This document shows positions 1 to 64,000 of a stretch of DNA of 64,000 bases, one piece after another. Where the stretch lies: assembly GCA_963745025.1 (NCBI GenBank), contig CAVUWD010000005.1, positions 96,001-160,000 of the forward strand, given 5' to 3'. Position numbers and translations under genes: made by a program. The notes beneath the pieces were generated by a model. The model had not been told where the DNA came from. It made no database searches and was given only the letters and a program-made list of their open reading frames with translations. How positions within the stretch are numbered: the stretch's first letter is position 1; the number at the start of each line of letters is the position of its first letter. This stretch comes from an uncultured delta proteobacterium. GTDB lineage: Bacteria > Desulfobacterota > Binatia > JACPRU01.

Positions 1-158
1 TTTCCGCTCTCGGCTGAGAGCGCCGTGCGCCGAACCGCACGTCGCCCTCCGTTTCACTTGCCGATACCCAGCCGAGCCGGCGGTGCCCGAGGTCGTTCGC
101 CGGCGGCGTCTGCCGCGGCGGCGGACCGCGAAATAGGCCGGAGAGCCGCGTCAACGCG

Positions 159-3100
159 CTACGCACCATCGACTGCGGGCGCTGACACCTCTCCTTCCCA
201 GTCCACGTCTTCGAGCAGGTACGCGAGCATCCGCGGATCGTCGTTGTCGGGTAGCTCTCGCTTCGGGATCAGCCACCGCGATGCGCGGATGTGGGCGTCG
301 ATCACGGATGCCGCTTCCGACACCGGAACGCGAATCTCGAACTCTCCCGGCCCGAAGCGGAATTCGCCGGCGGCGCGACCGTCGACGCAGACCTTGAGGG
401 TCTGCGGGCTGAGCGACGGGTAACATTCGGGAACCCTGACTCGCAGCCGCAAGCCGTGCCCGCGCCGGGGCAAGACGAGGTGCAGGTTCGGCGAGGCCCA
501 GCGGTCGGAATACCACTGAGCCGCCGAATCCGCCTTGCAGTACCTGGGGATAAACGTTTCGTAGCCGCGCGTCTGGACGAACGCGTCGAAGTACTCGGGA
601 TCGTGGCGCTGATGCGGCACCCCCGCCCGCAACTCGCCCGCCTGGGTCGCGTCGAAGAACCGGCGCAGCACGGCCTCGGTCTCTTCGACGCTGGCGTCGC
701 CGCTGCCGCGGAACGAATTCTCCCCGTGTATCCGATGGAAGTAGAGACGATCCGGGACGAACGTCGGGCTGGTGTATCGCAGGGCCGTCAGCAGGAAATC
801 CCAATCGTAGCACAGGCGCAGATCGCGGAAGCCGCCGACCAGGTCGAACAGCTCGCGGCGGAAGAACAGGTTTCCCGTGGACAGCGCGACGTTGAAATCG
901 AGCAGTGCATATTCGAGCCGCGGATATCGCAGGGCTTCATCGACTTTCGCCCGTAGACGATCCGCGTAGGGATCGCCTGGCGAGATCGCCGAGCCTTCCG
1001 CATCCACCAGATCCACCCCCGAGAACGACAGCGAGGAATCCGATCCGTCGAGCGCTCGGTGAAGCCGCGCGAGCCGCTCGGGATGATAAGAATCGTCCGA
1101 GTTCAGCACCGCGATGAAATCGCCCGCCGCGCTCTCCACGGCGCGATTGAGCGCCGCGGCGGGCCCCGCGTTGTGCTGCGCGACGATCTCCACCGGCAGC
1201 TTCGGGTTGCGCTCCGCAAACGACTTCGACAGCGCGAGAGTCGCATCGCTCGACCCGTCGTCGACGACCACGATCTCGAAATCGGACCACGTCTGGCGCA
1301 GCACCGATTCGAGCGCAAAGGAGACGTACGCCGCGTGATTGTAGGCCGGCACGACGACGGAGATCGCAGGGCGCGGCTTCCCGTACCGCCGCGACCGCGC
1401 CGTCACCTTGCGCAATGCCGCGGCGGTCGCGTTCAGGTACGCATAGCCGTAGCGCTTGTCCGGCTCGAGATGCGCTCCCTCGGCCCATTCGTTCCACGAG
1501 TTGACGAACACCAGCCGCCGGCTCGGCGGCTGATGCGCGACGGCGTCCTCGCATGCGCTCTGCAGCCATTGCTGATAGAGCCGCGGGCTGGCGCCCACGT
1601 ACACGTTGCCCAGTGCGCCGCGCCGCGGCGTGTTGTCCCAACCCGGCATGACGGCGCGGAACAACGGATACGCTTCTGGCCTCGATTGCATCTTGTCGAG
1701 CACGACGTCTTCGTAGTGGTACGCCGATCCCTCGTATCGCGGGTTCAGCAGCGCGAGCGAACCCGAGACCTGGCTCGCGCTCGTGCCGTGCGGCGGGAAC
1801 TCCACGGCGGCGTCGAATCCGAGCGGCACGGGGTCTTTCAGGCCGAAGGTCTGCGCGGCGACCAGGAACAGATCCCCGATGCCCGACTGGCGGCAATGAT
1901 GCCGCCAGCGCTCCACGGTGTCGCGCGGCTCGGGCAAGATGTCCGCTCGATAGACGACGAGCAGCGGCCTGCCCTCCACGCGGATGTAGCGCGGATCGCG
2001 GAAGATCGCCTCCACGTCGCGGATGAACGCGAAGTCGCTCTCGGGCGAATGCTCCTGGCCGAGCAGCAACTCCTGCTCCGCGCCGTCCCACCGTCGCGTC
2101 CAGTTCTCGTTCGCCCAGCAGATGCAGAACGGGCGATCGAGCCGCGGATTGTCGAGGAGCTGGCGCAGCGGGCGGTCGAGAAGCTTTCTGCCGTTGAACC
2201 AATAATAGTGATAACAGAACGCGTACACGCCGTAGTGCGTGGCGAGCTCCAACTGGCGGGCCTGGATCTCCTCACCGACCCGCAGATCGTAGAAGCCGAG
2301 CTCGCCCGGCAAGTGAGGCTGATAGTGGCCGACGAACTGCGGCTTCGCGCGCGTGACGTTGGTCCACTCAGTGAATCCCTTTCCCCACCATTCGTTGTTC
2401 TCGGGGATGGGATGAAACTGCGGCAGATAGAACGCGATCAGGCGCACCGTCGTCTCGCCGACCGCCGTCGCGGAGATGGGTTGATAGTCGGCGGAGGCTT
2501 CGGCGTAGAGCTCGCGCACCAGGTCCGCGTCGAGCAGATCGCGATCCGCATGGGCTGCGCCGGTGGCGGACCGGGGACGAGACGCTTCGCGGACAGCGGT
2601 CGACGGCTGCGGATCCGAGCGCGCTTGCGGCGGCGGGCCCAGCGCTTCCGAGATCGGCGCCGCAGCGGAGCCGGGGTCCGGCGTGGAGGGCGCGCCTCCG
2701 TTGCGGTCGAGGAACTTCGCCGCCGATCCCTTGAGGGCGCCGTAGAGAGCGCGGAGCGCGCTGCCCTCTGGGGCGACCCGGTCGAGGCGGCGTCGCAAGG
2801 ACTCGAGCGCCTGCCACCCCGCGGTGCCGCGGAACACGGACAGCTGCTCGTCGAGCCGAGCAACGATCCGTCCCCGCTCCTCGGCGCGCTCGATCTCCTC
2901 TTCGAGGCGGCGCGCCAGCTCGAGCCGCTCTCGCTCCGTCTCGTCGAGCCGGCGCTCGAGGATCCGCTGCCTGGTGTCGAGCATCGTGCGGACCTGCGTC
3001 AGCTCCCATCGCGCCCTCGCAGCGTCTCGCGCAGATTCACCAAGCCGCATCTCGAGCATTCGCCGCTTGTTGTCGCGGTTCGACCGCAGCTGCTCGACCT

Positions 3101-3938
3101 GGCGCCCGGGGTCGGCGAGCTCCAGCGCGCGCTCGCCGAGCCGTCGCTCGAGCTGCGAGACGTGCCCCTGATACCGCGCTGCGAGCAGCGATTCGGCGCG
3201 GCTCGCGCTGGGCAGCGCGGCGACGACGAAGAACTGATACGTGGTCGCCAGCGGGTCGCTTCGCAGCTCGGCCACCAGTTGCTCGGGGTATTTCGTGAGG
3301 TCGAGGCGCGTCTCGGTCTGATCGATGCCGCGCACGATGCGCGTCTGGCTTTGGATGGAGTACCCGGCGTCGCGGAACAAGCTCTGCACCGCCGTTTCGT
3401 CGAAGAAGCGGATGTGATCGCGGTCGAGAAGCCCGGTGTCCGTGTAGCGAAATGCGCCGGACAGAAGCGCGAGCCGCACCGCCCCGTGGGCGACGTTCGG
3501 GATCGACGCGAGGAGCCGCGCCTGCGGCGCCAGCACCGCCGCCAGCCGTCGCAGCACCTCGCCCGGATTGCGCAGATGCTCGAGGACGTCCAACGCCAGG
3601 ACGACGTCGAACCGTTCCGGGAAAGCCGCCGCGAAATCGAACGACTCGAGATCGGCGACGACGACCCTCTGGCAATGCGGCCGTGCGACGTCCGCGGCGG
3701 CCGGGTCGGCGTCCACCCCCCACACCGAGCAGCCCCGCGCCGCGAGAGCCGACGCGACGACGCCCGGCCCGCAGCCGACGTCCAGCACCTTGCTGCCGAC
3801 CGGGACGCTCAGCACGGCCAGGGTATGCGCGTTGTTGAGGTCGTTCAGGTTCAGCGGGACGAGGTATCGCAGCGCCGAAGCCTTGTCCGCACTGCCCGTC
3901 TGCTCGGCGCGCCGTTTTCGTACAACCGCTGGTTTCAA
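159..3938 (-). CDS. Multidomain glycan biosynthesis protein: class I SAM methyltransferase + coiled coil + WbsX/GH99-like domain + GT2 glycosyltransferase + C-terminal beta domain
   Basis: VLDVGCGPG SAM motif and DVLEHL; E/R/L-rich heptads about aa 255-400; IAFYLPQFHPIPENNEWWGKGFTEW...FVNSWNEWAEG (WbsX); ISVVVPAYNH...VVDDGSSD...LNSDD (GT2). TTG start uncertain. Confidence 0.9.
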   Translation of the reverse strand: MKPAVVRKRRAEQTGSADKASALRYLVPLNLNDLNNAHTLAVLSVPVGSKVLDVGCGPGVVASALAARGCSVWGVDADPAAADVARPHCQRVVVADLESFDFAAAFPERFDVVLALDVLEHLRNPGEVLRRLAAVLAPQARLLASIPNVAHGAVRLALLSGAFRYTDTGLLDRDHIRFFDETAVQSLFRDAGYSIQSQTRIVRGIDQTETRLDLTKYPEQLVAELRSDPLATTYQFFVVAALPSASRAESLLAARYQGHVSQLERRLGERALELADPGRQVEQLRSNRDNKRRMLEMRLGESARDAARARWELTQVRTMLDTRQRILERRLDETERERLELARRLEEEIERAEERGRIVARLDEQLSVFRGTAGWQALESLRRRLDRVAPEGSALRALYGALKGSAAKFLDRNGGAPSTPDPGSAAAPISEALGPPPQARSDPQPSTAVREASRPRSATGAAHADRDLLDADLVRELYAEASADYQPISATAVGETTVRLIAFYLPQFHPIPENNEWWGKGFTEWTNVTRAKPQFVGHYQPHLPGELGFYDLRVGEEIQARQLELATHYGVYAFCYHYYWFNGRKLLDRPLRQLLDNPRLDRPFCICWANENWTRRWDGAEQELLLGQEHSPESDFAFIRDVEAIFRDPRYIRVEGRPLLVVYRADILPEPRDTVERWRHHCRQSGIGDLFLVAAQTFGLKDPVPLGFDAAVEFPPHGTSASQVSGSLALLNPRYEGSAYHYEDVVLDKMQSRPEAYPLFRAVMPGWDNTPRRGALGNVYVGASPRLYQQWLQSACEDAVAHQPPSRRLVFVNSWNEWAEGAHLEPDKRYGYAYLNATAAALRKVTARSRRYGKPRPAISVVVPAYNHAAYVSFALESVLRQTWSDFEIVVVDDGSSDATLALSKSFAERNPKLPVEIVAQHNAGPAAALNRAVESAAGDFIAVLNSDDSYHPERLARLHRALDGSDSSLSFSGVDLVDAEGSAISPGDPYADRLRAKVDEALRYPRLEYALLDFNVALSTGNLFFRRELFDLVGGFRDLRLCYDWDFLLTALRYTSPTFVPDRLYFHRIHGENSFRGSGDASVEETEAVLRRFFDATQAGELRAGVPHQRHDPEYFDAFVQTRGYETFIPRYCKADSAAQWYSDRWASPNLHLVLPRRGHGLRLRVRVPECYPSLSPQTLKVCVDGRAAGEFRFGPGEFEIRVPVSEAASVIDAHIRASRWLIPKRELPDNDDPRMLAYLLEDVDWEGEVSAPAVDGA

Positions 3939-4130
3939 TACCGATGGCTCCGGCCGAGGATGCGACGAAACGTTGCCATCTTCCCGCGCTCCTGTAAAGG
4001 GCGCCCGTCGGTGCGCTGCGAGGGCGCGCGACTCAGGAAGCGATGAACAAGCGGCGGTTCTCCGCTTCCCGGTTGAGGACGAGGGCAGTGCGCCTCTGCG
4101 ACTCGCAGCGCGCGAGCAAGCTCGACCACA

Positions 4131-4259
4131 CTAGAGCTCCCGGTGGCCGAGCCGGCGGACGCGAAGGCAGAAGGCGACGTCTTCGTCGCCGTTGAAGTAG
4201 AGCGGGTCGAATCCACCGCAGCGCTCGAAGATCTCGCTCTTCGTCAGCAGGCATGCCCA
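4131..4259 (-). pseudogene. GT2 glycosyltransferase internal fragment (about 42 aa)
   Basis: Manual translation: ACLLTKSEIFERCGGFDPLYFNGDEDVAFCLRVRRLGHREL*, the GACLL..GGFD..ED.D.CLR segment of GT2 enzymes; no start or rest of gene. Confidence 0.65.
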
Positions 4260-4295
4260 CGTTTCATCCTTCAGGGTGCGTATGCGAATCCAAAC

Positions 4296-4560
4296 TCAGA
4301 AGTCGATGGCCAATCCGATGAGCGGGCCCCGGAACTGGAGGTCGATATTTGCCGCGCCCTTCGACTTGTTGAAGTCGAGCAGGCGGTAACCCGCCGCCAG
4401 GTGGAGGGTGGTGTTCTTGGGCTTCCAGGGGCAGCTCTACTGGAAGGCCGAACTATATCCCAGCAGAAGTCGGATCCCGTCTGGAAGGGAGCCGCGTCGC
4501 CGCGGAAGGACCAATCGGCCTTGTCGAAGAGGTTCAAGGTGATGCGCCCGCCGTGGATGG
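4296..4560 (-). pseudogene. C-terminal fragment of an outer-membrane beta-barrel protein (frameshift and internal stop)
   Basis: GGRITLNLFDKADWSFRGDAAPFQTGSDFCWDIV / AFQ*SCPWKPKNTTLHLAAGYRLLDFNKSKGAANIDLQFRGPLIGLAIDF*; amphipathic strands and a terminal Phe. Confidence 0.55.
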
Positions 4561-4827
4561 CCGTTTCAAAGCCCCTCTCCCTTGGGGCTATCGTCGCAGC
4601 GCGGGCCTCGATGGCAACGGCTCGCGACGTTGCAGCGACAACGGCTCGCCGACTCGCTCGCGCGGAATCTCGAACGACTCGGATTGAAGCGCCGACCGAA
4701 GCAGCTTCCGACGTTGCCGTCGTCGGAGACCCGCGGTCGTAACGTCGCCTGCGTCAGGTGCTTGCGGGTACGGCGGCCGTAAAAGCGACGAGTTTCCTGT
4801 CTTAAGCGGCACTGGTACAATTGCCCC

Positions 4828-7524
4828 ATGACGCGTCGCGACGGTTGCGAGGTGCTGAGCTTCCGGGCGCGAGGGCTCTACCCGAACCTGCGGTGCATGC
4901 TCGCCAGCCTGTCCGAGCAGAGTCGACGGCGCCCCGCAGACGGTAAGTTGCCCGGCGACGTGGCGTCCGTGGTCGAGTGCACGGTTCGTGAGGATGGCCG
5001 CACGCGGAGCATCGAGCTGCCCGTAGGCGCTGCCGACCTGCTCGCGTTGCGCCACTCCGATCAGCCCGCCGCGCTTCACCACCTCTCCCTCATCCTCCGT
5101 GCCCAAAAGGGGGACGAGGCCAGCCGGAATGAGCTCCAAAGCATTGCCCAGAAGCGGTTTCGCAAGCTGCAGGATCGCCTCGACCGCCTCGAGCAGTTGG
5201 ATGACCGGTATCTGATCTTATCCAGCGACCAGCAGCAGTACCCCTCCGAAACGGCGAGCCACAAAGGGTCGATGCTGCTCCGGCTCAGCCAGCAGGGGTA
5301 TCCGGTTCCGGATTTCGTCATCCTCACCGCCGATGCCTATCCAGAGAGCGAGCAGCGCCTGAAGCAGCACGTCACCCGCGCCGTCGAAGCGCTCGAAGGC
5401 CTAGTCGGGCGTCGGCTCGGAGCACCGACGGAGCCCCTTGTGCTCGCCATGCGCTGCGCAATGCCTCAGTACTACCCAGGCTTGATGCCGACCTACCTCA
5501 ACGTGGGCATCACGGAGAGGACGCTGCCTGGCCTGGAGAGCCTTTTTGGCCGTCGTGCGTCCAATATGATGTACCTGAATAACCTCAAGAACCTTCTCGT
5601 CGCCTTGGGCGAGGAGACAGGCACGGTCCTCCGCAAAGCGGACGAGACGCCACCTGAGGACGCGGAGGAGTTCCTCGTCCGGCGCGTCGAAGAGGCATCG
5701 GCGAGGGTGCGCAAGCACGATCCCCGATTGCTTCAGGACGGATTCCATCAGGTTGCCTTCCTCGCTTTGGAGGCCTACCGCAACTTCGAGAGCAACGCCG
5801 ATCTCGTGGCCACCCTTTCGCGCGGCACGATCCAACGCCCGGCGATCATCATGCAAATGATGGTCTGCTCGGTCAGGGAAGAGAGGTCCTATGTGGGTGT
5901 GCTTTACAGCCGCAACCCGATGACCGGCTCAGGGTGCGAGATCGAGACCGCGATGGGGACCTTCGGGGAAGACATCATGACGGGGTCGGTGGAGACGACG
6001 CGGACCGACTTCGATGGTCCCGAGGAGATCCGCGAGGCTTTCCCTTCCGTGTTCAGCTTCATGCCCCTCGTACCCAAGCTGGAGCAGGAGTTTCAGTTCC
6101 CGGTCACCATCGAGTTTGCGGCCGAGGCCGGCGCCTACACCGAGCTCTTCGCGCTCCTCCAGCTCAACCAGACCGGCATGACCGGCCGCGCTGCCTTCAT
6201 CTCGGCAGTGGATCTTCACAAGGCCGGTACCATCTCCCGGAAGCGCATCCTCGAGCTGATCCAGCCGTACCACGTCAAGCAGATCGAGTCCGACACCATC
6301 GATACCCGCTCCTTCCAGGATCTCTACCGCTTCGGCGACGGCATCTCGATTCTCCCTCGCGCCGCCATCTGTGCCCGCGTTTACTTCTCTGCCGAGGAAG
6401 CCCTGAACGCCAAGCGGCGGGGCGAGAGCGTCTGTTTCTGCAAGCCGACATTCGCGCCCACCGACACCGTCGTCATGCAGGAGGTCGACGCCATCCTCAG
6501 CCTGAGCGCCGCCGCCATCCACGTGGTCACGATCTGCCAGAGCTTCGGCACCCCGGCCCTCTTGAACCTGGAGCGGGATGGCATCGCGTTGAAGCCCGAG
6601 CGATGCCTTGTCAACGCCGACGGGGTGGAGATCCACGAGGGAGACTTCGTGACCATCTCGTCGCGCCGGCAGGCGTTATTCAAAGGCAAGGCTCGGTTCG
6701 AGCCCGCCCGCTTCATCCGCTACCTGCAGGGCGAGGAGCCTGAGCTTACCGAGGCGGAGCGGAAGGCCTTCGAGGACATGGCCTATGCCTACCGCTACTA
6801 TTTCAAGCTCGTCAGTACACTCAGGCAGGAGCAGGTGACGAGCTTGTGGGAGCTCATCCGCCTGGTCAACCTCGAACTCCGCGGCAAAGAGGAGGAAGCC
6901 CGACAGTTCGTGCGGGCGTGGTGCGATAGTCACGAGCAGTTCTACGTCGACGAGGTGCTGCGCAGCGAGCTCGGCGATCACCTCAATCAGCACAGAGTGT
7001 TCGAGATGCTGACCGTGGATCAGAAGATCCGCTTCTTCGCCAAAGCTCTGGATCGTTGCGAGCGCGAGAAGATGTTCGGCTACGCCGCCGGCGCCTTCAT
7101 GCTTGGACGGTTCATCTCGACTCCCCTGCCGGTTGCCTTCTGGCGCTCATTCGGGCCAAGCAAGACCGCTCTCCTGCTGAACGAGTGGCTGCTTTTCGAG
7201 AAGTACATGCACGTGCTGCACAGCGTGGGCGAGCGGAAAATCAACCGCGCCCGGAAGCGCATCCTCAGCGAAGGGCTGCCCGAGATCCAGTTGGCACCGC
7301 CGGCGTTGACGGTGCTTGTCCCTTTGAAGCTGGCGGCAGCCGACATCACGTCTGTTCGCAAGTCGGTTCCCCAGTGGTGCGACCCGCAGCTCCCCAAGCT
7401 CCTGGACCTTCTCGAGAGGCCCTACAAGGCGTTCTTCGACTTCAAGGCGCCCTGGTCGCGCGGTAAGCTGGAGGCCATCTGCGACGAGGCCGGCCTCAAG
7501 ATGCCCGGCCCAGACGACCGGTAG
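4828..7524 (+). CDS. Divergent pyruvate,phosphate dikinase-like protein (ATP-grasp + phospho-His swivel domain, novel C-terminal domain)
   Basis: SHKGSMLLRLSQQGYPVPDFVILT, PLVLAMRCAMPQYYPGLMPTYLNVG, GVLYSRNPMTG, GEDIMTG and AILSLSAAAIHVVTICQSFGTP align to PPDK N-terminal and central domains; PEP/pyruvate barrel motifs absent. Confidence 0.85.
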   Translation: MTRRDGCEVLSFRARGLYPNLRCMLASLSEQSRRRPADGKLPGDVASVVECTVREDGRTRSIELPVGAADLLALRHSDQPAALHHLSLILRAQKGDEASRNELQSIAQKRFRKLQDRLDRLEQLDDRYLILSSDQQQYPSETASHKGSMLLRLSQQGYPVPDFVILTADAYPESEQRLKQHVTRAVEALEGLVGRRLGAPTEPLVLAMRCAMPQYYPGLMPTYLNVGITERTLPGLESLFGRRASNMMYLNNLKNLLVALGEETGTVLRKADETPPEDAEEFLVRRVEEASARVRKHDPRLLQDGFHQVAFLALEAYRNFESNADLVATLSRGTIQRPAIIMQMMVCSVREERSYVGVLYSRNPMTGSGCEIETAMGTFGEDIMTGSVETTRTDFDGPEEIREAFPSVFSFMPLVPKLEQEFQFPVTIEFAAEAGAYTELFALLQLNQTGMTGRAAFISAVDLHKAGTISRKRILELIQPYHVKQIESDTIDTRSFQDLYRFGDGISILPRAAICARVYFSAEEALNAKRRGESVCFCKPTFAPTDTVVMQEVDAILSLSAAAIHVVTICQSFGTPALLNLERDGIALKPERCLVNADGVEIHEGDFVTISSRRQALFKGKARFEPARFIRYLQGEEPELTEAERKAFEDMAYAYRYYFKLVSTLRQEQVTSLWELIRLVNLELRGKEEEARQFVRAWCDSHEQFYVDEVLRSELGDHLNQHRVFEMLTVDQKIRFFAKALDRCEREKMFGYAAGAFMLGRFISTPLPVAFWRSFGPSKTALLLNEWLLFEKYMHVLHSVGERKINRARKRILSEGLPEIQLAPPALTVLVPLKLAAADITSVRKSVPQWCDPQLPKLLDLLERPYKAFFDFKAPWSRGKLEAICDEAGLKMPGPDDR

Positions 7525-7533
7525 GTCGCGACG

Positions 7534-9972
7534 TCAGCTGTTGCGTGAGGACTGCTCGGGAGCGGCCTGATCATTGCCGCCGTACAGGAACCCGCGGTCC
7601 ACCTTGGGCTCCAGCTCGCCGAGTACGTCAGGGAGCTCCCCGCCTCCCCGTGCCGCCAACAGCCGGCCCATGGCGAGGGAGACGGAGAGAACCGCATTCA
7701 TTCCCAGGTTCGCCTTGCGCTGCATGACGGCGATCCGCTCCGCCACGGGCGCGTCGCGCGCGATCTTGCCGCGCTTGACTGCCAGATCCAGCTCCAACTC
7801 GAGAAGCTGACGATCGATGTGGACAAGGCTCTTGAACTCCGAGATGCGCTTTCCCATGAAGCGCGGTGCAATGACCTCCTCGACATTGGCCACGGCGTTG
7901 AGACAGCCCTTGCCGTCGTAACGCTTCGCCCTCATCCACAGCCCCGCCAGCTCGTCGTCGTTCTTCGCCGATATCGACTCCGCCCGGAGCCCGTCCCGGA
8001 AGTGGTAGACCTTCTCGGCCTCGTCATAGCGGAAGAGTTCGGGGTACTTCCGCGTGATGGGGCCGGCCTCGATCATGCTGTCGACGAGGTGGATGGCCTC
8101 GTCGGTTCCCGCCGAGGTCCCGAGGGGCGTCGCCGCCGTGAACTTGGTGCCGTTGTCGAGCCGGACGACTACCCCGACGGTAGGAATCCCCGCGTTGGTG
8201 GGCTCCTCATGGGCGCTGATGTCGCTGATGATGAGGTCGCCAGGCAGCCCCCGCGATGAGCGCACACCCTTCTCGGCCATGTGGATCAACTCCACGATGC
8301 GACCGTACTTGATGAGCCGCTCGGTGTTGCTGCCGCCTCCGCACTTGAGCCCGAGCGCGCCCACCGCGAAGGCGATGTCGGCTTCCATGACCTCGTTGGG
8401 CGATTTGGATCGATGGGAGACTACAAGCGCGAGGCCGTGCTCCTTGGCGGCGCGGGTGGCCAGCAGCGTCTCGCTGAGCGTGCCGATCTGGTTCGCCTTG
8501 ATGAGGGCGGTGTTGATGAGCCCCTCTTCGGCAGCGTGGATTATGGACGTGTCCTTGGTGGTGACGAGGTCGTCGCCGATGATCAGGATCTCATCGTCCA
8601 GCTCGGCCATGAGGCGCTTCCAGCCCTCGGGGTCGTCCTCGGAGAAGGCATCCTCCAAGGAGACGATGGGGTACTCGCGTATCCATCGCTTGTAAAGGTC
8701 CAGGAGTTCGTCGGTCGTCATCACCCGGGGATCCTCGGCGCGCCAGAAGAGGTACTTCCCGATGGACTCCTTCTCTCCGGTCTCCTCGCGGTAGGCCAGG
8801 CTGAGCTCACTGGCGGCCGGGTCGAGCGCCAGGCAGACATCGCGGTCGGGAACGAAGCCACACTCCTCGATGGCCTGCACCGCCACTTTGAGGGCGCGCT
8901 CCTCGGGGATGAGATCGCCCACACGGCGGGCGTAGGATGCGACGACGCCTCCTTCAAGACCGACGCCCACGAAGTTGAGCCCTTCCGAGTCCTGGATGAT
9001 CTGAATGACCCGGCTCTGGAGCGCGTTGGTCACGCGCTGGGCCTCGATGTAGTCCCTGGCTGTGAGGGGGATGAACATCAGCTCCTGGAAGCTGAGGTTG
9101 CCGCCCATGTCCTCCGTGTGTCTCCCGCCCATGATGGAGTTCCTGAACTCCCATGGCGCGAATACGAGCCTGCCATCGGGCAGCTCGACCTCCTGGAGGC
9201 GGTGGATCTGGAGCTTGCGCTTGATGCGCACAGACAGGGCGGTGTCGCGCAGCGTCTCCGAATCACCTCCGCTCTTCGCGGCTATCTCATGCACGGCCTT
9301 GGCCTTGCGGGCTGCCTCTCCCTGTCGCTCGCGAAACGCCCTGTACTTGCCTGGATCCGCAAGCAGGAAGTCGAACAACGCCACCGCGCCTACGGTGAAG
9401 AGCAGGCGTCCCCCAACTACCATGGGTTCGATATTCCCCATGCGGCCGAAGGCCATGAGGGCGACACCGGAGGGGAAAGCGGCCAACGCCAGCCACTTGC
9501 TGGCGTTGGGGCCGGCGGCCGAGACGGCGAGGTTCTGGGCTTTTACGGCCGGATGGTAGCTGCCAGCCTCCTTGGTGACTCCCATGGCGGCGCCCCAGGG
9601 TATCTTGAGGAACAGCTCGAGATAGAAGAGCCACCTGGCCCAGAACCCCTCCGCCATCCTGGCTTGGGCCGGGCCCAGGAACTCGGGGCGGAGGTTGTTG
9701 GTGCGCACGGCCGCGAGGTAGTGACCCATCTCATGGAGCGCAATGTTGGCATGCCAGGCCGCGTACCAGATGGCGGCTGAGATGACCACCTCAATGCTGA
9801 AGAACATCTGCCGGGCGACATCCGCCCGCGAGCTGATCGACTCCGAGATGCTCAGTAGAGAGGTGAGAAATGCCGCGTGAAAGGAGACCAGCTTGTGGTT
9901 GGCGATGACCCAACCCCGGTCCAGCCGCGGCCAGCCCCCTTCCTCATGGCTCTGAGAAGCAAACAAGTTCAC
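7534..9972 (-). CDS. M50/S2P-like membrane domain fused to a circularly permuted enolase
   Basis: N-terminus has TM helices, HEMGH and SAAGP; barrel motifs LALDPAASE, YPIVSLEDA, GDDL, LIKANQIGTLSET, SHRS; enolase N-terminal capping domain (GIPTV, PLGTSAGTDEA, YDGKGCLNAV, LGMNAVLSVSLA) lies at the C-terminus. Confidence 0.9.
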   Translation of the reverse strand: MNLFASQSHEEGGWPRLDRGWVIANHKLVSFHAAFLTSLLSISESISSRADVARQMFFSIEVVISAAIWYAAWHANIALHEMGHYLAAVRTNNLRPEFLGPAQARMAEGFWARWLFYLELFLKIPWGAAMGVTKEAGSYHPAVKAQNLAVSAAGPNASKWLALAAFPSGVALMAFGRMGNIEPMVVGGRLLFTVGAVALFDFLLADPGKYRAFRERQGEAARKAKAVHEIAAKSGGDSETLRDTALSVRIKRKLQIHRLQEVELPDGRLVFAPWEFRNSIMGGRHTEDMGGNLSFQELMFIPLTARDYIEAQRVTNALQSRVIQIIQDSEGLNFVGVGLEGGVVASYARRVGDLIPEERALKVAVQAIEECGFVPDRDVCLALDPAASELSLAYREETGEKESIGKYLFWRAEDPRVMTTDELLDLYKRWIREYPIVSLEDAFSEDDPEGWKRLMAELDDEILIIGDDLVTTKDTSIIHAAEEGLINTALIKANQIGTLSETLLATRAAKEHGLALVVSHRSKSPNEVMEADIAFAVGALGLKCGGGSNTERLIKYGRIVELIHMAEKGVRSSRGLPGDLIISDISAHEEPTNAGIPTVGVVVRLDNGTKFTAATPLGTSAGTDEAIHLVDSMIEAGPITRKYPELFRYDEAEKVYHFRDGLRAESISAKNDDELAGLWMRAKRYDGKGCLNAVANVEEVIAPRFMGKRISEFKSLVHIDRQLLELELDLAVKRGKIARDAPVAERIAVMQRKANLGMNAVLSVSLAMGRLLAARGGGELPDVLGELEPKVDRGFLYGGNDQAAPEQSSRNS

Positions 9973-10157
9973 CGGCGCAGCAAGGTCGTCAGGTCAGACG
10001 CCGGGGAGCCTAGCAGAAGCGAACGAGGTGCGTCAAAATAGCCCCCGTGCGACTGTTTGCGTTCTGGATCCAGCCCGGCGTCATCGCTCAACTGATGCAG
10101 TCGGGAGATTCGTAGCAAATACCAAATATCACAGCGCAGAGCCGGCTTTGCTTATCT

Positions 10158-10310
10158 GCGGCAAGTGGAATTGTCCCGGAGGTGGTGCGTGTGCTCACCG
10201 CGCTGCAACCACTGCAGGTGTCGCCGGAGACGCCCGTGTTCACCAATACCACCGGAGATCCGATCGAGCCGAAGGCGTTCTCGCGGCACTGGTACGACTG
10301 CTTGCGGGGG
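10158..10310 (+). pseudogene. Tyrosine integrase internal remnant
   Basis: RQVEL/PEVVRVLTALQPLQVSPETPVFTNTTGDPIEPKAFSRHWYDCLR resembles the segment before the HxxR box of phage integrases; one frameshift, truncated both sides. Recognised from memory, not by search. Confidence 0.5.
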
Positions 10311-10458
10311 GATAGATCCTTTCTCCCCATCATCCCCATCATCCCGAGCCGGTTGACGAGCGCCTCATGCACCCCGTAAAAGCGGGCGTTACGTGGGGGA
10401 GATGGGATTGGGTGAGCGTCTGCCAACGCAGGTTCTGTAGCTTTCGGCCCCTCTAGCC

Positions 10459-11505
10459 ATGCATGAGCGCCAGCGCGCAACGATGAACGCCGCAGCGGCG
10501 ATCACCCTCGTGGTCGTCGGATCGTCAGCCTGTGCGGTGCCGTCCGGCGGGGGTCGCGGCGGGCCCCCGGCGGCCACCGCCGTCGTCGCCACCATTCCGC
10601 TCAGCAACTACGGTACCGACGTGGCGGTGCGTCCCGACGGCACGCGCGCCTACGTGCCGCTTCAGACCGGCAGTGTCCTCGCCCTCGACCTAACCAGCAG
10701 GCAGGTCGCCAGTACGATCACGACGGACGGGCGACCTTCCGCGATCGCCCTCACCAGCGACGGCGCGCACGCCTACGTGACGGACTTGACCGCTCAGTCC
10801 CTCTTCGTGCTCGACACGACCAACGACAGCCTGGCCAAGAGCATATCGATCGGAACGATCGCGCGGCCGACCCGGACGCCGGCGGTGGCGGTCAGCCGTG
10901 ACGGCCGGTGGGCATATGTTACCAACGCCACGGTCATGGACGACCATCTCCTCGTCATCGACACCGCGACCAACACCGTCGTAGGCAACCATTCCCTGGA
11001 CGTCCATCCCGTGGGAATCGCGGTGAGCCCGGACGGACGGCGCCTGTACGTCGCCGGGTGCAAGTTGTCGTGCGTCGACGGCGCCCTGCTCGTCCTCGAC
11101 GCGGCGAGCGCCAACGTCGTCTCCAGTATCCCTCTGCAGGCGGCTCCCGCCGGCTTCGTCCTGGCCCCCGACGGCTCTCGTGCGTACGCCTCGACCGGGC
11201 TTTCGGGAACGGTTCTGGCCATCGATCTCACCACCGGCACCGTCACGACGATCCCCGTCGACGCCGAGCCTCTCGGCGTTGCCATCGACCCGCGCGGCGT
11301 CTTCGTTTACGTGACCTGCTACGGCGCGAGCGACGTAGCCGTCATTGACACCCGCACGAACACGGTGGTCTCGACGGTCCCCGTGGCCAATGAACCGCGG
11401 GCGATCGCCGTGAGCCCCGATGGCCGGCTTGCCTACGTGACGCACTCTTCACCGACCTGTTCGGTGATCGACCTGCAGCGCGTCACGGGAGGCCCCGGCA
11501 CGTGA
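10459..11505 (+). CDS. YVTN/YncE-family beta-propeller lipoprotein
   Basis: Repeated P.GIAVSPDG..AYVT / VIDT.TNTVV units; signal peptide ending GSSAC. Confidence 0.85.
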   Translation: MHERQRATMNAAAAITLVVVGSSACAVPSGGGRGGPPAATAVVATIPLSNYGTDVAVRPDGTRAYVPLQTGSVLALDLTSRQVASTITTDGRPSAIALTSDGAHAYVTDLTAQSLFVLDTTNDSLAKSISIGTIARPTRTPAVAVSRDGRWAYVTNATVMDDHLLVIDTATNTVVGNHSLDVHPVGIAVSPDGRRLYVAGCKLSCVDGALLVLDAASANVVSSIPLQAAPAGFVLAPDGSRAYASTGLSGTVLAIDLTTGTVTTIPVDAEPLGVAIDPRGVFVYVTCYGASDVAVIDTRTNTVVSTVPVANEPRAIAVSPDGRLAYVTHSSPTCSVIDLQRVTGGPGT

Positions 11506-11631
11506 CGGGCGGCGCGTCGCCCGAGTGACGGTCCCCCCCGTCCTCGGACCGTCGGCGTACGTATGGACGCGTCGTGCGCCGGAAACGGTTTATCTGAATT
11601 GCCCGATCCACGGAGGCTCTGAGGTGTGGCC

Positions 11632-12378
11632 ATGACTTGTGCTTCGTGCGGCGTGAGAAACGTCGATTTCGCTTCCACGTGCTTCTCATGCCGACAGCCG
11701 CTCGGGAAGCTCTCGGCGGTCACCGCTTCCGCTGCCCCACGTGAAGCCCTCGAGGCGCGGAAATCGGCGCCCCCCGGCATGACCCGCAGCGGCGCGGATG
11801 CGCCGCGCGTGCCGCGCGGCGCCATCATGCCCCTGCTGCTCGTGGCCGCGGTCGCTTGGGTCGTTGCGCGCGGTCTTCCGCTGCGCATGAGGTCGGTTTC
11901 GCCTCATTCGGCCGACGCGCCCGCGGAGCCAGCGAAGGAGGTTCGCTCGCTCCCGCTCACCGAGCCCGCTCCGCGGGAGCCCGCGGCTCCCCTGCCCGAG
12001 GAGCAGAACGGCTTCCGGCTCAGCCACTTCGAGTGGGGCGTTCCCGCTGCGGGACCGGGCAGTAGCTTCCGCACCGGCGAGACGGTGAGCGGCCGCAGCG
12101 AGATTCAAGGCTTCGGTGTGACCGCGGACGGCAAGATCGACGTGAGCGTCGCGTTCGCGTTCCGCGATTCCATGGGCAAGCTCGTAGAGCCGATCTCGCC
12201 GACGGTGCTCCGCCAGCCCATGGAGTCGGAGACGCTGTTCACGAGCTTCGACTACGCGATCCCGGTCGACGGGCCTACGGGTAAGTACGACCTCGAGATG
12301 GCGGTCGACGACGCCGTGAGCACCCGCTCGGCGCACTTTCACCGTAAGATCACCGTCGAAGCGGCGAAACCTCAATAG
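11632..12378 (+). CDS. Zinc-ribbon + single TM + extracytoplasmic Ig-like domain protein
   Basis: CASCG...CFSC at the N-terminus, hydrophobic segment LLLVAAVAWVV, C-terminal P.G.Y.L...V.D beta-sandwich pattern. Confidence 0.65.
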   Translation: MTCASCGVRNVDFASTCFSCRQPLGKLSAVTASAAPREALEARKSAPPGMTRSGADAPRVPRGAIMPLLLVAAVAWVVARGLPLRMRSVSPHSADAPAEPAKEVRSLPLTEPAPREPAAPLPEEQNGFRLSHFEWGVPAAGPGSSFRTGETVSGRSEIQGFGVTADGKIDVSVAFAFRDSMGKLVEPISPTVLRQPMESETLFTSFDYAIPVDGPTGKYDLEMAVDDAVSTRSAHFHRKITVEAAKPQ

Positions 12379-12575
12379 CCGTAAAAACGGACGTTCCGAG
12401 GCATCACAAAACGGCCAAAACGGCGGCGGTCCAACGGGTCGCCTCTTGGCGTCTTGTCCGGTCTGCCTACTCGGTAGGACCGGTCTACCTGCCTGTGATA
12501 ACAACGTCGTCGCTAGCCCGAGTGCGGCGGCGCAGCGCGCAGTCGACAAAACCAAATCAAGAGGAAGGATCTCAT

Positions 12576-15079
12576 ATGAACGCAGTCAAGCAGGTCGTCG
12601 CGATAGCGCTTTCAGGTGTCGCGTTTGCGCTTCCTTCCTCATCCTGCATCGCGCAGCAAGTTACCGGTGAGTTGGGTTCGCCCAGCGCCACCACCACGAT
12701 CAGCGGAAAACAACTTCCGCCGCCCGATCCGAAGTTCGGCGGGGTGATCAAGGAGAAGGCCTCGGAGTCGAAGGCGTGGTGGCCGCCGCGCGTCGTGCCG
12801 CCGAAGGGCGCGCCCAACGTGCTGCTCATCATGACGGACGATGCCGGGTTCGGCGCGCCGAGCACGTTCGGCGGCGTCGTCCCGACCCCGGCCTTGGATC
12901 GCATCGCGAACAACGGGCTGCGGTACACGCAGTTTCACTCCACGTCGCTGTGCTCACCGACGCGGGCGGCGTTGATCACCGGACGCAACCATCACGTGGC
13001 CGGCTTTGGGGTCGTGGGCGAAGCGGCGACGGGGTTCCCGGGTTACGACTCGATCATCAGGAAGGATACCGGCACGATCGGCACGATCCTGAAGGAGAAC
13101 GGGTACGCGACCTCGTGGTTCGGCAAGGACCACAACACGCCCTTCTACCTGGCGAGCCAGGCCGGGCCGTTCGATCAATGGCCCATCGGGATGGGCTTCG
13201 AGTATTTCTACGGGTTCGTCGGCGGCGACACCAGCCAGTGGCAACCGAACCTGTTCCGCAACACGACCGCCATCTATCCCTTCCAGGGGAATCCCGGCTG
13301 GAATCTGACCACGGCGATGGCCGATGACGCGATCCAGTACATGAAGCAGCTCAAGGAGATCGCGCCCGACAAACCGTTCTTTGTCTATTACGTACCGGGC
13401 GGCACACACGCGCCGCATCATCCGACGCCGGAGTGGATCAAGAAGATCAGCGACATGCACCTGTTCGACGGCGGCTGGAACAAACTGCGCGAGACCATCT
13501 TCGCCAACCAGAAACGGCTCGGCATCATGCCCGCCGATGCCAAGCTGACGCCGTGGCCGAAGGATCTGCCGGAGTGGGATTCGCTCAGTTGGGACGAGAA
13601 GAAGCTCTTCATCAAGCAAGCCGACGTCTACGGGGCGTACCTCGCGTACACCGACCACGAGATCGGCCGGGTGATCCAGGCCGTCGAAGACCTGGGCGAA
13701 CTCGACAACACGCTTGATCATCTACATCAGCGGCGACAACGGCGCGAGCGCCGAAGGCATGCTCAACGGGACACCGAACGAGTTCACCACCTTCAATGGT
13801 GTTCCCGTGCCGGTCAAGGATCAGTTTCTCTGGTACGAGTTCTGGGGATCGGAACGGACCTTTCCGCACTTTGCGGCGGGCTGGGCGTGGGCGATGGACA
13901 CGCCGTTCAAGTGGACCAAGCAGGTGGCGTCGCATTTCGGCGGGACGGCCCAGGGCGTTGGCCATGTCCTGGCCCGGCCACATCAAGGACGTGGGCGGCA
14001 TCCGCAACCAGTTCCACCACGTCATCGATATCGTGCCGACGATCCTCGAAGCGACCGGCGTCTCTGCGCCCGAAACGATCGACGGCATCAGGCAGCGCCC
14101 GATCGAAGGCGTGAGCATGGCGTACACGTGGGACAAGGCGAACGCCAACGCGCCCACCAAACACACCACGCAGTACTTCGAGATGCTCGGCAATCGCGCC
14201 ATCTATCACGACGGTTGGGTGGCGGCGACGACCCCGGTGACCATCCCGTGGGAACTGAACACCGCCACGCCTCCGGACGTGATCACCGGCTACAAGTGGG
14301 AGCTCTACAACATCAAAGAGGACGTCACCGAGGCCAACGATCTCGCGGCCAAGATGCCGGACAAGCTCAAGCAAATGCAGGACGTCTTCTACGCCGAGGC
14401 GAAGAAGTACGACGTGCTGCCGCTCGACAACTCGACGCTCGCGCGCTTCCTCACGCCTCGTCCGAGCGCAACTGCGGGACGGAAGGTCTTCACGTATTCG
14501 GGCGAATTGACCGGCGTGCCGGCCAGCGCCGCCCCGAACATCCTGGACAAGTCCTACACCATCACCGCCGAGGTCGAGATTCCCGAGGGCGGCGCGGAAG
14601 GCATGATCGTCACCGAGGGCGGTCGCTTCGGCGGCTACGGCCTGTTCCTGAGCAAGGGCGAGTTCGGAATCGGCCGCGGCAAGGTGGTGTTTCTCTACAA
14701 CCTGCTCGATCTCAAGCGGACGGCCTGGGAAGGGCCGGAGCTGAGCGCCGGCAAGCACACCATCGTGTTCGACTTCAAGTTCGACGGCCCCGGTCTCGGC
14801 AAGGGCGGCACGGGCGTGCTGTCCGTGGACGGCAAGGAAGTGGCCAAGAACTCCATGGAGCACACCACCCCCATCATGTTCCCCGAAGACGAAGACTTCG
14901 ACGTCGGGCAAGACACGCGCACCCCGTTGGCGCTCATCGAGTATCGCTACGATTGTCCGTTCAAGTTCACGGGCAAGATCGACAAGCTGACCTTCGACCT
15001 CGGCCCGGCGCAGTACACGGAAGCGGAGCGCAAGCAACTTCCGGTCATTGCCGACCGGGTCGCCCGCGCGAAGGACTGA
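12576..15079 (+). CDS. Secreted arylsulfatase (formylglycine type), split by two frameshifts (about 13715 and 13958)
   Basis: PNVLLIMTDD, CSPTRAALITGR, GKDH; continues in ORFs 13714 (ISGDNGAS) and 13796 (QFHHVIDIVPT, WELY); RBS GAGGAAGG before ATG 12576. Confidence 0.85.
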
Positions 15080-15263
15080 GCGTTACCGGCGCGCACCGCT
15101 GTCGGCGAAGCTGCCACCTGACGCCTCCGGAGACAGCGGCGGCGCTAGCTGATGCCATCCGGCGCACACGTCGGCGCCGGAAACGGCGGGATATGCGGCT
15201 CGGACGTGGCGCGCGCTTTGCATACTCCATCGTGGGAGGCTCTGACCCAAGGTCCGGGCCGCA

Positions 15264-16202
15264 ATGACTATGAGTTCGCACACGCCAGCGGCCGAGCTCA
15301 AAGGGACCGTATTCGACATCGAGCGCTGTGCGATCTACGACGGACCGGGCATCCGAACGCTCGTCTTCCTGAAGGGATGTCCGCTTCGCTGCCTCTGGTG
15401 TGCGAATCCCGAATCCCAGCGTCGCGCCCCGGAGCTCATGTTCCACGAGAAGGATTGCACTCCGTGCGGGCGATGCATCCCCGCGTGTCCCGAACACGCG
15501 CTCTCGATCGGACCGGACGAAGCGTTCTCGATCGAATGGGCGCGCTGCACGAATTGCGGTGCCTGCTGCGACGTCTGCCCGCCGCGCGCCCTTCGCATGG
15601 CCGGCAGGGAGATGACCGTCGGCGAAGTCGTCGAGGAGATCGAGAAGGACCGGCTGTTCTACCGCCGCTCCGGCGGAGGCGTGACGCTCGGCGGAGGCGA
15701 GCCGACCCTCCAGGCGGCTTTCGCGGCCGCGCTCCTCCGGGAGCTCCGGCGCCGCTTCCTCGACACGGCGATCGAGACGTGCGGCTACGCGCGGCCCGAG
15801 GCGCTGCTGAGTGTCGTCGAGCACTGCGACCTCGTCTACTTCGACGTCAAGTTCCTGGATCCCGAGACGCACGCCGCGCTGACGGGCGTCCGGAACGAGC
15901 TCATCCTCGAAAACCTCGAACGGGTCGCGGAGCGGACGTCCGTCGTCGTTCGGATCCCGGTCGTCCCCGGCTGCACGGACCCGGACCTCAACATCCGCCG
16001 GACGACCGAGCTCGTCGCCCGCCTCGGTCCGAACGTCCAGCGGATCGAGCTCCTGCCGTATCACAATTTTGGCGAGCCGAAGTACCGGCGGCTCGGCCGT
16101 CCGTATCCCTTGCCCGATACCGTCCGCCCGGACGGCGATCGGCTCCTCGATCTCCGCCACATCGTCGAAGGCTACGGTGTCAGGGCAGCGGTCGGTCACT
16201 GA
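15264..16202 (+). CDS. Glycyl-radical enzyme activating protein (radical SAM with ferredoxin insert)
   Basis: DGPGIRTLVFLKGCPLRCLWCANPE; CTPCGRCIPAC and CTNCGACCDVC; GGVTLGGGEP; ELLPYH. Confidence 0.95.
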   Translation: MTMSSHTPAAELKGTVFDIERCAIYDGPGIRTLVFLKGCPLRCLWCANPESQRRAPELMFHEKDCTPCGRCIPACPEHALSIGPDEAFSIEWARCTNCGACCDVCPPRALRMAGREMTVGEVVEEIEKDRLFYRRSGGGVTLGGGEPTLQAAFAAALLRELRRRFLDTAIETCGYARPEALLSVVEHCDLVYFDVKFLDPETHAALTGVRNELILENLERVAERTSVVVRIPVVPGCTDPDLNIRRTTELVARLGPNVQRIELLPYHNFGEPKYRRLGRPYPLPDTVRPDGDRLLDLRHIVEGYGVRAAVGH

Positions 16203-16232
16203 CGCCGCTCCCCCCAGAAAGCGAGGTCCCCG

Positions 16233-18734
16233 ATGGCAGCACCAATGCGCGCTCTCCGCTCTCCGGCTCGTGCGACGTCGCCCGAGGAATGTTTCGAGAT
16301 GCAACCGACGGACCGCGTCCGGCGCCTCCGGGAGGCGTTCTTCACCTACAAGCCAACCGTCGAGCTCGAGCGCATGCGTATCGTCACCCGGATCTTCCGG
16401 GAGACCGAAGGCGAGCCGATGGTCTTCCGCCGCGCGAAAGCGTTCGCCGCGGTAATCGAGGCGATTCCGGCGCGAATCTTTCCGGACGAGCTCATCGTCG
16501 GCTTCCAGGCGAGCCGGCCGCGGGGCAACAGCGTCTACGTCGATCAGGGAGGCGGCTGGTACGAAGCCGAGCTCGCGACCCTCTCGACGAGGCAGTGGGA
16601 CCAGTTCGCGATCTCGGACGAAGAGCGGCGCGAGCTCGAAGAGGAGATCTTCCCCTACTGGAAAGGGACCGGGCGGTACGAGAAGACCGTCGACGGGCGG
16701 ATCGCCCAGATGCTCGCCGCATACCCGGAGACGAACGAGCTTCTCCACGCCGATCCGCGGGCATACCCGACGTTCGGCGCCGGGTTGATCGACGTCGACG
16801 CCATTCGCGTCATGCACATCGGCCACCTCTCGGTCGACTATCCGAAGGTGCTCCGGAAGGGGTTCGCCGGCATTCTCAAGGACGTCGAAGCGCGGATCGC
16901 CCGCTCCGACCCCGCGAATCCCGACGACCTCTCGAAGCTGCCGTTCCTCCGGGCCGTCGCCCAGGCGATGGAGGCTGCCGCGGGAATCGGCGCGCGCTTC
17001 GCGATGGCCGCCCGCGACATGCTCCGCGTGACGCCCGACCCCGCGCGGCGGCGCGACCTCGAGACGATCGCCGAGGTGTGCGAGCGCGTGCCCGCCCATC
17101 CGGCGCGCACGTTCCACGAGGCGCTGCAGGCGCTCTGGTTCACGCAGATCCTCCTCAAGTACGAAGCGAACGCGGATGCGCTCTCGCCGGGGCGCATCGA
17201 TCAGTATCTCTACCCGTATTACGAGGAAGACCTCCGCCAGGGGCGGCTCACGAAGGAGGAAGCGCAGGAGCTCGCGGACTGTCTCTTCTTGAAGTTCGCG
17301 ACCGTCGTCGATCTCTGGCCGACGAATGCCTGCCGGTTCTACGCGGGCTTCCCGGTCACCCAGCAGGTGAACGTCGGCGGGGTGACCCGGAACGGCAGCG
17401 ACGCGACGAACGACCTCTCGTACCTCTTCATCGAGGCGATGATGCACACGCGCCTCCAGCAACCGACGTTCTCGGTCCGGGTGCACGACGGGAGCCCCGA
17501 ACGGTTTCTCCTGAAGGCCGCGGAGCTGACGGCGCTCGGCACCGGGCATCCGTCGTATTTCAACGACGAGGTCGTCATTCCCTCGCTGATGGCGCGGACG
17601 ACGCTCGGCGGCCCCGCCGTTTCGCTCGAGGCCGCGCGCGACTACGCGATGATCGGCTGCGTCGAGCCGATGCTCGCGGGGATGGACGCGGGGTACAGCA
17701 ACGGCGGCATCCTGAACCTCGCCGGCGCCATGGAGCTGGCGCTGACCAACGGCGTTCATCGGGCGACGGGAAGAAAGGTCGGCGCCGACAGCGGGGATCC
17801 GCGCTCGTTCTCCTCGTTCGGGGACGTGCAGGAGGCGTTCGCGAAGCAGGTGCGATGGTTCGTGAGGCACCTGGCGATCGCCGACAACCTGTGCGAGCTC
17901 GCGCAGGCAGAGCTTTATCCGACGGTATATCTCTCGGCGCTCCTCGACGACTGCATCGAAGCCGGAATCACCCGCGAGGCGGGCGGAGCCCGGTACAACT
18001 TCGGACCCTGCCCACTCGCCGTCGGGGTGGCGGATTGTGGCGATTCGCTCGCGGCGATCCGGAAGGTCGTCTTCGAAGACCGTGCCCTCACGATGTCCGA
18101 GCTCTGCGACGCGCTCGAAAACGACTTCCGGGGTTGCGAAGACGTCCGCCGGTTGCTCCTCGCGGCACCGAAATTCGGCAACGACGACGACGCCGTAGAC
18201 GGTCTCGCCGCTTGGGTCGTCCACGTCTTCGCCGCGGAGATGGTCAAGTACCGGAACACGCGCGGGGGGCATCTCCTGCCGGGCGTGATCCCGGTCTCGG
18301 CCAACGTCCCGCTCGGAATGGTGATCGGCGCGCTGCCGAGCGGGCGAAAGTCGGGCGTGCCGCTGGCGGAGGGTTGCTCACCGTCCCCCGGGATGGACCG
18401 GAAGGGGCCGACGGGCAGCATGAAGTCCGTAAGCAAGATCGACCACGCCGAGGTCTTCGATGGCACGCAGTACAACATGCGGATCGAGCCGTCGGCATTC
18501 CGCGAGACGGCCGGGATCAAGCGGCTCGCCGACCTCGTGCGGACGTTCGTCGATCTCAAGGGATGGCACGTTCAGTTCAACGTCGTGTCGTCCGACACCT
18601 TGCGCGCCGCGCAGAAGGAGCCGGACAAGTATCGCGACATCGTCGTCAAGGTCGCCGGTTACAACGCGTTCTTCGTCGAGCTCGACGAGACGATCCAGAA
18701 CAACATCATCGCTCGGACCGAGCACCTGATCTGA
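16233..18734 (+). CDS. Glycyl-radical enzyme, PFL2/glycerol dehydratase-like family, substrate unknown
   Basis: DELIVG, SPGRIDQYLYPYY, Cys loop IGCVEP, Gly loop HVQFNVV...VKVAGYNAFF. Start may be ATG near 16299. Confidence 0.93.
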   Translation: MAAPMRALRSPARATSPEECFEMQPTDRVRRLREAFFTYKPTVELERMRIVTRIFRETEGEPMVFRRAKAFAAVIEAIPARIFPDELIVGFQASRPRGNSVYVDQGGGWYEAELATLSTRQWDQFAISDEERRELEEEIFPYWKGTGRYEKTVDGRIAQMLAAYPETNELLHADPRAYPTFGAGLIDVDAIRVMHIGHLSVDYPKVLRKGFAGILKDVEARIARSDPANPDDLSKLPFLRAVAQAMEAAAGIGARFAMAARDMLRVTPDPARRRDLETIAEVCERVPAHPARTFHEALQALWFTQILLKYEANADALSPGRIDQYLYPYYEEDLRQGRLTKEEAQELADCLFLKFATVVDLWPTNACRFYAGFPVTQQVNVGGVTRNGSDATNDLSYLFIEAMMHTRLQQPTFSVRVHDGSPERFLLKAAELTALGTGHPSYFNDEVVIPSLMARTTLGGPAVSLEAARDYAMIGCVEPMLAGMDAGYSNGGILNLAGAMELALTNGVHRATGRKVGADSGDPRSFSSFGDVQEAFAKQVRWFVRHLAIADNLCELAQAELYPTVYLSALLDDCIEAGITREAGGARYNFGPCPLAVGVADCGDSLAAIRKVVFEDRALTMSELCDALENDFRGCEDVRRLLLAAPKFGNDDDAVDGLAAWVVHVFAAEMVKYRNTRGGHLLPGVIPVSANVPLGMVIGALPSGRKSGVPLAEGCSPSPGMDRKGPTGSMKSVSKIDHAEVFDGTQYNMRIEPSAFRETAGIKRLADLVRTFVDLKGWHVQFNVVSSDTLRAAQKEPDKYRDIVVKVAGYNAFFVELDETIQNNIIARTEHLI

Positions 18735-18817
18735 GGTCGCGGGCGGAGGTCAGCAGCGCGATCAAGCCCAAAACCGGGATGCTTACGAGCGAGTGTGACC
18801 TCATTGAAGCGACTTCC

Positions 18818-19237
18818 TCAACACCCGCCGAGGCGGCGACCGTTCAGATTGATCGTCATGCTGCCGTCGTCGGAGGTGAACTTGATCGCTCCGGAGTAGG
18901 TATCGGGGGTGTCCCGGGTGATCTCGCCGTGGCCGGTCATCGCCGGCTCCGAACACGTCACGGTCCAGGTGGCTGTCTTGCCCGCTATCTTGAAGTCCGA
19001 GTTCCGGCACGTTTGCCGCTCGTCCGCTCCGCCGGGGGGTTCCTTCCACTCCTTCGCGGCGCAGACCTTCATCGTTTGCGCCGGTATTTCCATCGGCATT
19101 TCCTCCATCGCCATCTTGGAGGTCACTTCCCAGAGGTCCTTCTGCTCGTTCGCCGTGGCCGGCTCGGCAGGAAGCTGATTCGGCACCGCGAGTAGCGCCG
19201 TGAACGTTGCAAGCAGAAGCAAAGAACGCGAAGCCAT
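18818..19237 (-). CDS. DUF3617-like secreted protein
   Basis: Signal peptide; LWEVTSKM...C...C...W...C...G...GRRLGGC pattern; RBS AAGGGGG. Confidence 0.7.
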   Translation of the reverse strand: MASRSLLLLATFTALLAVPNQLPAEPATANEQKDLWEVTSKMAMEEMPMEIPAQTMKVCAAKEWKEPPGGADERQTCRNSDFKIAGKTATWTVTCSEPAMTGHGEITRDTPDTYSGAIKFTSDDGSMTINLNGRRLGGC

Positions 19238-19447
19238 GAGATCCCCCCTTCATGAAACGGTTTGTTTGCCTGAAGACTACTCCTCGCTTCGAAGCGGGTG
19301 CAATCAAGCTGCAGCATCGCCGCGCCGCGCGCGCGGAGCGCGGCCGCGCCGGCGTCGATCGCTTCGTCGATCGGAAACGATTCGTGCGAAGACGCGCCCT
19401 GGGAGCTACGGAAGCTCTGATCAAGTTCTACTACGATCCGACGCCGC

Positions 19448-21247
19448 TCAAGTAGAGTCGGCGGACCCCGCCTGCCGGCGGCGAGGCGCCGACAGGCGTG
19501 CGCTCGGCGAGGTCTCCGAGATCTCCTCGAGCTCGAGCCCGCGTGTTTCCGGGACCGCGAGTAGGCTTGCCGCCGACAGGAGCGGCAGGAGCGCGCAGAG
19601 CCGGATCACGCGATCCGCGCCGCCGAGGGTCTCGCTCAGCAGGCCAACGGCGGCCATGCCGGCGACCGCGCCGAGCACGCCGGCGTTCGTGATCCAGGAC
19701 TTGGCGGTGCTCCGCAAGCGGGTCGGGAAGACCTCCGTTCCGAGCGCGTTCAGCGCCACCAGGGCGCCCGCCTCCATGAAAACGAGCAGCGCGAACGCCG
19801 GCGCCAGCCAGGGGGTAGCGTAGTAGAGCCAGGTTGCGCCTGCCGTGCCGGCGAGCGCTGCCGCTCCGACGGAGCGCCGGCCGATCCGCTCGGCGAGCAG
19901 GCCCCAGCAGAACCAACCGGCCATCCCGAGGCCGCCCCCGAAAAGAACCATGGCGCTCACCTCGGCGGGCGACCAGCCGAAGGCCTCGGTCGCGCGGTAC
20001 GACGCGAAGCCGAATCCGGGCGACGCCGCACATCCGACCGCGAACGCCATCGCCAGGAGACAGACGAATCGGGGGCTCATTTCGCCGCTCACGAGCTCGC
20101 TCACACGGGCTCGCAGGGTCTCGCCTCGCCGCCGAGCGTCGTGCCAGCGCGCAGTCTCGGGCAGCGAGCGCCTCAGGTACGCGGTCAAGAGCAGCGGGGC
20201 GATGCCGACGAAGTAGAGCCCCCGCCAGCCGAGCGGCGTCGCCTGGAAAAGCGGGAAGAAGACCGCGGCGAGGCCCGCGCCGAGCGCGCCGAAGGTGCCG
20301 AGCAGCCCCTGCCCGAGCGACCGGAAGGCGACCGGGAACTCCTCGGTGATGACCACCTGCGCGACCGAGAGCTCGGTGACGAGGAAGATTTGCGCGAGCA
20401 GCTGGAGAACCACGAAGTCGGTGATCCCGCGCGACAGGCCCGTCGCGGCGGTGGCGAGCGTATAGGCGACGATCGTGACGAGCAGCATGCCGCGGCGGCC
20501 CCGGCGATCGGCAACCCGGCCGAACACGATCGAGACCAGCGCTCCCACGCGGATCGCGGAGAGAGCGAGGCCCAGAGTGCCCTGCGAAGCGCCGAGGTCG
20601 CGGCCGATGTAGGGCAGGGCCATCGACGCGATGAAATGGTCGTAGCCCTGGAAGAGGGTCGCCGTACCGAGCAGGAAGAGCAGCGTGCGGTGGCGCGGAG
20701 TCAAGCCGAAAGCCGACGTCTCGGCGACGGCCGCCGCGGGCTGGCGCTGCGCGATCAGCAGCAAAGCCAGGACCGCCAGCGAAAGCCCGAGCTCGACGCG
20801 ATGCCAAGAGCCCCAGCGCTCGAACAGGGGGAAGATCGCCTGCAGCGAACCCGACGTCGACACTCGCTCGATTTCGCGGACGAGGGGCTCCCCGACCAGC
20901 GTGGCGAGCAGCCCCGAGACGAACAGAACGAGGATCGCGACGCCCTGCAGCAACCCGCGACGCGAGGCGTAGGCCCCGTGCCGAAGCAGCACGATCAGCG
21001 TGACGATCGACGCGCCGACGCCGAGGGGAAACGAGGACAAGCGCTCTCGAGCGGCGAGCCGCGCGAACTCCTCGGCAAATGCCGAAAGCGCCTCGGTGTC
21101 CCGTGGCGGCGCCGGAAGCGCGAACCCGTAGAATGTCATTGCCGCGCACAAGAGGCCGGCGAGGAGGATCGGCAAGCGCTCGAGGTTCAAGGGAGCGGGA
21201 TAGGACCACCCTGACCGCGTGCCGGCACGGCCTTGCTGCCTCGTCAC
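19448..21247 (-). CDS. MFS transporter with an extra N-terminal four-helix membrane domain
   Basis: GRVADRRGRR and AERIGRR motif A, EEFPVAFRS, EVFPTRLRS; about 170 aa N-terminal hydrophobic extension. Start uncertain. Confidence 0.85.
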   Translation of the reverse strand: MTRQQGRAGTRSGWSYPAPLNLERLPILLAGLLCAAMTFYGFALPAPPRDTEALSAFAEEFARLAARERLSSFPLGVGASIVTLIVLLRHGAYASRRGLLQGVAILVLFVSGLLATLVGEPLVREIERVSTSGSLQAIFPLFERWGSWHRVELGLSLAVLALLLIAQRQPAAAVAETSAFGLTPRHRTLLFLLGTATLFQGYDHFIASMALPYIGRDLGASQGTLGLALSAIRVGALVSIVFGRVADRRGRRGMLLVTIVAYTLATAATGLSRGITDFVVLQLLAQIFLVTELSVAQVVITEEFPVAFRSLGQGLLGTFGALGAGLAAVFFPLFQATPLGWRGLYFVGIAPLLLTAYLRRSLPETARWHDARRRGETLRARVSELVSGEMSPRFVCLLAMAFAVGCAASPGFGFASYRATEAFGWSPAEVSAMVLFGGGLGMAGWFCWGLLAERIGRRSVGAAALAGTAGATWLYYATPWLAPAFALLVFMEAGALVALNALGTEVFPTRLRSTAKSWITNAGVLGAVAGMAAVGLLSETLGGADRVIRLCALLPLLSAASLLAVPETRGLELEEISETSPSARLSAPRRRQAGSADST

Positions 21248-21253
21248 GGCAGA

Positions 21254-21757
21254 CTACTGCACTGGATCTTCAGCCACGGCCCCAGCCACCGCGGCACCGG
21301 CCCCGGCAGGTATTGCGCCGAACGTCGAGGCGAACCACGAACCGTCGGTAAGATCGAGGAAATCCACGTGGACGAACTTTCCCGGGAAGGGATTTCCACC
21401 CGGGAGTATCGTCTTAAACACCCCCGCGCCAGTGGCGTCCGTTTTGAACGAGCCCAGGTAGAAGTCACCACAAGTACTCTCGTGGCAGCCACCAGAGACG
21501 TCTGTGCACAGCCAGACCACATCAAAGGAGTGCCGCGCCGGCCCGCTGGTGACCTTGACCTTCACCTTCGTACCACCATTATCCAGGTCTTTGATGATCG
21601 TCTTGCCGATTTTCGGGCCCGAGCAATTAAAATCAAAATCCGGCCCCCTGAGCGGTGACCTTTGCTTCTGGGCCAATGCGTCCGTCGGCGACCCTAGCAA
21701 CCAGACCCCGGCAATCAGCAACACGAGCGCACCCGACGAAAATCCTTTGCTTCTCAT
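21254..21757 (-). CDS. Secreted hypothetical beta-rich protein with 4 Cys
   Basis: Signal peptide ending ALA-Q, RBS AGGAG; visibly lower GC than the flanks. Confidence 0.65.
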   Translation of the reverse strand: MRSKGFSSGALVLLIAGVWLLGSPTDALAQKQRSPLRGPDFDFNCSGPKIGKTIIKDLDNGGTKVKVKVTSGPARHSFDVVWLCTDVSGGCHESTCGDFYLGSFKTDATGAGVFKTILPGGNPFPGKFVHVDFLDLTDGSWFASTFGAIPAGAGAAVAGAVAEDPVQ

Positions 21758-21876
21758 CGCTGCTGTCTCCTATCGCTGAATAACGCAGTCATTTTAGTAT
21801 GATCGACCTCGGTGGTGTCTGTCAATTTCTCTCACGACGGAGGTGGCCCTGCCCCAGCGAGGGCACTGCCTGCTCA

Positions 21877-21940
21877 CGGCGATCGGCCTTCGGCGTTCGG
21901 CCAGAAGAGTGCGTCGCCGACGGCCGTAAGCCGGTAGGCG
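21877..21940. repeat. Heptamer-based palindromic intergenic element, copy 1 (degenerate)
   Basis: cggcgat cggcctt cggcgtt cggcc ... ccgacgg ccgtaag ccggtag. Confidence 0.5.
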
Positions 21941-22560
21941 ATGTCCGGTTCAAACGTCGCCGCCCAGGTAGACGCGTTGTACCCTCTCGTCGTCCACGAG
22001 ATCCTTCGTCGCGCCGGCGAGCGCGACGCTACCCGTTTCGAGGACATAGGCGCGATCCGCCGCCTCGAGCGCCATGCGGGCGTTCTGCTCGACGAGCAAG
22101 AGCGTCGTGCCGCGGCTGCGGATCACGCGGATGATCTCGAAGATCGCGCGCACGAGCTTCGGGGCCAGACCGAGCGAAGGCTCGTCGAGCAGCAGCAGAG
22201 TCGGCGCCGCCATGAGCGCTCTCGCCATCGCGAGCATCTGCTGCTCGCCGCCGGACAAGGTGCCGGCGTTCTGCGCGAGCCGCTCCTTCAGGCGCGGAAA
22301 GAGCGAGAAGATTTCGCCGAGCTGGCGCTCGATCGCCTGGTGGTCCCTTCCGCAGGTACGCGCCGAGGCTCAGATTCTCGCGCACGGTCAAATTCTGGAA
22401 GATGCGCCGTCCCTCCGGGACGTGGCTGATGCCGCGGGCGACGACCTGACCGAGCTCGCGGAGGATCGCTCGCGTGGCCTCGCGCGCGTTCGCTTCGCAC
22501 CGACGATGCGCGGGCGCACAGGGTCGCGGCCACCAGGCCCGCCGTCAACTGCGCGTGGCG
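21934..22560 (-). pseudogene. livF: Duplicated 3-prime part of livF joined to an internal livG fragment
   Basis: 21934-22448 is nearly identical to 24252-24765 (few substitutions, 1-nt insertion); 22449-22560 matches 25372-25483 less closely. Confidence 0.9.
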
Positions 22561-22674
22561 GGTCTGGGGCACCTCAGCCAGCGTGAACATCACTCCGATG
22601 AAATTCACGAGCCGGGTGGCTCTCACGCCTCACAGGCGGGCGGAGCTTGACGGGCGCCGAGATGCCTTGCGATA

Positions 22675-22696
22675 GTAAGAATACGCCAAGTATTAC
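22675..22696. promoter_or_regulatory. Candidate TA autoregulatory operator
   Basis: gtaagAATAC-gccaa-GTATTac inverted repeat just upstream of the antitoxin RBS; TTGACG at 22647. Confidence 0.4.
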
Positions 22697-22712
22697 CGTC
22701 GAGGAGACCGCC

Positions 22713-22949
22713 ATGCGCATTACATCGAAGGGACAGGTTACGATTCCGGTCGACATCCGCGAGCGGCTGGGGCTGCTACCCAACAGCGAGGTCGACTTCG
22801 AGGTCGAGGGCACCACCGTGCGGATCCGAAAGACTCGGGGCCGCCGCAACCGCGGACGCGGCCACAGTATCGTCGAACACCTCAGGGGCAAGGCGACCAG
22901 TGGCATGACCACGAACCAGATCATGGCGCTCACGCGCGGCGAGAGGTGA
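22713..22949 (+). CDS. vapB: AbrB/MazE/SpoVT-family antitoxin
   Basis: MRITSKGQVTIPVDIRERLGL; RBS GAGGAG; overlaps the toxin start. Confidence 0.9.
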   Translation: MRITSKGQVTIPVDIRERLGLLPNSEVDFEVEGTTVRIRKTRGRRNRGRGHSIVEHLRGKATSGMTTNQIMALTRGER

Positions 22950-23350
22950 TGCCGGTTCTGGTGGACAGTAACGTTCTCCTCGATGTGCTGACGGAGGATC
23001 CGCACTGGTGTGCGTGGTCGACGGAGGCACTGGCCGAGCAGGCCGAGCGAGAAGTGCTCGCGGTCAACCCGATCATCTATGCGGAGGTATCGATCGGGTT
23101 CGTGCGCATCGAGGACCTCGACGCCGCCATTCCCGCGCCGACCTTCCATCGGTTGGCGCTTCCGTGGGAAGCCGCCTTCCTTGCCGGCAAGTGCTTTCTG
23201 GCGTACCGCAAGCGCGGCGGCGCCCGCTCGTCCCCGTTGCCGGACTTCTACATCGGCGCTCACGCCAGCGTGTCGGGCATGAAGCTGCTCACACGCGACG
23301 CCGCGCGCTACCGGACCTACTTCCCCAAACTGCGACTCATTGCCCCATGA
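22949..23350 (+). CDS. vapC: VapC PIN-domain toxin
   Basis: VLVDSNVLLD, YAEVS, PLPDFYIGAHA, LLTRD, YFPKL. Confidence 0.93.
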   Translation: MPVLVDSNVLLDVLTEDPHWCAWSTEALAEQAEREVLAVNPIIYAEVSIGFVRIEDLDAAIPAPTFHRLALPWEAAFLAGKCFLAYRKRGGARSSPLPDFYIGAHASVSGMKLLTRDAARYRTYFPKLRLIAP

Positions 23351-23581
23351 GGTACGCTCGCGTTCGCCCCCTTTGAGTACGATCAGCCCAGGTCCTTAGA
23401 CCCACCACAGGGGGATGTGGCGACAACCACGTACGTGGGTCCGTTCAAGCCTGGGACGCGACATTCACCTCGTCCGTCCTTTGCGGCTCCCCGCGGCTCG
23501 ACAAACAAAGGAGGAGACTTGAAGGCACGACGACCGCCGTCGTCACTTGACGAAGGGTCGTTCCATATCAGCTAGGAGCAT

Positions 23582-23634
23582 GTCCGACTAAAGTCGGACG
23601 CCACATGTGATGTGGAATCCGGCTTTAGCCGGAT
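23582..23634. repeat. Back-to-back pair of GTRG-type REP-like hairpins
   Basis: Minus strand GTGGcgTCCGAC-TTTA-GTCGGA; plus strand GTGGaaTCCGGC-TTTA-GCCGGA. Confidence 0.6.
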
Positions 23635-23666
23635 TGGCCTAGAGGGGACAGCCAGAAAGGATCGCA

Positions 23667-24230
23667 ATGACGGCGAGCGTGAGGCACTTGACGAAAGAAG
23701 AACTGGCAGCGGGGCTGGACGAGATCCGGCGCTCGCCCAAGGACGACGGTGTGCTGGAGATGATTGTCCGTCGGCCTGAGATCGACACTCGGGAGGTGCT
23801 GGAACAGGGCGAGCTCGATCCCGCGGAAGGGCTTGTCGGCGACACATGGCGAATCCGATCCAGCGGGCGGACGCCGGACGGATCCCCGCATCCCGACATG
23901 CAGCTCAATATCATGAACGCCCGGGCCGTTGCCCTTGTGGCCCAGGAGAAGGATCGCTGGCCGCTCGCCGGTGATCAGCTGTTCATCAACATGGACCTGA
24001 GCGCGGACAATCTGCCGCCAGGCACGCAACTGACGCTTGGATCGGCGGTGATCGAGATCACGGCTCAGCCGCACACCGGCTGTAACAAATTCGTCGCCCG
24101 ATTTGGTCTCGATGCGATGGCGTGGGTGAATTCGCCGGTTGGCAGAGCGCTGAATCTGCGCGGCGTGAACGCCAGAGTGGTTCAAGGCGGCGTGATTCGG
24201 GTTGGTGATGTCGCCAGAAAACGCGGCTAG
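23667..24230 (+). CDS. MOSC-domain protein
   Basis: RSPKDDG, GLVGD, LAGDQL..DLS..NLPPG, PHTGCNKF..RFG, LRGVNARV..GG.IRVGD. Confidence 0.85.
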   Translation: MTASVRHLTKEELAAGLDEIRRSPKDDGVLEMIVRRPEIDTREVLEQGELDPAEGLVGDTWRIRSSGRTPDGSPHPDMQLNIMNARAVALVAQEKDRWPLAGDQLFINMDLSADNLPPGTQLTLGSAVIEITAQPHTGCNKFVARFGLDAMAWVNSPVGRALNLRGVNARVVQGGVIRVGDVARKRG

Positions 24231-24267
24231 CCCTCGGTTCTCTTGACCGCAGTAGGCGATGTCCGGT

Positions 24268-25020
24268 TCAAACGTCGCCGCCCAGGTAGACGCGTTGTAC
24301 CCTCTCGTCGTCCGCGAGATCCTTCGCCGCGCCGGCGAGCGCGACGCTGCCCGTCTCGAGGACGTAGGCGCGATCCGCCGCCTCGAGCGCCATGCGGGCG
24401 TTCTGCTCGACGAGCAAGAGCGTCGTGCCGCGGCTGCGGATCACGCGGATGATCTCGAAGATCGAGCGCACGAGCTTCGGGGCCAGACCGAGCGAAGGCT
24501 CGTCGAGCAGCAGCAGAGTCGGCGCCGCCATGAGCGCTCTCGCCATCGCGAGCATCTGCTGCTCGCCGCCGGACAAGGTGCCGGCGTTCTGCGCGAGCCG
24601 CTCCTTCAGGCGCGGAAAGAGCGAGAAGATTTCGCCGAGCTGGCGCTCGATCGCCTGGTGGTCCCTTCGCAGGTACGCGCCGAGGCTCAGATTCTCGCGC
24701 ACGGTCAAATTCTGGAAGATGCGCCGTCCCTCCGGGACGTGGCTGATGCCGCGGGCGACGACCTGGTGCGGCTTGAGGCTCGTGAGCTCGCAGGCGCCGT
24801 CATAGACGATGGCTCCCTCGGTGGCCGGCACGAGCCCGGAGATCGTCTTGAGGAGCGTCGTCTTGCCGGCGCCATTGGCACCGATCACGGTGACGATCTC
24901 GCCGCGAGCCACGGCCAGGTCGACCCCGTGGAGCGCCTCGATGACGCCGTAGCGGACCTTCAGACCGCGAACCTCGAGAAGCGGCGCGCCGATTCCGCCC
25001 GGAGCGTTCGCCGCTATCAC
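24268..25020 (-). CDS. livF: Branched-chain amino acid ABC transporter ATPase
   Basis: GANGAGKTT, VPEGRRIF, LSGGEQQMLA, LDEPSLGLAP. Confidence 0.95.
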   Translation of the reverse strand: MIAANAPGGIGAPLLEVRGLKVRYGVIEALHGVDLAVARGEIVTVIGANGAGKTTLLKTISGLVPATEGAIVYDGACELTSLKPHQVVARGISHVPEGRRIFQNLTVRENLSLGAYLRRDHQAIERQLGEIFSLFPRLKERLAQNAGTLSGGEQQMLAMARALMAAPTLLLLDEPSLGLAPKLVRSIFEIIRVIRSRGTTLLLVEQNARMALEAADRAYVLETGSVALAGAAKDLADDERVQRVYLGGDV

Positions 25021-25799
25021 CGCGTCGCCGCATCCTCGCCGAGATAGGCCGCAATCACTTCCGGGTTCGTCTGGACGTCCTGCGGCGAGCCTTCGGCGAT
25101 CACTTCCCCGTGATCCATGACGACGATCCGCTCCGAAATGCTCATCACCACCCGCATGTCGTGCTCGATCAGCAAGATCGTCAGCCCGCGGCGTGCACGG
25201 AGCTCCGCCACCGTCGCGGTGAGCTCGGCCTTCTCGCTCGGATTCATTCCGGCCGTCGGCTCGTCGAGCAAGAGCAGACGCGGACGCGTGGCGAGCGCGC
25301 GGGCGATCTCGAGACGTCGCTGATCGCCATACGACAGGTTGATCGCCCGCTCGTCGGCGGCGCGCTCGAGGCCGAGCTCATGGAGGATCGCCAACGCAGC
25401 CTCGCGCGCGTTCGCTTCGGAGCGACGATGCGCAGGCGTGCGCAGGGTCGCGGCCACCAGGCCCGCCGTCAGCTCCGCGTGGCAGCAGAGGAGCACGTTC
25501 TCGTAGGCAGTGAGGTTCGCGAACAGCCGGATGTTCTGGAACGTGCGCGCGATGCCGAGCCGGTTCACTTGCGCAGGCCTGCGGCCGCGGAGATTCTTTC
25601 CGTCGAAGACGATCTCGCCCGCAACCGGCTCGTAGATCCCGGTCAACATGTTGAACACCGTCGTCTTGCCGGCGCCGTTCGGCCCGATCAAGCCGACGAT
25701 GGAGCCCGAACCGATCTGCAAGGAAAGGCTCGAGACCGCCTTCAGCCCCGCGAACGCGACGGTGCAGCCGCGCGCCTCGAGCAGAATCGATGCGCTCAG
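25017..25799 (-). CDS. livG: Branched-chain amino acid ABC transporter ATPase
   Basis: GPNGAGKTT, ARTFQNIRLF, LSYGDQRRLEIARAL, IEHDM. Apparent CTG start overlapping the livM stop, after GGAGGAGG. Confidence 0.9.
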   Translation of the reverse strand: MSASILLEARGCTVAFAGLKAVSSLSLQIGSGSIVGLIGPNGAGKTTVFNMLTGIYEPVAGEIVFDGKNLRGRRPAQVNRLGIARTFQNIRLFANLTAYENVLLCCHAELTAGLVAATLRTPAHRRSEANAREAALAILHELGLERAADERAINLSYGDQRRLEIARALATRPRLLLLDEPTAGMNPSEKAELTATVAELRARRGLTILLIEHDMRVVMSISERIVVMDHGEVIAEGSPQDVQTNPEVIAAYLGEDAATR

Positions 25800-26790
25800 A
25801 CGGCCTCCTCCCGCCGGCGGCGCCGCAGCCGGCTGACGAGCGGCCGGAGGTCGAGCTCCCGATCGCCGAGCACGCCTTGTGGGCGCGTGAGCATCAGCAC
25901 GATCAGCGTGAGCGAGTAGATCACCATGCGATACTCCCCGACCCGGCGCAGCAGCTCGGGGAGGAGCGTCAGGAGCGCGGCGGATGCCACCGAGCCGCTG
26001 ATGCTTCCCATGCCGCCGAGCACCACCATGACGATGATTTCGATCGAACGCATGAAGGTGAACGAGTTGGTGTGCAGGTACGCATCGAAGTGCGCGAACA
26101 GGCCGCCGGCGATGCCCGCGAAGAACGAGCCAACGAGAAACGCCGTGACCTTGTAGCGGGTCGAGTCGATGCCCATGACGTCCGCGGCGAGATCGTCTTC
26201 GCGCACGGCGAGGAACGCGAGACCGCGCGCCGAGCGGACCATGCGATGCACCGTGACGATCGTCCCGACGACGAACAGGTAGACCCAGGAGAATCCCGCC
26301 AACGCCGGAATGCCGGTGAAACCGCGGGCGCCGCCGACGACGTCGAGGTTGAGAATCAGCACGCGGATGATCTCGCCGAAGCCGAGCGTGCCGATCGCCA
26401 GGTAGTCGCTCTTGCAGCCGCAAGGTGGGAACGCCGACGAGCACGCCGGCCAACGCGGCGAGCGCGGAGCCCGCGGCGAGCGCGACGGTCAGCAGCACGA
26501 GGTCGGCACCCGCGGCGGCCGGTGATCGGATCGAGCGCGGCGTGGAGCCCGGGGCCGCCGTAGACGCTCACGGCCGCGGAGGTGTAGGCGCCGATCGCCA
26601 TGAACCCCGCGTGCCCGATCGAGAACTGGCCGGTGAAACCGTTGATCAGGTTCAGGCTGACGGCGAGGATGATGTTGATGCCGATACGGACGAGTACGTT
26701 CAGGTAATACGCGTTCAGATGGCGATCGAGCAGCCAACCGAGCGCCGCGAGCGCGGCCACCCCGAACGCGGCGCCCGCCAGCTGCTTCAC
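25796..26790 (-). CDS. livM: Branched-chain amino acid ABC permease (frameshifted about 26410-26525)
   Basis: SLNLINGFTGQFSIGHAGF...YLAIGTLGFGEII...VLGGMGS spread over ORFs 26356, 25017 and 25796. Confidence 0.85.
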
Positions 26791-27695
26791 TCAGACCTTC
26801 TCCTGACAGCGACGCCCCGAAGAGCCCCGAGGGTCGGACCAGGAGCACGACGATGAGGATCACGAAGGCGATCGCGTCCCGGTAGGTCGAGGAGACGTAG
26901 CCGACCACCAGCACCTCGGCGAGACCCATGAGGATGCCGCCCGCCATGGCGCCGGGGATGTTGCCGATCCCGCCGACCACCGCGGCGACGAACGCCTTCA
27001 AGCCGGGCATGATCCCCATGAGCGGGTCGATCTTCGGGTTGGAGAGCCCGACCAGCACTCCGGCGGCGCCGGCAAGCATCGAGCCGAGCACGAACGTGAG
27101 CGAGATGATGCGGTCGACGTCGATGCCCATCAGGCTCGCGGCCTCGGCGCTGTACGAGACGGCGCGCATGGCCGTGCCGACGCGCGTGCGAAGAACGAGG
27201 ACTTGCAAGCCGACCATCAGGGTGAGGGAGACGGCGAGGACGAGAAGCTGCACGTTCGTGACGACGATGCCGCGCCCGGAGAGAGCTCGTGCGTCTCGAG
27301 GAGCTGCGGAAAGAACTTCGGATCGGGACCGAACACGAGCTGGCCGCCGTTCTCGAGGAAGAGCGAGACGCCGATCGCGGTGATCAGCGCGGTGAGCCGC
27401 GGGGCGCGGCGGAGCGGGCGGTAGGCGAGGCGCTCGATCAAGAAGCCGAGGAGCGCCGCAGGCGACCATCGACAGCGCGAGCAGGGCGAAGAACGCCGCC
27501 GCCGACGAGGTCTCGGGCGCGAGCAGCGCTCGCGCGGCGTAATACGCGACCAACGCGCCGATCATGTAGACGTCGCCGTGCGCGAAGTTGATCAGGCGCA
27601 GGATGCCGTAGACCATGGTGTAGCCGAGCGCGATCAGCGCGTAGATGGCTGCCCCAGGCGATGCCGTTGACGATCTGCTGGAGGAGCTCGTTCAC
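26791..27695 (-). CDS. livH: Branched-chain amino acid ABC permease (several frameshifts)
   Basis: LQQIVNGI, MVYGILRLINFAHGD, GLKAFVAAVVGGIG, VRPSGLFG. Confidence 0.85.
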
Positions 27696-27698
27696 GGA

Positions 27699-27779
27699 CG
27701 GCTCCGGCTACCGGCTACCGGCCACCGGAAGGCGTCGGGCGTCTTCGCCGGTAGCCGGTAGCCGGTAGCTCGACAGCCG
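27699..27779. repeat. Heptamer palindromic element, copy 2 (inside the liv operon)
   Basis: (ccggcta)2 ccggcca ccgg ... (gccggta)3. Confidence 0.7.
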
Positions 27780-28922
27780 CTAGGGCTCGACCTTCGCGAA
27801 AAACTTCACCTTTCCGCCGTCGATCTTCAGCACCACGATCGACTTCCGCGCGTTGCGCTCGTCGTCGATCGTGATCTGACCCGAGACGCCGGGGAAGTCC
27901 TTGGTGGCGGCGATGGCATCGCGCAGCCGCCTGCCGTCGGTCGCGCCGGCGCGACGGATGGCGTCGGCGAGCACCTGCGTGGCGTCGTAGCCGAGCACGG
28001 CCATCGCATCGGGAATCTCGGCGTACTTCTGACGGAACTTCTGGATGAAGCTCTGCACGACCGGGTTCGGATCGTCCGCCGAGTAGTGGTTCGAGAAATA
28101 GCAGCCGTTGGCCGCCGCACCGCCGATCTCGACGGTGCGTGGCGAGTCCCAGCCGTCGCCGCCGAGCAGCGGCACGGTGATGCCGAGCTCGCGCGCCTGC
28201 CGCGCGATCAGCCCGACTTCGGTGTAGTAGCCGGGAACGAAGATCACGTCGGGGCGGACCCCGCGGATCGCGGTGAGCTGGGCCTTGAAGTCGATGTCGC
28301 CCTCGGAGTACGAGACGTCGGTCAGGATCTTGCCGCCGTGGCGCGTGAACTCGTCGCGGAAGAAGTCGGCGAGGCCGACGCTGTAGTCGTTCTTCACGTC
28401 GCGCAGAATCGCGGCGCTCTTGGCGTGCAGGGTCTCGGCCGCGAACTTCGCCATCGTCGAGCCCTGGAAGGGATCGATGAAGCAGACGCGGAAGATGTAG
28501 TCGCCGACTGCCGTGACCTTGGGATTGGTCGAGGCCGGCGAGATCATCGGCACTCCCGCGCGCTGGCATTCAGGAGCCGCGGCGAGGCTCCGCGAGCTCG
28601 CGACCTCGCCGAGCACCGCCACGACCTCGTCTTGCTTGAGTAGCTTCAGCACCGCGGTGCGCGCCTCTTCCGGCTTGCTCTGATCGTCCTCGACCACGAC
28701 GCGGATTTTCTTTCCGAGCAGGCCGCCGGCCGCGTTGATCTCGTTGACCGCGAGCTGAACGCCCGCATTGCTCGATCGGCCGAAGGTGGCGGTGCCGCCC
28801 GTCAGCGAGGCGAACTCTCCGATGACGATCTCGTCCGTCGGCTTGCTCTTGCACGCGCCGAGCGAGGCGGCGACTAGGAGCGCGGCGAAGAGAAGCGCGA
28901 GACGTCGAGCCATGGGATGCAT
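27780..28922 (-). CDS. livK: Branched-chain amino acid ABC substrate-binding lipoprotein (LivK/LivJ family)
   Basis: Lipobox LGAC; SLTGGTATFG, EDDQSKP, IFRVCFIDPFQG, GGDGWDS. Start may be ATG 28913. Confidence 0.92.
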   Translation of the reverse strand: MHPMARRLALLFAALLVAASLGACKSKPTDEIVIGEFASLTGGTATFGRSSNAGVQLAVNEINAAGGLLGKKIRVVVEDDQSKPEEARTAVLKLLKQDEVVAVLGEVASSRSLAAAPECQRAGVPMISPASTNPKVTAVGDYIFRVCFIDPFQGSTMAKFAAETLHAKSAAILRDVKNDYSVGLADFFRDEFTRHGGKILTDVSYSEGDIDFKAQLTAIRGVRPDVIFVPGYYTEVGLIARQARELGITVPLLGGDGWDSPRTVEIGGAAANGCYFSNHYSADDPNPVVQSFIQKFRQKYAEIPDAMAVLGYDATQVLADAIRRAGATDGRRLRDAIAATKDFPGVSGQITIDDERNARKSIVVLKIDGGKVKFFAKVEP

Positions 28923-28957
28923 CCTACTTACGCAAGCGACTCCGAGGCTGCAAGATG

Positions 28958-29035
28958 GGCGATCGGCATTCCGCCGTCGGCTATCGGCAAGGACGTCGCG
29001 CAGTCTCTTGCCGATCGCCGGCAGCCGAAAGCCGC
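28958..29035. repeat. Heptamer palindromic element, copy 3
   Basis: ggcgatc ggcattc ... ggctatc ggcaag ... cttgcc gatcgcc ggcagcc gaaagcc. Confidence 0.55.
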
Positions 29036-29037
29036 GT

Positions 29038-29793
29038 TCACGCGTTGCCGGGGAACTGTCCGCCGTCGACGTCGAGCGTGACGCCGGTCACCCAGCTCGC
29101 GCACGGCGAGGCGAGGAACGCGACCGCGTTCGCGACCTCTTCCGGCGTTCCCATGCGGGCCGACGGGATGGTGGCGAGGATGCCGTCGTACATCGGCCGG
29201 TCGTTCTTGCGCACGATGTCCCAGAAGCCGTCGGGGAAGTCGATTGCGCCCGGCGCCACGACGTTGACACGGATCTTCTTCGCGGCGAGCGCGGTCGACA
29301 GATTCTTGGCGTGGCTGATCATCGCCGCCTTGACGGCGGCGTACGCGGGCGGCTGGCCGCCCATGCGCCCCGAGATCGAGGAGATGTGGATGATCGCACC
29401 GCCGCCGACCTTCTCCATCCACGGCACGACCTTCCAGCTGGCGCGCACGGCCGCCATCAGGTCGATCTCGAAGCTCGCCTTCCACCCCGACTCGTCATCG
29501 GCGAGGGCGAGGGCGGACGGGTTGTTGACCAGCACGTCGATGCGGCCGAGTGCCTTCGCCGCTCCGTCGAGGAACGCGGCGAGCTGCTTCTCGTCGCCGA
29601 CGTCGCAGGCGGCGGCATGCACCTTCACGCCCTTCGCGGAGAGCTCCTCCGCGACCTTGCGCAACCCCTCCTCGCCGCGCGCGCAGATGGCGAGGTTCGC
29701 CTTTTCACCCGCGAAGGCAAACGCGATCGAGCGACCGATCCCCCGGCTCGCTCCGGTGACGATGACCCCCTTACCCCCGAGCTGTAAATCCAT
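29038..29793 (-). CDS. SDR family oxidoreductase
   Basis: TGASRGIG, YAAVK, IRVNVVAPG, VDGG. Confidence 0.95.
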   Translation of the reverse strand: MDLQLGGKGVIVTGASRGIGRSIAFAFAGEKANLAICARGEEGLRKVAEELSAKGVKVHAAACDVGDEKQLAAFLDGAAKALGRIDVLVNNPSALALADDESGWKASFEIDLMAAVRASWKVVPWMEKVGGGAIIHISSISGRMGGQPPAYAAVKAAMISHAKNLSTALAAKKIRVNVVAPGAIDFPDGFWDIVRKNDRPMYDGILATIPSARMGTPEEVANAVAFLASPCASWVTGVTLDVDGGQFPGNA

Positions 29794-29936
29794 GGCGACT
29801 CCTTTCGGTTCTGGCGTTGCGGACCGTGCTACGAGCGGCTGGAACGCGGCGTCCGCTGGCTTGTTGCGCCGCAGCGGAGGTCCTATAGTCGACGTCCGAC
29901 CGCCTGTCGAGGAGGATGACCTGTCGAGGAGGACGA

Positions 29937-30203
29937 ATGGGAGTCCGGTTTCCGTCGGTGGAGTTTTTCGCGGCGCTGCAGAGTCGCATGCGCGACGCCG
30001 CAGAGCGGTTCCGTCGACTCGGGTACTTCGACACGACGTTCGGCGTTCACGTCCGAAACGGCGCCGATCGCTCGTTCGTCCTGGCGTTCGAGGTCTTCGA
30101 CTGCGTGGACGTCCGCGAGCTCGATGGCCTGACGAGTCACCCGGTGGACTTCACGCTCGAGGGCAGCTTCGCGGCGTGGCGCCGGCAAGTCCTCGCGGCG
30201 TGA
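29937..30203 (+). CDS. Short hypothetical protein, SCP2-like, possibly C-terminally truncated
   Basis: FPSVEFFAALQ...F.L.FE.FDC..V...DFTLEG...W; strong RBS; GTGA overlap with the next gene. Confidence 0.55.
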   Translation: MGVRFPSVEFFAALQSRMRDAAERFRRLGYFDTTFGVHVRNGADRSFVLAFEVFDCVDVRELDGLTSHPVDFTLEGSFAAWRRQVLAA

Positions 30204-31180
30204 GCGCTGCTCCGATCCCCGTCGGCCTCGTCGGCGCGGGTAAGCACGGCGAGCGCTACCTTCGGCACATCCACGAAGAGGTGCCCGAGCTCTCGGTGCG
30301 CCTACTCTGTCGTCGCGACCGAGCCGCCGGGTACGCCCAGGCCGAACGTGTCGGCGCACGCTACCTCGATGACTTTCGCGAGCTCGTCACCTCGCCGGAG
30401 ATCGCGGCGGTCATCGCCGTGGTGCCGCCGACGCTGAATGTCGAGATCTGCACGGCGGCCGCCCGAGCGGGGAAGGCGATTCTCGTCGAGAAGCCGCTCG
30501 CCCCGGGCGTCGGCGCGGCCCTGGAGATCCGCCGCGCCGTCTGCGGCGCGGCGGTTCCGTGCATGGTCGCCCACACGCTGCGCTTCAACTCCGTCGTTCG
30601 AGCGGTTCGCGACGACCTCGGGCGCCTCGGCGCGCTTCACCAATTGTCGCTCACGCAGCGCTTCGAGCCCTCACGCCTCGACTGGCTCGACGATCCGCGC
30701 GTGTCGGGCGGGGGCAACCTGCTGCACACCGGCGTCCACAGCTTCGATCTGCTGCGCTTCTTCACCGGGGAGAACCCCCGCGCGGTCAGGGCCGAAACCT
30801 GCCGGGTCGTGACGCGGCGGAGCGAGGACAACTTCGCGGCGGTCTTCTCTTTTTCCGGGCCTCTCCTCGCGGTGGTGAGCGGGTCGCGTGCCACGGCCAG
30901 CCGCTCCGGGGGGATCGAGATCGTCGGCGAGAAGGGGCAGATCTTCGCCGATCACGTGCACGGTTCCGCGCTGCGCATCACCGGCACGAAGCGGGAGCCG
31001 CTCGAGGTGCCGCCGCCGGCACCGACGGTACGGGAGGCGCTCCGCGCCTTCGCCCGCATGCTGCGCGACGGCTCGCCGCCGCCGATCACGCTCGAAGACG
31101 GCCTGTGGAGCGTGGCGATGGCGGAAACGTGCTATCGATCCGCGGCATCGAGCTCGGTCGAGGCGATCGGGCTCGAGTGA
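30200..31180 (+). CDS. Gfo/Idh/MocA family oxidoreductase
   Basis: VGLVGAGKHG, LVEKPLA, GGGNLLHTGVHSFD. Confidence 0.92.
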   Translation: MSAAPIPVGLVGAGKHGERYLRHIHEEVPELSVRLLCRRDRAAGYAQAERVGARYLDDFRELVTSPEIAAVIAVVPPTLNVEICTAAARAGKAILVEKPLAPGVGAALEIRRAVCGAAVPCMVAHTLRFNSVVRAVRDDLGRLGALHQLSLTQRFEPSRLDWLDDPRVSGGGNLLHTGVHSFDLLRFFTGENPRAVRAETCRVVTRRSEDNFAAVFSFSGPLLAVVSGSRATASRSGGIEIVGEKGQIFADHVHGSALRITGTKREPLEVPPPAPTVREALRAFARMLRDGSPPPITLEDGLWSVAMAETCYRSAASSSVEAIGLE

Positions 31181-31254
31181 CCACGGAGTGAACTGCCGAC
31201 CGGACACCGTGTAGTTTCCGTGCGTCAACGCGAAATCCCGCTGGGCTCGACCGG

Positions 31255-34200
31255 CTATCCGGCGGCCGACAGACAGCTGGCGGGCTCCAGGCGCAGGTGC
31301 TGGCGGAGGAAGCGTGCGGTGTGGGAGCCCGCGCCGTCGACCAGGAGCTGCTCGGGCGGTCCCGAGAACACGATCCGTCCTCCCGCGCTGCCCCCTTCGG
31401 GCCCGAGATCGACCACGTAGTCGGCCTCTTTGACGATGTCGAGATTGTGCTCGATCGTCACCACGGTGTTGCCGCGGTCGACGAGGCGATGGAGCGCGCC
31501 GATCAGGCACTCGATGTCGGCGAAGTGGAGGCCGGTGGTCGGCTCGTCGAGCACGTAGAGGGTCGAGCCCTTCGACTCCTTCGAGAGCTCGTAGGCGAGC
31601 TTGATGCGCTGCGCTTCGCCGCCGGACAGCGTGTTCGAAGGCTGGCCGAGCGTGAGGTAGCCGAGTCCGATGTCGCAGAGGAGGCGCAGGCAGCGTTCGA
31701 TCGAGGGGACGGCGGAGAAGAGCTCCAGCGCCTCTTCCATCGTCATCGCCAGCACGTCGGCGATCGACTTGCCGCGGTAGGTCGCCGCGAGCGTCTCCTC
31801 GTTGAAGCGCCGATCGTTGCACTCTTCGCAGGCGACGTACACGTCGGGAAGGAAGCTCATCTCCATACGGATGCGTCCCTGACCGGCGCACCCCTCGCAC
31901 CGTCCGCCCTTGACGTTGAACGAGAACCGCGACGGGGTGTAGCCGCGGAGCCGCGCCTCCGGCGTGCCGGCGAAGAGCCGGCGGATCTCGTCGAAGAAGC
32001 CGACGTACGAGGCCGGGATCGAGCGCGGGGTTCGGCCGATCGGGGTCTGATCCACCTCGTACACGCGCTCCACGGCCTCCGCGCCGGTCAGGCGCCGGTG
32101 GCGTCCGACGGGACCGGCGAACTGGCCGAGCTTCTGCTTGAGCGCGCGGTAGAGCACGTCGCGGACCAGCGTCGACTTGCCGGAGCCAGATACCCCGGTG
32201 ACGCACGTCCAGGCGCCGAGCGGGAGCTCGACGTCGACGTTCTTCAGATTGTGCTCGGCGGCGGCGACGATCTTCAGCCGGGGCAGGCGGTCGACCGGAC
32301 GCGGCTGACCGATGCGGCCCGGCACCTGTGCGAGGTAGCGGCCGGTCGCCGATCGCGGCTCGCGCTCGAGCGCGGCGGGCGGACCCACGGCGACGATCTC
32401 GCCGCCGCGGTTGCCGGCGCCAGGACCGAGATCGACGACGACGTCGGCGCTGCGGATCGTCGCCTCGTCGTGCTCGACGATGATCACCGAGTTACCTCGG
32501 TCGCGGAGCTCGCGCAGCATCCCGAGCAGCATCTCGTTGTCTCGTGGATGAAGGCCGATCGTCGGCTCGTCCAGGATGTAGCAGACACCTTGTAGGTTGG
32601 AGCCGAGCTGTGCCGCCAGCCGAATGCGCTGCGCTTCGCCGCCGGAGAGCGTGTCGGCGCGCCGATCGAGCGTGAGGTAGCCGAGGCCGACCCGCTCGAG
32701 GAAGCGCAAGCGCGGCTCGATCTCCTTCAGGATGTCGGCAGCGACCCGGTGGTCGCGCTCGCCGAAGCGATACGACGCGATGAGCGCGCGAGCCTCGGCG
32801 ACGGTCGCCGCCGTGACTTCGGAGATCGTCTTGCCGCCGACGCGCACGGCGCGCGCTTGCGGCTTCAAACGCTGACCCGCGCATGCCGGACAAGGGCTCT
32901 CGCCGAGGAACGGGGAGAGCGCTTCCTGCAGCTCTTCGTCCTCCCACAGCTCGTCGAGGAATCCGAGCAGGCCGTGATGGTCCGTCGTGCCCCGCAGAAC
33001 GACCTCTTGCTGCCGCGCGGAAAAGTCGGCGAACGGCTTGGCGAGCGGCACACGGAGCGCGCGCAGAAGCGCAAGCGCCTTGCCGCGATGACGGTCGAGC
33101 GGAGGATCGCAAAACGGGTAGAGTCCTTCGCCGAGAGGCCGGTTGGGATCGATCAAACGGTTGGGATCGAACTCCCAAAGCGTGCCCGAGCCGCTGCACT
33201 CCGGGCACGCGCCCTGGCGGCTGTTGAAGGAGAACAGTCGCGGGTCGAGCGGGTCGAGGCCGAGTCCGCACGGCGGGCAGTAGAGCCGCTCGCTGTAGAC
33301 GCGCTCCACTGCGGCGACCAGCACGTGACACGTACCCGCGCCAAGGCGCAGCGCCCGGTCGAGCACTTCGCGTGCGTTTTCGTCGCGCGCGCCTACCTCG
33401 CCGACGACGACGTCGATGTCGTGCTCCTGGAAGCGAGCGAGCTTGGGCGTGGGGTCGAGCGCGACGCGCCGGCCGTCGATGCGTGCCGCGCGGCACCCGA
33501 GCTTTCGCGCCCCCTCGAGGATCTCCTTGTGGAATCCCTTCCGGCCGCGCACCACCGGAGCGAGCAGCTCGCCGCGTCGGGGCCCGAGGTCCTTCCGCAG
33601 TCGATCGAAGATTTGCGCTCGCGTCTGCGGACGAATCGAGCGATCGCAGCGCGTGCAGTGCTGCTCGCCGACCTTCGCGTAAAGCAGCCGCAGATAGTGA
33701 TAGATCTCCGTGATCGTCGCGACGGTCGACTTACGCCCGCCCCGGCTAGTCCGCTGCTCGATCGCCACCGTCGGCGGAACGCCGAACAGGAGCTCGACGT
33801 CGGGCTTGGCGAGCACCTTGAGGAACTGCCGCGCATAGGCCGAGAGGCTGTCGATGTAGCGGCGCTGCCCCTCGGCATAGATGATGTCGAACGCCAGTGT
33901 CGACTTGCCCGAGCCGGAAAGGCCGGTGACGACGACGATCGCGTCGCGCGGCACGTCGACCGAGATGCCCCGTAGATTGTGCTCCTTCGCACGGATCACG
34001 CGAATGGCATCGTCCGACGGAAGTCCTCGTGATTCGGCCCGCTGCGCGCGTGCGGGCACGACGTTCCGCTCGCCCGAAGCGTCTCCAAGGGCGAGCAGCG
34101 GTCTCAGATACTGGGCGGTATGCGAGCCCTCCACGCGCGCGAGCTCTTCCGGCGTCCCGACGGCGATCACGCTCCCGCCGGCGTCGCCGCCTTCCGGCCC

Positions 34201-36924
34201 GAGATCGATCACCCAGTCGGCGCACTTCACGACCTCCAAGTTGTGCTCGATGACGAGCGCCGTGTGGCCGCGCTCGATCAGCCGGTCGAAGGCTCCGAGG
34301 AGATTCCGCACGTCGTGAAAATGGAGTCCCGTCGTCGGTTCGTCGAAGAGGAAGAGCGTCGGCTTCTCCTCGCCCGGCGGGGCGGCGATATGGGAGGCCA
34401 GCTTGAGACGCTGCGCCTCGCCTCCCGAGAGGGTGGTGAGCGCCTGACCGAGCCGCGCGTAGTCGAGACCAACGGCGACGAGCGGCTCGAGTGCCGCGAC
34501 GATCTCCGCGCTCTCGCCGAAGAACTCCGCGGCCTCGGCGACCGTCGTCTCGAAAACGTCGCGGATCGAGCGGTCGCGTACCTTGGCCTCCAGCACTTCC
34601 GGGCGGAAACGAGCGCCCTGGCATTCCGGGCATGGCACGTAAACGTCCGAGAGGAACTGCATCTCGACCTTCTCGTAGCCCTCGCCCCGGCAGGACTCGC
34701 ACCGCCCGCCCTCGACGTTGAACGAGAACGTCGAGGCGGTGTAGCCGCGTAACCGCGAGAGGTCGGACGCGGCGAAGAGCCGCCGTACGGCGTCGTAGGC
34801 GCCCATGTAGGTGAGCAGGTTTGCGCGCGGCGTCGTGCCGATCGGGGTTTGATCGACCAGTACGACGCGGGCGATCGGCTGCCAACCTTCGATCGCGTCG
34901 TGCTCACCGGGGATGCCGGCCGGCTCGCCGAGCAGGCGCTTGAGACCTCGGTAGAGGATCTCCTCGACGAGCGTCGATTTCCCGGAGCCCGAGACTCCCG
35001 TGACGCAGGTGAGGGTGCCGAGCGGGACCTCGCAGTCGATCGATTTCAGGTTGTTGGCACGCGCGCCGCGCACTCGCAGCCGGCCCTGCATGCCCGGCCG
35101 CCGCGTGGTAGGCAATGGGATCTGCTTGCGGCCGGAGAGGTAGTCGGCGGTCAGCGACTCGCGGCAGTCGAGCAGCTCGGCGGTCGGGCCCGCGAACTGC
35201 AGCTGCCCGCCGTGCTCGCCGGCGCCGGGGCCGAGGTCGATCACGTGGTCGCTCGAGCGGATGACCTCTGCATCGTGCTCGACGACGACCACCGTATTGC
35301 CGTTGTCGCGCAGCTTCTTGAGGATGCCGACGAGCCGGCTCGAGTCACGCGAATGGAGCCCAATCGACGGCTCGTCGAGGATGTAGAGCGTGTTCACCAG
35401 GGACGAGCCGATCGCCGTCGTCAGGTCGACGCGCTCGAGCTCGCCGCCGGAAAGCGTGCGCGACTGCCGGTCGAGCGTCAGGTAGCCGAGACCGACGTCC
35501 ACGAGATAACCGAGCCGAGAGCGGATCTCGTCGAGCACGAGCTTCGCGACCTCCGCTTGCGCTCGCCCGAGCTCGAGCCGCTGGAAGAAGTCGCGCGCCT
35601 CGGCGACGCTCATCGCGTGGATTTCCCCGATGTTCTTCCAGTTGCCTCGCCCTTCCTCGATCGTGGCCCCGGCTCCCGTCGGTCGCGTCCGGACGTCCGT
35701 CGGACGTCCGGACCCGTCGATCTTCCAGTCGAGCGCCTCGGGCCGCACCCGCGCGCCGTTGCAATCGGGGCAGAGGTCGTAGCTTCGGTAGCGCGAGAGA
35801 AACACGCGGACGTGCATCTTGTACGTCTTGGTCTCCAGCCACTGGAACCAGCCACGAACACCGTAGTACTTGCCGTCGCCCTCGAGCAGCATTCGCCGCT
35901 GCTCGGGGGCGAGATCGGACCATGGCAGATCGGTCGGGATCTTTTTCTGGCGGCAAAACTTCAGGCACTCGTTTCGCTCCCCCTCCGCCGCCTTGATCGC
36001 CCAGGGCTTGATCGCCCCCTCGCGGATCGATTTCCGCGGATCGGGGACGACGAGTCCCATGTCGATGCCGATCGTGCGGCCGAAGCCGCGGCACTTGGCG
36101 CAGGCGCCGAGCGGGCTGTTGAACGAGAACAGGTTCGACGACGGCTCGCGGTAGCGGATCTGGCAGGCGGGACATTCGAGCTCGGTGGAGAAGGTCTCCC
36201 GCCGGCCCGCGCCGACCCCCGTCGAAGCGCCTTCGTCGGGAAAGAAGAGGCTCGCGTGCCCTTTGCCGAAATGGAAGGCCTGCTCGAGCGAGTCGACGAT
36301 CCGCTTGCGTTGCCCGGCGCTCGCGACCAGGCGATCGACGACGACCTCGAAGGCTTCGCGCGGCTTCTTGTCGAGCGTCTCGAGCGGAACGATCTGGCCG
36401 CCGAGGAGCACGCGCGTGAAACCGGCGCGCTCGAGGCCGCCGCGAATCTCTCCCCACGGGAGCCGCGCCGGAGCCGATACGGAAAAGAGCACGAGAAAGC
36501 GCGCGCCCTCGCGCAGCCGGCGGTAGACCGACTCCGGGTTGTCGCGCTTGATCGGGCGTCCGCAGCCCCGGCAATGAAGTGTGGCGACCTTGGCGAACAG
36601 CAGCTTCAGATGATCGTGCAGCTCGGTCATCGTCGCCACCGTCGAGCGCGACGTCGCCACCCGCCGACGCTGATCGATCGAGATCGCCGGCAGGATGCCG
36701 CGGATCGAGTCGACGTGCGGCTTGTTCATGCGGTCGAGAAATTGGCGCGCGTATGCCGAAAAGCTCTCGACGTAGCGTCGCTGCCCCTCCGCATAGAGGA
36801 CGTCGAAGGCGAGGCTCGACTTTCCAGACCCCGAAACGCCGGTCACGACGGTGAGCGATCGATGCGGGATCGCGACGTCGATTCCCTTCAGGTTGTGCTC
36901 GCGAGCGCCGCGGACCTCGATCAT
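31255..36924 (-). CDS. uvrA: Excinuclease ABC subunit A, tandem double-length form
   Basis: Two complete UvrA units (GAREHNLK, and AKEHNL at about aa 980), four Walker A GxSGSGKS, LSGGE signatures and zinc fingers. Confidence 0.97.
35687..35713. repeat. Perfect 13-bp inverted repeat inside an in-frame insertion in uvrA
   Basis: GTCCGGACGTCCG-t-CGGACGTCCGGAC. Confidence 0.8.
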
Positions 36925-37524
36925 GAGACCGCGAACTATAACAGCCGCGTTCGCGAATGGAATCGGGGTCGCCGAAGCAGTTTGGACTTTCCAAGGCGGC
37001 GCGTGGTATCAGCGCGTTCATCCGTGGTCTTCTCGCCGATCCCCGGATCCGGCTCGTCCTTCAAGAGCACAGGGGTGCCGCCCAGCGAGCACGGCGCGGG
37101 CTGCGCCGGCGACAGGACCGGCCGACTCGACTCTTGGATTTGTGTCCTCGGAGACCTGTGCTAGCGTTCCGACGGCTCAAGGCGATGGTAGCCAACAGGG
37201 ACGGCGCCGCGATGAACGGACCCATTCGAGGCCTGCGGATCCGGGGAACGGGTCAAGAGAAACCAGCGCCGGGGGCGGCGAAAGTCCTTGTCGCGGGCGA
37301 GCGGCTCCCGGCCCCGGTGTTCCGCGTGTTCCTGCCGGAATCGAACCCGCCGCGGGTTTGCGAAGGGGTCGTACGGAGTCGGCCGGGAGCGACGCATGCC
37401 CGGCGGCGTGCGAGTTGGGCCTTCCTTCCGCGCCGCGCCGAGCCATACCCGCGACCAGGGTCCACGAGCCGCGCCGCGCGGGGCGAGAGAGCATGGCCGC
37501 GCGCGCGGCCGCACCGTCCCTGTA

Positions 37525-38172
37525 GTGTCCGGCGCAGGCAACGGCAAACGCGAGATCGCGGCGCTCGAGAGGCGCCGCCTCGAGAAACTGCGCTCGCACG
37601 AGCAGCTGCTCGAGCAGGTCGGGATCGGGCCGGTCGCCGGCGTCGACGAGGTCGGGATGGGGCCGCTCGCCGGGCCTGTGGTCGCGGCGGCGGTCATCTT
37701 ACCCGGCGATCCTCTCATCGAGGACCTCGACGACTCGAAGAGCATGACGCGGCCAGCGCGCGAGCGCGTCGAAACCGAGATTCGCCGTGTCGCGGTCGCC
37801 ATCGGCGTCGGTATGGCGACCGTTGCGGAGATCGATTCGCTCAACATCTACCACGCGGGCCTCGTGGCGATGCGCCGAGCGGTGGAGTCGTTGTCGCTCG
37901 CGCCACGCCACGTGTTCGTCGACGCTCGCACCATTCCCGGTCTCGCGGTTCCGCAGACGTCGTTCGTCAAGGGGGACTCGACGGTCTACTCGATCGCCGC
38001 GGCGTCGATCGTCGCCAAGGTGCACCGCGACCGGCTGATGTACGAGCTCGAGCGCGAGTATCCAGGCTACGGCTTCGCCGGCCACGCGGGCTACGCCACT
38101 GCGGAGCATCGCGAAGCGATCCGGCGTCTCGGGCCCTGCGCCGCGCATCGGCGCTCGTTCGCCCTGCTCTAG
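37525..38172 (+). CDS. rnhB: Ribonuclease HII
   Basis: AGVDEVGMGPLAGPVVAAAV, DDSK, KGD, IAAASIVAKV.RD, HRRSF. Start uncertain. Confidence 0.93.
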   Translation: MSGAGNGKREIAALERRRLEKLRSHEQLLEQVGIGPVAGVDEVGMGPLAGPVVAAAVILPGDPLIEDLDDSKSMTRPARERVETEIRRVAVAIGVGMATVAEIDSLNIYHAGLVAMRRAVESLSLAPRHVFVDARTIPGLAVPQTSFVKGDSTVYSIAAASIVAKVHRDRLMYELEREYPGYGFAGHAGYATAEHREAIRRLGPCAAHRRSFALL

Positions 38173-38241
38173 CGAACGTTGCCGCAACGTCCCGGACTCG
38201 CTGTTCCGATCCTGCCCGGACTTCGATATTGTTCCGGGGAA

Positions 38242-38314
38242 GGCTTTCGGCCTTCGGTCTTCGGCTTTCAGCGGGTCGTATCGCGGGTTGCGGAAAGCCG
38301 ACGCCCGATCGCCG
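38242..38314. repeat. Heptamer palindromic element, copy 4
   Basis: ggctttc ggccttc ggtcttc ggctttc ... gaaagcc gacgccc gatcgcc. Confidence 0.6.
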
Positions 38315-38329
38315 CAATCGGAGGTGGCT

Positions 38330-39502
38330 ATGCCCGTGGACGTCGTCATGCCGAAGCTCAGTGATACGATGGAGGAAGGGAAGATCCTCCGTTGGTTGAA
38401 GAAGCCCGGCGACCACGTGGCGGTCGGGGACGTCCTCGCCGAGGTCGAGACCGACAAGGCGGACATGGAGCTCGAGGCCGAGGTCGAAGGCGTGCTGGCG
38501 AAGATCCTCATCGAGGAAGGCGGATCGGCGACGGTCGGACAGGCGATCGCGCTTCTCGGCAACGGCGCAGGGGAGGGGGCGGCGGCGAAGCCCGACCGCA
38601 GCGAGTTTGCCCCGGAGCCGCCCAAGCCGGAAGTCGAAAGCCGCCGACCGACCGTGGCCCGACCGCCGAAGCCCGAACGGCGAGGCCCGCAAGCGATCGT
38701 GCCGCCGAGCCCGGACGCACGGCGCGCGCTCGCGCCCCGACCGCCCGCGCCACGAGCAGAGCGACCGGCGGCCGCGCCCGCGCGCTCTGCGCCGGCGCCG
38801 GCACGGGCCCCCACGCGGAGCGGTCGCGAAGAGCTCTCGAAGATCCGCCGGACCGTCGCCCGGCGCATGGCGGACAGCAAGCGGGAGGTCCCCCACTTCT
38901 ACATGACGGCCGAGATCGACATGAGCGAGTGCGCGCGCTTGAAGGCGAGCCTCGCCGCGATTCGTCCCGACGTGGGCGTGAGCTACACGCACCTCTTGCT
39001 TCGCGCCGTCGCGCTCGCGCTCGGCGAGCACCCGCGGATCAATGCGCGTTTTGCGGCCGAAGACGCCGTCGAGTTCTCTGATGGGATCCACCTCGGCGTT
39101 GCGGTGGCGCTGGACGAGGGCTTGATCGTGCCCGTGCTCCACGACTGCGAATCGAAGGACGTCTTCACGATCGCCGAGGAGGCGCGCGCTCTCGTCGAGC
39201 GGGTGCGCACGGGCAAGGCCGAAGGCGGCGATCTCTCGGGCGGCACCTTCACGGTCTCGAACCTCGGCATGTATCCGATCGAGGAGTTCGCCGCGGTGAT
39301 CAATCCGCCCCAGGCGGCGGTGCTCGCGGTCGGCGCCGTCGCCGAGCGCGCCGTGGTGCGAAGTGGCAAGCTCGCCGCGAGTCCGACGATGCGCGTGACG
39401 CTTTCCTCCGATCATCGTGTGATCGATGGCGCGGAGGCCGCGCAGTTCCTGAAAACGCTGAAGGAGATGCTGGAGGCTCCGCTCCGGCTCGTGCTCCTGT
39501 GA
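38330..39502 (+). CDS. pdhC: Dihydrolipoamide acyltransferase E2 (2-oxoacid dehydrogenase)
   Basis: MPKLSDTMEEG, lipoyl ETDKA, GGTFTVSNLG, SDHRVIDGA; RBS GGAGG. Confidence 0.9.
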   Translation: MPVDVVMPKLSDTMEEGKILRWLKKPGDHVAVGDVLAEVETDKADMELEAEVEGVLAKILIEEGGSATVGQAIALLGNGAGEGAAAKPDRSEFAPEPPKPEVESRRPTVARPPKPERRGPQAIVPPSPDARRALAPRPPAPRAERPAAAPARSAPAPARAPTRSGREELSKIRRTVARRMADSKREVPHFYMTAEIDMSECARLKASLAAIRPDVGVSYTHLLLRAVALALGEHPRINARFAAEDAVEFSDGIHLGVAVALDEGLIVPVLHDCESKDVFTIAEEARALVERVRTGKAEGGDLSGGTFTVSNLGMYPIEEFAAVINPPQAAVLAVGAVAERAVVRSGKLAASPTMRVTLSSDHRVIDGAEAAQFLKTLKEMLEAPLRLVLL

Positions 39503-41094
39503 TGACGCCCGCCGCGACAGAGGGTGCCGAGCGCTCGCTCGAGGTCATCGACCTCGGCCGGCTGGAATACGCGCGCGCGCTCGAGCGCCAGGAGCGCGAG
39601 GTCGAAGCAGTGCACCGGGGCGCCGCGGAAAAACTTCTCCTCGTCGAGCACCCGCCGGTCTACACGATCGGCCGCGGTGGCGACGGGACCAACCTGCGCG
39701 GTGCTCCCGAACGGCTCGGCGTGCCCCTCTTCCGCATCAGTCGAGGCGGCGATGCGACCTTCCACGGGCCGGGACAGATCGTCGCCTATCCGATTCTCTC
39801 GCTCGATCGGGAGGGGCGCGACCTGCATCGCTATCTGCGCCGCCTCGAAGACGTCGTCACCCGCGCGCTCGCGGTCTTCGGCATCGCGGGCGCGCGGATC
39901 GAAGGCCGCACGGGCGTTTGGGTGGGTCGGCGAAAGATCGCTTCGATCGGCATCGGCGTCCGGCGTTGGGTGACCTATCACGGTCTGGCTCTGAACGTCT
40001 CGACGGATCTCGACTACTTCCGAGCGATCGTTCCCTGCGCGATCGACCGCGTCGAGATGACCTCGATCGTCGAGGAGATCGGTCGAGACGTGAGCGTCGC
40101 CGAGGCGCGCGCACGGCTCATCGAGGAGTTCGCCGCCGTGTTCGGGACGACCATTCAGCCGGCGGCGCGGGGCGCCACGCCCAGCCGCGGGCGACGATAC
40201 GCGGCGCGGATCTCCGAGAACGATCCCGGCGTGAGCGGGGATCGCAAGCCGCCGTGGCTCAGAGCCCGCGCTCCCGTCGGCGAGCAGTACTTTCGCACCC
40301 GCCGAATCCTCGGCGAGCTGAACCTCACGACCGTTTGCCAGGAGGCGATCTGCCCGAACATCGGCGAGTGCTGGGCGCACTCGACCGCGACGTTCATGCT
40401 GATGGGCGAGTCGTGCACGCGTAGTTGCGGCTTCTGCGCCGTCAAGCACGGTGCGCCGCAGCGGCTCGATCCGCTTGAGCCCCTGCGCGTCGCGGCTGCC
40501 GTCGCCCGCCTCGGCCTCCGACACGTGGTGGTGACGTCCGTCAATCGCGATGACCTTGCCGACGGCGGCGCGAGCCACTTCGCCGCGTCGGCGCGCGCCA
40601 TCAAGCAGCAGGTACCCGATTGCGCCGTGGAGCTGCTGATCCCCGACTTTCAGGGAGACGAGGGGGCGCTGCGCGTCGTCGTCGATTCGCCGGTCGACGT
40701 GCTCGATCACAATACCGAAACCGTTCCGCGGCTCTATGCGACGGTTCGGCCGGGGTCGCGGTACGAGCGCTCGCTCGAGTTACTCGGTCGGGCAAAGCGC
40801 TTGCGAAGCGACCTGTTGGTGAAGAGCGGCCTGATGGCCGGCCTCGGTGAGACCGACGAGGAGCTCGTGGCGGTGTTCCGGAATTTGCGCGAGGCGGGCT
40901 GCGACATACTGACCCTCGGCCAGTACCTGCGGCCGACGAAGCAGCACCTGCCGGTCCGCCGCTTCGTCAGTCCCGAGGAATTTGCGCGCCTGCGCGAGCG
41001 GGCCCGGGCGATGGGCTTCCATCACGTCGAAGCGGCGCCGCTCGTGCGCTCGAGCTACCACGCGTGGTCGCATGTCGAGCGCGATAAACGATAG
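39502..41094 (+). CDS. lipA: Fused octanoyltransferase LipB - lipoyl synthase LipA
   Basis: EHPPVYTIG, RGGDATFHGPGQ, RKIASIG, HGLALN, IVPC; then KPPWL, CQEAICPNIGEC, CTRSCGFC, GQYL, RSSYHA. Confidence 0.92.
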   Translation: MTPAATEGAERSLEVIDLGRLEYARALERQEREVEAVHRGAAEKLLLVEHPPVYTIGRGGDGTNLRGAPERLGVPLFRISRGGDATFHGPGQIVAYPILSLDREGRDLHRYLRRLEDVVTRALAVFGIAGARIEGRTGVWVGRRKIASIGIGVRRWVTYHGLALNVSTDLDYFRAIVPCAIDRVEMTSIVEEIGRDVSVAEARARLIEEFAAVFGTTIQPAARGATPSRGRRYAARISENDPGVSGDRKPPWLRARAPVGEQYFRTRRILGELNLTTVCQEAICPNIGECWAHSTATFMLMGESCTRSCGFCAVKHGAPQRLDPLEPLRVAAAVARLGLRHVVVTSVNRDDLADGGASHFAASARAIKQQVPDCAVELLIPDFQGDEGALRVVVDSPVDVLDHNTETVPRLYATVRPGSRYERSLELLGRAKRLRSDLLVKSGLMAGLGETDEELVAVFRNLREAGCDILTLGQYLRPTKQHLPVRRFVSPEEFARLRERARAMGFHHVEAAPLVRSSYHAWSHVERDKR

Positions 41095-41292
41095 GCGACT
41101 GGCAAAGCGCCGCGAATCCTTCTGCATCTGCTTACCGATCCCGCGCAGCGCCTCGAAGACACGGTCGGGGTCTTCGAGGCGGGAGACCTGAGCCTCGACG
41201 AGATAACGCGAGTAGTCGCGGGTCATGTTGGTGACGACGGTGACGCTTCCGTTCGGGACGATGTGCACGTCTCCCGACAGATCGCGCAGTCT
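41095..41292 (-). pseudogene. Internal fragment of an MscS (YbiO-like) mechanosensitive channel gene
   Basis: LRDLSGDVHIVPNGSVTVVTNMTRDYSRYLVE...EDPDRVFEAL; no TM region, truncated both ends. Confidence 0.7.
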
Positions 41293-41525
41293 CCGTCTCC
41301 ATGCGCGTCTCGTCCTACGGTGGCTGATCGAGACGTCTGTCAGAAAGTTTCCTCCGCGGCAAAAATGGCCACGGACGCGCCTTGAAAGGTCGTGAGATCG
41401 GAGCCATAAGTCACCGGTCTGTGATGTCGCCGAGCGACCAAGGTGATCCGTCCACCGGGCGGGTCTGGAGATGCTAGCTCCCTGACGCGGGTCCTCCCGG
41501 TCATCGAGCGTTCCCGGGAGGACTG

Positions 41526-42881
41526 TTGGCCACCGCGAAGGTTCGCGCAGAGGTCTTGCGTAAGCTGCTCCGGGCCGGTGCGAAGGCTCGCATCGAGCGG
41601 CTGATCGATCGTCTCCATCCGCCCGACATCGCCGAGATGCTTCCCGAGCTCGGCCCGGGCGAGACGCGTGCGGTCGTCGACATCCTGTTTTCGGCGCAGC
41701 GCGCGGCGCGGACGTTGCGGGAGCTTCCGGCCGAGGTCCTGCGGGGGATCCTCGAGATGCTCGACGACACCGAGATCGAGGGGATGCTCGGTCGGCTACC
41801 TCCCGACGATGCCGTGTTCTTCCTCGAGGTGCTTCCCGAGGAGCGGCGCGTCCGGGTGACCGCGCAGCTCCCCGACGATCGCCGCAGCGAGCTCGAGCGC
41901 CTGCTCGCGTATCCGGAGTCGACCGCGGGCAACCGCATGACGACGCGGTTCCTCGCGGTGTCGCCGTCGACGACGGCGCAAGAAGCGATCGATGCGATCC
42001 GGCGCCATACCGAGGAGGAGGTCGAGCAGGTCTTCTATCTCTACGTCACCGACGAAGACCGACGGCTGCGCGGCGTCGTGCCCATCCGCAAGCTCGTGAC
42101 CTGCCCGCCGACGAAGCCGATCGGCGAGGTGATGATCGAAGACCCGGTCTCCGTTCTGGCGACGGCCGACCAGGAAGAGGTGGCGCAGGTCGTCGGCAAG
42201 TACAGCTTGCTGGCGGTGCCGGTCGTCGACGATGCGCGGCGGCTGCTCGGAGTGATCACGGTCGACGATGTCATCGACGTCATCAAGGAAGAGGCGACCG
42301 AGGACATGTACCGGATGGTCGGTCTGACCGAGGAGGAGCACATCTACACGCCTCTCCCCACGGTCATCCAGCGCCGGCTTCCGTGGATGGTGATCAATCT
42401 GGCCACCGCGTTCCTCGCGGCTTGGGTGGTCGGACTGTTCGAATCATCGATCCACAAGGTGTCGGTTCTCGCGGTATTCATGCCGATCGTCGCTGGCATG
42501 GGGGGAAACGGCGGCACGCAGACCCTGACGGTGATCACACGCGGGATTGCGCTCGGAGAGATCGACCGCGATGCGGGCCTCAGGGCGATGCTCCGGGAGG
42601 GGATCATCGGCACGGCCATCGGCGTGGTCACGGGCCTGCTCACCGCCGTCGGCGCCTACCTCTGGCGCGGTTCTCCCATGCTCGGCGCCGTGCTGCTTCT
42701 CGCCATGATCACCAACATGGTGATCGCGGGCCTCTCGGGCGCGGCGATTCCCTTGCTCCTCAGGGCGTTGCGCCAAGACCCGGCGCTTGGCTCGGGAGTG
42801 ATCGTCACCACGTTCACGGACGTCTGCGGATTTCTCTCGTTTCTCGGTCTCGCAACCCTGCTTCTCCGCTACCTTCACTAG
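41526..42881 (+). CDS. mgtE: Magnesium transporter MgtE
   Basis: HPPDIAE, CBS pair, GVITVDD, RLPW, GMGGNGGTQ, DPA..SG..VTT.TD. Confidence 0.96.
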   Translation: MATAKVRAEVLRKLLRAGAKARIERLIDRLHPPDIAEMLPELGPGETRAVVDILFSAQRAARTLRELPAEVLRGILEMLDDTEIEGMLGRLPPDDAVFFLEVLPEERRVRVTAQLPDDRRSELERLLAYPESTAGNRMTTRFLAVSPSTTAQEAIDAIRRHTEEEVEQVFYLYVTDEDRRLRGVVPIRKLVTCPPTKPIGEVMIEDPVSVLATADQEEVAQVVGKYSLLAVPVVDDARRLLGVITVDDVIDVIKEEATEDMYRMVGLTEEEHIYTPLPTVIQRRLPWMVINLATAFLAAWVVGLFESSIHKVSVLAVFMPIVAGMGGNGGTQTLTVITRGIALGEIDRDAGLRAMLREGIIGTAIGVVTGLLTAVGAYLWRGSPMLGAVLLLAMITNMVIAGLSGAAIPLLLRALRQDPALGSGVIVTTFTDVCGFLSFLGLATLLLRYLH

Positions 42882-42997
42882 TGCTCCCTCGACGGACCGC
42901 AACCGCCTCCGAGAACGGCTCGTGAATTGCGGAAGCGGAGGAAATCCCATAGAAGTCGGCTGCTCATTCGACTGCCTGGAGAGGTGATATAGTGACG

Positions 42998-43615
42998 ATG
43001 AAGCTCTACGACTACCCGCAGTGCCCGTTCGGTCAGAAGGTACGAATCGTGCTGGCCGAGAAGGAGCTGTCCTACGAGTTCGTCAACGTCGATCTCCGTC
43101 GCGGCGAGCAGAAGCGGCCGGAATTCCTCAAGCTGAACCCGTTCGGTAAGGTTCCGGTCCTGATCGACGACGAGGTCGTCGTCTACGATTCCACGATCAT
43201 CAACGAGTACCTCGAAGACGAGTACCCGCACCCGCGGCTGCTGCCCGAAGATTCTCAGGGCCGCGCCCGCGCGCGTTCCCTCGAGGACTACGCCGATCTC
43301 GCCTTCATCTTGCCCGTGGGCGTGCTGATGAACGAAGTGCGCAAAGTCGACGCCGAGCGCGATGCGGAACGCATGCGACGGAGTCGCGAAGAGATCGAGC
43401 GAGCGCTCGCGCACGTGAATTCCATGCTCGGCGAGCAACAGTTTCTGGCAGGAGAGTTCTCCGTCGCCGACGCCGCCTTTGCGCCTCGCATGATGGTGCT
43501 GCGGGCCGTGGGCATCGAGCTGAATCCCCAGTGGGAGCCGCTCAAGCGCTGGATCCACAGGCTGGCGGAGCGGCCGAGTCTGCAGAAGATCGAAGGCCTC
43601 GAAGGCTGGCGGTAG
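42998..43615 (+). CDS. Glutathione S-transferase family protein
   Basis: CPFGQKVRIVLAEK, NPFGKVPVL, DSTIINEYL, FSVAD. Confidence 0.93.
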   Translation: MKLYDYPQCPFGQKVRIVLAEKELSYEFVNVDLRRGEQKRPEFLKLNPFGKVPVLIDDEVVVYDSTIINEYLEDEYPHPRLLPEDSQGRARARSLEDYADLAFILPVGVLMNEVRKVDAERDAERMRRSREEIERALAHVNSMLGEQQFLAGEFSVADAAFAPRMMVLRAVGIELNPQWEPLKRWIHRLAERPSLQKIEGLEGWR

Positions 43616-43641
43616 CCTCGAAGAGGCACTCCTTCTTTGGC

Positions 43642-43685
43642 TTGACAGCCACTTTCTTTAATACTAATAGAAACAATTACTATTA
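43642..43685 (+). promoter_or_regulatory. sigma70 promoter overlapped by a PerR/Fur-type box
   Basis: TTGACA at 43642; palindrome TAATAG-aaacaatta-CTATTA (43665-43685) in an AT-rich patch before rubrerythrin; Fur/PerR gene ends the operon. Confidence 0.75.
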
Positions 43686-43706
43686 TAGATTGGGAGGTCA
43701 AGCGAC

Positions 43707-44129
43707 ATGGCAAAGCTCGAAGGAACCAAGACGCACGGGAATCTGAAGGAGGCATTCGCGGGCGAGTCCCAGGCGAACCGGCGCTATCTCTATTTCGCCC
43801 GTCGCGCCGACATCGAAGGCTATCCGGATATCGGCGGCCTCTTCCGCGACACGTCTGAGGCCGAGACCGGTCATGCCTTCGGTCATCTCGATTTCCTGAA
43901 GGAGGTCGGCGATCCGGTGACCAACGTGCCGATCGGCGACACCGAGAAGAATCTCAAGTCGGCCGTCGAGGGCGAGACCTACGAGTACACGGAGATGTAC
44001 CCGGGCTTCGCCAAGACCGCGCGGCAGGAGGGCTTCCCGGAGGTCGCCGAGTGGTTCGAAACCCTCGCTCGCGCCGAGAAGTCGCACGCGGGACGGTTCG
44101 GGAAGGGGCTGGAGAGTCTCAAGAGCTGA
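43707..44129 (+). CDS. rbr: Short rubrerythrin without rubredoxin domain
   Basis: [40 protein letters not shown]. Confidence 0.95.
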
Positions 44130-44133
44130 AAGA

Positions 44134-44201
44134 GGCTGCCGGCTACCGGCTACCGGAAAGACGTCGAGAAGTCTTTGCCGGAAACCGGTAGCCGGTAGCC
44201 G
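44134..44201. repeat. Heptamer palindromic element, copy 5
   Basis: ggctgcc ggctacc ggctacc ggaaag ... gcc ggaaacc ggtagcc ggtagcc. Confidence 0.75.
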
Positions 44202-44210
44202 TCATTTCGC

Positions 44211-45499
44211 ATGGCCTACAACTTCGATCCCGATTCCCCCAGTTTCTCAATCGCAAAGAAGTCGAGGGTGAACAGCACCGCGTCTTCGACGTTTGTCACG
44301 ATTGCCGGCGCTGCTACAACCTTTGCCCGTCTTTCACTACGCTGCTCGACGGCATCGACGCGGCGATGGAGGGAAAGGACGCGGCGGGCGAGGTGTCGTC
44401 GCTGCTCGAACGGAAGACCGTCGACACGGTGGTCGACCAGTGCTTCCAGTGTAAGCTCTGCGTACCGCATTGTCCGTACACGCCGCCGCACCGTTGGCAG
44501 ATCGATTTTCCGCGCCTGATGCTGCGTTCGAGGGCAGCGCGCGCCAAGACCGAGGGCATGCCGATCGTCGATCGTGTTCTGGCCAATCCCGAGGGTATGG
44601 GACGCCTCGGCACGCTGTCGTCCAAACTTGCCAACCGCGCCAATGGCAACCGTTTTTTCCGCGCGGTCATGGAGAAAACGCTCGGCATCCATCGCGATCG
44701 CAATCTGCCGAATTATGCGCCGCAAACCTTCGAGAAGTGGTTCGCCAAGCGCGGCACCCGCTCGGCGGGGGAGAACGCCAAAGCCGCGCTTTTCTATACG
44801 TGTACGGTGAACTTCAACGAGACCGAGACGGGGAAAGCGGCCGTGCAGGTGCTCGAGCGGAACAACGTCGCCGTCTCGTGTCCTCCCCAGCGATGCTGCG
44901 GCATGCCGGCGCTCGATGGCGGGGACATCGAAGGAGCGCGTTCGCGCGCCAAGGAGAACGTCGCGGCGCTGACGGGTGCGGTGCGCGACGGCTGCGATGT
45001 TGTCGTCCCCGGTCCGACCTGCAGCTACATGTTGAAGAAGGAGTACCCACTGCTGGTGAAGACTGCTGAGGCCGAGGAGGTGGCTCAGCATACCTACGAT
45101 CTCTGCGAGTATCTGATGAAGCTTCACAAGGCGGGGAAGCTCGACACGGGCTTCACGACCGGCGCGGGACGCGTCGCCTATCACGTGCCGTGCCACCTGC
45201 GCGTTCAGAACATCGGCTTCAAGTCGCGCGACCTCTTGCGACTCCTTCCCGACACGCAGATCGAGCTGATCGAGAGCTGCTCGGGCGTCGACGGCACCTG
45301 GGGCTTCAAGAAGGACTACTTCGATCTCTCCCTCAAAGTGGCACGAGGCTTGTTTCGCGGCATCGAGAACGCGGAGGCGGCAACGGTGGCGACCGACTGT
45401 CCGCTCGCCGGCCTGCAGATCGAGCGGAAGACGGGGAAGAAGCCCGAGCATCCGATCGAGATCGTGCGGCGAGGTTACGGCCTGGCGCCGGAGCGCTGA
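44211..45499 (+). CDS. Rubrerythrin-associated Fe-S oxidoreductase (GlpC/HdrD-like, CCG domains); frameshift in a C-run about 44240
   Basis: CHDCRRCYNLCP, CFQCKLC..HCPYTPPH, CCGMP, HVPCH, CSG.DG, TDCPLA. Confidence 0.88.
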
Positions 45500-45504
45500 C
45501 GGCG

Positions 45505-46089
45505 ATGGTCCGCCCGGTCACGTTGAACGACGTCGTCGGTCTCGAACGCTACGAGAGCATGCGCGACGAGCTTCGCCGGCGCATCATCGAGATCAAGAAA
45601 CACCGCCGCGTGAGCGTCGGCGACCGCATCACGCTCGTGTTCGAAAACCACCAGACCGTGCTCTTCCAGATCCAGGAGATGATCCGCGCCGAGCGCATCG
45701 TGGATCTCGACCGCGTGCGCGACGAGATCGACGTGTACAACGAGCTGATCCCCGGCCCCGGAGAGCTCTCCGCCACGCTGCTGATCGAGCTCCAGGACTC
45801 CACCCGGGTTCGTGAGGAGCTGCCGAAGTTCTACGGCCTCGACGAGGCGACTCGGCTCGAGCTCGACGGTGCGCGGGTTGACGGCGTCTTCGAAGGCGGC
45901 CGTGCGCGCGAAGACAAGGTGAGCGCCGTTCAGTACGTTCGCTTTGCCCTCGGCGACAAGGCGCCGCTCGTCTCGGCGGCAAAGGAAGTGCGCTTGGTGA
46001 TCGATCACCCGAATTACCGCGCGAGCGAGACGCTCTCCGCGGACGTGCGCCGGTCGCTCGCCGAGGACCTGCGCGAGCCGAGCCCATGA
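45505..46089 (+). CDS. DUF3501 family protein
   Basis: [51 protein letters not shown]. Confidence 0.88.
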
Positions 46090-46499
46090 AGCAGATTACG
46101 CGCGTCACCCGGCAGAAGGAGGCGATCCTACGCGCCGCGCTCGCCTCGGGCGACCATCCGACCGCCGACACGATCTACGCCACGGTGCGCCGCGAGTTGC
46201 CGCGGATCAGCCTCGGCACGGTTTACCGCAACCTCCAGCGCATGGTCGCCGAGGGCCGCATGTCGCTGGCTCCGGTCCAGGACGATTCGGGACGGAGCGC
46301 CCGCTTCGATCCCGAGACGCGCCCGCACGACCACTTCGTCTGCCAGGGGTGCAAGCGGATCTACGACGTGGCGCGCGATCGGACGGCCGCGGTCGATCTC
46401 GGAGCCCTCGAGCGGAAGGGCTTCCAGGTGACCTCGCACACCCTCGCCGTCTACGGCCTCTGTCCGCGGTGCGCTTCGGCGCGCCGGAGAACGAGGTGA
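46086..46499 (+). CDS. perR: Fur-family repressor, probably PerR
   Basis: TRQKEAI, HPTAD, ISLGTVYRNL, HDHFVCQGC, GLCPRC. Confidence 0.85.
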   Translation: MKQITRVTRQKEAILRAALASGDHPTADTIYATVRRELPRISLGTVYRNLQRMVAEGRMSLAPVQDDSGRSARFDPETRPHDHFVCQGCKRIYDVARDRTAAVDLGALERKGFQVTSHTLAVYGLCPRCASARRRTR

Positions 46500-46673
46500 G
46501 TGCGCGAGCGCTAGCTCGGCAGGATGTTGCATCCCCATTGATCGCGCCCAACGGGAGCGATCCGTGGCGCACGCTCCTGGCCTCGAAGCGAAAATAATTT
46601 CAGCCAAGAAGCGTACCGAGCCCGCACCCGACTGGGACGCGTCGCGAGCGCCAGATGAGTCGCGGAGCCGGCT

Positions 46674-47489
46674 TTGGAGGCGCGAGACGTGACTGGGAAG
46701 AAGCTCGTGGTGGCCAAGTCGGATGCGAGCTCGAGGGGTCCAAGTATTTTCCCTTCGAGGTTAGCGCTCGCCTCGCTCCTGCTGCTCGCCGCCTGCTCTC
46801 ATCCGGACACCGGCCCACCCGCGCGCGCTCCGGCGACGCCGCTTGATCCGGAGACGGCCGGGACGATCGAAGGCAGAGTAACCTACCTCGGCACGCCGCC
46901 ATCGGCGGCCGAGATCGAGTTCGCCGGCGACCCTGCCTGCACCGCGGTGCACCCGGCCAAGGCCGACGCCGGCGACGTTCTCGTTCGCGACGGTCGCGTC
47001 GAGAACGCCTTCGTTTACATCGAGAGGGGGCTCGAGGGCCGCGTCTTCGAGCGGCCGAAGGAGCCTTCCCGAATCGATCAGCGCGGCTGTCTCTACGCCC
47101 CACGGGTCACCGGCGCCGAGACCGGTCAGTCGATCGAGTTCCTCAACAGCGACCCGACGCTGCACAACGTGCACACGCAGCCCGAGCGTTCCTCGGGTAC
47201 GAATTTCGGGATGGCAGTGCAAGGCGCCCGGCGTTCGATCCACATCGACGAGCCCGAAGTCATGGTCCGCGTGCGCTGCGACGTGCATCCGTGGATGCGC
47301 GCCTACGTCGGCGTCCTCGATCACCCGTACTTCACCGTCACGGGGAAAGATGGAGCGTTCCGCCTTGGGAACGTCCCGGCAGGCGAGTACACGGTGGCCG
47401 TCTGGCACGAGCGGTTCGGGAGGCGGGACGCAAGAGTTATCGTCCGCGCCCAGCACACGACTAGCGCCGAGTTCCGCTTCGGCGGCTGA
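46674..47489 (+). CDS. Lipoprotein with cupredoxin-like and carboxypeptidase-regulatory-like domains
   Basis: Lipobox LAAC; DQRGC.Y.P, NSDPTLHNVH, CDVHPWM, HPYF..T..DG.F, WHE. Start may be later. Confidence 0.8.
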   Translation: MEARDVTGKKLVVAKSDASSRGPSIFPSRLALASLLLLAACSHPDTGPPARAPATPLDPETAGTIEGRVTYLGTPPSAAEIEFAGDPACTAVHPAKADAGDVLVRDGRVENAFVYIERGLEGRVFERPKEPSRIDQRGCLYAPRVTGAETGQSIEFLNSDPTLHNVHTQPERSSGTNFGMAVQGARRSIHIDEPEVMVRVRCDVHPWMRAYVGVLDHPYFTVTGKDGAFRLGNVPAGEYTVAVWHERFGRRDARVIVRAQHTTSAEFRFGG

Positions 47490-47613
47490 GACCTCTTCGT
47501 TCCGACTGTATCCGGCTCGAACGTTCGCTAGTCTAGTGCCTCGTACGAACTTGACTGGAGCAAGGACCGCCGTTCAAGGCAGCCAACCGTGAAGAGACGT
47601 TGGGCGCGCTGCA

Positions 47614-48361
47614 CTAGAACCCCTTCACCTTCGGCGCATGGTTGAAGAGGTGATAGGTACCGAAGAAGCCGATGAGCACGATCAGCGGCAGTAGGATCAG
47701 CGGAGCGCTGTCCGTCCATAAGTTGTGAGCGTTCAGCATCATGAACACCAACGGTACGGACATGTAGGTGTTGTGCTTCGACCGTGAGCCGGCTAGCGCC
47801 ACCAGCGGCGCCTCCGGCGCCTGACCGTTCTTGATCGCGGTGATGATCTTCTGCTGGTTCGGCCAGATGCGGAACCAGACGTTGAAGGCCATGGTGGTGC
47901 CGAACATCGTGCCGAGATGAATAGAGGTGGCACGGTAGTTGAACCCGCCGACGAAGTCACAGAGAAAGACGAACACTACGGCGACGATCACGCCCGCCCA
48001 AAACTGCATCTGCGCGTCGGTGATCACCGTAGTGAGGTAATCGTAGAGGAACACGGCCACGAAGGTGACGAGGATCATCACGATTGCGCCGGGACTCCAG
48101 ACCAGCAGAGCCCCGCCATGGTAGAACACCATCATCAGCAGGAGTACGCCCGTCACCCACGTGAACGCCGCGCCCCAGCGAAACCAGTAGAGCGCGCGGG
48201 GACGGAGCTCGGGAATGACCTTCTTCTTGGTCTCGGCGTCGAGCGTCGGTTCGAACTGAGAGTTGAACCCAGTTGAAGAAATAGAGGTGACCGATCCAGA
48301 TGATTCCGGCGACGACGTGAATCCAGCGGAAGAGCGATTCGAACAGGTTCATCACATACAT
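47614..48361 (-). CDS. PuuD/urate hydroxylase-family membrane protein (frameshift about 48260)
   Basis: RWIHVVAGIIWIGHLYFFN, ALYWFRWGAA.TW.TG, GTTMAFNVWFRIWPNQQK, SKHNTYMSVP. Confidence 0.8.
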
Positions 48362-48480
48362 GGCCAGCCCTCCTCTCGCGACAACCGGTTCGGTGAACCG
48401 CGGGTGCTTCTGCAAGTAATCGCATCGTTCCACCGGGTCAAGGCCCGTCTCCGCCTACTCTCCGGGCCGCTCCTTGTGCT

Positions 48481-49155
48481 ATGGGAAGGGACTTTCGGGG
48501 GCAATTGGTGCCGTTACCACGCAACATCCCGCTCTTCCCGCTGCCGAACGTCGTGCTCTTTCCGCAGGTGCTCCTGCCGCTGCACATCTTCGAGCCACGA
48601 TATCGTCTGATGGTGAAGGAGGTCGCGGAAGCGGATGAGCTGATCGGCATGATTCTTCTCCGCAGTGAAGAGGGCGGTGGCGGGTCGGGGCGGGACGTCT
48701 ACTCCGTCGGCTGCGCGGGGCGGGTGATTCGCAAGGTCGAGCTTGCCGACGGGCGCTCCAACATCCTCCTCCAGGGCGTCCGCGAGTTCGTGCCGCACGA
48801 GCAATACTTCGATCGTCCCTACCGCACGGCCGCGATCGATTGGCGCGCGGCCCCCGAGCGGGATTTTCGTCTCGACAGCGCCACCAGAACCTCCCTCCGG
48901 GAGTGCATTCGGCGCTTCGCGGGCAAGGAGCACGAAGGGGATTTGCGAATCCTCGCCGATCCCACACTGAGCGACGAGATGCTCGTCAACCTCTTCGCCT
49001 TCGCCCTCGATTTTCCGGTCGCCGAGAAGCAGAGCCTGCTGGAGATCGACAGCGGCGCCAAACGCGCCGCGAGGCTGATCGAGACTCTGGAATTTCACAC
49101 CCTCGAGCGCGAATTCTTCCCGGGCGCCGAAGTCGCGAAGCTGCGGGTACAGTGA
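48481..49155 (+). CDS. Lon N-terminal substrate-binding domain protein
   Basis: IPLFPLPNVVLFP, PLHIFEPRYRLMV, DGRSNILLQG, EKQSLLE. Confidence 0.9.
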   Translation: MGRDFRGQLVPLPRNIPLFPLPNVVLFPQVLLPLHIFEPRYRLMVKEVAEADELIGMILLRSEEGGGGSGRDVYSVGCAGRVIRKVELADGRSNILLQGVREFVPHEQYFDRPYRTAAIDWRAAPERDFRLDSATRTSLRECIRRFAGKEHEGDLRILADPTLSDEMLVNLFAFALDFPVAEKQSLLEIDSGAKRAARLIETLEFHTLEREFFPGAEVAKLRVQ

Positions 49156-49165
49156 AGAAGAGGAA

Positions 49166-49236
49166 GGCTACCGGCTGCCGGCAGGGGTTCCGCGGAGCCT
49201 TCCGCGGTAGTCGATAGCCGGTAGTCGGTAGTCGGT
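49166..49236. repeat. Heptamer palindromic element, copy 6
   Basis: ggctacc ggctgcc ggc ... ggtagtc gatagcc ggtagtc ggtagtc. Confidence 0.7.
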
Positions 49237-49252
49237 TTCCTCGGCCGAACGC

Positions 49253-49280
49253 TTGACGCATTTTCGACGGCCGATATAGT
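49253..49280 (+). promoter_or_regulatory. Candidate sigma70 promoter of the nuoI-like gene
   Basis: TTGACG-16 nt-TATAGT. Confidence 0.5.
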
Positions 49281-49318
49281 TCGCAGATGTCTCGATATCA
49301 TCGCGGGCGAGAGGATCG

Positions 49319-49885
49319 ATGAAGCGCCTCGAGCAAATGACGTTTTGGGAGAGGATCTACTTGCCGGAGATCTTCCGCGGGCTCGTCGTCACCGGATACC
49401 GGTTCTGGCGAAATCTTTTTCTCAACGTCGCGCACCAAGTCGGCTTGCTGAAGAACCGCCGCTCGATGGTGACCGTGCAATATCCAGAGGAACGCAAGCG
49501 CTACGGCGACCACTATCGCGGGAGCCATCGCCTGACGCTCAAGGAAGACGGGTCGGTGCGTTGCACTTCCTGCTTCCTCTGTGCGACCGCCTGTCCGGCG
49601 AATTGCATCTACATCGAAGCCGCGGAGAGCCCGGATCCGAAGGTCGAGAAGTATCCCGCCCGCTACGAGATCGACACACTGCGCTGCATCTACTGCGGCT
49701 ACTGCGTGGAGGCCTGCCCCTGCGATGCGATCCGCATGGACACCAACGTCCATCCGCGAATCTGGGGCTATTCGCGACTCGATTTCGTCGAGACCAAGGA
49801 AGTCCTGATGGAGCGCTCGCGGGTGATCGCACAACGTGGGCGGGACGCGCTGATGGAAGACATGCTGAAGAGCTATCGGTCGTGA
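49319..49885 (+). CDS. nuoI: NADH-quinone oxidoreductase subunit I-like 2x[4Fe-4S] protein
   Basis: TVQYPEE, YRGSHRL, CTSCFLCATACPANCI, RCIYCGYCVEACPCDAI. Confidence 0.88.
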   Translation: MKRLEQMTFWERIYLPEIFRGLVVTGYRFWRNLFLNVAHQVGLLKNRRSMVTVQYPEERKRYGDHYRGSHRLTLKEDGSVRCTSCFLCATACPANCIYIEAAESPDPKVEKYPARYEIDTLRCIYCGYCVEACPCDAIRMDTNVHPRIWGYSRLDFVETKEVLMERSRVIAQRGRDALMEDMLKSYRS

Positions 49886-49892
49886 AGAGGTT

Positions 49893-49966
49893 GCCGGCTG
49901 CCTGACGACCGGCTACCCAAAGGACGGCAGGAGTCATTCCGGTAGCCGGTAGCCGAAAGCCGGTAG
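49893..49966. repeat. Heptamer palindromic element, copy 7
   Basis: ggctgcc ... ggctacc ... ggtagcc ggtagcc gaaagcc ggtag. Confidence 0.65.
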
Positions 49967-49969
49967 AAG

Positions 49970-50191
49970 ATGCTCCTCTACTACCTCTTGCGATCCGGCC
50001 TCTGGCGCGCGCTCGATTGCGAAAAGCTCCGTTTTTTTCTGGGCTTCACGCCTCGCCTGTATCTATCGCGCAACCGCCCACTCTGGCGCGGCATTCCCTG
50101 GAGCGCGGCGCTATTTTCTCCGCGGCGCGCCCGTGAAATCTACGCCTGGCTTCAGTACCGCGTCGAGCTTTTCGACGGCAAAGCGGGCTGA
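49970..50191 (+). CDS. Small hypothetical protein (73 aa)
   Basis: Fills the gap between two hairpin elements; aromatic/Arg-rich, non-random composition; no recognised family. Confidence 0.35.
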   Translation: MLLYYLLRSGLWRALDCEKLRFFLGFTPRLYLSRNRPLWRGIPWSAALFSPRRAREIYAWLQYRVELFDGKAG

Positions 50192-50197
50192 AAAGAG

Positions 50198-50260
50198 CGG
50201 CTACCGACTACCGGCTGCCGCAAAGGCTCCTGGGGTCTCTTGCGGCAGCCGGTAGCCGGG
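50198..50260. repeat. Heptamer palindromic element, copy 8
   Basis: ggctacc gactacc ggctgcc gcaaag ... cttgc ggcagcc ggtagcc. Confidence 0.75.
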
Positions 50261-50323
50261 CGCCGTCCTTTCGGTTGATTCAACGGTCCTGGGGCGTAGA
50301 ATACGTCTTTCGAGGAGAGCTCG

Positions 50324-51563
50324 ATGACAAGACCTACAAGGAGATCATGGCGGAGGCGCGCAAGGCCGTGCCTGAGTTATCGCCGGCCGAGGTCAAGCAA
50401 AGGCTCGACCGCGGAGAGAAGCACGTGCTTCTCGACGTGCGCGAGAAGGAAGAATATCGCGACGGCCATCTCGAGGGCGCGCTCTCGCTTCCCCGCGGCT
50501 TTCTCGAGATGCGCGTCGAGGAGTCGGTTCCGGACACTCGACGCCGATCATCGCCTACTGCGCCGGGGGCACTCGATCGCTGCTCGCGGGCCGCATCCTG
50601 CGGGAAATGGGCTACGACGAACGTGATCTCGATGTCGGGAGGCTTCACGGGCTGGAAGAACGCCGGGTCTACCCTTCGCGACCGACCGCCAGTTCACGCC
50701 AGGAGCAGGCGACACGCTACAGCCGCCACTTCCTGCTTCCCGAGGTCGGCGAGAAGGGGCAGGCGAAGCTTCTCGACGCGAAGGTGCTCTGCATCGGCGC
50801 CGGCGGGCTCGGCTCGCCGGCGGCGTTCTACCTGGCCGCTGCCGGCGTCGGCACGATCGGCATCGTCGACACGGACGTGGTCGACCTCTCGAACCTGCAG
50901 CGCCAGATCCTGCACACCAACGACCGCGTCGGCATGCCCAAGGTCGAGTCCGCGCGAGGTGACGCTCCAGGCGCTCAATCCCGACGTCAAGGTGGTCGAG
51001 TTCAGCGAGCGGCTGTCGTCGGAGAACGTGCGGCGCATCTTCGAGCGGCTTCGACATCATCGTGAACGGCTGCGACAACTTCCCGACGCGCTATCTCGTC
51101 AACGACGCCTGCGTATTCTGAAGAAGCCGCTCGTCGACGGCGCGATCTTCCAGTTCGAGGGACAGGCGACGTGTCTTCTATCCGGCGAAGGGCCCCTGCT
51201 ACCGCTGCCTCTTCCCGGAGCCGCCGCCTCCGGGCGCGGCGCCGTCGTGCGCCGAAGCGGGCGTGCTCGGCGTGCTGCCCGGGTCTGATCGGCTGCGTGC
51301 AGGCGCTCGAGACGATCAAGCTGATCCTCGGCGCCGGCAAGCCGCTCATCGGTCGCATGATGCACTTCGACACGCTGTCGATGGACGTGCGGGTATTGAA
51401 GCTCCGCCGTGACCCGAACTGCGTGGTCTGCGGCGATCATCCGACGGTGACCGAGCTCATCGACTACGAGGGCTTCTGCAGCGGTGTGCCGTCGGCGAAC
51501 GGAGGCGGCAACGGCTCCGGGGAAGCGGTGCACGTCGGCGGGAGCGAAGCGACGCATGCCTGA
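50324..51563 (+). CDS. moeB: Rhodanese-MoeB/ThiF adenylyltransferase (MoeZ-like), multiple frameshifts
   Basis: [60 protein letters not shown]. Confidence 0.85.
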
Positions 51564-51681
51564 CCGCTCACGAGGGGACGGAAACTTCATTCCGTCCCCT
51601 CTTTGCTTCTGGCAATCCGTCCGCCGAGTTTGATAGAGGGTGCCGTTGGCGGGCGTCGCGCCGCCGTCGAGGAGAGCCGAC

Positions 51682-52161
51682 ATGAGACAGATCGTCGTCC
51701 ACCAGGAAAAGTGCACGGCCTGCCGCGAATGCGAGATGGCCTGCTCGTTCGAGCACGAGCAAGCGTTTAATCCGGCGCTGTCGCGGATCCGCGTCCAGGA
51801 TTTCTACGACGAGCAGTTCTACCTGCCGATGGTCTGCGTGCACTGCGCCGATGCGCCGTGCGCCACGGTCTGCCCGACAGTGGCGATCACGCGTGAATCG
51901 AGCGGGCAGGTCAAGGTTCACGAAGACCGCTGCATCGGCTGCAAAATGTGCCTGCTGGCCTGTCCGTTCGGGGTGATGGGCTTCACGCCCAGCACGGGCG
52001 TAGCGCACAACTGCGACTTCTGTGACGGTGACCCGCAGTGCGTGAAGTTCTGCGTGCCGCAGGCGCTCACCTACGAAGAGGTCGAGACCAACGCGACGGC
52101 GCGGCAGAAGTTCGCCGCGGCGATCGCCCACGGCGCCATGTTGGGAGCATCCGGGCAGTAA
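51682..52161 (+). CDS. 4Fe-4S dicluster protein (HydN/CooF/AorA-like)
   Basis: CTACRECEMAC, CVHCADAPCATVCP, CIGCKMCLLACP, CDFC...PQC..FC. Confidence 0.92.
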   Translation: MRQIVVHQEKCTACRECEMACSFEHEQAFNPALSRIRVQDFYDEQFYLPMVCVHCADAPCATVCPTVAITRESSGQVKVHEDRCIGCKMCLLACPFGVMGFTPSTGVAHNCDFCDGDPQCVKFCVPQALTYEEVETNATARQKFAAAIAHGAMLGASGQ

Positions 52162-52178
52162 GACGCCGGGGAGGTACC

Positions 52179-53460
52179 ATGCGGGGCAAGTATGTCCTGA
52201 TCGGTAACAGCGCCGCGTCGCTCGCCGCGATCGACTGGATCCGCAAGCATGACCGCGACGGTTCGATCCTCGTGCTCAACCGCGAGAAAGGCGTGGCCTA
52301 CTCGCGCGTTGCGCTCCCGTACTACGTGTCGGGTCAGCGCACGCTCGAGAGCCTGATGATCCGCCAGAAGCCCGACTACGACCGTCTCGGTGTCACGCTC
52401 GTCGAAGAGGCCAACGTCGCTGCGATCGATCCCGGGGCGCACCGGGTCGAGCTATCCGACGGTCGAACGGTCGGATACGAGAAGCTGTTGATCGGCACCG
52501 GATCGGAAACGATCGCGCCGCCGATTGCGGGCTTGAAGGACGTCCCGCATCACTACCTCTGGACGCTCGACGATGCGATCGGCCTCAAGAAGGCAACCGA
52601 GAAAGCCAAGCGGGCCCTGGTGATCGGCGGCGGCTTCATCGGCATGCTCGCCGCCGAGGCGCTCCGCAAGCTCAAGATGAAGCTGGTGATCGTAGAAATG
52701 GCCGACCAGCTGATGCCCCAGCTCCTCGACGCGGAAGGAGGTAGGATCTTCGCCCGTGCGGTCACGGGTTCCGGCGTCGATCTTCGGCTCAGCAGTCAGG
52801 CGGATTCCGTCGCGAAGAAGGGTGCGGCCATCTCCGTCAGGTTGAAGAACGGCTCCGAGATCGAGACTGACGTCCTCGTCGTGGCCGCCGGCGTGCGGCC
52901 GAACCTTGAGTGCTTGAAGAATGGTGCGGTCAAGACCAACAAGGGTATCGTGGTCGACGCGGCGTTGCAGACGACCGCGGCCGACGTCTACGCGGCGGGC
53001 GATGTCGCCGAGGTTCGAGACTTCGTGAGCGGCGAGCCGGCCGTCCACGCGATCTGGCCGACGGCCGTCGACGAGGGGCGCGTGGCGGGAGCGAGCATGG
53101 CCGGCCGCGTCGTCGCCTATCCGGGAAGCCTCGGCATGAACGTGGTCGCGCTGTTCGACGTCACGCTCGCCGAGCTCGGCCGCTTCCGCGAGGCGCCGGG
53201 CGACTCGATCGAGATCTCCGGCTCGAGCCAGAGCTCGCACTACCGCAAGGTAGTGCTCGACTCCGGAGGCGTCCTGGTGGGGGCCATGTTCCTCGGCGAC
53301 GAAAACGGCGTGGCCGAGATGGGTGTGATCCACCACGCGATCAAGCGTCGCGAGCCCTGGAAGCAGTTCGTCGCGCAGGGCCTGCGTCCGACGGCCTCCT
53401 ACGCCGCGATGTTCGCTCGAGTGCTCGCCGGCGCTGCCGAAGATGGCGAAGCCGGCATGA
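52179..53460 (+). CDS. FAD/NAD(P)-dependent oxidoreductase (AorC/NirB-like)
   Basis: IGNSAAS, YEKLLIGTGS, VIGGGFIG, VYAAGDVA. Likely true end ...PALPKMAKPA* with ATGA overlap at 53457 after an indel near 53415. Confidence 0.85.
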
Positions 53461-53696
53461 CGGTTCGCGTGACGCTGCACGCGATCCTGCGCAAGTTCTT
53501 ACCGCCCAACTCCGTCGACCACACCGCGGTGCTCGAGCTGCCCGACGGCGCCACGGTCGCCGACGCGATCACGCGGCTCGGGATTCCGCCCAAGCACGCG
53601 AGCATGCTGTTGTCGGGCGACGACTATCTGAAGCTCGAGACGCCGCTCCGCGACGGCCAGCAGGTGAACGTGTTTCCCCCGCTCGCTGGAGGATAG
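53457..53696 (+). CDS. MoaD/ThiS-family sulfur carrier
   Basis: V.V.L...LR..LP, GATVAD..LGIP, C-terminal FPPLAGG. Confidence 0.85.
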   Translation: MTVRVTLHAILRKFLPPNSVDHTAVLELPDGATVADAITRLGIPPKHASMLLSGDDYLKLETPLRDGQQVNVFPPLAGG

Positions 53697-53709
53697 CAGA
53701 CCTCGGACC

Positions 53710-54321
53710 TCAGCAAGAGACTCCAGGCGTCTTGCTGAAGCCTGAAGCCGGCTTGGTGAGCGTCGCGTAGTAGAGAGCGCGGCCCTCGGCGCGGTACTTG
53801 TGCTCGAAGTTCGTGAGCGGCCGCCCGAGCGGTGTCGGCTCGCTCCCTCTCACGATCGTGAAGGGCGCGCGGGAGAGCTCTTCGATCATCGCCGCGAAAC
53901 GCTCGCGGACGTCGGTCGCGAGATGAAGCACGCAGCCCGGTGCAAGCGTGCGCCAAAGCTCGCCGGCGAAGTCGCTCTGCACGAGCCGCCGCTTGTGATG
54001 GCGGCGCTTCCACCACGGGTCCGGAAAATAAAGATGGTATGCGTGGATGCTGCCGTCGCTCACGAATCGCGCAACCACGACGGCGGCGTCGGCGCAGAGC
54101 ACACGTACGTTCGATTGCGGGGCGCGCGCCAGGCGCTCGCCGATCCATCGCGCCCAGCGCGGCTGGTTCTCGATCGCGAGCAAGTTCGTTTCGGGATGCT
54201 GCCGCGCGTACGCGAGCAGGAACGCGCCTTTCCCAGAGCCGATCTCGATCTCGACGGGACGAGCATTGCCGAAGATCTCGCTCCAATTCACTTGCGGCTG
54301 CGGCGCGAAGATCACCAGCAC
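53710..54321 (-). CDS. trmB: tRNA (guanine-N7)-methyltransferase
   Basis: EIGSGKG, FPDPWWKRRHHKRRL, LATD, TNFEHKY. Confidence 0.92.
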   Translation of the reverse strand: MLVIFAPQPQVNWSEIFGNARPVEIEIGSGKGAFLLAYARQHPETNLLAIENQPRWARWIGERLARAPQSNVRVLCADAAVVVARFVSDGSIHAYHLYFPDPWWKRRHHKRRLVQSDFAGELWRTLAPGCVLHLATDVRERFAAMIEELSRAPFTIVRGSEPTPLGRPLTNFEHKYRAEGRALYYATLTKPASGFSKTPGVSC

Positions 54322-54548
54322 GGCTTGCTATCACGCGAGCGAAAAAAATTCTTGCAATCGATTTCGAGCTGCGCTACGACGCCGCGCTCGAGCGTCAACT
54401 CGTCTCTCCGAGATACGCAGAAATGCCGGTGGCACGAATTCAACCACGGCCCCGAAAAAAAGGGGGCCGAGGGGGAATTCCCGTCCGACCTGTGGACGTC
54501 GCTGTGGACGTTGCCTGCAACCGGGGAGAAACGCTGGGCGCGGATCCG

Positions 54549-54568
54549 TTATCCCCACGTGTGGATAA
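54549..54568. promoter_or_regulatory. Pair of DnaA boxes upstream of dnaA
   Basis: TTATCCCCA (1 mismatch) and perfect TGTGGATAA; weaker TGTGGACGT at 54491 and 54503. Confidence 0.75.
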
Positions 54569-54594
54569 TCGGATTCGCTCAGGAGGGGGGAGCG

Positions 54595-55893
54595 GTGCCG
54601 CAAGTGCTTTGGCAGCAGACCCTGAGCCAGTTGAAGGGGCGATTGTCGGCGACGGAGCTCGGGTGTTGGGTGCAAGCCATTCACCCCGTGGAAATCCGCG
54701 AGCGTCGGCTCTACGGCGAAGTGCCGAGCGTGATGCACCTCGAGCAGATCCGCAATCGTCTTCAGGGGGAGATTGCCGGGGTACTGGGGGAGCTGCTCGG
54801 GTCCGGCGCGGAGCTCGTGCTCTCCGTCAACCGCCTGCGGGTGCCGCCCGTCGTGGACCTGGACCCGAGGCCTGCGGAAGCCGGGCCGGCGAGTCGCTAC
54901 GGATTCGAGAGCTTCGTCATCGGGGAGAGCAATTCGCTTGCCCATGCGAGCGCGCGGGAAGTCGCCAATCACCCCGGCGTTACCTACAACCCGCTCTTTC
55001 TCTACGGCGGCGTCGGGCTCGGCAAGACACATCTCGCCACCGCGATTGCTCGATCCCTCGCGAAGCGCCCGCGACTTCGGATCGCGATGCTCTCCGCGGA
55101 AGCCTTCGCGAACGACTTGATTCGAGCCCTTCTCACGGGAGCCATCGACGCGTTCCGCGCGCGCGTTCGGCAGCTCGACGTGCTGATCGTCGACGACATC
55201 CAATTTCTTGCGGGCAAGGAGCGCATGCAGGAAGAATTCTTCCACACCTTCAACGCGCTGCATGCGGCGGGGAAACAGATCGTCCTCGTCAGCGATCAGG
55301 CGCCGCGGTCGATCTCGAATCTCGAAGAGCGGCTGCAGAGCCGCTTCGAATCCGGTCTCACGACGGAAATTCGCATTCCCGAAGCACCGCTTCGCCTCGC
55401 CATCCTCGCCTCCAAGGCGAAGGGGCTGGGCTTCGATCTGTCGCTCGAGGTGGCGCAGTGGGTAGCGAGCAAGGTCGTATCGAGCGTGCGTGAGCTCGAG
55501 GGAGCGCTCCACCGGTTGGTCGCGGCTTGTCGCTGCAGCCGTCGGTCGCTTGATGTCGGCTTCGCCAAAGAGGTCCTGCGCCCGATCCTGCGGACCCCTC
55601 CGGCCCGCACGGTCGAACAAGTGCAGCGGATCGTCGCCGAGCGCTTTCAGCTGAGAGCCGAGGACCTCGTTCGTCGCGGGCGCACGACCCGTATCCGCCT
55701 CCCCCGGCAGGTGGCGATGTATCTCGCACGCAAGGGAACCAAGGCGACCTATGAGGAGATTGCTGCGGGGTTCGGCGGGCGGGACCACTCGACGATCATG
55801 CATGCCGTCAAGTGCGTCGAAGCGCGCCGCCACCAAGAGCCGGAATTCGCCGTTCTCGTGGATCAGCTCGCCGAGAAGCTGGCGTCGGCGTGA
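54595..55893 (+). CDS. dnaA: Chromosomal replication initiator DnaA homolog (possibly a second paralog)
   Basis: FESFVIGESN, YNPLFLYGGVGLGKTH, DDIQF, QEEFFHTFN, RLQSRF, VRELEG, RQVAMYL, GGRDHST; RBS AGGAGG. Confidence 0.92.
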   Translation: MPQVLWQQTLSQLKGRLSATELGCWVQAIHPVEIRERRLYGEVPSVMHLEQIRNRLQGEIAGVLGELLGSGAELVLSVNRLRVPPVVDLDPRPAEAGPASRYGFESFVIGESNSLAHASAREVANHPGVTYNPLFLYGGVGLGKTHLATAIARSLAKRPRLRIAMLSAEAFANDLIRALLTGAIDAFRARVRQLDVLIVDDIQFLAGKERMQEEFFHTFNALHAAGKQIVLVSDQAPRSISNLEERLQSRFESGLTTEIRIPEAPLRLAILASKAKGLGFDLSLEVAQWVASKVVSSVRELEGALHRLVAACRCSRRSLDVGFAKEVLRPILRTPPARTVEQVQRIVAERFQLRAEDLVRRGRTTRIRLPRQVAMYLARKGTKATYEEIAAGFGGRDHSTIMHAVKCVEARRHQEPEFAVLVDQLAEKLASA

Positions 55894-55898
55894 GAAGA

Positions 55899-55968
55899 CG
55901 GCTGCCGGCTTCCGGCTCCCGCAGAGGCACGGGGCGTCTTAGTCGGTAGCTGGCAGCCGGTAGCCGGT
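55899..55968. repeat. Heptamer palindromic element, copy 9 (between convergent genes)
   Basis: ggctgcc ggcttcc ggctccc ... ggtagct ggcagcc ggtagcc. Confidence 0.7.
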
Positions 55969-55975
55969 TGCTCTC

Positions 55976-57143
55976 TCAGATCTTATTCCGCTCGATCAGC
56001 TGCCGCGCGATGACCGTCCGCTGGATCTCGTTGGTGCCCTCGCCGATGATCATGAGCGGCGCATCGCGGTAGTAGCGCTCGACGCGGAACTCCTTCGATG
56101 TAGCCGTAGCCGCCGAGGATGCGCATCGCCTCGAGGCTGACCTCCTGGCAGGTCTCCGAGGCGAAGAGCTTGGCCATCCCGGCCTCGAGATCGCAGCGCT
56201 CGCCGCGGTCCTTCATGGCCGCCGCCTGGCGTAGGTCAGCAGGCGCGCGGCCTCGATCTTGGTCGCCATGTCGGCGAGCTTCAGCTGGATCGCCTGGTGC
56301 TCGCAGATCGGCTTGCCGAAGGTCTCGCGCTGCTGGCTGTAGCGGATCGCGTCCTCGAACGCCGCGCGCGCCACGCCGACGGCGCGAGCCGCGATGTTGA
56401 TGCGTCCGACCTCGAGCCCGGCGAGCACCTGCTTGAAGCCCTGGCCCTCTGACGCCGCCGATCAGGTTCGTCGGCCGGCACGCGGAAGTCCTCGAAGATC
56501 GACCTCGCAGGTCTCGATGCCCTTGTAGCCGAGCTTGTCGAGGTCGCGCGCCGACGGTGACGCCCGGGCCCTTCTCGGCGAGCGAGCAGGCTGATGCCCT
56601 TGTGCGGCGGGTCGGCTGTCGGGATCGGTCTTACCACGAGCGGTAGAACAGCGTGGCGGTGCGCGGCGTTGGTGATGAACATCTTCGAGCCGTTCACCAC
56701 GTAGTGGTCGCCCTCGCGGACTGCCGTGGTGCGGATGCGCTGCATGTCGCTGCCGGCGTGCGGCTCGGTCAGGCAGAGCGCCGCCGCGGTGCTCGCCGCG
56801 CGCCATCGCCGGGAGATAGCGCTTCTTCTGCTGCGTCGGTGCCGAAGGTCGTTGAGGACGAAGGCGAACATCAGGTGCGTGTTCAGGACGCCCGAGAGGC
56901 TCATCCAGCCGCGGCAGAGCTCCTCGACGATCATCGCGTAGGTCGTGTAGTCGAGGCCGAGGCCGCCGTACTCGGCCGGGATCGTCGCGCCGAAGAGGCC
57001 GAGCTCCTTCATGCGCTCGACGAGCGGCGTCGGATAGTCGTCGGCGTGCTCGAACGCGACTCGCGATCGGCATCACCTCGCGCTCGACGAAGCGGCGTAC
57101 CGTCTCGAGAATCTGCTCCTGTTCGGGCGTGCGGGAAAGTACG
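55976..57143 (-). CDS. Acyl-CoA dehydrogenase, many frameshifts
   Basis: [66 protein letters not shown]. Start approximate. Confidence 0.85.
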
Positions 57144-57240
57144 GCGCGGCCTCCTACGGCGGATGGAGTAGTTTCTCACGTTGGCTCAGGCCGGGCAATA
57201 CGCGCGGCGGGCAGGAGTACCTGCGCAGAAAATTCCTTTT

Positions 57241-57272
57241 TTTGTCACGCAGAAAGTTTGTCACGCAGAAAG
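57241..57272. repeat. Tandem 16-bp direct repeat in a divergent promoter region
   Basis: TTTGTCACGCAGAAAG x2, with partial CGCAGAAA at about 57224. Confidence 0.7.
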
Positions 57273-57312
57273 TTTTGACGGCGTGCCGCCCCTCGCGCTA
57301 GGATACCGCGCG

Positions 57313-57888
57313 ATGCGGGGTAGCATGGGTCGGTCGAGAGCCTCGGTCGCGGTTTGGGTCGGCGTCATCTTTCTCGGATTCGCCACGTGGGCTTCGGCGG
57401 GAGCCTTCCGGATCATCGTGTGGAAGCAGAGCCACGTCCTGGAGGTAGTGAATGCCGACAAGGTGATCCGCCGCTACCCGATCTCCCTCGGGATCGCCCC
57501 GGTTGGACGGAAGGAAGTCCGGGGGGACGGAAAGACGCCGGTCGGCAGGTACTACGTCTATGAGAAGCGGCCGAGCGACCGCTTCCGCTGGTTCCTCGCG
57601 CTCAACTATCCCGGCAGCGACGACGCCGATCGTGCCTTCGAGGCGGGGCGGATCTCGGCGGATACCTGGGCGGACATTTGGATCGCCGACAGGACCGGCC
57701 AGACGCCACCTTGGAACACACCGCTCGGCGCCTTCGTCGGTATTCACGGGACGGGCACCGATGCCCGCAAGGCGAGGCTTCGCCTTGCTTCCGACTGGAC
57801 GAACGGGTGCATCGCGGTCAGTGATCACGACATCGAGGAGCTCTACGCGCTGATCCCAGTTGGCACCGCCGTCGAGATCCACGAGTAG
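57313..57888 (+). CDS. L,D-transpeptidase (YkuD family)
   Basis: Signal/TM segment; GDGKTPVG.Y, LNYP, VGIHGTG...WTNGCIAV. Confidence 0.9.
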   Translation: MRGSMGRSRASVAVWVGVIFLGFATWASAGAFRIIVWKQSHVLEVVNADKVIRRYPISLGIAPVGRKEVRGDGKTPVGRYYVYEKRPSDRFRWFLALNYPGSDDADRAFEAGRISADTWADIWIADRTGQTPPWNTPLGAFVGIHGTGTDARKARLRLASDWTNGCIAVSDHDIEELYALIPVGTAVEIHE

Positions 57889-57979
57889 TCCCGCGCCCAC
57901 ACGGGGCGCGTTCGCTCGACAGGGTTTCTCGGCCAGAGATCGTTCGCGACCAACGGCAGCGGTCCCCCGACGCAGTCTC

Positions 57980-58723
57980 CTAGCGAAAGAGGTCTTTGGA
58001 GCGCTCGCGCAGGAGTTCCGCGGACCGACCTTCGCCGCGCTGGTAGGGATAGCCGCGCACGAGCACGGCGGGGATCCCTTGGTCCTTGTCCATGAGCAGT
58101 CCGGCCGCGGCGGCAAGCTCGTCCGCCACCGCGACGACTGTGTGATGAAGCTCTCTCCCGGTGAGATCGCGCTTGCCGCGAAAATCCAGCAGCGGGAGAA
58201 AGCCCGCGATGCCGATCGCCACCTCCACCAAGCCTTCTCGCCAGGGCCGACCGAACGTATCGGTGATGAGCACGGGGAGGTCGAGCGACTCGCGGTCGCG
58301 CAATCCCGCGTAGAGCCGCTGCGCCGAAGCGTCGGGATCTGCGGGCAGCAGGATGACGGTCGAGGCGTCGAGGCTGTTCGACTCGTCCACGCCGGCGTTT
58401 GCGCAGACGAAGCCCTGCCGAGTTTCCACGATCAGGTGCTTCTGATCCATGCGCACGATCCGTCGGGTCTCACCGAGGATGACTTCGACGATGCACGGGT
58501 CCTTTTCTATCTCGCGGCCGATCTGCTCGGCGACCGCCGAAGCGTGGACGCGAGCGAGGTCCACGACGCGGCCTTCGGCCTTCGACACCGCCTTCTGACA
58601 GACGACGAGCAGATCGCCGTCCTCCACCGCGGAGCGACGGGCGGCCGCCGCGAGCAGCGCGACGAGATCGTCGCCGGGGCGGATCGCTGGAATCCCTTCG
58701 AGCGGTATGAGCTGGATCGGCAT
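57980..58723 (-). CDS. cofE: Coenzyme F420-0:L-glutamate ligase
   Basis: P.IRPGDDL, QKAVSKAEG, CANAGVDESN, LLPADPDASA, DTFGRPWR, VADELAAAA. Confidence 0.93.
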   Translation of the reverse strand: MPIQLIPLEGIPAIRPGDDLVALLAAAARRSAVEDGDLLVVCQKAVSKAEGRVVDLARVHASAVAEQIGREIEKDPCIVEVILGETRRIVRMDQKHLIVETRQGFVCANAGVDESNSLDASTVILLPADPDASAQRLYAGLRDRESLDLPVLITDTFGRPWREGLVEVAIGIAGFLPLLDFRGKRDLTGRELHHTVVAVADELAAAAGLLMDKDQGIPAVLVRGYPYQRGEGRSAELLRERSKDLFR

Positions 58724-58724
58724 C

Positions 58725-59681
58725 TCAGCCCGCGCGCTTGCGTAGTGAACGCGCGAGTTCCAGGGCCGCGCGCGCGACGGCGATGCTCCTCGCCATCGTG
58801 TCCATCCGAATGTCTGCCGCGACCACCGCGATCCCCTCGCGCTCGATCTCCGCACGCAGCGCGATGTCTGCAGAGTCGATCACCATCCCGTCGAGAAGTC
58901 CACGGTAGACGTTCGCCAGGCTGAGGGGCGAGACGGAATGCCCGGCGGCGCGCAGCATGCCGCCAAGCGGACCACGAACCGCCCGCCCCGCGGCAATCGG
59001 GCTCACGGCGATGAGCGGCGCCTGCCGCTCGCGCACGGCGCGCTCGACTCCGGCCACACCCAGAATCGGTCGGATGCTCGTGAACGGGTTGCTCGGCGGC
59101 AGCAGCAACAGATCGGCTCGGTGGATTGCCTCGAGCACGCCAGGCGCAGGGCGCGCTGCGCGCAGACCGCGATAGGAGAGACGAGCGACCGGATCGCGTG
59201 CCCGCCGGTGTACGAAGTACTCCTGGAACGGGAGCCGGCGCCCCTCCCGGGTGTGGACGAACGTCCGCACCGGATCGTCGGACATTGGCAGAACGTGCGC
59301 GCGAAGGCCGAAGGCGCGCGCGATCGCCGCGGTCACTTCGTGGAGCCCGCGGCCGGAAGCGAGGGCATGCGTGCGGTAGATGTGCGTGGCCAGATCGTGA
59401 TCGCCGAGCGCGAACCAGCCGTGCCGGTAGAAGCGTTGCAGCGCGGAAAGCACGCGCTGCGAGTCGCGGGCGATACCCCAGCCGCGATCCCGGGGCGCGG
59501 CCCCGGCCAGGTTGTAGACGGTCGTGTCGAGATCCGGCGAGACGTGCAATCCGTAGAATTCCTCGTCGTCTGCGGTATTGACGATCACGGAAAGCCGATG
59601 GGCAGGGATGATTCGCGCAACGCCGCGGAGCAGCCGCGCCGCGCCGACCCCGCCGGCAAGGGCGGTCACGCGCTCGGACAC
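58725..59681 (-). CDS. cofD: 2-phospho-L-lactate transferase
   Basis: LAGGVGAAR, VNTADD, SPDLDT, WF.LGD.D, PMSD, FQEYFV, PSNP..SI. Confidence 0.93.
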   Translation of the reverse strand: MSERVTALAGGVGAARLLRGVARIIPAHRLSVIVNTADDEEFYGLHVSPDLDTTVYNLAGAAPRDRGWGIARDSQRVLSALQRFYRHGWFALGDHDLATHIYRTHALASGRGLHEVTAAIARAFGLRAHVLPMSDDPVRTFVHTREGRRLPFQEYFVHRRARDPVARLSYRGLRAARPAPGVLEAIHRADLLLLPPSNPFTSIRPILGVAGVERAVRERQAPLIAVSPIAAGRAVRGPLGGMLRAAGHSVSPLSLANVYRGLLDGMVIDSADIALRAEIEREGIAVVAADIRMDTMARSIAVARAALELARSLRKRAG

Positions 59682-59688
59682 GGTATCC

Positions 59689-60972
59689 TTAGTTTTCGCC
59701 TGCAGCCCGGCGAAACGCGGGATGCTCGAAACGAAACTGCGACGACTCGGTCAGCTCCCGGTACGAGCCGAACACGGCGTCGGAGTCCGTGACGCGGTCG
59801 AGCGCCGTCTCGACGTCGTCCGGACCGTCGAAGCGCTTGCGGATCGAATAGAGCGTGGACCGCTCCGCGGGGATGCGTCCCGACTGGCGAATGAGCGTCC
59901 GCAGTCGTCGCGGCGACTGCAGCTGGCCGAAGCTCGCTCCCGCCGAGGTCGAAATGCTCTCGTTGATGAGCGTTCCGCCCATGTCGTTGCACCCGGCGTT
60001 CAGAAGGTATGCGGAGAAACGCGGACCTTCCTTCACCCACGATGTCTGCACGTTACGGAAGCTCGGGCCGAGCATGATGCGCGCGAGCGCGTGCATGGCC
60101 ACGACTTCCGCAGCATCGGCGCCGCGCCGCGCCTGGGCCACGAGATGACGGAACGTCATCGGCGCTTCCTGGTGAATGAACGACAGCGGCACGAACTCGG
60201 TGAAGCCGTGCGTTTGGTGCTGGATGTCGCGCAGGAGCGTCAGGTGTTCCACCCACTGATCCGGTCGATCGATGTGCCCGTACATGATCGTCGAGGTGGT
60301 GCGGATGCCGAGCGCGTGAGCCGAGGTGATCACCTCGATCCACTGGTCGCGGGTGATCCGGCCCGGCGCGATGCGATCGCGAACCTCCTGAACGAGGATC
60401 TCGGCCGAGGTGCCGGGCAGGGTATCGAGGCCCGCTTCCTTCAGTGCCTTCAGATAGGCCGGGATCGAGACGCCCGCGCGGACCGATCCGTAGAGGACCT
60501 CTTCGGGCGAGAAGGCGTGAATGTGGATGTCCGGCAGCTCGAGCTTGATGGCCTTGCAGATCTCGACGTAGAGCCAACCATCCATCTTCGGCGGCAAGCC
60601 CGCTTGGATGCAGACCTCCGTCGCGCCGTAATCCCATGCCTCTCGCGCGCGCCGCACCAGCTCGGGGATCGGCAACCAGTAGCCTTGCTCGGCGCGGTGG
60701 TCACGGCTGAAGGCGCAGAAGGTGCAGTGCTTGATGCAGACGTTCGTGAAGTTGATGTTGCGGTTGACGACGTAGGTGACGACGTCGCCGGCCTGCCGTC
60801 GCCGCAGCTCGTCGGCGACTTGCGCGACGACTCCGAGCGCGAAACCGCGCGCGGTGGCGACGCGAAGGGCGTCCTCGCCGCCGATCTCGCCGTCCTCGAG
60901 GGCGCGGGCGAGCGCGAAGCGCAGCGGCCGATCGATGGCAGAGAGCAGCCGGTTCAGCTCAGTCTCGGGCAT
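59689..60972 (-). CDS. cofH: FO synthase subunit 2
   Basis: TYVVNRNINFTNVC..HCTFCAFS, EVCIQAG, PGTSAEIL, TIMYGH, FTEFVPL, D.GGTLINESIS..AG. Confidence 0.93.
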   Translation of the reverse strand: MPETELNRLLSAIDRPLRFALARALEDGEIGGEDALRVATARGFALGVVAQVADELRRRQAGDVVTYVVNRNINFTNVCIKHCTFCAFSRDHRAEQGYWLPIPELVRRAREAWDYGATEVCIQAGLPPKMDGWLYVEICKAIKLELPDIHIHAFSPEEVLYGSVRAGVSIPAYLKALKEAGLDTLPGTSAEILVQEVRDRIAPGRITRDQWIEVITSAHALGIRTTSTIMYGHIDRPDQWVEHLTLLRDIQHQTHGFTEFVPLSFIHQEAPMTFRHLVAQARRGADAAEVVAMHALARIMLGPSFRNVQTSWVKEGPRFSAYLLNAGCNDMGGTLINESISTSAGASFGQLQSPRRLRTLIRQSGRIPAERSTLYSIRKRFDGPDDVETALDRVTDSDAVFGSYRELTESSQFRFEHPAFRRAAGEN

Positions 60973-62213
60973 GCGGCAGCCTCCGAAAAGAACTCGCTGC
61001 GTTTGGGGGTGACCTCGAGGAGCTCGCCCGTGAGCCTCTGCTGCGCGGCGACTATGCCGGGACGCAGCATCGGATCGAGAAAGCCCTCGCGCTCGACGAA
61101 CTCCGGGTATACGGGCAGCCGCGGCAGCAGTGTGAAGCCGTTCTCGGCGCACGTCGTCGCGAGCTTCGCCACGTGCGGCCACGGAGCCTCGGGATTCACG
61201 TAGTCCGCGGTTAGCGGTGAGATGCCGCCCCAGTCGTTGATGCCCGCACGCAGCAGCAGGCGGTGACCCGTCGGGTTGAGGTTGGGGGGTGCCTGGAGAT
61301 TCATCTCGCCGCCGAGCACGAGGCGCGCCGTCGCGACCGTGCGTGCGATCTCCAGATCGTCGGGCTCCGGAGCGTCGTGCATGGGAATCTCGGGCTTTCG
61401 GCGGAAGTTCTGGACGATGACCTCCTGGATGTGCCGGTAACGATCGTCGACGTCACGAATCGCGAGCAGGCTGTCTGCCCGCTCCTCGAGCGTCTCGCCG
61501 ATTCCGATCAGGATCCCGGTGGTGAACGGGATGCGGAGCTCGCCGGCGTCGGAGATCGTGCGCAGTCGCACGGCCGGGTCCTTGTCGGGCGCCGCGTGAT
61601 GCGGCCCGCCACGCGCCCGCAGGCGCGGGCTGACGTTTTCCAGCATCAGACCCATGCTGACGTTGACCGGCTTCAGTAGCTCGAGCTCGTCGGCGGTCAT
61701 CACCCCGGCGTTGGTATGCGGCCAGAGATTCTCCTCGAGTGCGATCTCGCAGGCGCGATGGACGTACTCGATGGTCGACGCATGGCCGAGAAGAGACAGC
61801 AGGGCACGGTACTGGCGAAACGCGGTCTCGGGGCGGTCGCCGAGGCACATGAGAGCTTCGTGGCAGCCGAGCCTCGCACCCCGTCGACTCCAATCGCGCA
61901 CCTCCTCCTCGGTCATCGTCCAGGCGCCGTCATCGCACGGGTCCTTGCGGAACGTGCAGTAGCGGCAGCGGTCGCGGCAGAGGTTGGTGATCGGCAAAAA
62001 GACCTTCGGAGAGAACGTGACGACGCGGCCCTTGGCTCCGTCGCGGAGCTCGGAGGCGTGCTCACAGAGCGGCTGGAGCTCGCGGTCGTCGCACGCGAGC
62101 AGGCGAATGGTGTCGAGCCGATCGAGCCGCTCACCGCGGCGGCTGCGAGCGAGGATCTCGGAAATCGACGGCAGATGCCCCGCGGACGCGGAGAGAGGGG
62201 AGCGGCTCTCCAT
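60954..62213 (-). CDS. cofG: FO synthase subunit 1
   Basis: TFSPKVFLP.TNLCRDRCRYCTF, PHTNAG, SMGLMLE, PFTTGILIGIGE, QAPPNL, DWGGISP.T.DYVNPE.PWP. Confidence 0.93.
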   Translation of the reverse strand: MESRSPLSASAGHLPSISEILARSRRGERLDRLDTIRLLACDDRELQPLCEHASELRDGAKGRVVTFSPKVFLPITNLCRDRCRYCTFRKDPCDDGAWTMTEEEVRDWSRRGARLGCHEALMCLGDRPETAFRQYRALLSLLGHASTIEYVHRACEIALEENLWPHTNAGVMTADELELLKPVNVSMGLMLENVSPRLRARGGPHHAAPDKDPAVRLRTISDAGELRIPFTTGILIGIGETLEERADSLLAIRDVDDRYRHIQEVIVQNFRRKPEIPMHDAPEPDDLEIARTVATARLVLGGEMNLQAPPNLNPTGHRLLLRAGINDWGGISPLTADYVNPEAPWPHVAKLATTCAENGFTLLPRLPVYPEFVEREGFLDPMLRPGIVAAQQRLTGELLEVTPKRSEFFSEAAACPRLS

Positions 62214-62351
62214 CGTCGTGCAATACGGCAGGGGTCTGGCTCAGTCAAGCTGCCGTGGTGAGCCCAACGAGTGCAGCGCCGATGCGCGGGACCGGGGGCG
62301 TCGCTTCGCTCCGCGTCGCTCAGAGACGGCGAAAGCGCGTCGAGTGCGGTC

Positions 62352-63095
62352 TCAGCGAAGCCTCGTCTCCGTCGATTGCGTCTCGATTCGATAGTTGCGT
62401 GTCAGGCGCAGGACCGGGATGTCGCGGCGCAAATCGCCGTCGATGACGTCGACAAGAGGCGCGGCTTCGGCGCTGGAGAACATTCGCATCACCTCGACGC
62501 GGAGCGCTCGGGCGATCGAATCGGGAAGGCAAGCGAGCTGCACGTTCGGATCGTCGCGCGATTCTTCGAGCGGCTCGATGCTGTCGAAGGGAGCGGTGGA
62601 AACGAGACGGCGGCACTCGTCGACCAGTGCTTGGATCTTACCCAGGGGAGCGGCGTGAGGGTAAAGCGCCTCGTCGATCACCTGATGCAGCGCCTCGCCG
62701 TCGACCTCCACGGATTCACGCTCGACGACGATGCGGCCCGGCAGGATCGAGTACTGCCGCGGCGCCTCGATGTCGATGCGGCCGAACGTCACGATGAGCT
62801 CGTTCTGCCCGTCGCTGACCTCCCAGGCCACCCGGCACATGGGATCCCAGCGCGGATGAGAGATCACTTCCGCGTCACTCGACCGCTCGAGTAGCTGCAA
62901 CCCATGGTCCCGATGCGCGGCGAGGAACTGCCGCTGGTCGTTGGCCGCGATGGGTGTTCCGTCGGGAAGATAGATCGAGGCGCGGTCACTCTGCGTGACG
63001 CGGTGGACGGCCTTGCACGCCGTGCAGAAGAGGAACGCGCCATCGAATAGCTCACGCTCGCCGGCGGTTTGACCGAGCGCTATGGAGTAGGACAT
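62352..63095 (-). CDS. Hypothetical protein with a CxxCxxxH...H putative Zn site
   Basis: FCTACKAVH...FLAAHRDH; TGATG coupling to the upstream regulator. Confidence 0.65.
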   Translation of the reverse strand: MSYSIALGQTAGERELFDGAFLFCTACKAVHRVTQSDRASIYLPDGTPIAANDQRQFLAAHRDHGLQLLERSSDAEVISHPRWDPMCRVAWEVSDGQNELIVTFGRIDIEAPRQYSILPGRIVVERESVEVDGEALHQVIDEALYPHAAPLGKIQALVDECRRLVSTAPFDSIEPLEESRDDPNVQLACLPDSIARALRVEVMRMFSSAEAAPLVDVIDGDLRRDIPVLRLTRNYRIETQSTETRLR

Positions 63096-63712
63096 CAGCC
63101 ATGTTCCTTCCGGGGCTCGAAGAGGGCGACGGTCTGATTGGCCTCCTCGGCACTCGAACGGAAGTGCTCCTGGACCGCTTGCACGTTGGTGCGGATGCAA
63201 TCGAGCGCGGCGCGGTTCGGATTGGACAGCCATTCGGGGCAGCTGCGCTCGAGAGACTCCGCGGCTTCGAGGACGGCATCGAGCCGGGCGATCGGATTCT
63301 CGGCCTTCTGACGCGTCGCCCGCCGACGGTCCTCTACGGCATTCTCCACCACCGTCAGGATCTTCTTCGAGTCGAAGGGCTTCGCGATGTAGTCGAAGGC
63401 GCGAAGCTTCAGCGCCTTGACCGCGCTCTCGTAGGAGCCATAGCCGGTGATGATGATGACCGGCAGATCCGGATCCACGCTGCGGATCAGAGACAGCGTG
63501 TTCTGACCAGCCAAGCCCGGCATCTTGAGGTCCAAGGTGACGGCCTCGACACGCTCGTTCTTGAGGATCTCGAGCGCCTCTTCGCCGCTTTGGGCCGTTA
63601 CCACCAGGAATTCCCGCTGCAGGATCAGTTGGAGGGCAAGGCGCGGTCCCCGCTCGTCATCCACCACCAGCACGGTCGACGGTTGCCTGCTCTCGCTCGT
63701 CGAAGTCTCCAT
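63095..63712 (-). CDS. Response regulator (receiver + short helical tail)
   Basis: VLVVDDE, TLDLKMPG, IITGY, YIAKPF. Confidence 0.9.
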   Translation of the reverse strand: METSTSESRQPSTVLVVDDERGPRLALQLILQREFLVVTAQSGEEALEILKNERVEAVTLDLKMPGLAGQNTLSLIRSVDPDLPVIIITGYGSYESAVKALKLRAFDYIAKPFDSKKILTVVENAVEDRRRATRQKAENPIARLDAVLEAAESLERSCPEWLSNPNRAALDCIRTNVQAVQEHFRSSAEEANQTVALFEPRKEHG

Positions 63713-63725
63713 GCGACAGCGAGAA

Positions 63726-63741
63726 AGCAGATTCCGTGCCA
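63726..63741 (-). promoter_or_regulatory. sigma54 (-24/-12) promoter
   Basis: TGGCACGGAATCTGCT on the minus strand versus consensus TGGCAC-N5-TTGCW. Confidence 0.65.
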
Positions 63742-63913
63742 CTAAAGCCGCGAGAAAATTAGGGGAAATTCGCAGCTACCGCGGCCCGAATGTGCGATTT
63801 TGTCCAGGGCCGCGCAGTCGTCGTCAAATCGTGCCGACGCGGACCTGGTGCCCGGACGCGGGCGGCCTCTTTCGGAGGCGCGCGACTCTCCCCCGGACCC
63901 GGCGATGGCGGGA

Positions 63914-64000
63914 TCAGGATTCGCAGCTCGGGATGCCCAGTTTGTCGATCTTGTATTTCAGGATGCGCCGCGTGGTGCCGAGCATCTCGGCGGCGCGAGT
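63914..64000 (-). CDS. 3-prime end of a Fis-HTH (sigma54 activator-type) regulator, truncated by the window edge
   Basis: TRAAEMLGTTRRILKYKIDKLGI..*. Confidence 0.75.
   Translation of the reverse strand, partial: TRAAEMLGTTRRILKYKIDKLGIPSCES

What the first reader, a model, noticed from the sequence alone, without database searches (positions are those of the whole stretch)
4828..9972. Candidate undescribed two-gene system: rewired PPDK-like phosphotransferase + membrane-tethered permuted enolase
Seen: two large genes derived from enzymes on either side of PEP (enolase makes it, PPDK interconverts it), convergent with stops 9 bp apart, each heavily re-engineered and bracketed by mobile-element scars. 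Two independently bizarre PEP-node paralogs side by side are unlikely to be chance neighbours. Inference: a dedicated module, for example membrane-localised PEP or 2-PG sensing coupled to intramembrane proteolysis and phospho-His transfer, a PTS-like signalling relay, or a specialised phosphorylated-metabolite pathway. I know of no characterised system with this pairing.
Basis: partly seen in the sequence, partly recalled or inferred. Interest (0 to 1): 0.9.

Follow-up and report, generated by a model that had tools for sequence, protein, structure and literature searches.

The report
Membrane-anchored permuted enolase with dikinase partner
Two neighbouring genes encode a membrane-anchored, rearranged copy of the glycolytic enzyme enolase and a cut-down relative of pyruvate phosphate dikinase; the two travel together in several uncultured bacterial groups and are fused into one giant protein in others, so they look like an undescribed enzyme system of unknown function.

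Summary
The core observation holds. Window 4828-7524(+) encodes an 898-aa PPDK relative. It keeps the ATP-grasp and phospho-His swivel domains (His565 invariant), lacks the PEP/pyruvate barrel, and has family-specific N- and C-terminal domains. Window 7534-9972(-) encodes an 812-aa protein: an M50/S2P-like membrane domain with invariant HExxH, then a circularly permuted enolase with every catalytic and metal residue invariant. The stop codons are 9 bp apart. The genome has ordinary eno and ppdK elsewhere.

The pairing is not chance:
- The partner lies tail-to-tail in 35 of 50 M50-enolase loci.
- In two genome samples (402 genomes), 7 carry both genes and 0 carry only one.
- A separate family (at least 262 protein clusters, about 2050 aa) fuses the M50-like domain, the permuted enolase, an ATP-grasp and a His swivel in one polypeptide.

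No other neighbour is conserved. Homology to 81-91% identical relatives stops at the gene ends, so the pair behaves as a cassette. The "mobile-element scars" were not confirmed. Four literature searches, PDB, Pfam, NCBIfam and PADLOC gave no characterised counterpart.

The mechanism is inferred, not shown. I favour an ATP-driven phospho-His relay acting at, or feeding, a membrane-anchored enolase active site. Stand-alone M50-enolases in Planctomycetota show the core can work without the dikinase.

The parts
4828..7524 (+). P0001, 898 aa: PPDK-derived protein with an ATP-grasp and a phospho-His swivel, lacking the PEP/pyruvate barrel
   Evidence: ORF. TIGR01828 matches profile positions 15-514 of 865 only. 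PDB profile search finds PPDK chains over residues 137-621 only. AF2 model has pLDDT 85.7.
4828..5232 (+). P0001 N-terminal domain (aa 1-135), family-specific, beta-sheet plus helices
   Evidence: No Pfam match at E<=10. Conserved motif around R15/G16 in A3. Secondary structure.
5236..6327 (+). ATP-grasp nucleotide-binding domain (about aa 137-500)
   Evidence: Aligns to the genome's own PPDK. K146, R209, Q343, E429 and Q445 are invariant in 111 sequences. The position aligned to the R of the PPDK 'LQCR' motif is N447.
6340..6702 (+). Phospho-His swivel domain (about aa 505-625); His565 codon at 6520-6522
   Evidence: H565 aligns with the His of the 'TSH' motif of the genome's own PPDK and is invariant in 111 sequences. 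Foldseek match to the PPDK phosphoryl-carrier domain 2fm4, TMt 0.85.
6730..7521 (+). All-helical C-terminal domain (aa 635-898) that takes the place of the PEP/pyruvate barrel
   Evidence: All-alpha in the AF2 model. No Pfam, PDB or Foldseek relative. A profile search of 1.84 billion representatives finds only 115 hits; the long ones (800 aa or more) listed carry the domain near the C-terminus apart from one 1550-aa protein, and the rest are short proteins, probably fragments. Many invariant polar residues: D717, H718, R761, N785, E786, G801.
7525..7533 (.). 9-bp gap between the convergent stop codons
   Evidence: Sequence. In relatives the gap is 150 bp or less in 23 of 32 loci, and the 3' ends overlap in 12.
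9328..9972 (-). P0002 aa 1-215: near-invariant N-terminal segment (aa 17-39) plus the M50/S2P-like membrane domain; HEMGH at aa 80-84 (9721-9735)
   Evidence: PF02163 scores 28.0 bits on the isolated domain against a cut-off of 27.2. 20 of 23 family members match it. H80, E81, H84, A153-G154-P155, D201 and D206 are invariant.
9157..9327 (-). Charged linker helix (aa 216-272) between the membrane domain and the enolase barrel
   Evidence: Helices 207-233 and 238-258 in the (low-confidence) model. Variable sequence in A1.
8287..9156 (-). Enolase barrel domain (aa 273-562), placed before the enolase N-domain
   Evidence: PF00113, E 2.9e-54. 36% identity to residues 141-406 of the genome's own enolase. 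E297, E340, D384, E440, D467, K492, H520, R521, S522 and K543 are invariant.
7603..8238 (-). Enolase N-terminal-type domain (about aa 579-790) moved behind the barrel, with two insertions
   Evidence: PF03952 at 682-774. TIGR01060 positions 1-51 and 53-95 match downstream of the barrel. BLASTP aligns 681-766 to residues 53-114 of the canonical enzyme. The 'PLGTSAGTDEA' loop is invariant.
4806..4824 (+). Left copy of an imperfect 19-nt direct repeat flanking the pair (uncertain, may be chance)
   Evidence: Repeat D10. The right copy is at 10283-10301.
10283..10301 (+). Right copy of the imperfect 19-nt direct repeat (uncertain)
   Evidence: Repeat D10.

Best explanation
The two genes form one functionally coupled enzyme system that is inherited as a cassette.

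Shown:
- P0002 is a membrane protein. Its N-terminal part is a minimal M50/S2P-like domain with an intact HExxH...D metal site. Its large, presumably cytoplasmic part is a circularly permuted enolase with a complete catalytic set.
- P0001 is a soluble member of the PEP-utilising dikinase family. It keeps the ATP-grasp and the swivelling phospho-His domain. The PEP/pyruvate barrel is replaced by a family-specific helical domain.

Inferred:
- P0001 is autophosphorylated on His565 from ATP, as in PPDK.
- It passes that phosphoryl group to an acceptor tied to the enolase. There are two versions. (i) The acceptor sits on P0001's own helical domain, and the phosphorylated product (2-phosphoglycerate-like) is the substrate of the membrane-anchored enolase. 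(ii) The transfer happens directly at the enolase-type Mg2+ active site, which would then stand in for the missing PEP/pyruvate barrel.
- The M50-like domain anchors the chemistry at the membrane and may add a Zn-dependent hydrolytic or gating activity.

The net physiological reaction is unknown.
For: Linkage:
- A P0001 homolog lies tail-to-tail next to the M50-enolase in 35 of 50 loci from Acidobacteriota, Elusimicrobiota, Binatia and 'Deltaproteobacteria' MAGs.
- All 32 loci with both ORFs called are convergent.
- These two are the only gene clusters shared by more than 6 of the 54 loci.
- Co-occurrence: 4 of 201 genomes (class sample around G156) and 3 of 201 (phylum sample around G158) carry P0002 homologs. 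Exactly the same genomes carry P0001 homologs, and none carries only one. In 5 of these 7 genomes the genes are adjacent.
- Pairwise identities of the two proteins across 28 loci correlate with r=0.95.

Fusion:
- L057 encodes a 2158-aa ORF with the same M50-like motifs and permuted enolase, followed by PPDK_N and the PEP-utilizers His domain.
- That family has 262 clusters at E<=0.001. Of the 120 listed, 116 carry an enolase domain and 115 of those also carry dikinase domains.
- 213 metagenome loci encode relatives.

Catalytic competence:
- All enolase metal, acid/base and phosphate-binding positions are invariant in 23 sequences.
- HExxH, D201 and D206 are invariant, also in the fusion family.
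- His565 and the ATP-grasp residues are invariant in 111 sequences.

Not housekeeping: canonical eno and ppdK are elsewhere in the genome.

Weak hint of expression: two near-identical contigs (1 mismatch each) from an RNA library cover 5901-6341.
Against: - No experiment or structure shows contact or phosphotransfer.
- M50-enolases stand alone in 8 Planctomycetota-type loci. In the 5 such genomes searched, only PPDK-like ORFs of 891-1002 aa matched, at 24-33% identity, which I take to be ordinary PPDK genes. About 850-aa stand-alone forms of the fusion lineage also exist. So the enolase core does not strictly need the dikinase.
- The genes are convergent, so they are not co-transcribed.
- The helical domains of the two-gene form and the 800-aa middle region of the fused form show no detectable homology. 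A shared acceptor domain is therefore not evident.
- In the two-gene family, the Arg of the PPDK 'LQxR' motif is Asn447. This could impair the PPDK-type nucleotide step; the importance of that Arg is recalled, supported only by the title of PDB entry 2dik.
- Correlated divergence (r=0.95) is expected from co-inheritance alone.
Confidence: 0.6

Rival explanations
1. Signalling protease. P0002 is a site-2-type intramembrane metalloprotease whose cytoplasmic enolase domain is a ligand sensor for 2-PG/PEP, that is, for carbon or energy state. This would be analogous to the CBS domain of SpoIVFB or the PDZ domains of RseP (recalled). P0001 tunes it by phospho-His-dependent modification or by changing the local ligand. 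The output is cleavage of an unidentified membrane substrate.
For: - PF02163 match at the threshold (28.0 bits against 27.2 on the isolated domain) in 20 of 23 members.
- HExxH, the AGP motif, D201 and D206 are invariant in the two-gene, stand-alone and fused forms.
- Stand-alone M50-enolases exist, so the membrane domain plus enolase is a self-sufficient unit.
- A multi-PAS histidine kinase lies directly upstream in the same orientation in 2 Planctomycetota loci.
Against: - No anti-sigma factor, sigma factor or other candidate substrate is conserved next to any form.
- A pure sensor domain would not be expected to keep every catalytic residue invariant.
- A profile of the membrane domain finds no solved S2P by sequence.
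- The full-length model was too poor (pLDDT 60.8) to test the fold.
Confidence: 0.2
2. Co-mobile but biochemically independent. The two genes are linked only because they travel in the same small cassette, and each acts alone.
For: - Convergent orientation.
- Patchy distribution: 1 of 151, 4 of 201 and 3 of 201 genomes.
- Homology to close relatives ends at the gene ends.
- In some loci 1-7 kb of other genes sit between them.
- In G158 they lie on different contigs.
Against: - The fusion family puts both enzyme types in one polypeptide.
- 0 of 402 sampled genomes carries one gene without the other.
- The pair is kept across at least four phylum-level labels with only 46-55% identity in P0001. 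That is long co-retention rather than one recent transfer.
Confidence: 0.1
3. Conflict or defence cassette. The pair is an accessory anti-phage or stress module in which metabolic-enzyme folds have been recruited as sensor and membrane effector.
For: - Rare, patchy, cassette-like distribution with variable flanks.
- A membrane domain is fused to an enzyme.
- In L013 a STAND-like ATPase fragment and a dynamin-family GTPase lie between the genes.
Against: - No PADLOC model matches either protein.
- Sequence conservation is very high (about 70% identity between phyla for P0002) and active sites are fully conserved. This is unlike typical fast-evolving defence genes (general knowledge).
- No phage or integrase genes were verified nearby.
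Confidence: 0.05

Closest known systems
Pyruvate, phosphate dikinase (PPDK; TIGR01828; PDB 1kbl, 1dik)
   Same: The ATP-grasp nucleotide domain and the swivelling phospho-His domain align over residues 137-621. The catalytic His position is kept (H565).
   Different: - No PEP/pyruvate TIM barrel; a 264-aa helical domain with no known relative sits in its place.
- An extra 135-aa N-domain.
- The 'GG.TSH' motif reads 'SAAAIH' and the 'LQxR' Arg is Asn.
- 119 bits against the 843-bit family cut-off.
Enolase (phosphopyruvate hydratase; TIGR01060)
   Same: Barrel and cap domains with every metal-binding, catalytic and phosphate-binding position conserved. 36% identity to the genome's own enolase over the barrel.
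   Different: - Circularly permuted: the barrel comes first and the cap domain second.
- Two insertions in the cap domain.
- Fused behind a membrane domain.
- 240 bits against the 300-bit cut-off.
- Family-specific changes next to the phosphate site: R284, K523 and 'KCGGG'.
Site-2 proteases, peptidase family M50 (for example SpoIVFB with a CBS domain, RseP with PDZ domains; architectures recalled)
   Same: HExxH in a membrane helix, an 'AGP' motif, a later Asp in a membrane helix, and a soluble ligand-binding domain attached.
   Different: - The match is only at threshold.
- No solved S2P is found by sequence profile.
- The attached domain is a complete enzyme.
- There is an extra near-invariant N-terminal segment (aa 17-39).
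PEP-utilising dikinases with a swapped acceptor domain: rifampin phosphotransferase, PEP synthase, glucan water dikinase
   Same: They share the logic of an ATP-grasp plus a His swivel plus a replaceable third domain that binds the acceptor. RPH and PEP synthase are the next Foldseek hits after PPDK.
   Different: - Domain order and acceptor domain differ.
- None is known to be genetically tied to, or fused with, an enolase or a membrane metalloprotease domain (literature searches found nothing).
About 2050-aa 'enolase / phosphohistidine swivelling domain' fusion proteins of uncultured Acidobacteriota, Aminicenantes, Krumholzibacteria, Planctomycetota and others (uncharacterised)
   Same: The same M50-like domain, the same N-terminal motif, the same permuted enolase, plus an ATP-grasp and a His swivel.
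   Different: - One polypeptide.
- The His domain is at the extreme C-terminus and keeps the canonical 'GGSTSHAA' and 'LQSR' motifs.
- An 800-aa middle region is unrelated to P0001's N- or C-domains.

Membership tests
Enolase (TIGR01060 equivalog) | Mg2+ ligands and the catalytic Lys/Glu/His plus the Arg-Ser phosphate site in the barrel, and the Ser loop of the cap domain (residue roles recalled from yeast and E. coli enolase) | tested here: met
   E297, E340, D384, E440, D467, K492, H520-R521-S522, K543 and S620 align with the canonical positions and are invariant in 23 sequences.
Enolase (TIGR01060 equivalog) | Cap (N) domain precedes the barrel; whole-protein score above the curated cut-off | tested here: not met
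   The order is barrel 273-562, then cap 579-790. Score is 240.1 bits against a cut-off of 300.
Enolase (TIGR01060 equivalog) | Catalyses 2-PG <-> PEP | not testable with these tools
   Needs an enzyme assay.
Pyruvate, phosphate dikinase (TIGR01828) | ATP-grasp nucleotide-binding domain | tested here: met
   Aligned over 141-500. K146, R209, Q343, E429 and Q445 are invariant. One difference: N447 in place of the 'LQxR' Arg.
Pyruvate, phosphate dikinase (TIGR01828) | Central swivel domain with the catalytic His | tested here: met
   H565 aligns with the His of 'TSH' in the genome's own PPDK and is invariant in 111 sequences. Fold match to 2fm4.
Pyruvate, phosphate dikinase (TIGR01828) | C-terminal PEP/pyruvate-binding TIM barrel; score above the cut-off | tested here: not met
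   Profile positions 515-865 are unmatched; 119 bits against 843. Residues 635-898 are all-helical with no Pfam match.
Peptidase M50 / site-2 protease | HExxH zinc motif in a membrane helix | tested here: met
   H80-E81-x-x-H84 is invariant in 23 and in 16 sequences and in the fusion family.
Peptidase M50 / site-2 protease | Third zinc ligand Asp in an 'LDG'-type motif of a later membrane helix (motif recalled) | tested here: inconclusive
   'FDFLLADPG' with invariant D201, D206 and G208 resembles the motif but is not identical to it. No reliable structure to check the geometry.
Peptidase M50 / site-2 protease | Pfam PF02163 score above the gathering threshold | tested here: inconclusive
   26.1 bits for the whole protein (below 27.2); 28.0 bits for the isolated domain (above). 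20 of 23 members match at E<=0.01. No PDB S2P is found by profile.
Known anti-phage defence systems (PADLOC-DB 2.0) | Match to any defence-protein model | tested here: not met
   0 families for either protein.

The most novel reading that the evidence does not exclude
A previously unrecognised kind of membrane-embedded phosphotransfer machine. In it, a PPDK-type ATP-grasp and phospho-His swivel services an enolase-type Mg2+ active site, which takes over the role of the lost PEP/pyruvate barrel. The whole assembly is built onto a site-2-protease-like intramembrane metal centre. ATP/PEP-node chemistry would then be mechanically coupled to an intramembrane hydrolytic or gating event. The machine exists in three evolutionary states (stand-alone core, two-gene, fused) across many uncultured anaerobic soil and sediment phyla.
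Probability: 0.2. Interest if true: 0.9.

Novelty: new variant of a known kind. Interest (0 to 1): 0.78.

Why it matters
Enolase and PPDK are textbook enzymes, and their folds and active sites are among the best studied.

Three things about this pair appear undescribed in the library searched and are named only 'hypothetical protein', 'enolase' or 'PEP-utilizing enzyme' in the databases:
- a natural, strongly conserved, circularly permuted enolase welded to an S2P-like membrane domain;
- a dikinase branch that has discarded its PEP barrel;
- a repeated association of the two, as a gene pair and as a fusion of about 2050 aa.

Hundreds of protein clusters carry these architectures in soil, bog, wetland and sediment bacteria.

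Working out the reaction could reveal a new entry into, or exit from, the PEP node. It could reveal a new acceptor class for phospho-His dikinases. Or it could show a new way of coupling metabolism to intramembrane proteolysis. It would also give function to a large block of 'dark' genes in uncultured Acidobacteriota, Elusimicrobiota, Planctomycetota and their neighbours.

Tried and rejected
Complex prediction. I sent the enolase part of P0002 (aa 262-812) with the His and C-domains of P0001 (aa 505-898). ipSAE was 0.00 and 0.01, and the verdict was 'no answer'. This is not evidence either way.

Structure of P0002. The AF2 model from the 23-row alignment was poor (pLDDT 60.8). Foldseek on it returned only enolases. 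The S2P fold of the membrane domain therefore could not be tested.

P0001 C-domain:
- Foldseek with the whole P0001 model gave only PPDK, RPH and PEP synthase. Nothing credible matched the C-domain.
- The Atlas search of the C-domain gave scores of 0.86 or less, which are leads only.
- Pfam at E<=10 gave only an insignificant chorismatase-N hit at E 0.25.
- A profile search of 1.84 billion representatives found the C-domain only in this family and in short proteins that look like fragments of it, plus four weak longer hits. Two of those four carry PPDK_N and two have no Pfam family.

Homology between P0001's N- or C-domains and the middle region of the fusion family: none by BLASTP or hhalign.

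Membrane-domain profile against PDB sequences: no S2P hit.

Mobile-element scars:
- No Pfam match in the flanking ORFs.
- No second genomic copy of the right-flank fragment.
- No tRNA.
- No plasmid match.
- To my eye the peptide encoded at about 10190-10300 resembles a tyrosine-recombinase fragment. No call supports this.
- The 19-nt flanking repeat is about what chance would give, by my own estimate.

Conserved neighbours:
- None for the two-gene form.
- None for the fused form. The 16-locus 'cluster 1' there is at least partly antisense ORFs inside the big gene (L130 and L150 checked by coordinates).

Expression. RNA-library contigs cover only 5901-6341 near-identically, plus short conserved enolase motifs. 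DNA carry-over cannot be excluded. Parts without cover say nothing.

Habitat labels (bog, soil, wetland, sediment, mine drainage) come from run records with shares of 0.2-0.5.

Housekeeping and chance-neighbour readings are rejected.

Supplementary files of papers were not consulted, and no paper was opened beyond the search listings.


Full report
1. What is in the window.

Two long ORFs fill 4828-9972: 4828-7524 on the + strand (898 aa, P0001) and 7534-9972 on the - strand (812 aa, P0002). They are convergent. P0001 ends with TAG at 7522-7524 and P0002 with TGA (reverse strand) at 7534-7536, leaving 9 bp between them. GC content is 62-65% here and 65-70% in the flanks, so there is no strong anomaly.

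2. P0001.

- NCBIfam's PPDK model matches only its positions 15-514 of 865 (119 bits; the family cut-off is 843).
- BLASTP against the genome's own PPDK aligns residues 141-656 at 23% identity.
- A profile of 111 family members finds only PPDK chains in the PDB, over residues 137-621.
- The AF2 model is good (pLDDT 85.7, pTM 0.77). Its Foldseek matches are PPDK, then rifampin phosphotransferase and PEP synthase, and the isolated PPDK phosphoryl-carrier domain (TMt 0.85).
- His565 aligns with the catalytic His of the PPDK 'TSH' motif and is invariant in 111 sequences. So are the ATP-grasp positions K146, R209, Q343, E429 and Q445.
- The Arg of the PPDK 'LQxR' motif is Asn447. PDB titles show that this Arg (R337) was important enough to be mutated in PPDK studies; its role is recalled.
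- The PEP/pyruvate TIM barrel is absent. In its place is a 264-aa all-helical domain (aa 635-898) with many invariant polar residues.
- That domain has no Pfam, PDB-sequence or Foldseek relative. A profile search of 1.84 billion representative proteins gives only 115 hits at E<=0.001. The 800-920-aa hits listed carry it near the C-terminus, many hits are short proteins that look like fragments, and one is a 1550-aa protein with PPDK_N.
- The first 135 residues are another family-specific domain.

3. P0002.

- Pfam gives Peptidase_M50 at 77-239, Enolase_C at 273-561 and Enolase_N at 682-774.
- BLASTP to the genome's own enolase aligns 273-562 with canonical 141-406 (36% identity) and 681-766 with canonical 53-114.
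- In the genome search, enolase model positions 1-51 and 53-95 match downstream of the barrel.
- The enolase is therefore circularly permuted, with the barrel first and the cap domain second.
- In an alignment of 23 members from five phylum-level labels, every position that aligns with a canonical metal ligand, acid/base or phosphate-binding residue is invariant: E297, E340, D384, E440, D467, K492, H520-R521-S522, K543 and the 'PLGTSAGTDEA' cap loop. The roles of the canonical residues are recalled.
- The membrane part carries invariant H80-E81-x-x-H84, A153-G154-P155, D201 and D206, and a near-invariant N-terminal segment at aa 17-39.
- The M50 assignment sits at the threshold: 26.1 bits for the whole protein, 28.0 for the isolated domain, cut-off 27.2. 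20 of 23 members match.
- A profile of the domain finds no solved S2P by sequence.
- The full-length AF2 model was too poor to test the fold (pLDDT 60.8).

4. Not housekeeping.

The same genome has a canonical enolase (651 bits, above the cut-off) on contig 6 and a canonical PPDK (1232 bits) on contig 13.

5. The pairing is conserved.

P0002 has 949 relatives at E<=0.001 among the candidates scored. The best 120 are 726-896 aa with the same domains, about 70% identical between Terriglobales and Elusimicrobia. NCBI calls them 'hypothetical protein' and JGI calls them 'enolase'.

A scan of one genome per species returned 54 loci. 50 encode M50-enolases and 4 encode ordinary enolases. tblastn with P0001 finds a homolog downstream on the opposite strand in 35 of the 50. 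The other 15 break down as follows:
- 4 have contigs that end at the gene;
- 8 are Planctomycetota or Phycisphaerae-type;
- 1 is a second copy in a genome whose first copy has the partner;
- 1 has the partner on another contig;
- 1 is a fusion.

Further evidence:
- In all 32 loci where my ORF caller found both genes they are tail-to-tail. The gap is 150 bp or less in 23, and the 3' ends overlap in 12.
- Clustering all 623 ORFs of the 54 loci gives only these two families in more than 6 loci.
- In a 201-genome sample of the class around G156, 4 genomes have a P0002 homolog and the same 4 have a P0001 homolog.
- In a 201-genome sample of the phylum around G158, 3 have one and the same 3 have the other.
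- The two centre genomes were chosen because they carry the genes, so the independent counts are 3 of 200 and 2 of 200.
- In the window's own phylum sample only the window's genome has P0002 (1 of 151).
- Pairwise identities of the two proteins over 28 loci correlate with r=0.95. This shows co-inheritance but does not prove contact.

6. Rosetta-stone fusion.

- The most divergent locus (L057, 49% identity) encodes one 2158-aa ORF. It has the same N-terminal motif, HExxH and permuted enolase, then about 800 residues without any Pfam family, then PPDK_N and the PEP-utilizers His domain at the very C-terminus.
- Its relatives form 262 clusters at E<=0.001. Of the 120 listed (mostly 2010-2350 aa), 116 carry an enolase domain, and 115 of those also carry PPDK_N and/or PEP-utilizers. 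Four are 1189-1293-aa proteins with only the dikinase domains.
- 213 metagenome loci encode relatives.
- The fusion family keeps HExxH, both Asp residues, the enolase catalytic set, and a canonical 'GGSTSHAA' His motif and 'LQSR'.
- Its middle region shows no detectable homology to P0001's N- or C-domains; only the ATP-grasp aligns.
- A longer sub-type has a weak HD-domain hit (E 5.6e-4, below the cut-off).
- About 850-aa stand-alone M50-enolases of this lineage also exist.

The constant core is therefore the M50-like domain plus the permuted enolase. A PPDK-type ATP-grasp and His module is attached to it in two different ways.

7. Stand-alone form.

- In 6 of the 8 Planctomycetota-type loci the M50-enolase has a divergent group-1 glycosyltransferase as neighbour. 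In 2 of them a multi-PAS histidine kinase also lies upstream.
- In five such genomes, P0001 and a split-form dikinase (P0282) match only PPDK-like ORFs of 891-1002 aa, at 24-33% identity over the nucleotide domain. I take these to be ordinary PPDK genes.

8. Cassette behaviour.

- Nucleotide homology between the window and an 81% identical relative (L055) runs from 4838 to 9963, which is exactly the two genes.
- With 87-91% identical relatives (L013, L014) it ends at 10038.
- In L013 a 6.7-kb insertion separates the genes. About 190 bp of the junction (window 7448-7636) is present on both sides.
- The insertion carries a canonical enolase, a STAND-like ATPase fragment, a dynamin-family GTPase and a DUF6062 protein.
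- I could not verify mobile-element remnants in the window's flanks. The 19-nt imperfect repeat that brackets the pair may be chance.

9. How it probably works.

Shown: the architecture, the conservation of catalytic residues, the linkage and the fusion.

Inferred from the established mechanism of the PEP-utilising dikinase family (ATP-grasp to phospho-His swivel to third-domain acceptor; PPDK, PEP synthase and rifampin phosphotransferase, recalled and consistent): P0001 is autophosphorylated on His565 and delivers the phosphoryl group to an acceptor. There are two versions.
- (i) By family precedent, the helical C-domain binds the acceptor. The linked enolase then acts on the phosphorylated product or supplies the substrate, for example a 2-phosphoglycerate-type compound.
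- (ii) What the two-gene and fused forms share is the enolase and not the helical regions. The enolase-type Mg2+ site itself may therefore be the station the His domain visits, replacing the lost PEP/pyruvate barrel.

I cannot separate these two. The existence of stand-alone cores argues that the enolase and membrane domain have a function of their own, and that the dikinase is an add-on that feeds or regulates it.

The role of the M50-like centre (protease, other hydrolase, or anchor) is open. The main rival is the sensor-protease reading. Complex prediction gave no verdict.

10. Novelty.

Four full-text searches returned nothing relevant in their listings, and I opened no paper. The term sets were:
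- enolase + circular permutation + membrane;
- enolase + site-2 protease + fusion;
- enolase + M50 + transmembrane + domain architecture;
- enolase + phosphohistidine + swivel + fused.

PADLOC has no model. Database names are generic. The component folds are known, so I file this as a new variant of known kinds. There is a real chance (about 0.2) that the assembled machine is a new kind of system.

11. Ecology and expression.

- Near-identical DNA occurs in bog, sediment, soil, wetland and mine-drainage metagenomes from 17 studies (word shares 0.5 or less).
- Two contigs from one RNA library match 5901-6341 with one mismatch each. This is a weak hint that P0001 is transcribed.

Noticed in passing
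L057:3581-10057 (+); relatives P0244-P0363; loci L088-L167: A large family of about 2050-aa single proteins that fuse the M50-like domain, the permuted enolase, an 800-aa unknown region, a PPDK ATP-grasp and a C-terminal His swivel. A longer sub-type of about 2330 aa has a weak HD-domain hit (E 5.6e-4). A few split forms (1189-1293 aa, dikinase part only) and about 850-aa stand-alone enolase forms also exist.
   Followed up: partly
L013:10522-17225: In a 91% identical relative (Binatia MAG) a 6.7-kb insertion separates the two genes, with about 190 bp of the tail-to-tail junction duplicated on both sides. It carries a canonical 443-aa enolase, a STAND/AAA ATPase fragment, a dynamin-family GTPase and a DUF6062 protein. 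A canonical enolase also lies about 4 kb from the second M50-enolase copy in L022.
   Followed up: partly
L046:2856-4046 (-) and homologs in L047-L050, L054; L046:4178-7726 (+): Planctomycetota-type stand-alone M50-enolases have a divergently transcribed group-1 glycosyltransferase as neighbour in 6 loci. In 2 loci a 1182-1276-aa multi-PAS histidine kinase lies directly upstream.
   Followed up: partly
window 4806-4824 and 10283-10301: An imperfect 19-nt direct repeat (17 of 19 identical) brackets the two-gene unit. The right copy lies in a short ORF (10028-10315) whose peptide ('...PVFTNTTGDPIEPKAFSRHWYDCL') looks to me like a recombinase fragment, but no search supported that.
   Followed up: partly
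window 12495-15079 (+): A sulfatase gene appears split into two overlapping frames. 12495-14114 carries PF00884, and 13796-15079 carries a sulfatase C-terminal-type hit. This could be a frameshift, a pseudogene or an assembly error.
   Followed up: no
window 15264-21247: A glycyl-radical enzyme activase (15264-16202), a PFL-like glycyl-radical enzyme (16233-18734) and an MFS transporter on the opposite strand (19448-21247). This looks like an anaerobic substrate-utilisation cluster next to the sulfatase.
   Followed up: no
window 159-3938 (-): A 1259-aa multi-domain envelope enzyme: SAM methyltransferase, WbsX-type glycosyltransferase and GT2 glycosyltransferase. It lies upstream of and divergent from P0001. 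It is not conserved next to the pair in other loci.
   Followed up: partly
window 7525-7533: The 9-bp spacer between the stop codons contains the 8-bp palindrome GTCGCGAC. There is no room for a terminator hairpin between the convergent genes, and in 12 related loci the 3' ends overlap.
   Followed up: no

What the first reader, a model, noticed from the sequence alone, without database searches (positions are those of the whole stretch)
7534..9250. Circularly permuted enolase with intact catalytic residues
Seen: the barrel comes first (NSIMGGRH...QELMFIP...GLEGG...LDPAASE...SLEDA...GDDL...IKANQIG...SHRS...LKCG...ERLIKY). After a short linker (about 8235-8290) comes the domain that is normally N-terminal (ISAHEEPTNAGIPTV, PLGTSAGTDEA, YDGKG, LGMNAVLSVSLA), carrying an insert of about 50 aa. 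Equivalents of yeast Ser39, His159, Glu168, Glu211, Asp246, Glu295, Asp320, Lys345, His373-Arg374-Ser375 and Lys396 all appear present. The normally invariant DEGG and HRSGETED read LEGG and HRSKSPNE. Canonical enolases have the opposite domain order. The ORF is unbroken.
Basis: partly seen in the sequence, partly recalled or inferred. Interest (0 to 1): 0.88.

Follow-up and report, generated by a model that had tools for sequence, protein, structure and literature searches.

The report
Membrane-anchored, domain-swapped enolase with dikinase partner
This gene encodes an enolase whose two domains sit in reverse order behind a membrane protease-like anchor, a conserved and apparently undescribed form of a central glycolytic enzyme that seems to be the only enolase in some Planctomycete genomes.

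Summary
ORF 7534-9972 (-) encodes 812 aa. It has an M50 (site-2-protease-like) membrane domain (1-~237), an enolase TIM barrel (262-568), a 12-aa linker, and then the enolase N-domain (581-800) carrying a ~50-aa insert.

It is not a misassembly. Fifty loci from several phyla share the order, and an independent metagenome contig bridges the junction.

All 12 catalytic or ligand-binding equivalents are invariant in 66 of 66 members. The M50 HExxH and Asp206 are kept in 65 of 66.

In one Planctomycete order, 35 sampled genomes have only a canonical enolase, 5 have only the permuted one, and none has both. So it most likely is a working 2-phosphoglycerate/PEP enolase.

In the window's clade it is a second enolase. 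It lies convergent to a PPDK-like protein (4828-7524) that has an ATP-grasp and a phosphohistidine domain but no PEP/pyruvate barrel. That partner is present in 35 of 37 evaluable loci. In another clade the same kind of dikinase module is fused to the enolase module.

The link to the dikinase and the role of the M50 domain are inferred, not shown. Seven full-text paper searches found no description.

The parts
7534..9972 (-). Whole ORF, 812 aa plus stop: M50-like membrane domain followed by a circularly permuted enolase
   Evidence: AF2 model mean pLDDT 85.1, pTM 0.81
9262..9972 (-). Residues 1-237: M50 (site-2-protease-like) membrane domain. Four hydrophobic helices (~28-46, 55-79, 148-179, 182-205), a beta-hairpin at 132-141, and a charged helix at 209-233
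   Evidence: Peptidase_M50 scores 26.1 bits in the whole protein and 28.1 bits (cut-off 27.2) for the domain alone; 28 of 31 family members match. Hydropathy, secondary structure
9721..9735 (-). HEMGH (residues 80-84), the HExxH zinc motif of the M50-like domain
   Evidence: H80, E81 and H84 kept in 65 of 66 members; aligns with the HExxH of an M50 protein of the same genome
9355..9357 (-). Asp206 in LLADPG, the probable third metal ligand (LDG-like motif)
   Evidence: D in 65 of 66 members. The assignment rests on motif order HExxH...AAGP...D compared with own-genome M50 proteins and is inferred
8269..9189 (-). Residues 262-568: enolase TIM barrel (the domain that is normally C-terminal)
   Evidence: Enolase_C E 2.9e-54. 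Foldseek to PDB enolases: ~295-312 columns, rmsd 2.5-3.3 A, probability 1.00
8953..8955 (-). Glu340, equivalent to the general acid (yeast Glu211) within LEGG
   Evidence: 66 of 66; alignment
8497..8499 (-). Lys492, equivalent to the general base (yeast Lys345) within LIKANQIG
   Evidence: 66 of 66; alignment
8233..8268 (-). Residues 569-580: new linker joining the old C-terminus of the barrel to the old N-terminus
   Evidence: Lies between helix 549-568 and strand 581-590 in the model; unaligned to 1iyx
7573..8232 (-). Residues 581-800: enolase N-domain (three strands, then helices), placed after the barrel
   Evidence: Enolase_N 55.3 bits; query 581-631 and 683-754 align to 1iyx 3-53 and 57-123
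8113..8115 (-). Ser620 in PLGTSAGTDEA, equivalent to the Mg(II)-binding serine of the lid loop (yeast Ser39)
   Evidence: 66 of 66
7927..8079 (-). Residues 632-682: family-specific insert next to the lid loop
   Evidence: About 51 residues where 1iyx has 3. Modelled as a hairpin plus helices. F647, F658 and L675 are invariant in 52 sequences
4828..7524 (+). Convergent partner gene, 898 aa: a PPDK-like dikinase-type protein without a PEP/pyruvate barrel
   Evidence: TIGR01828 119 bits, far below the 843 cut-off. Aligns to PPDK 1dik 21-513. Foldseek to PPDK, E 4e-22. Adjacent and convergent in 35 loci
5215..6222 (+). Partner residues 130-465: ATP-grasp nucleotide-binding domain
   Evidence: PPDK_N; alignment to 1dik; model
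6520..6522 (+). Partner His565, aligned with the phospho-carrier histidine of PPDK (GGMTSH motif)
   Evidence: Alignment; invariant in 31 of 31 partner homologs
6703..7521 (+). Partner residues 626-898: conserved all-alpha domain in place of the PEP/pyruvate TIM barrel
   Evidence: Helices only in the model. No Pfam hit. Many invariant columns. 84 homologs, 82 of them 833-934 aa long

Best explanation
The gene encodes a polytopic inner-membrane protein. Its cytoplasmic part is a complete, catalytically competent enolase with the two domains in reverse order: barrel, 12-residue linker, then the N-domain with the lid loop.

Shown:
- The reversed domain order.
- The fold of the barrel.
- Invariance of every residue that in canonical enolase binds the two Mg2+ ions and the substrate's carboxylate and phosphate, and of the Lys/Glu base-acid pair.
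- Presence of the same architecture in several phyla.

Inferred, strongly: it catalyses 2-phosphoglycerate <-> phosphoenolpyruvate. In one Planctomycete order it is the only enolase detected, and it never co-occurs there with the canonical gene.

Inferred: the N-terminal M50-like domain has four helices, and HExxH and Asp206 would lie at the cytoplasmic face. This holds the enzyme at the membrane, and it may itself be an active metalloprotease.

Inferred, for the window's clade: here the protein is a second enolase beside the canonical one. It probably works with the convergent neighbour, a PPDK-type protein with an ATP-grasp domain and a swivelling phosphohistidine (His565) but no PEP/pyruvate barrel. 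In this reading, PEP made or consumed in the enolase barrel is linked to an ATP/AMP-His phosphoryl relay. The chemistry of that link is not known.
For: Architecture:
- Pfam order M50 / Enolase_C / Enolase_N.
- Three-piece alignment to 1iyx.
- AF2 model pLDDT 85.1, pTM 0.81.
- Foldseek to enolases, rmsd 2.5-3.3 A over ~300 columns.

Catalytic set: 12 of 12 positions invariant in 66 of 66 members, down to 36% identity.

A real, single family:
- 50 loci and at least 1000 clusters.
- In a quick tree of 115 barrel rows, the 45 classed permuted and the 57 classed canonical are split by one branch, SH-aLRT 99.
- Contigs of other runs bridge the junction.

Working enolase:
- 8 of 8 Planctomycete carrier genomes show no canonical enolase.
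- PGK is present in 5 of the 5 tested.
- In that order, of 42 distinct genomes sampled, 35 have the canonical gene only, 5 the permuted gene only, 0 both, and 2 neither.

M50 domain: 28 of 31 domains match Peptidase_M50; HExxH and D206 are kept in 65 of 66.

Partner:
- Convergent and downstream in 35 of 37 loci with enough flank.
- His565 invariant in 31 of 31.
- PPDK_N plus the PEP-utilizers swivel domain is fused to the permuted module in L047 (an uninterrupted 2184-aa ORF), P0129 and P0148 with a GGSTSH/GGSSSH motif, in P0145 on the N-terminal side, and in P0159.
- Precedent for dikinases built from separate parts: the HpeHI abstract (PMC12167813).
Against: - No activity data exist.
- The protein scores 240 bits against TIGR01060, under its 300-bit equivalog cut-off.
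- LEGG replaces DEGG in 65 of 66 members, KSPNE replaces GETED, and a 50-aa insert sits beside the lid loop. A shifted specificity is therefore possible.
- All carriers are metagenome-assembled genomes. Completeness of the Planctomycete ones was not given. They all belong to one order, so the displacement may be a single event.
- The partner is convergent, so it is not co-transcribed. With this query it was not found in 5 of 5 Planctomycete carriers, so the enolase does not need it.
- The fused forms carry ~780 aa of unknown sequence between the enolase and the dikinase parts.
- M50 scores just below the Pfam cut-off in the whole protein, and a profile of the domain finds no PDB sequence.
- I could not superpose the N-domain non-sequentially on a solved enolase.
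Confidence: 0.7

Rival explanations
1. The enolase module is mainly a metabolite-sensing or gating domain for an active M50 intramembrane protease. Binding of 2-PG/PEP, or phosphorylation by the dikinase-like partner, would control cleavage of a membrane substrate. This would resemble cytoplasmic CBS domains on some site-2 proteases (recalled, not tested).
For: - HExxH and Asp206 are kept in 65 of 66 members, and 28 of 31 domains match Peptidase_M50.
- The enolase follows directly after the helix that carries Asp206, so it would sit under the protease's cytoplasmic face.
- Histidine-kinase genes lie upstream in two Planctomycete loci.
Against: - A pure sensor would not need the acid/base pair and both metal sites, yet all are invariant.
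- The gene replaces the canonical enolase in one order, which requires catalysis.
- The two roles do not exclude each other.
Confidence: 0.15
2. In the window's clade (the copies paired with the dikinase-like protein), the permuted enzyme has shifted to a related 2-phospho-acid or enol-phosphate substrate that the partner makes or uses. It would not be a plain second enolase.
For: - A canonical enolase is also present in 6 of 6 non-Planctomycete carriers, so a second identical activity seems redundant.
- Family-specific changes exist: LEGG, Lys523 next to Ser522 in 63 of 66, and the 50-aa insert at the lid.
- The partner has its own conserved all-alpha domain that could bind a small substrate, as in rifampin phosphotransferase-type dikinases.
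Against: - Every residue that contacts 2-PG in canonical enolase is kept.
- The window's clade and the Planctomycete sole-enolase clade are 57-61% identical overall and group together in the barrel tree.
Confidence: 0.12
3. The reversed order is an assembly or gene-calling artefact, or the gene is a decaying pseudogene.
For: - The window's genome is a metagenome bin with 7.6% contamination.
- Two loci (L045, L050) have the gene split into two frames.
Against: - 50 independent loci from at least five phylum labels have the same order in one frame.
- There is 57-92% identity across phyla with invariant active-site residues.
- Contigs from other runs cross the junction.
Confidence: 0.01

Closest known systems
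Canonical enolase / phosphopyruvate hydratase (TIGR01060; Pfam Enolase_N + Enolase_C; e.g. PDB 1iyx, 1e9i)
   Same: - Both domains are recognisable.
- The barrel is 31-35% identical to solved enolases and superposes at 2.5-3.3 A.
- All metal, substrate and acid/base residues are kept.
- It takes the canonical gene's place in one Planctomycete order.
   Different: - The domain order is reversed, cut at the inter-domain linker and rejoined by a 12-aa linker.
- It has a ~50-aa insert beside the lid loop, LEGG for DEGG, and KSPNE for GETED.
- It is fused to a membrane domain.
- It scores below the equivalog cut-off (240 vs 300 bits).
- It forms a separate clade.
M50 site-2 proteases (Pfam PF02163), including forms with cytoplasmic regulatory domains
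   Same: - HExxH in a membrane helix, an AAGP motif, and an Asp in an LDG-like motif, in the same order as in the M50 proteins of the same genome.
- 28 of 31 domains match PF02163.
   Different: - Only about half of the Pfam profile is matched (positions 10-106 of 221).
- ADPG stands in place of LDGG.
- There is no PDZ or CBS domain; a whole enolase is attached instead.
- No proteolytic substrate is known.
Pyruvate, phosphate dikinase (PPDK; TIGR01828; PDB 1dik/1kbl) and PEP synthase
   Same: The partner keeps the ATP-grasp domain and the swivel domain, and a histidine aligned with the phospho-carrier His.
   Different: - It has no PEP/pyruvate TIM barrel. A conserved all-alpha domain stands in its place, and there is an extra N-terminal domain.
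- It has AAAIH instead of GGMTSH.
- It scores 119 bits against a cut-off of 843.
Small-molecule dikinases built from separate modules (rifampin phosphotransferase; two-component HpeHI, PMC12167813, abstract read)
   Same: An ATP-grasp plus swivel-His module combined with a different substrate-binding part, in some cases on a separate polypeptide. They are Foldseek hits of the partner model at E 7e-07 to 3e-06.
   Different: - The domain order differs.
- The presumed acceptor/donor site here would be an enolase, or the partner's own all-alpha domain.
- No such pairing with an enolase was found in the searched literature.

Membership tests
Enolase (phosphopyruvate hydratase) | Enolase_C TIM-barrel domain above the Pfam cut-off | tested here: met
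   184.8 bits vs 21.5; Foldseek probability 1.00 to many enolases
Enolase (phosphopyruvate hydratase) | Enolase_N domain with the lid-loop serine | tested here: met
   55.3 bits vs 35; S620 kept in 66 of 66
Enolase (phosphopyruvate hydratase) | N-domain precedes the barrel in the chain | tested here: not met
   The barrel (273-562) precedes the N-domain (581-754)
Enolase (phosphopyruvate hydratase) | Metal ligands (Asp246, Glu295, Asp320, Ser39), base Lys345, acid Glu211, and the substrate binders His159, Glu168, His373, Arg374, Ser375, Lys396 (yeast numbering, recalled) | tested here: met
   D384, E440, D467, S620, K492, E340, H285, E297, H520, R521, S522 and K543, each 66 of 66
Enolase (phosphopyruvate hydratase) | Score over the NCBIfam equivalog cut-off (TIGR01060, 300 bits) | tested here: not met
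   240.1 bits in three stretches
Enolase (phosphopyruvate hydratase) | Catalyses 2-PG <-> PEP | not testable with these tools
   Indirect only: it is the sole enolase found in 8 of 8 Planctomycete carriers and is mutually exclusive with the canonical gene in that order
Peptidase M50 (site-2 protease) | Pfam PF02163 over its cut-off (27.2 bits) | tested here: inconclusive
   26.1 bits in the whole protein and 28.1 bits for the domain alone; 28 of 31 members match at E <= 0.01; no PDB hit with the domain profile
Peptidase M50 (site-2 protease) | HExxH in a membrane helix plus a downstream Asp ligand (LDG motif) | tested here: met
   HEMGH 80-84 and D206 in LLADPG, kept in 65 of 66. The motif reads ADPG, not LDGG (for comparison)
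Peptidase M50 (site-2 protease) | Intramembrane proteolysis of a substrate | not testable with these tools
   No substrate candidate is conserved in the neighbourhood
Pyruvate, phosphate dikinase (partner gene) | ATP-grasp nucleotide-binding domain | tested here: met
   PPDK_N, alignment to 1dik 21-513, Foldseek E 4e-22
Pyruvate, phosphate dikinase (partner gene) | Phospho-carrier histidine in the swivel domain | tested here: met
   H565 aligns with the His of GGMTSH and is invariant in 31 of 31. The domain itself is modelled with low confidence
Pyruvate, phosphate dikinase (partner gene) | C-terminal PEP/pyruvate-binding TIM barrel (PEP-utilizers_C) | tested here: not met
   No Pfam hit. Residues 626-898 are modelled as helices only. 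TIGR01828 119 vs 843 bits

The most novel reading that the evidence does not exclude
The permuted enolase, its M50 domain and the barrel-less dikinase together form a membrane-bound phosphotransfer machine. In it an enolase barrel has taken the place of the PEP-utilizers barrel of PPDK or PTS Enzyme I. The swivelling histidine would draw phosphate from, or deliver it to, PEP generated in situ from 2-PG, and the metalloprotease site would link this flux to a membrane event. In one Planctomycete order the same membrane-embedded enzyme would carry the entire enolase step of glycolysis.
Probability: 0.2. Interest if true: 0.9.

Novelty: new variant of a known kind. Interest (0 to 1): 0.78.

Why it matters
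Enolase is among the most conserved enzymes known, and its N-domain-then-barrel layout is treated as fixed across the whole enolase superfamily.

Why the family is of interest:
- It shows the fold tolerating a cut at the domain linker.
- A core glycolytic enzyme can be built into a membrane protein.
- This form appears to have displaced the canonical gene in one bacterial lineage.
- It is abundant in soil, wetland and sediment metagenomes and is currently labelled 'hypothetical protein' or plain 'enolase'.

The recurring pairing and fusion with a dikinase that lacks its PEP-binding barrel points to an unrecognised way of linking PEP to ATP-grasp/phosphohistidine chemistry. Automatic pathway reconstruction would also score the Planctomycete carriers as lacking enolase, because the protein falls below the equivalog cut-off.

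Tried and rejected
- Complex prediction of the enolase part (262-800) with the partner's C-terminal domain (626-898) gave no answer: score 0.01 against a mark of 0.32, controls not run. It says nothing either way.
- ESM Atlas on the partner's C-domain gave only sub-threshold leads (0.87 or lower; 'PEP-utilizing enzyme family', Rph_4th). On the ~780-aa spacer of the L047 fusion it gave no usable hit.
- A profile of the M50-like domain found no PDB sequence at E <= 10.
- hhalign against two own-genome M50 proteins gave only short motif-level matches, probability 56% and 1.5%.
- PADLOC found no defence family for either protein.
- No third conserved gene was found. None of the other window ORFs in 1-24000 recurs next to the module, apart from frames overlapping the two genes and one-locus hits at about 21.9-22.6 kb. 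Genes inserted between the pair in nine loci are unrelated, except one shared by L010 and L014.
- Planctomycete neighbours are lineage-specific. They are a PAS/GAF histidine kinase in L036 and L037 and a GT4 glycosyltransferase in L039, L040 and L044.
- The order-level census centred on G202 drew the same order as G201, so it is not an independent replicate.
- The RNA-library run X20 gave one 221-nt contig (9070-9290, 6 differences). DNA can be present in such libraries, so this does not show transcription.
- The depth spike at 8401-8582 comes from short contigs of other organisms' enolases.
- Literature: seven full-text searches found no description of a permuted or M50-fused enolase or of an enolase/dikinase pair. 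I read passages of PMC2575518, which proved irrelevant, and the abstract and outline of PMC12167813. Subscription-only papers are not covered. Supplements were not needed.
Full report
**What is in the sequence**

The finding lies inside one unbroken ORF, 7534-9972 on the minus strand, 812 aa. Pfam reads it, in order, as follows:
- Peptidase_M50, residues 77-239, 26.1 bits
- Enolase_C, residues 273-561, E 2.9e-54
- Enolase_N, 55.3 bits, best stretch 682-774

The alignment to the solved enolase 1iyx has three pieces:
- query 273-562 = enolase 143-410
- query 581-631 = enolase 3-53
- query 683-754 = enolase 57-123

So the chain was cut at the canonical inter-domain linker. The old C-terminus is rejoined to the old N-terminus by about 12 residues (569-580). 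About 50 residues (632-682) are inserted just after the lid loop.

**Structure**

An AlphaFold2 model built from 52 homologs has mean pLDDT 85.1 and pTM 0.81. Its parts are:
- long helices up to residue 233
- an alternating strand/helix barrel over 260-568
- three strands, then helices, over 581-800

Foldseek matches the barrel to dozens of solved enolases over ~295-312 columns at rmsd 2.5-3.3 A. The search aligns sequentially, so it cannot show the N-domain in place. I had no way to run a permutation-aware superposition.

**Real and conserved**

- A word-indexed search of 5.8 billion proteins returned 1000 hits among the 8000 candidates scored. All of the best 120 carry Enolase_N plus Enolase_C. 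Most are ~800 aa and 75-100% identical to the enolase part.
- Genome contigs gave 54 loci. Fifty have the permuted gene. Their labels are Binatia (92% identity), Elusimicrobia, Acidobacteriota/Terriglobia, 'Deltaproteobacteria', Desulfurellales and Planctomycetota. Four are ordinary enolases.
- In a quick IQ-TREE of 115 barrel domains, one branch separates the 45 rows classed as permuted from the 57 classed as canonical (SH-aLRT 99, length 0.87). The other 13 rows had no N-domain hit and were left unclassified. One origin of the permutation is therefore not ruled out. The root is only a midpoint.
- Contigs of other public runs cross the barrel/N-domain junction: X1, 1661 nt, 7746-9406, 33 differences; X3, 8146-8304. 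Misassembly is excluded.

**Active site**

I compared 66 family members: the window, 46 locus ORFs and 19 cluster representatives, down to ~36% identity.
- The equivalents of the enolase metal ligands, substrate binders and acid/base pair are each present in 66 of 66. They are H285, E297, E340, D384, E440, D467, K492, H520, R521, S522, K543 and S620.
- L339 replaces the Asp of DEGG in 65 of 66.
- K523 follows S522 in 63 of 66.
- The yeast numbers are recalled.

**Evidence that it works as an enolase**

- The window's genome also has a canonical enolase, 425 aa, 411.7 bits. So do five other non-Planctomycete carriers. In total 6 of 6 have both genes.
- In 8 of 8 Planctomycete carriers the permuted gene is the only strong Enolase_C match. 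In the five also searched with TIGR01060, none has a match over its cut-off.
- PGK is found in 5 of the 5 tested.
- I sampled the order that holds these carriers in two overlapping draws, 42 distinct genomes in all. Thirty-five have a canonical enolase and no permuted one. Five have only the permuted one (G201, G202, G203, G205, G230; 213-218 bits, frames of 823-879 aa). None has both, and two have neither.
- Caveats: these are metagenome bins of unstated completeness, they are kin, and the displacement may be a single event. Even so, the mutually exclusive pattern is what replacement of the canonical enzyme predicts.

**The membrane domain**

- Hydropathy and the model give four membrane helices (~28-46, 55-79, 148-179, 182-205), a beta-hairpin at 132-141, and a charged helix at 209-233 that leads into the enolase.
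- HEMGH (80-84) and D206 (LLADPG) are kept in 65 of 66 members.
- Between them lies NLAVSAAGP. This aligns with the AAGP motif of an M50 protein of the same genome.
- Scanned alone, the domain scores 28.1 bits (cut-off 27.2), and 28 of 31 family domains match Peptidase_M50.
- A profile of the domain finds no PDB sequence.
- I read it as a divergent M50 domain whose metal site is probably intact and faces the cytoplasm next to the enolase. Whether it cleaves anything is unknown.

**The partner**

The convergent neighbour (4828-7524, 898 aa; its stop codon lies 9 nt from the enolase gene's stop) aligns with PPDK residues 21-513. That region holds the ATP-grasp and swivel domains. Partner His565 aligns with the His of GGMTSH and is invariant in 31 of 31 homologs. 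It scores far below the PPDK equivalog cut-off (119 vs 843 bits).

Its model (pLDDT 76.9) has:
- an extra N-terminal domain (1-125)
- the ATP-grasp domain
- a poorly modelled swivel domain
- an all-helical domain (626-898) where PPDK has its PEP/pyruvate barrel

Foldseek ranks PPDK first (E 4e-22). Rifampin phosphotransferase, HpeI and PEP synthase follow.

The partner lies downstream and convergent in 35 loci. Of the 41 loci that are neither Planctomycete nor fused, 4 end at a contig edge. That leaves 35 of 37 evaluable loci with the partner; L012 and L018 lack it. Its C-domain family is small and uniform: 84 proteins, 82 of them 833-934 aa, nearly all named 'hypothetical'. The C-domain query found the partner in the window's genome only among 201 genomes of its phylum, and in 0 of 5 Planctomycete carriers.

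**Fusions**

Cluster representatives at ~50% identity include proteins of 1000-6041 aa that embed the whole M50 plus permuted-enolase module.
- PPDK_N and the PEP-utilizers swivel domain are on the same chain in P0129, P0148 and the uninterrupted 2184-aa frame of L047. They follow the module after ~780 aa of unknown sequence, and these three carry a classical GGSTSH or GGSSSH motif.
- In P0145 they lie on the N-terminal side, though the swivel hit there is weak (E 0.02).
- P0159 has the dikinase part by BLAST and profile search.
- None of these fusions has a PEP-utilizers_C barrel, and none has the stand-alone partner's N- or C-domain.

Adjacency in one clade and fusion in another argue that the permuted enolase and an ATP-grasp/phosphohistidine module work together.

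**Reading**

Most likely this is a catalytically competent 2-PG/PEP enolase held at the cytoplasmic face of the membrane by an M50-like domain. In the window's clade it is a second enolase dedicated to a dikinase-type partner. The partner lacks its own PEP site, so the PEP site may be supplied by the enolase barrel, or the substrate site by the partner's all-helical domain.

- Shown: the architecture, the conservation, the distribution and the gene linkage.
- Inferred: the catalysis, the topology, the coupling and any protease activity.
- Rivals: the enolase acts as sensor for an M50 protease; a shifted substrate in the paired clade; artefact (rejected).

**Distribution and novelty**

The module is patchy. 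Its membrane domain was found in 2 of 201 genomes of the window's own phylum, counting the window's genome; the other is a 2436-aa fused form. It is 70-77% identical between phyla, which suggests horizontal spread.

NCBIfam has no model that claims it. Sources name it 'hypothetical protein' or 'enolase'. Seven full-text searches found no description.

I rate it a new variant of a known kind, of high interest to enzymologists and to those who reconstruct metabolism from genomes.

Noticed in passing
L003:12665-14068 (+); L012:16491-17867 (+): In the closest relative's locus (a Binatia bin), a canonical enolase gene lies directly downstream of the permuted one on the same strand, and ~7 kb separate the pair from the dikinase-like partner. 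A Terriglobales bin also has a canonical enolase 4 kb downstream.
   Followed up: partly
P0124-P0141, P0134 (6041 aa), G181:C80 (2436-aa frame): A sister clade at ~50% identity embeds the whole M50 plus permuted-enolase module in giant proteins. Their other regions share homology with one another but match no Pfam family.
   Followed up: partly
window 9187-9200 (-); proteins P0032, P0110: Two metagenome proteins of 545-549 aa start exactly at the equivalent of Val262 (MELPDGR...), just where the enolase part begins. In the window the codons before it read AGGAGG, but residue 262 is GTC, which is not a start codon. This could mean an internal start in some relatives, or simply truncated gene calls.
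   Followed up: partly
L045:5837-8504; L050:1349-3774: In two bins the permuted gene is split into two overlapping frames (476+486 aa and 568+315 aa). This is either a frameshift or a sequencing error.
   Followed up: no
window 159-3938 (-): A 1259-aa multidomain protein combining a methyltransferase, a WbsX glycosyltransferase and a family-2 glycosyltransferase. It is not conserved next to the module.
   Followed up: no
window 10459-11505 (+) and 12495-14114 (+): A beta-propeller protein (lactonase/YNCE-like repeats) and a sulfatase lie beyond the enolase gene's start. They are not conserved in related loci.
   Followed up: no
window 8401-8582: Metagenome contig depth rises 20- to 200-fold over the stretch that encodes LIKANQIGT...SHRS. 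Short contigs from many other organisms' enolases match there at 90% or more DNA identity.
   Followed up: no
L036:4190-7768; L037:4487-8335: In two Planctomycete loci a ~1200-aa PAS/GAF histidine kinase lies immediately upstream on the same strand. In three others a GT4 glycosyltransferase lies divergently upstream.
   Followed up: no
window 7522-7536: The stop codons of the two convergent genes are only 9 nt apart, which leaves no room for separate terminators. In other loci the gap is mostly 20-200 nt.
   Followed up: no

Follow-up and report, generated by a model that had tools for sequence, protein, structure and literature searches.

Enolase is among the most conserved of enzymes, and the site-2 proteases known to us carry PDZ or CBS accessory domains, not a whole enzyme of central metabolism. 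The stretch of DNA analyzed here (the window, 64,000 nucleotides) contains a gene in which a membrane domain with an HExxH motif is followed, in the same polypeptide, by an enolase. This arrangement raises the question of whether the membrane domain is a protease, an anchor, or neither, and whether the enolase is an enzyme or a sensor. A preliminary description had proposed a possibly active intramembrane protease of the M50 (site-2 protease, S2P) type, with the enolase serving as a metabolite sensor or being held at the membrane by the protease-like part.

Domain layout and circular permutation of the enolase

The open reading frame begins with a GTG codon according to the ORF list and translation and specifies a protein of 812 residues, for which at least 662 homologues were found, nearly all of them of approximately 800 residues. 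In Pfam searches, PF02163 was the only family matched in the N-terminal domain, and only Enolase_C and Enolase_N were matched after the membrane domain (Table 1). The membrane domain had been ended at nt 9340, which leaves the N-terminal region too short; the membrane domain itself ends at D206 (nt 9355) and is followed by a linker extending to approximately nt 9202, whose two helices (residues 207–233 and 238–257) are both charged in the AlphaFold2 (AF2) model.

Table 1 Features of the membrane-enolase gene and its neighbor, with positions counted from the first letter of the window
Feature	Position	Strand	Description
PPDK-like dikinase	4828..7524	+	Convergent neighbor, 898 aa; ATP-grasp and swivel-His domains, helical C-terminal part
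Whole gene	7534..9972	-	812-aa protein: M50-like membrane domain, linker, circularly permuted enolase
M50/S2P-like membrane domain	9355..9927	-	aa 16–206; four predicted transmembrane helices and a candidate re-entrant hairpin
Helix 1	9850..9927	-	aa 16–41; near-invariant H26 (214/220) and H32 (219/223)
Helix 2	9703..9795	-	aa 60–90; E61, H74 and the HExxH motif
HEMGH	9721..9735	-	aa 80–84; two proposed zinc-ligand His and catalytic Glu (alignment, hhalign)
IPWGAAMGVTKEAGSYHP beta-hairpin	9550..9603	-	aa 124–141; conserved, candidate membrane re-entrant loop
Helix 3	9439..9531	-	aa 148–178; opens with AAGP (aa 152–155, nt 9508–9519)
Helix 4	9361..9429	-	aa 182–204; carries G188, R189 and D201; top hydropathy peak (1.79)
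D206 in LADPG	9355..9357	-	Best candidate for third zinc ligand; helix break after helix 4 (model)
Interdomain linker	9202..9354	-	aa 207–257; two charged helices (AF2 model)
Enolase TIM barrel	8254..9156	-	aa 273–573, placed first; Enolase_C E 2.9e-54
Enolase N-terminal (capping) domain	7618..8235	-	aa 580–785, placed last, with insertion; Enolase_N E 9.8e-15

The enolase domains run from barrel to cap, the reverse of the canonical order of cap to barrel. The genome also encodes a canonical enolase, to which the barrel aligned at residues 183–459 with 35% identity and the cap (residues 681–774) at residues 95–164 (blastp); the PxGxSxG loop of the cap is covered by the PDB profile alignment, and the cap contains an insertion at approximately residues 632–680. 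The TIGR01060 profile scored 240.1 bits in three pieces, below its equivalog cut-off of 300. Among 28 full-length members, E297, E340, D384, E440, D467/D468, K492, H520-R521-S522, K543 and S620 are invariant, and the catalytic residues align to the same motifs in the genome's own enolase and in PDB enolases. We take the motifs QEFM, DEGG, LDxAASE, SxED, GDD, KxNQIGT and SHRS, together with the lysine of the last strand and the serine of the cap loop, to have the catalytic and metal-binding roles of enolase. Judged by these residues, the enolase part is real and its predicted catalytic set is complete. The protein thus shares with canonical enolase (EC 4.2.1.11; PF03952 and PF00113; TIGR01060) both domains and all catalytic and metal-binding motifs, and differs in its reversed domains, the cap insertion and a predicted membrane tether.

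In four of 10 other carrier genomes (G238, G239, G240 and G247), the fusion protein is the sole Enolase_C match and must supply the enolase activity there, unless the assemblies are incomplete. A canonical enolase is kept alongside the fusion in four carrier genomes (G243–G246).

The membrane domain and its conserved residues

An AF2 model covering residues 1–265 (pLDDT 86.9, pTM 0.80) contains helices at residues 16–41, 60–90, 96–106, 110–126, 148–178 and 182–204 and a beta-hairpin at 132–141, formed by strands 132–135 and 138–141. The hydrophobic helices recognized in the preliminary description correspond to four in residues 16–206, to which sequence and model add the hairpin. The motifs named there are likewise present: HEMGH occupies residues 80–84 (nt 9735–9721; H80, E81 and H84) and lies inside model helix 60–90, in keeping with the proposed placement of HExxH in a transmembrane helix, VSAAGP corresponds to residues 150–155, and LFDFLLADPG to residues 199–208, with the D206 codon at 9357–9355. 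As had been remarked, the motif around the distal Asp is noncanonical; D206 of LADPG is near-invariant, and the NxxP part of the usual third-ligand motif is absent from the membrane domain.

Kyte-Doolittle peaks of the 812-residue protein are modest (1.33–1.79, with three of the four helices below 1.6) as compared to 1.7–2.6 at the same four positions in homologues; the peaks of a small canonical M50 protein encoded in this genome are 1.63–1.73. The two predicted cytoplasmic segments contain 7 and 14 lysine and arginine residues (the latter in residues 205–265), as opposed to 2 and 0 in the periplasmic segments.

For counts of conservation, 250 domain rows of 242 proteins were aligned; many of these rows are close relatives at 60–70% identity, and P0001 and the identical P0002 are both included. 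The zinc-site residues are kept in 97–99% of covered rows (approximately 170–207 homologous domains): H80 in 203 of 207, E81 in 200 of 206, H84 in 201 of 205, and D206 as Asp in 169 of 171, with Glu in the other two. P155 (176/177) and D201 (168/171) are similarly retained, as are the hairpin residues P125 (183/185), G127 (185/185) and G131 (185/185). Conservation of HExxH in homologues had been named as a check on the protease assignment, and the motif is kept in 28 of 30 members of a diverse set spanning 23–45% identity. Judging from these alignments, the conserved motifs of the membrane domain are not due to chance. Two members (P0173 and P0194) contain HMxxH, having lost the catalytic Glu and retained both His residues and D206. 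Since the Glu is missing in these few members, hydrolysis would be dispensable in at least some lineages.

Relationship to M50 proteases

Pfam, hhalign, structural comparison and the ESM Atlas agree with the earlier proposal of M50 kinship and make the N-terminal domain a distant relative of M50/S2P proteases. On the called protein, PF02163 matched over profile positions 10–106 of 221 with an E-value of 6.4e-6 and 26.1 bits, against a gathering cut-off of 27.2; the open frame in a six-frame search scored 28.3 bits, above that cut-off. Of 28 family members, 22 gave a match to the same profile at E≤0.01, the lowest value being 4.1e-6, and precomputed Pfam annotation placed PF02163 on 34 of 120 homologues among the matches listed. 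Compared by hhalign with a set of 30 small canonical M50 proteins, the domain aligned in order through HExxH, the hairpin region and AAGP (P 0.0083), HEMGH being paired with HEvaH and AAGP with the AAAGPxxN of canonical M50. Alignment of the C-terminal part was not significant (P 0.1), and its preferred register put the canonical Asp on V186. When an HMM of the N-terminal domain was run against the 38,597 six-frame ORFs of the genome, two of its three canonical M50 genes ranked 8 and 9, at E 19–20.

Structural comparison with VIA-align against 48,161 chains placed KkRseP (7w6z_A) second (Z 7.1, rmsd 4.7, 125 residues aligned), MjS2P (3b4r_B) third (Z 6.8, rmsd 3.2, 103 residues aligned) and AaRseP 18th (Z 5.2), all below the Z of 8 under which the tool warns that scores are common for helical bundles. 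A second look with the same tool ranked 3b4r_A first of 996 (Z 6.8, rmsd 6.3, 126 residues aligned), pairing model residues 55–225 with chain residues 31–165. The MjS2P ligands H54, E55, H58 and D148 were read from the 3b4r sequence; inward counting from the two ends of this VIA alignment puts H54 at approximately model residue 78 and D148 at approximately 208, each at most two residues from H80 and D206. Among ESM Atlas feature matches, 18 of 30 were M50 clusters. Foldseek against the PDB returned nothing at E≤0.001 (best 0.25), the entries listed being mostly GPCRs, and phmmer of the N-terminal domain against PDB sequences gave chance matches only (K2P channels and designed repeats). The PDB profile search was dominated by enolases, its alignment rows being full-length sequences. 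Taken singly, all of these similarity measures are weak; M50 comes out first or near-first with each of Pfam, hhalign, structure alignment and language-model features, and the link is best described as distant and multi-method.

The layout is reminiscent of CBS-type S2Ps (Bacillus subtilis SpoIVFB and Methanocaldococcus jannaschii MjS2P, PDB 3B4R, of MEROPS M50), with which it shares HExxH in a transmembrane helix and, following the excerpted text of PMC11486902, an antiparallel beta loop between the HExxH helix and the next helix, the position of the Asp ligand at the cytoplasmic end of a later helix (here candidate D206) and a C-terminal cytosolic domain attached via a helical interdomain linker. 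SpoIVFB and MjS2P are described in that excerpt as having a re-entrant beta loop at the equivalent place, and by analogy the hairpin of the present protein may dip into the membrane. In contrast to the CBS-type enzymes, it has four helices rather than six, extra helices (96–126) before the hairpin, LADPG in place of NxxPxxxxDG, and a 550-residue permuted enolase in place of CBS, for which Pfam found no match here; sequence similarity to them is at the detection limit. RseP-type (PDZ) S2Ps (Escherichia coli, Kangiella and Aquifex; 7W6X–7W6Z, 9J83) exhibit the same core order of HExxH, beta loop, AGP and Asp, but the present protein is without their periplasmic PDZ domains, the equivalent loop being three residues (179–181), and is also without the fourth C-terminal helix and the anti-sigma context.

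Occurrence and genomic context

Proteins that join the membrane domain to a permuted enolase occur in at least nine phyla. Long matches to the N-terminal domain carried Enolase_C directly afterward in 30 of 32 cases, and the permuted order was seen in all 26 N-domain matches that also have Enolase_N; the membrane domain is found only in front of permuted enolases. Distribution is patchy and rare, the protein being encoded in two of the 201 genomes sampled from the phylum and in one of eight from the order. Near the gene, no sigma/anti-sigma pair is conserved across the loci examined, and no candidate substrate gene is conserved across the family or its phyla. In the Planctomycetota version, the gene directly downstream specifies a membrane protein with two helices. 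An integrase remnant was suspected in the 480-bp upstream region and was discarded: Pfam finds nothing there, and the sequence that recurs proved to be a short intergenic repeat. Rfam gave no match in 9900–10520.

The convergent neighbor resembles pyruvate, phosphate dikinase (PPDK; TIGR01828) in its ATP-grasp and swivelling phosphohistidine domains and differs from it in having a helical domain of approximately 270 residues where the PEP/pyruvate TIM barrel would be. TIGR01828 matched at 119 bits over profile positions 15–514 of 865, against a cut-off of 843, and the barrel is absent, with no PEP-utilizers_C match at E≤1 (Pfam). No ESM Atlas match to the helical C-terminal part reached a score of 0.9. 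The dikinase has at least 355 homologues, in which H565 is invariant. It adjoins the permuted-enolase gene at loci L009–L013 and is fused to the membrane-enolase protein in P0132, P0167, L030 and L031, a naturally fused member having approximately 2,100 residues; the barrel-less dikinase is the conserved partner in Acidobacteriota and fused in other phyla. The putative binding of the dikinase to the enolase is drawn from this synteny and these fusions. A profile search of five Planctomycetota-type carrier genomes did not find the barrel-less dikinase and gave weak matches in ORFs of approximately 910–950 residues, which in two of the genomes (G238 and G240) are canonical PPDKs (878 and 952 bits).

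Discussion

The reading that we favor, with a probability of roughly 0.55, is a divergent M50-fold membrane domain joined by a linker to a permuted, complete enolase, with the membrane-embedded site probably acting as a hydrolase coupled to that enolase. In the first approximately 260 residues, helix 1 would be followed by helix 2 with HExxH near its cytoplasmic end, the conserved hairpin would re-enter the membrane from the cytoplasmic side, and helix 3, opening with AAGP, would lead to helix 4, closing at Asp206. Both termini would face the cytoplasm, where the two-helix linker would lead to the permuted enolase in place of a CBS domain of the SpoIVFB type. Zinc would be bound by the membrane domain, which would keep an active and probably dimeric enolase at the membrane's inner face. 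Retention of the catalytic Glu and of the substrate-binding hairpin alongside the metal ligands makes it most likely that the site is still an intramembrane hydrolase and that its activity is coupled to the enolase. The adjacent dikinase may work together with this unit, in Acidobacteriota and in this genome.

A less probable but serious alternative is that the domain descends from an S2P and no longer cleaves, its metal being structural, and that it functions purely as an anchor or scaffold at the membrane, where it tethers and dimerizes the enolase and provides a docking site for the dikinase. Such a role is consistent with the lack of a substrate gene conserved across phyla, the exclusive pairing of the domain with enolase, the two members that have lost the catalytic Glu and kept the ligands, and a metabolic enzyme being the sole conserved partner in Acidobacteriota. 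However, a plain anchor requires neither a catalytic Glu nor a substrate-binding strand, so the conservation of E81 (200/206) and of P125, G127 and G131 (183–185 of 185) counts against it. Furthermore, the N-terminal domain is nearly as conserved as the enolase, with 31–45% identity as compared to 40–58% in the same distant members.

It is also conceivable, though doubtful, that membrane domain, permuted enolase and dikinase form one membrane-coupled machine for handling PEP, in which the M50-derived domain would be more than an anchor. The permuted enolase barrel would then stand in for the PEP/pyruvate barrel missing from the dikinase, with the swivelling phosphohistidine domain docking there and the cap moved aside by the permutation. 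The zinc site, together with the invariant H26, H32, E61 and H74 of helices 1 and 2, would make up a gated site of hydrolysis or a route for ions, and the reaction would be linked to the membrane through a membrane-embedded substrate or an ion gradient.

Still somewhat less probable is the proposal that the protein is an S2P signaling protease whose enolase serves mainly as a CBS-like sensor of 2-PG or PEP and is no working glycolytic enzyme. The enolase sits exactly where SpoIVFB has its CBS domain (PMC11486902, in excerpt), and a canonical enolase is kept in this genome and in G243–G246, so the paralogue would be free to specialize in those lineages. Against metabolite sensing, the role given in the preliminary description, as its only function, the acid/base residues are invariant along with the binding residues in the 28 members compared, and the fusion is the sole Enolase_C match in four of the 10 other carrier genomes. 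That the domain is instead an unrelated helical membrane bundle in which HExxH arose by convergence, such as a path for metal ions or protons with H26, H32, E61, H74, H80, H84, D201 and D206 along it, would fit the marginal M50 similarity scores, the absence of NxxP and the near-invariance of four extra polar residues of helices 1 and 2 outside the M50 signature, but is improbable given that the HExxH helix, hairpin, AGP helix and helix-end Asp all occur in canonical order and topology and that four independent methods pick M50 first or near-first.

In the literature we found neither a description of a membrane domain joined to a permuted enolase nor any account of an enolase that is naturally circularly permuted or integral to the membrane; the design is widespread and undescribed. 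With so large a family and such concrete predictions, direct tests are feasible. An active zinc site would tie intramembrane proteolysis directly to glycolysis at the 2-PG/PEP node; an inactive one would make the family a clear example of a protease fold turned into a dedicated anchor. Some Planctomycetota and Verrucomicrobiota assemblies seem to have no enolase other than the fusion protein, in which case the central metabolism of those bacteria would run through a membrane-bound enzyme.

Organization of the fusion protein and its permuted enolase

The fusion gene encodes an M50-like membrane domain and a linker followed by an enolase part that is circularly permuted (table). Pfam assigned residues 273–561 to Enolase_C (E 2.9e-54), followed by Enolase_N, which matched best over residues 682–774 (E 9.8e-15). 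Comparison by blastp with the canonical enolase of the same genome aligned residues 273–573 with canonical residues 183–459 (35% identity) and residues 681–774 with canonical residues 95–164. As a result of this permutation, the NCBIfam enolase model gave a low score, broken into three pieces (240 bits; cut-off, 300); the canonical enolase, encoded on another contig, scored 411.7 bits. The complete catalytic set is invariant in a 28-member full-length alignment, and the catalytic residues of the fused enolase align with the corresponding canonical motifs, which we take to have their usual functional roles. Among ten other carrier genomes surveyed, G238, G239, G240, and G247 had no Enolase_C match besides the fused protein, which is provisionally their only enolase; G241 and G243–G246 carry a canonical enolase besides the fused one, and G242 carries a canonical fragment. 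In a Stahlbacteria MAG, the gene immediately after that for the permuted, membrane-fused enolase encodes a canonical one (Enolase_N plus Enolase_C, 373.8 bits; L019:9928–11283, +).

Features of the fusion gene, its neighbors, and homologous loci (L, loci with the membrane domain; other nucleotide positions refer to the window)
Feature	Residues	Nucleotides	Strand	Remarks
Fusion gene		7534–9972	-	one ORF, 812 aa, GTG start
HEMGH	80–84	9735–9721	-	motif
VSAAGP	150–155			motif
LFDFLLADPG	199–208			motif
H26	26	9895–9897	-	near-invariant, helix 1 or 2
H32	32	9877–9879	-	near-invariant, helix 1 or 2
E61	61	9790–9792	-	near-invariant, helix 1 or 2
H74	74	9751–9753	-	near-invariant, helix 1 or 2
Dikinase		4828–7524	+	898 aa, convergent with fusion gene
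~150-aa two-helix protein		L020:12640–13185	+	
~150-aa two-helix protein		L021:12694–13182	+	
~150-aa two-helix protein		L028:12808–13293	+	
~150-aa two-helix protein		L029:12748–13275	+	
~150-aa two-helix protein		L023:12670–12987		weak case
Phosphatidyltransferase + decarboxylase pair		L020:4665–6476		Pfam
Phosphatidyltransferase + decarboxylase pair		L021:7184–9115		blastp clustering
Phosphatidyltransferase + decarboxylase pair		L023:12906–14442		blastp clustering
Phosphatidyltransferase + decarboxylase pair		L028:7823–9480		blastp clustering

Relation of the membrane domain to M50 proteases

The membrane domain is very probably a distant homolog of M50 proteases; no single test was strong, and the independent tests were concordant. 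Residues 77–239 gave a weak Peptidase_M50 match (E 6.4e-6; 26.1 bits versus a cut-off of 27.2; profile positions 10–106 of 221), and PF02163 was the sole Pfam family matched in this region (28.3 bits in a six-frame search). Of 28 full-length members of the fusion family, 22 matched PF02163 at E ≤ 0.01, and this Pfam family appears in the precomputed annotation of 34 of 120 homologs, among the matches listed. An hhalign comparison between the domain alignment and canonical small M50 proteins (30 sequences, same class) yielded P 0.0083, with HExxH, the hairpin region, and AAGP matched successively. When an HMM of the domain was searched against all six-frame ORFs of the genome (38,597), the fusion protein ranked first; of the three canonical M50 genes (220.9, 80.2, and 40.5 bits in the six-frame PF02163 search), two followed at ranks 8 and 9, their E values of 19–20 being non-significant.

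An AlphaFold2 model of residues 1–265, built from a 30-sequence alignment, was confident (pLDDT 86.9, pTM 0.80). Against 48,161 PDB representatives, VIA-align placed Kangiella RseP at rank 2 (Z 7.1, rmsd 4.7, 125 aligned), the Methanocaldococcus jannaschii site-2 protease (MjS2P) at rank 3 (Z 6.8, rmsd 3.2, 103 aligned), and Aquifex RseP at rank 18 (Z 5.2), scores to be read with the tool's own warning that Z below 8 is common for helical bundles. The MjS2P chain 3b4r_A ranked first among Foldseek's top 1000 chains on re-examination (Z 6.8, rmsd 6.3, 126 aligned); the Foldseek search with the model itself returned no match. M50 clusters accounted for 18 of 30 ESM Atlas feature hits (scores 0.90–0.91). 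In overall plan the fusion protein resembles the site-2 protease (S2P) SpoIVFB, with a membrane core, a helical interdomain linker, and a cytosolic domain below the core. As described in PMC11486902, SpoIVFB has a loop of antiparallel strands in front of HEXXH, the ligands H43, H47, and D137, and a CBS domain at the cytosolic position, which in the fusion protein is occupied by the enolase instead.

Predicted topology and candidate zinc site

The modeled helices span residues 16–41, 60–90, 96–106, 110–126, 148–178, and 182–204, with a beta-hairpin at 132–135/138–141 and two charged helices (207–233 and 238–257) after the membrane helices. Four long helices coincide with hydropathy peaks (1.33–1.79 here and 1.7–2.6 in homologs; 1.63–1.73 in a canonical small M50 protein), and an additional weaker peak lies near residue 125. 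The predicted topology has both termini in the cytoplasm, compatible with the distribution of Lys and Arg (7 in segment 89–147 and 14 in 205–265; 2 in 42–58 and 0 in 179–184). This topology would bring HExxH, AAGP, and D201/D206 close to the cytoplasmic side of the membrane and put the enolase in the cytoplasm.

HEMGH, VSAAGP, and LFDFLLADPG were all recovered where the preliminary description had placed them, and the conservation of HExxH, on which its protease assignment hinged, held in homologs. In an alignment of 250 domain rows (242 proteins), many of them close relatives, H80 is retained in 203/207, E81 in 200/206, and H84 in 201/205 rows; the motif is kept in 28 of 30 members of a more diverse set, down to 23–45% identity. 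Equally conserved positions include P155 (176/177), R189 (169/172), and D201 (168/171), as well as P125 (183/185), G127, and G131 (each 185/185) of the hairpin region; D206 is present in 169/171 rows and replaced by Glu in the other two. A membrane domain serving purely as an anchor is an unlikely reading, to be weighed beside this conservation and its exceptions: the first domain copy of the homologs P0173 and P0194 has HMxxH with D206 present, i.e., keeps the ligands and loses the catalytic Glu, and in P0187 the whole motif is gone. P0173 and P0194 each contain two M50-like copies (residues 34–274 and 864–988, and 60–301 and 879–1015, respectively), the second being degenerate.

Topology and structure favor D206 as the candidate third zinc ligand, which sequence alone cannot fix: hhalign on the last helices was not significant (P 0.1) and preferred a register with the canonical DGGR over VVGGR (residue 186). 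D206 is favored because it lies at the helix break after helix 4, because Pro-Gly comes next, comparable to the Gly-Gly after the canonical Asp, and because the ends of the 3b4r_A alignment (model 55–225, chain 31–165) place D148 nearby. MjS2P residues H54, E55, H58, N140, P143, and D148 were read from the 3b4r sequence; counting inward from the alignment ends, an extrapolation rather than a residue alignment, puts H54 at about model residue 78 and D148 at about 208.

Four polar residues of helices 1 and 2 (H26, H32, E61, and H74) are also near-invariant in the family; they lie outside the M50 signature and might create a polar path or a second metal site. A convergent, unrelated bundle, for example an ion path, is improbable beside the concordant M50 tests.

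Family distribution and genomic setting

A word-indexed search with residues 1–265 found at least 662 homologous proteins, nearly all of ~800 aa with Enolase_C and Enolase_N; those named, among the matches listed, were mostly from Terriglobales MAGs. A HMMER scan of 1.84 billion cluster representatives gave only 121 hits at E ≤ 0.001, with no ordinary M50 protease among the hits checked. By Pfam, Enolase_C directly follows the membrane domain in 30 of 32 long hits, and Enolase_N follows the barrel in 26 of the 26 that have it; the remaining two are an unrelated inverse autotransporter and a protein without any family assignment. Within reach of these searches, the domain is therefore found only in front of a permuted enolase. 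Twenty-six loci (L007–L032) in GTDB species genomes carry it, with records from Acidobacteriota, Elusimicrobia, Planctomycetota, Aminicenantes, Stahlbacteria, Leptospirales, Verrucomicrobiota, Gammaproteobacteria/Lysobacterales, and Cloacimonadota. The family is rare (2 of 201 sampled genomes of the phylum, 1 of 8 of the order).

The same-genus genome G019 (82% complete) yielded no member of the fusion family; it matches window positions 10442–11519 and 12754–14801 and has no counterpart of 1–10300, the stretch containing the dikinase and fusion genes; this pair thus lies in a variable region. Genes to the right are 74–89% identical in G019, on different contigs, and the contamination estimate of the assembly is 7.6%. 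Upstream of the fusion gene lies an intergenic dispersed repeat (window ~10327–10405; ~60–70 bp, 80–93% identity) without an Rfam or Pfam match. Five further copies occur in this genome and several in the same-genus one; one of the copies closely precedes a short-chain dehydrogenase gene. On visual inspection, a gene resembling sulfatases (window 12495–15079, +) is seemingly split into overlapping frames (12495–14114 and 13796–15079); G019 matches 12754–14801 as a single stretch, and a frameshift or a misassembly may account for the split.

Dikinase partner and other neighboring genes

The neighboring dikinase matches the PPDK model over its ATP-grasp and phosphohistidine parts only (119 bits, positions 15–514 of 865); it lacks the PEP/pyruvate barrel, and its last ~270 residues form a helical part without a family. 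Its family comprises at least 355 proteins of ~890 aa, with an invariant H565 that, aligned to the PPDK motif, is presumably the swivel histidine. In Acidobacteriota, the dikinase is the partner conserved with the fusion gene. It adjoins the fusion gene in L009–L013, occurs with it under consecutive locus tags in two MAGs (ABIJ96_16455/16460 and VEV41_19735/19740), is fused to the enolase protein in P0132, P0167, L030, and L031, and is present as two copies fused in tandem in L022. In L026, glutamate dehydrogenase additionally precedes the membrane domain. The L026 ORF (178–7530, +; ~2,450 aa), whose frame reaches both ends of the fetched contig, encodes a Glu/Leu/Phe/Val dehydrogenase (residues 674–1103), then the M50-like domain and permuted enolase, with weak dikinase similarity in its C-terminal part. 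In five Planctomycetota-type carrier genomes, the dikinase profile yielded only weak matches for a barrel-less dikinase (ORFs of ~910–950 aa), two of which were checked and are canonical PPDKs (878 and 952 bits); the dikinase is therefore a lineage-specific partner outside the core.

In Planctomycetota-type loci, a ~150-aa protein with a hydrophobic helix at both ends and no Pfam family is encoded directly downstream on the same strand. The BofA transmembrane segment is reported to occupy the active site of SpoIVFB (PMC9042235); by analogy, the downstream protein could be a substrate of the protease-like domain or inhibit it as BofA does, a suggestion offered as a lead only. Four loci from Planctomycetota and Verrucomicrobiota carry genes for a CDP-alcohol phosphatidyltransferase and a phosphatidylserine decarboxylase no more than 6 kb from the fusion gene (upstream in three, downstream in one). 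A 250-aa ORF (window 11626–12378, +) with an N-terminal CxxC...CxxC, one hydrophobic segment, and no Pfam family has a topology that would suit an S2P-type protease substrate; it is not conserved beside the fusion gene in other loci.

Proposed role of the fusion protein

By title and abstract, with subscription journals thinly covered, no circularly permuted, membrane-anchored, or membrane-bound enolase of this kind was found in the literature, nor anything relevant to an enolase fusion in work on S2P classification; within the same coverage, no relevant publication turned up on enolase with a site-2 protease, judged by title, or on both with pyruvate phosphate dikinase. The preliminary description had proposed a possibly active protease with the enolase as a metabolite sensor, or else a membrane anchor for the enolase; we regard the sensor model as improbable. 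The best reading, at a probability of about 0.55, is a putative zinc-binding S2P-type domain holding an active enolase at the membrane. The membrane domain would thereby keep the enolase at the membrane, and it is probably still a putative hydrolase, coupled to the enolase attached to it.
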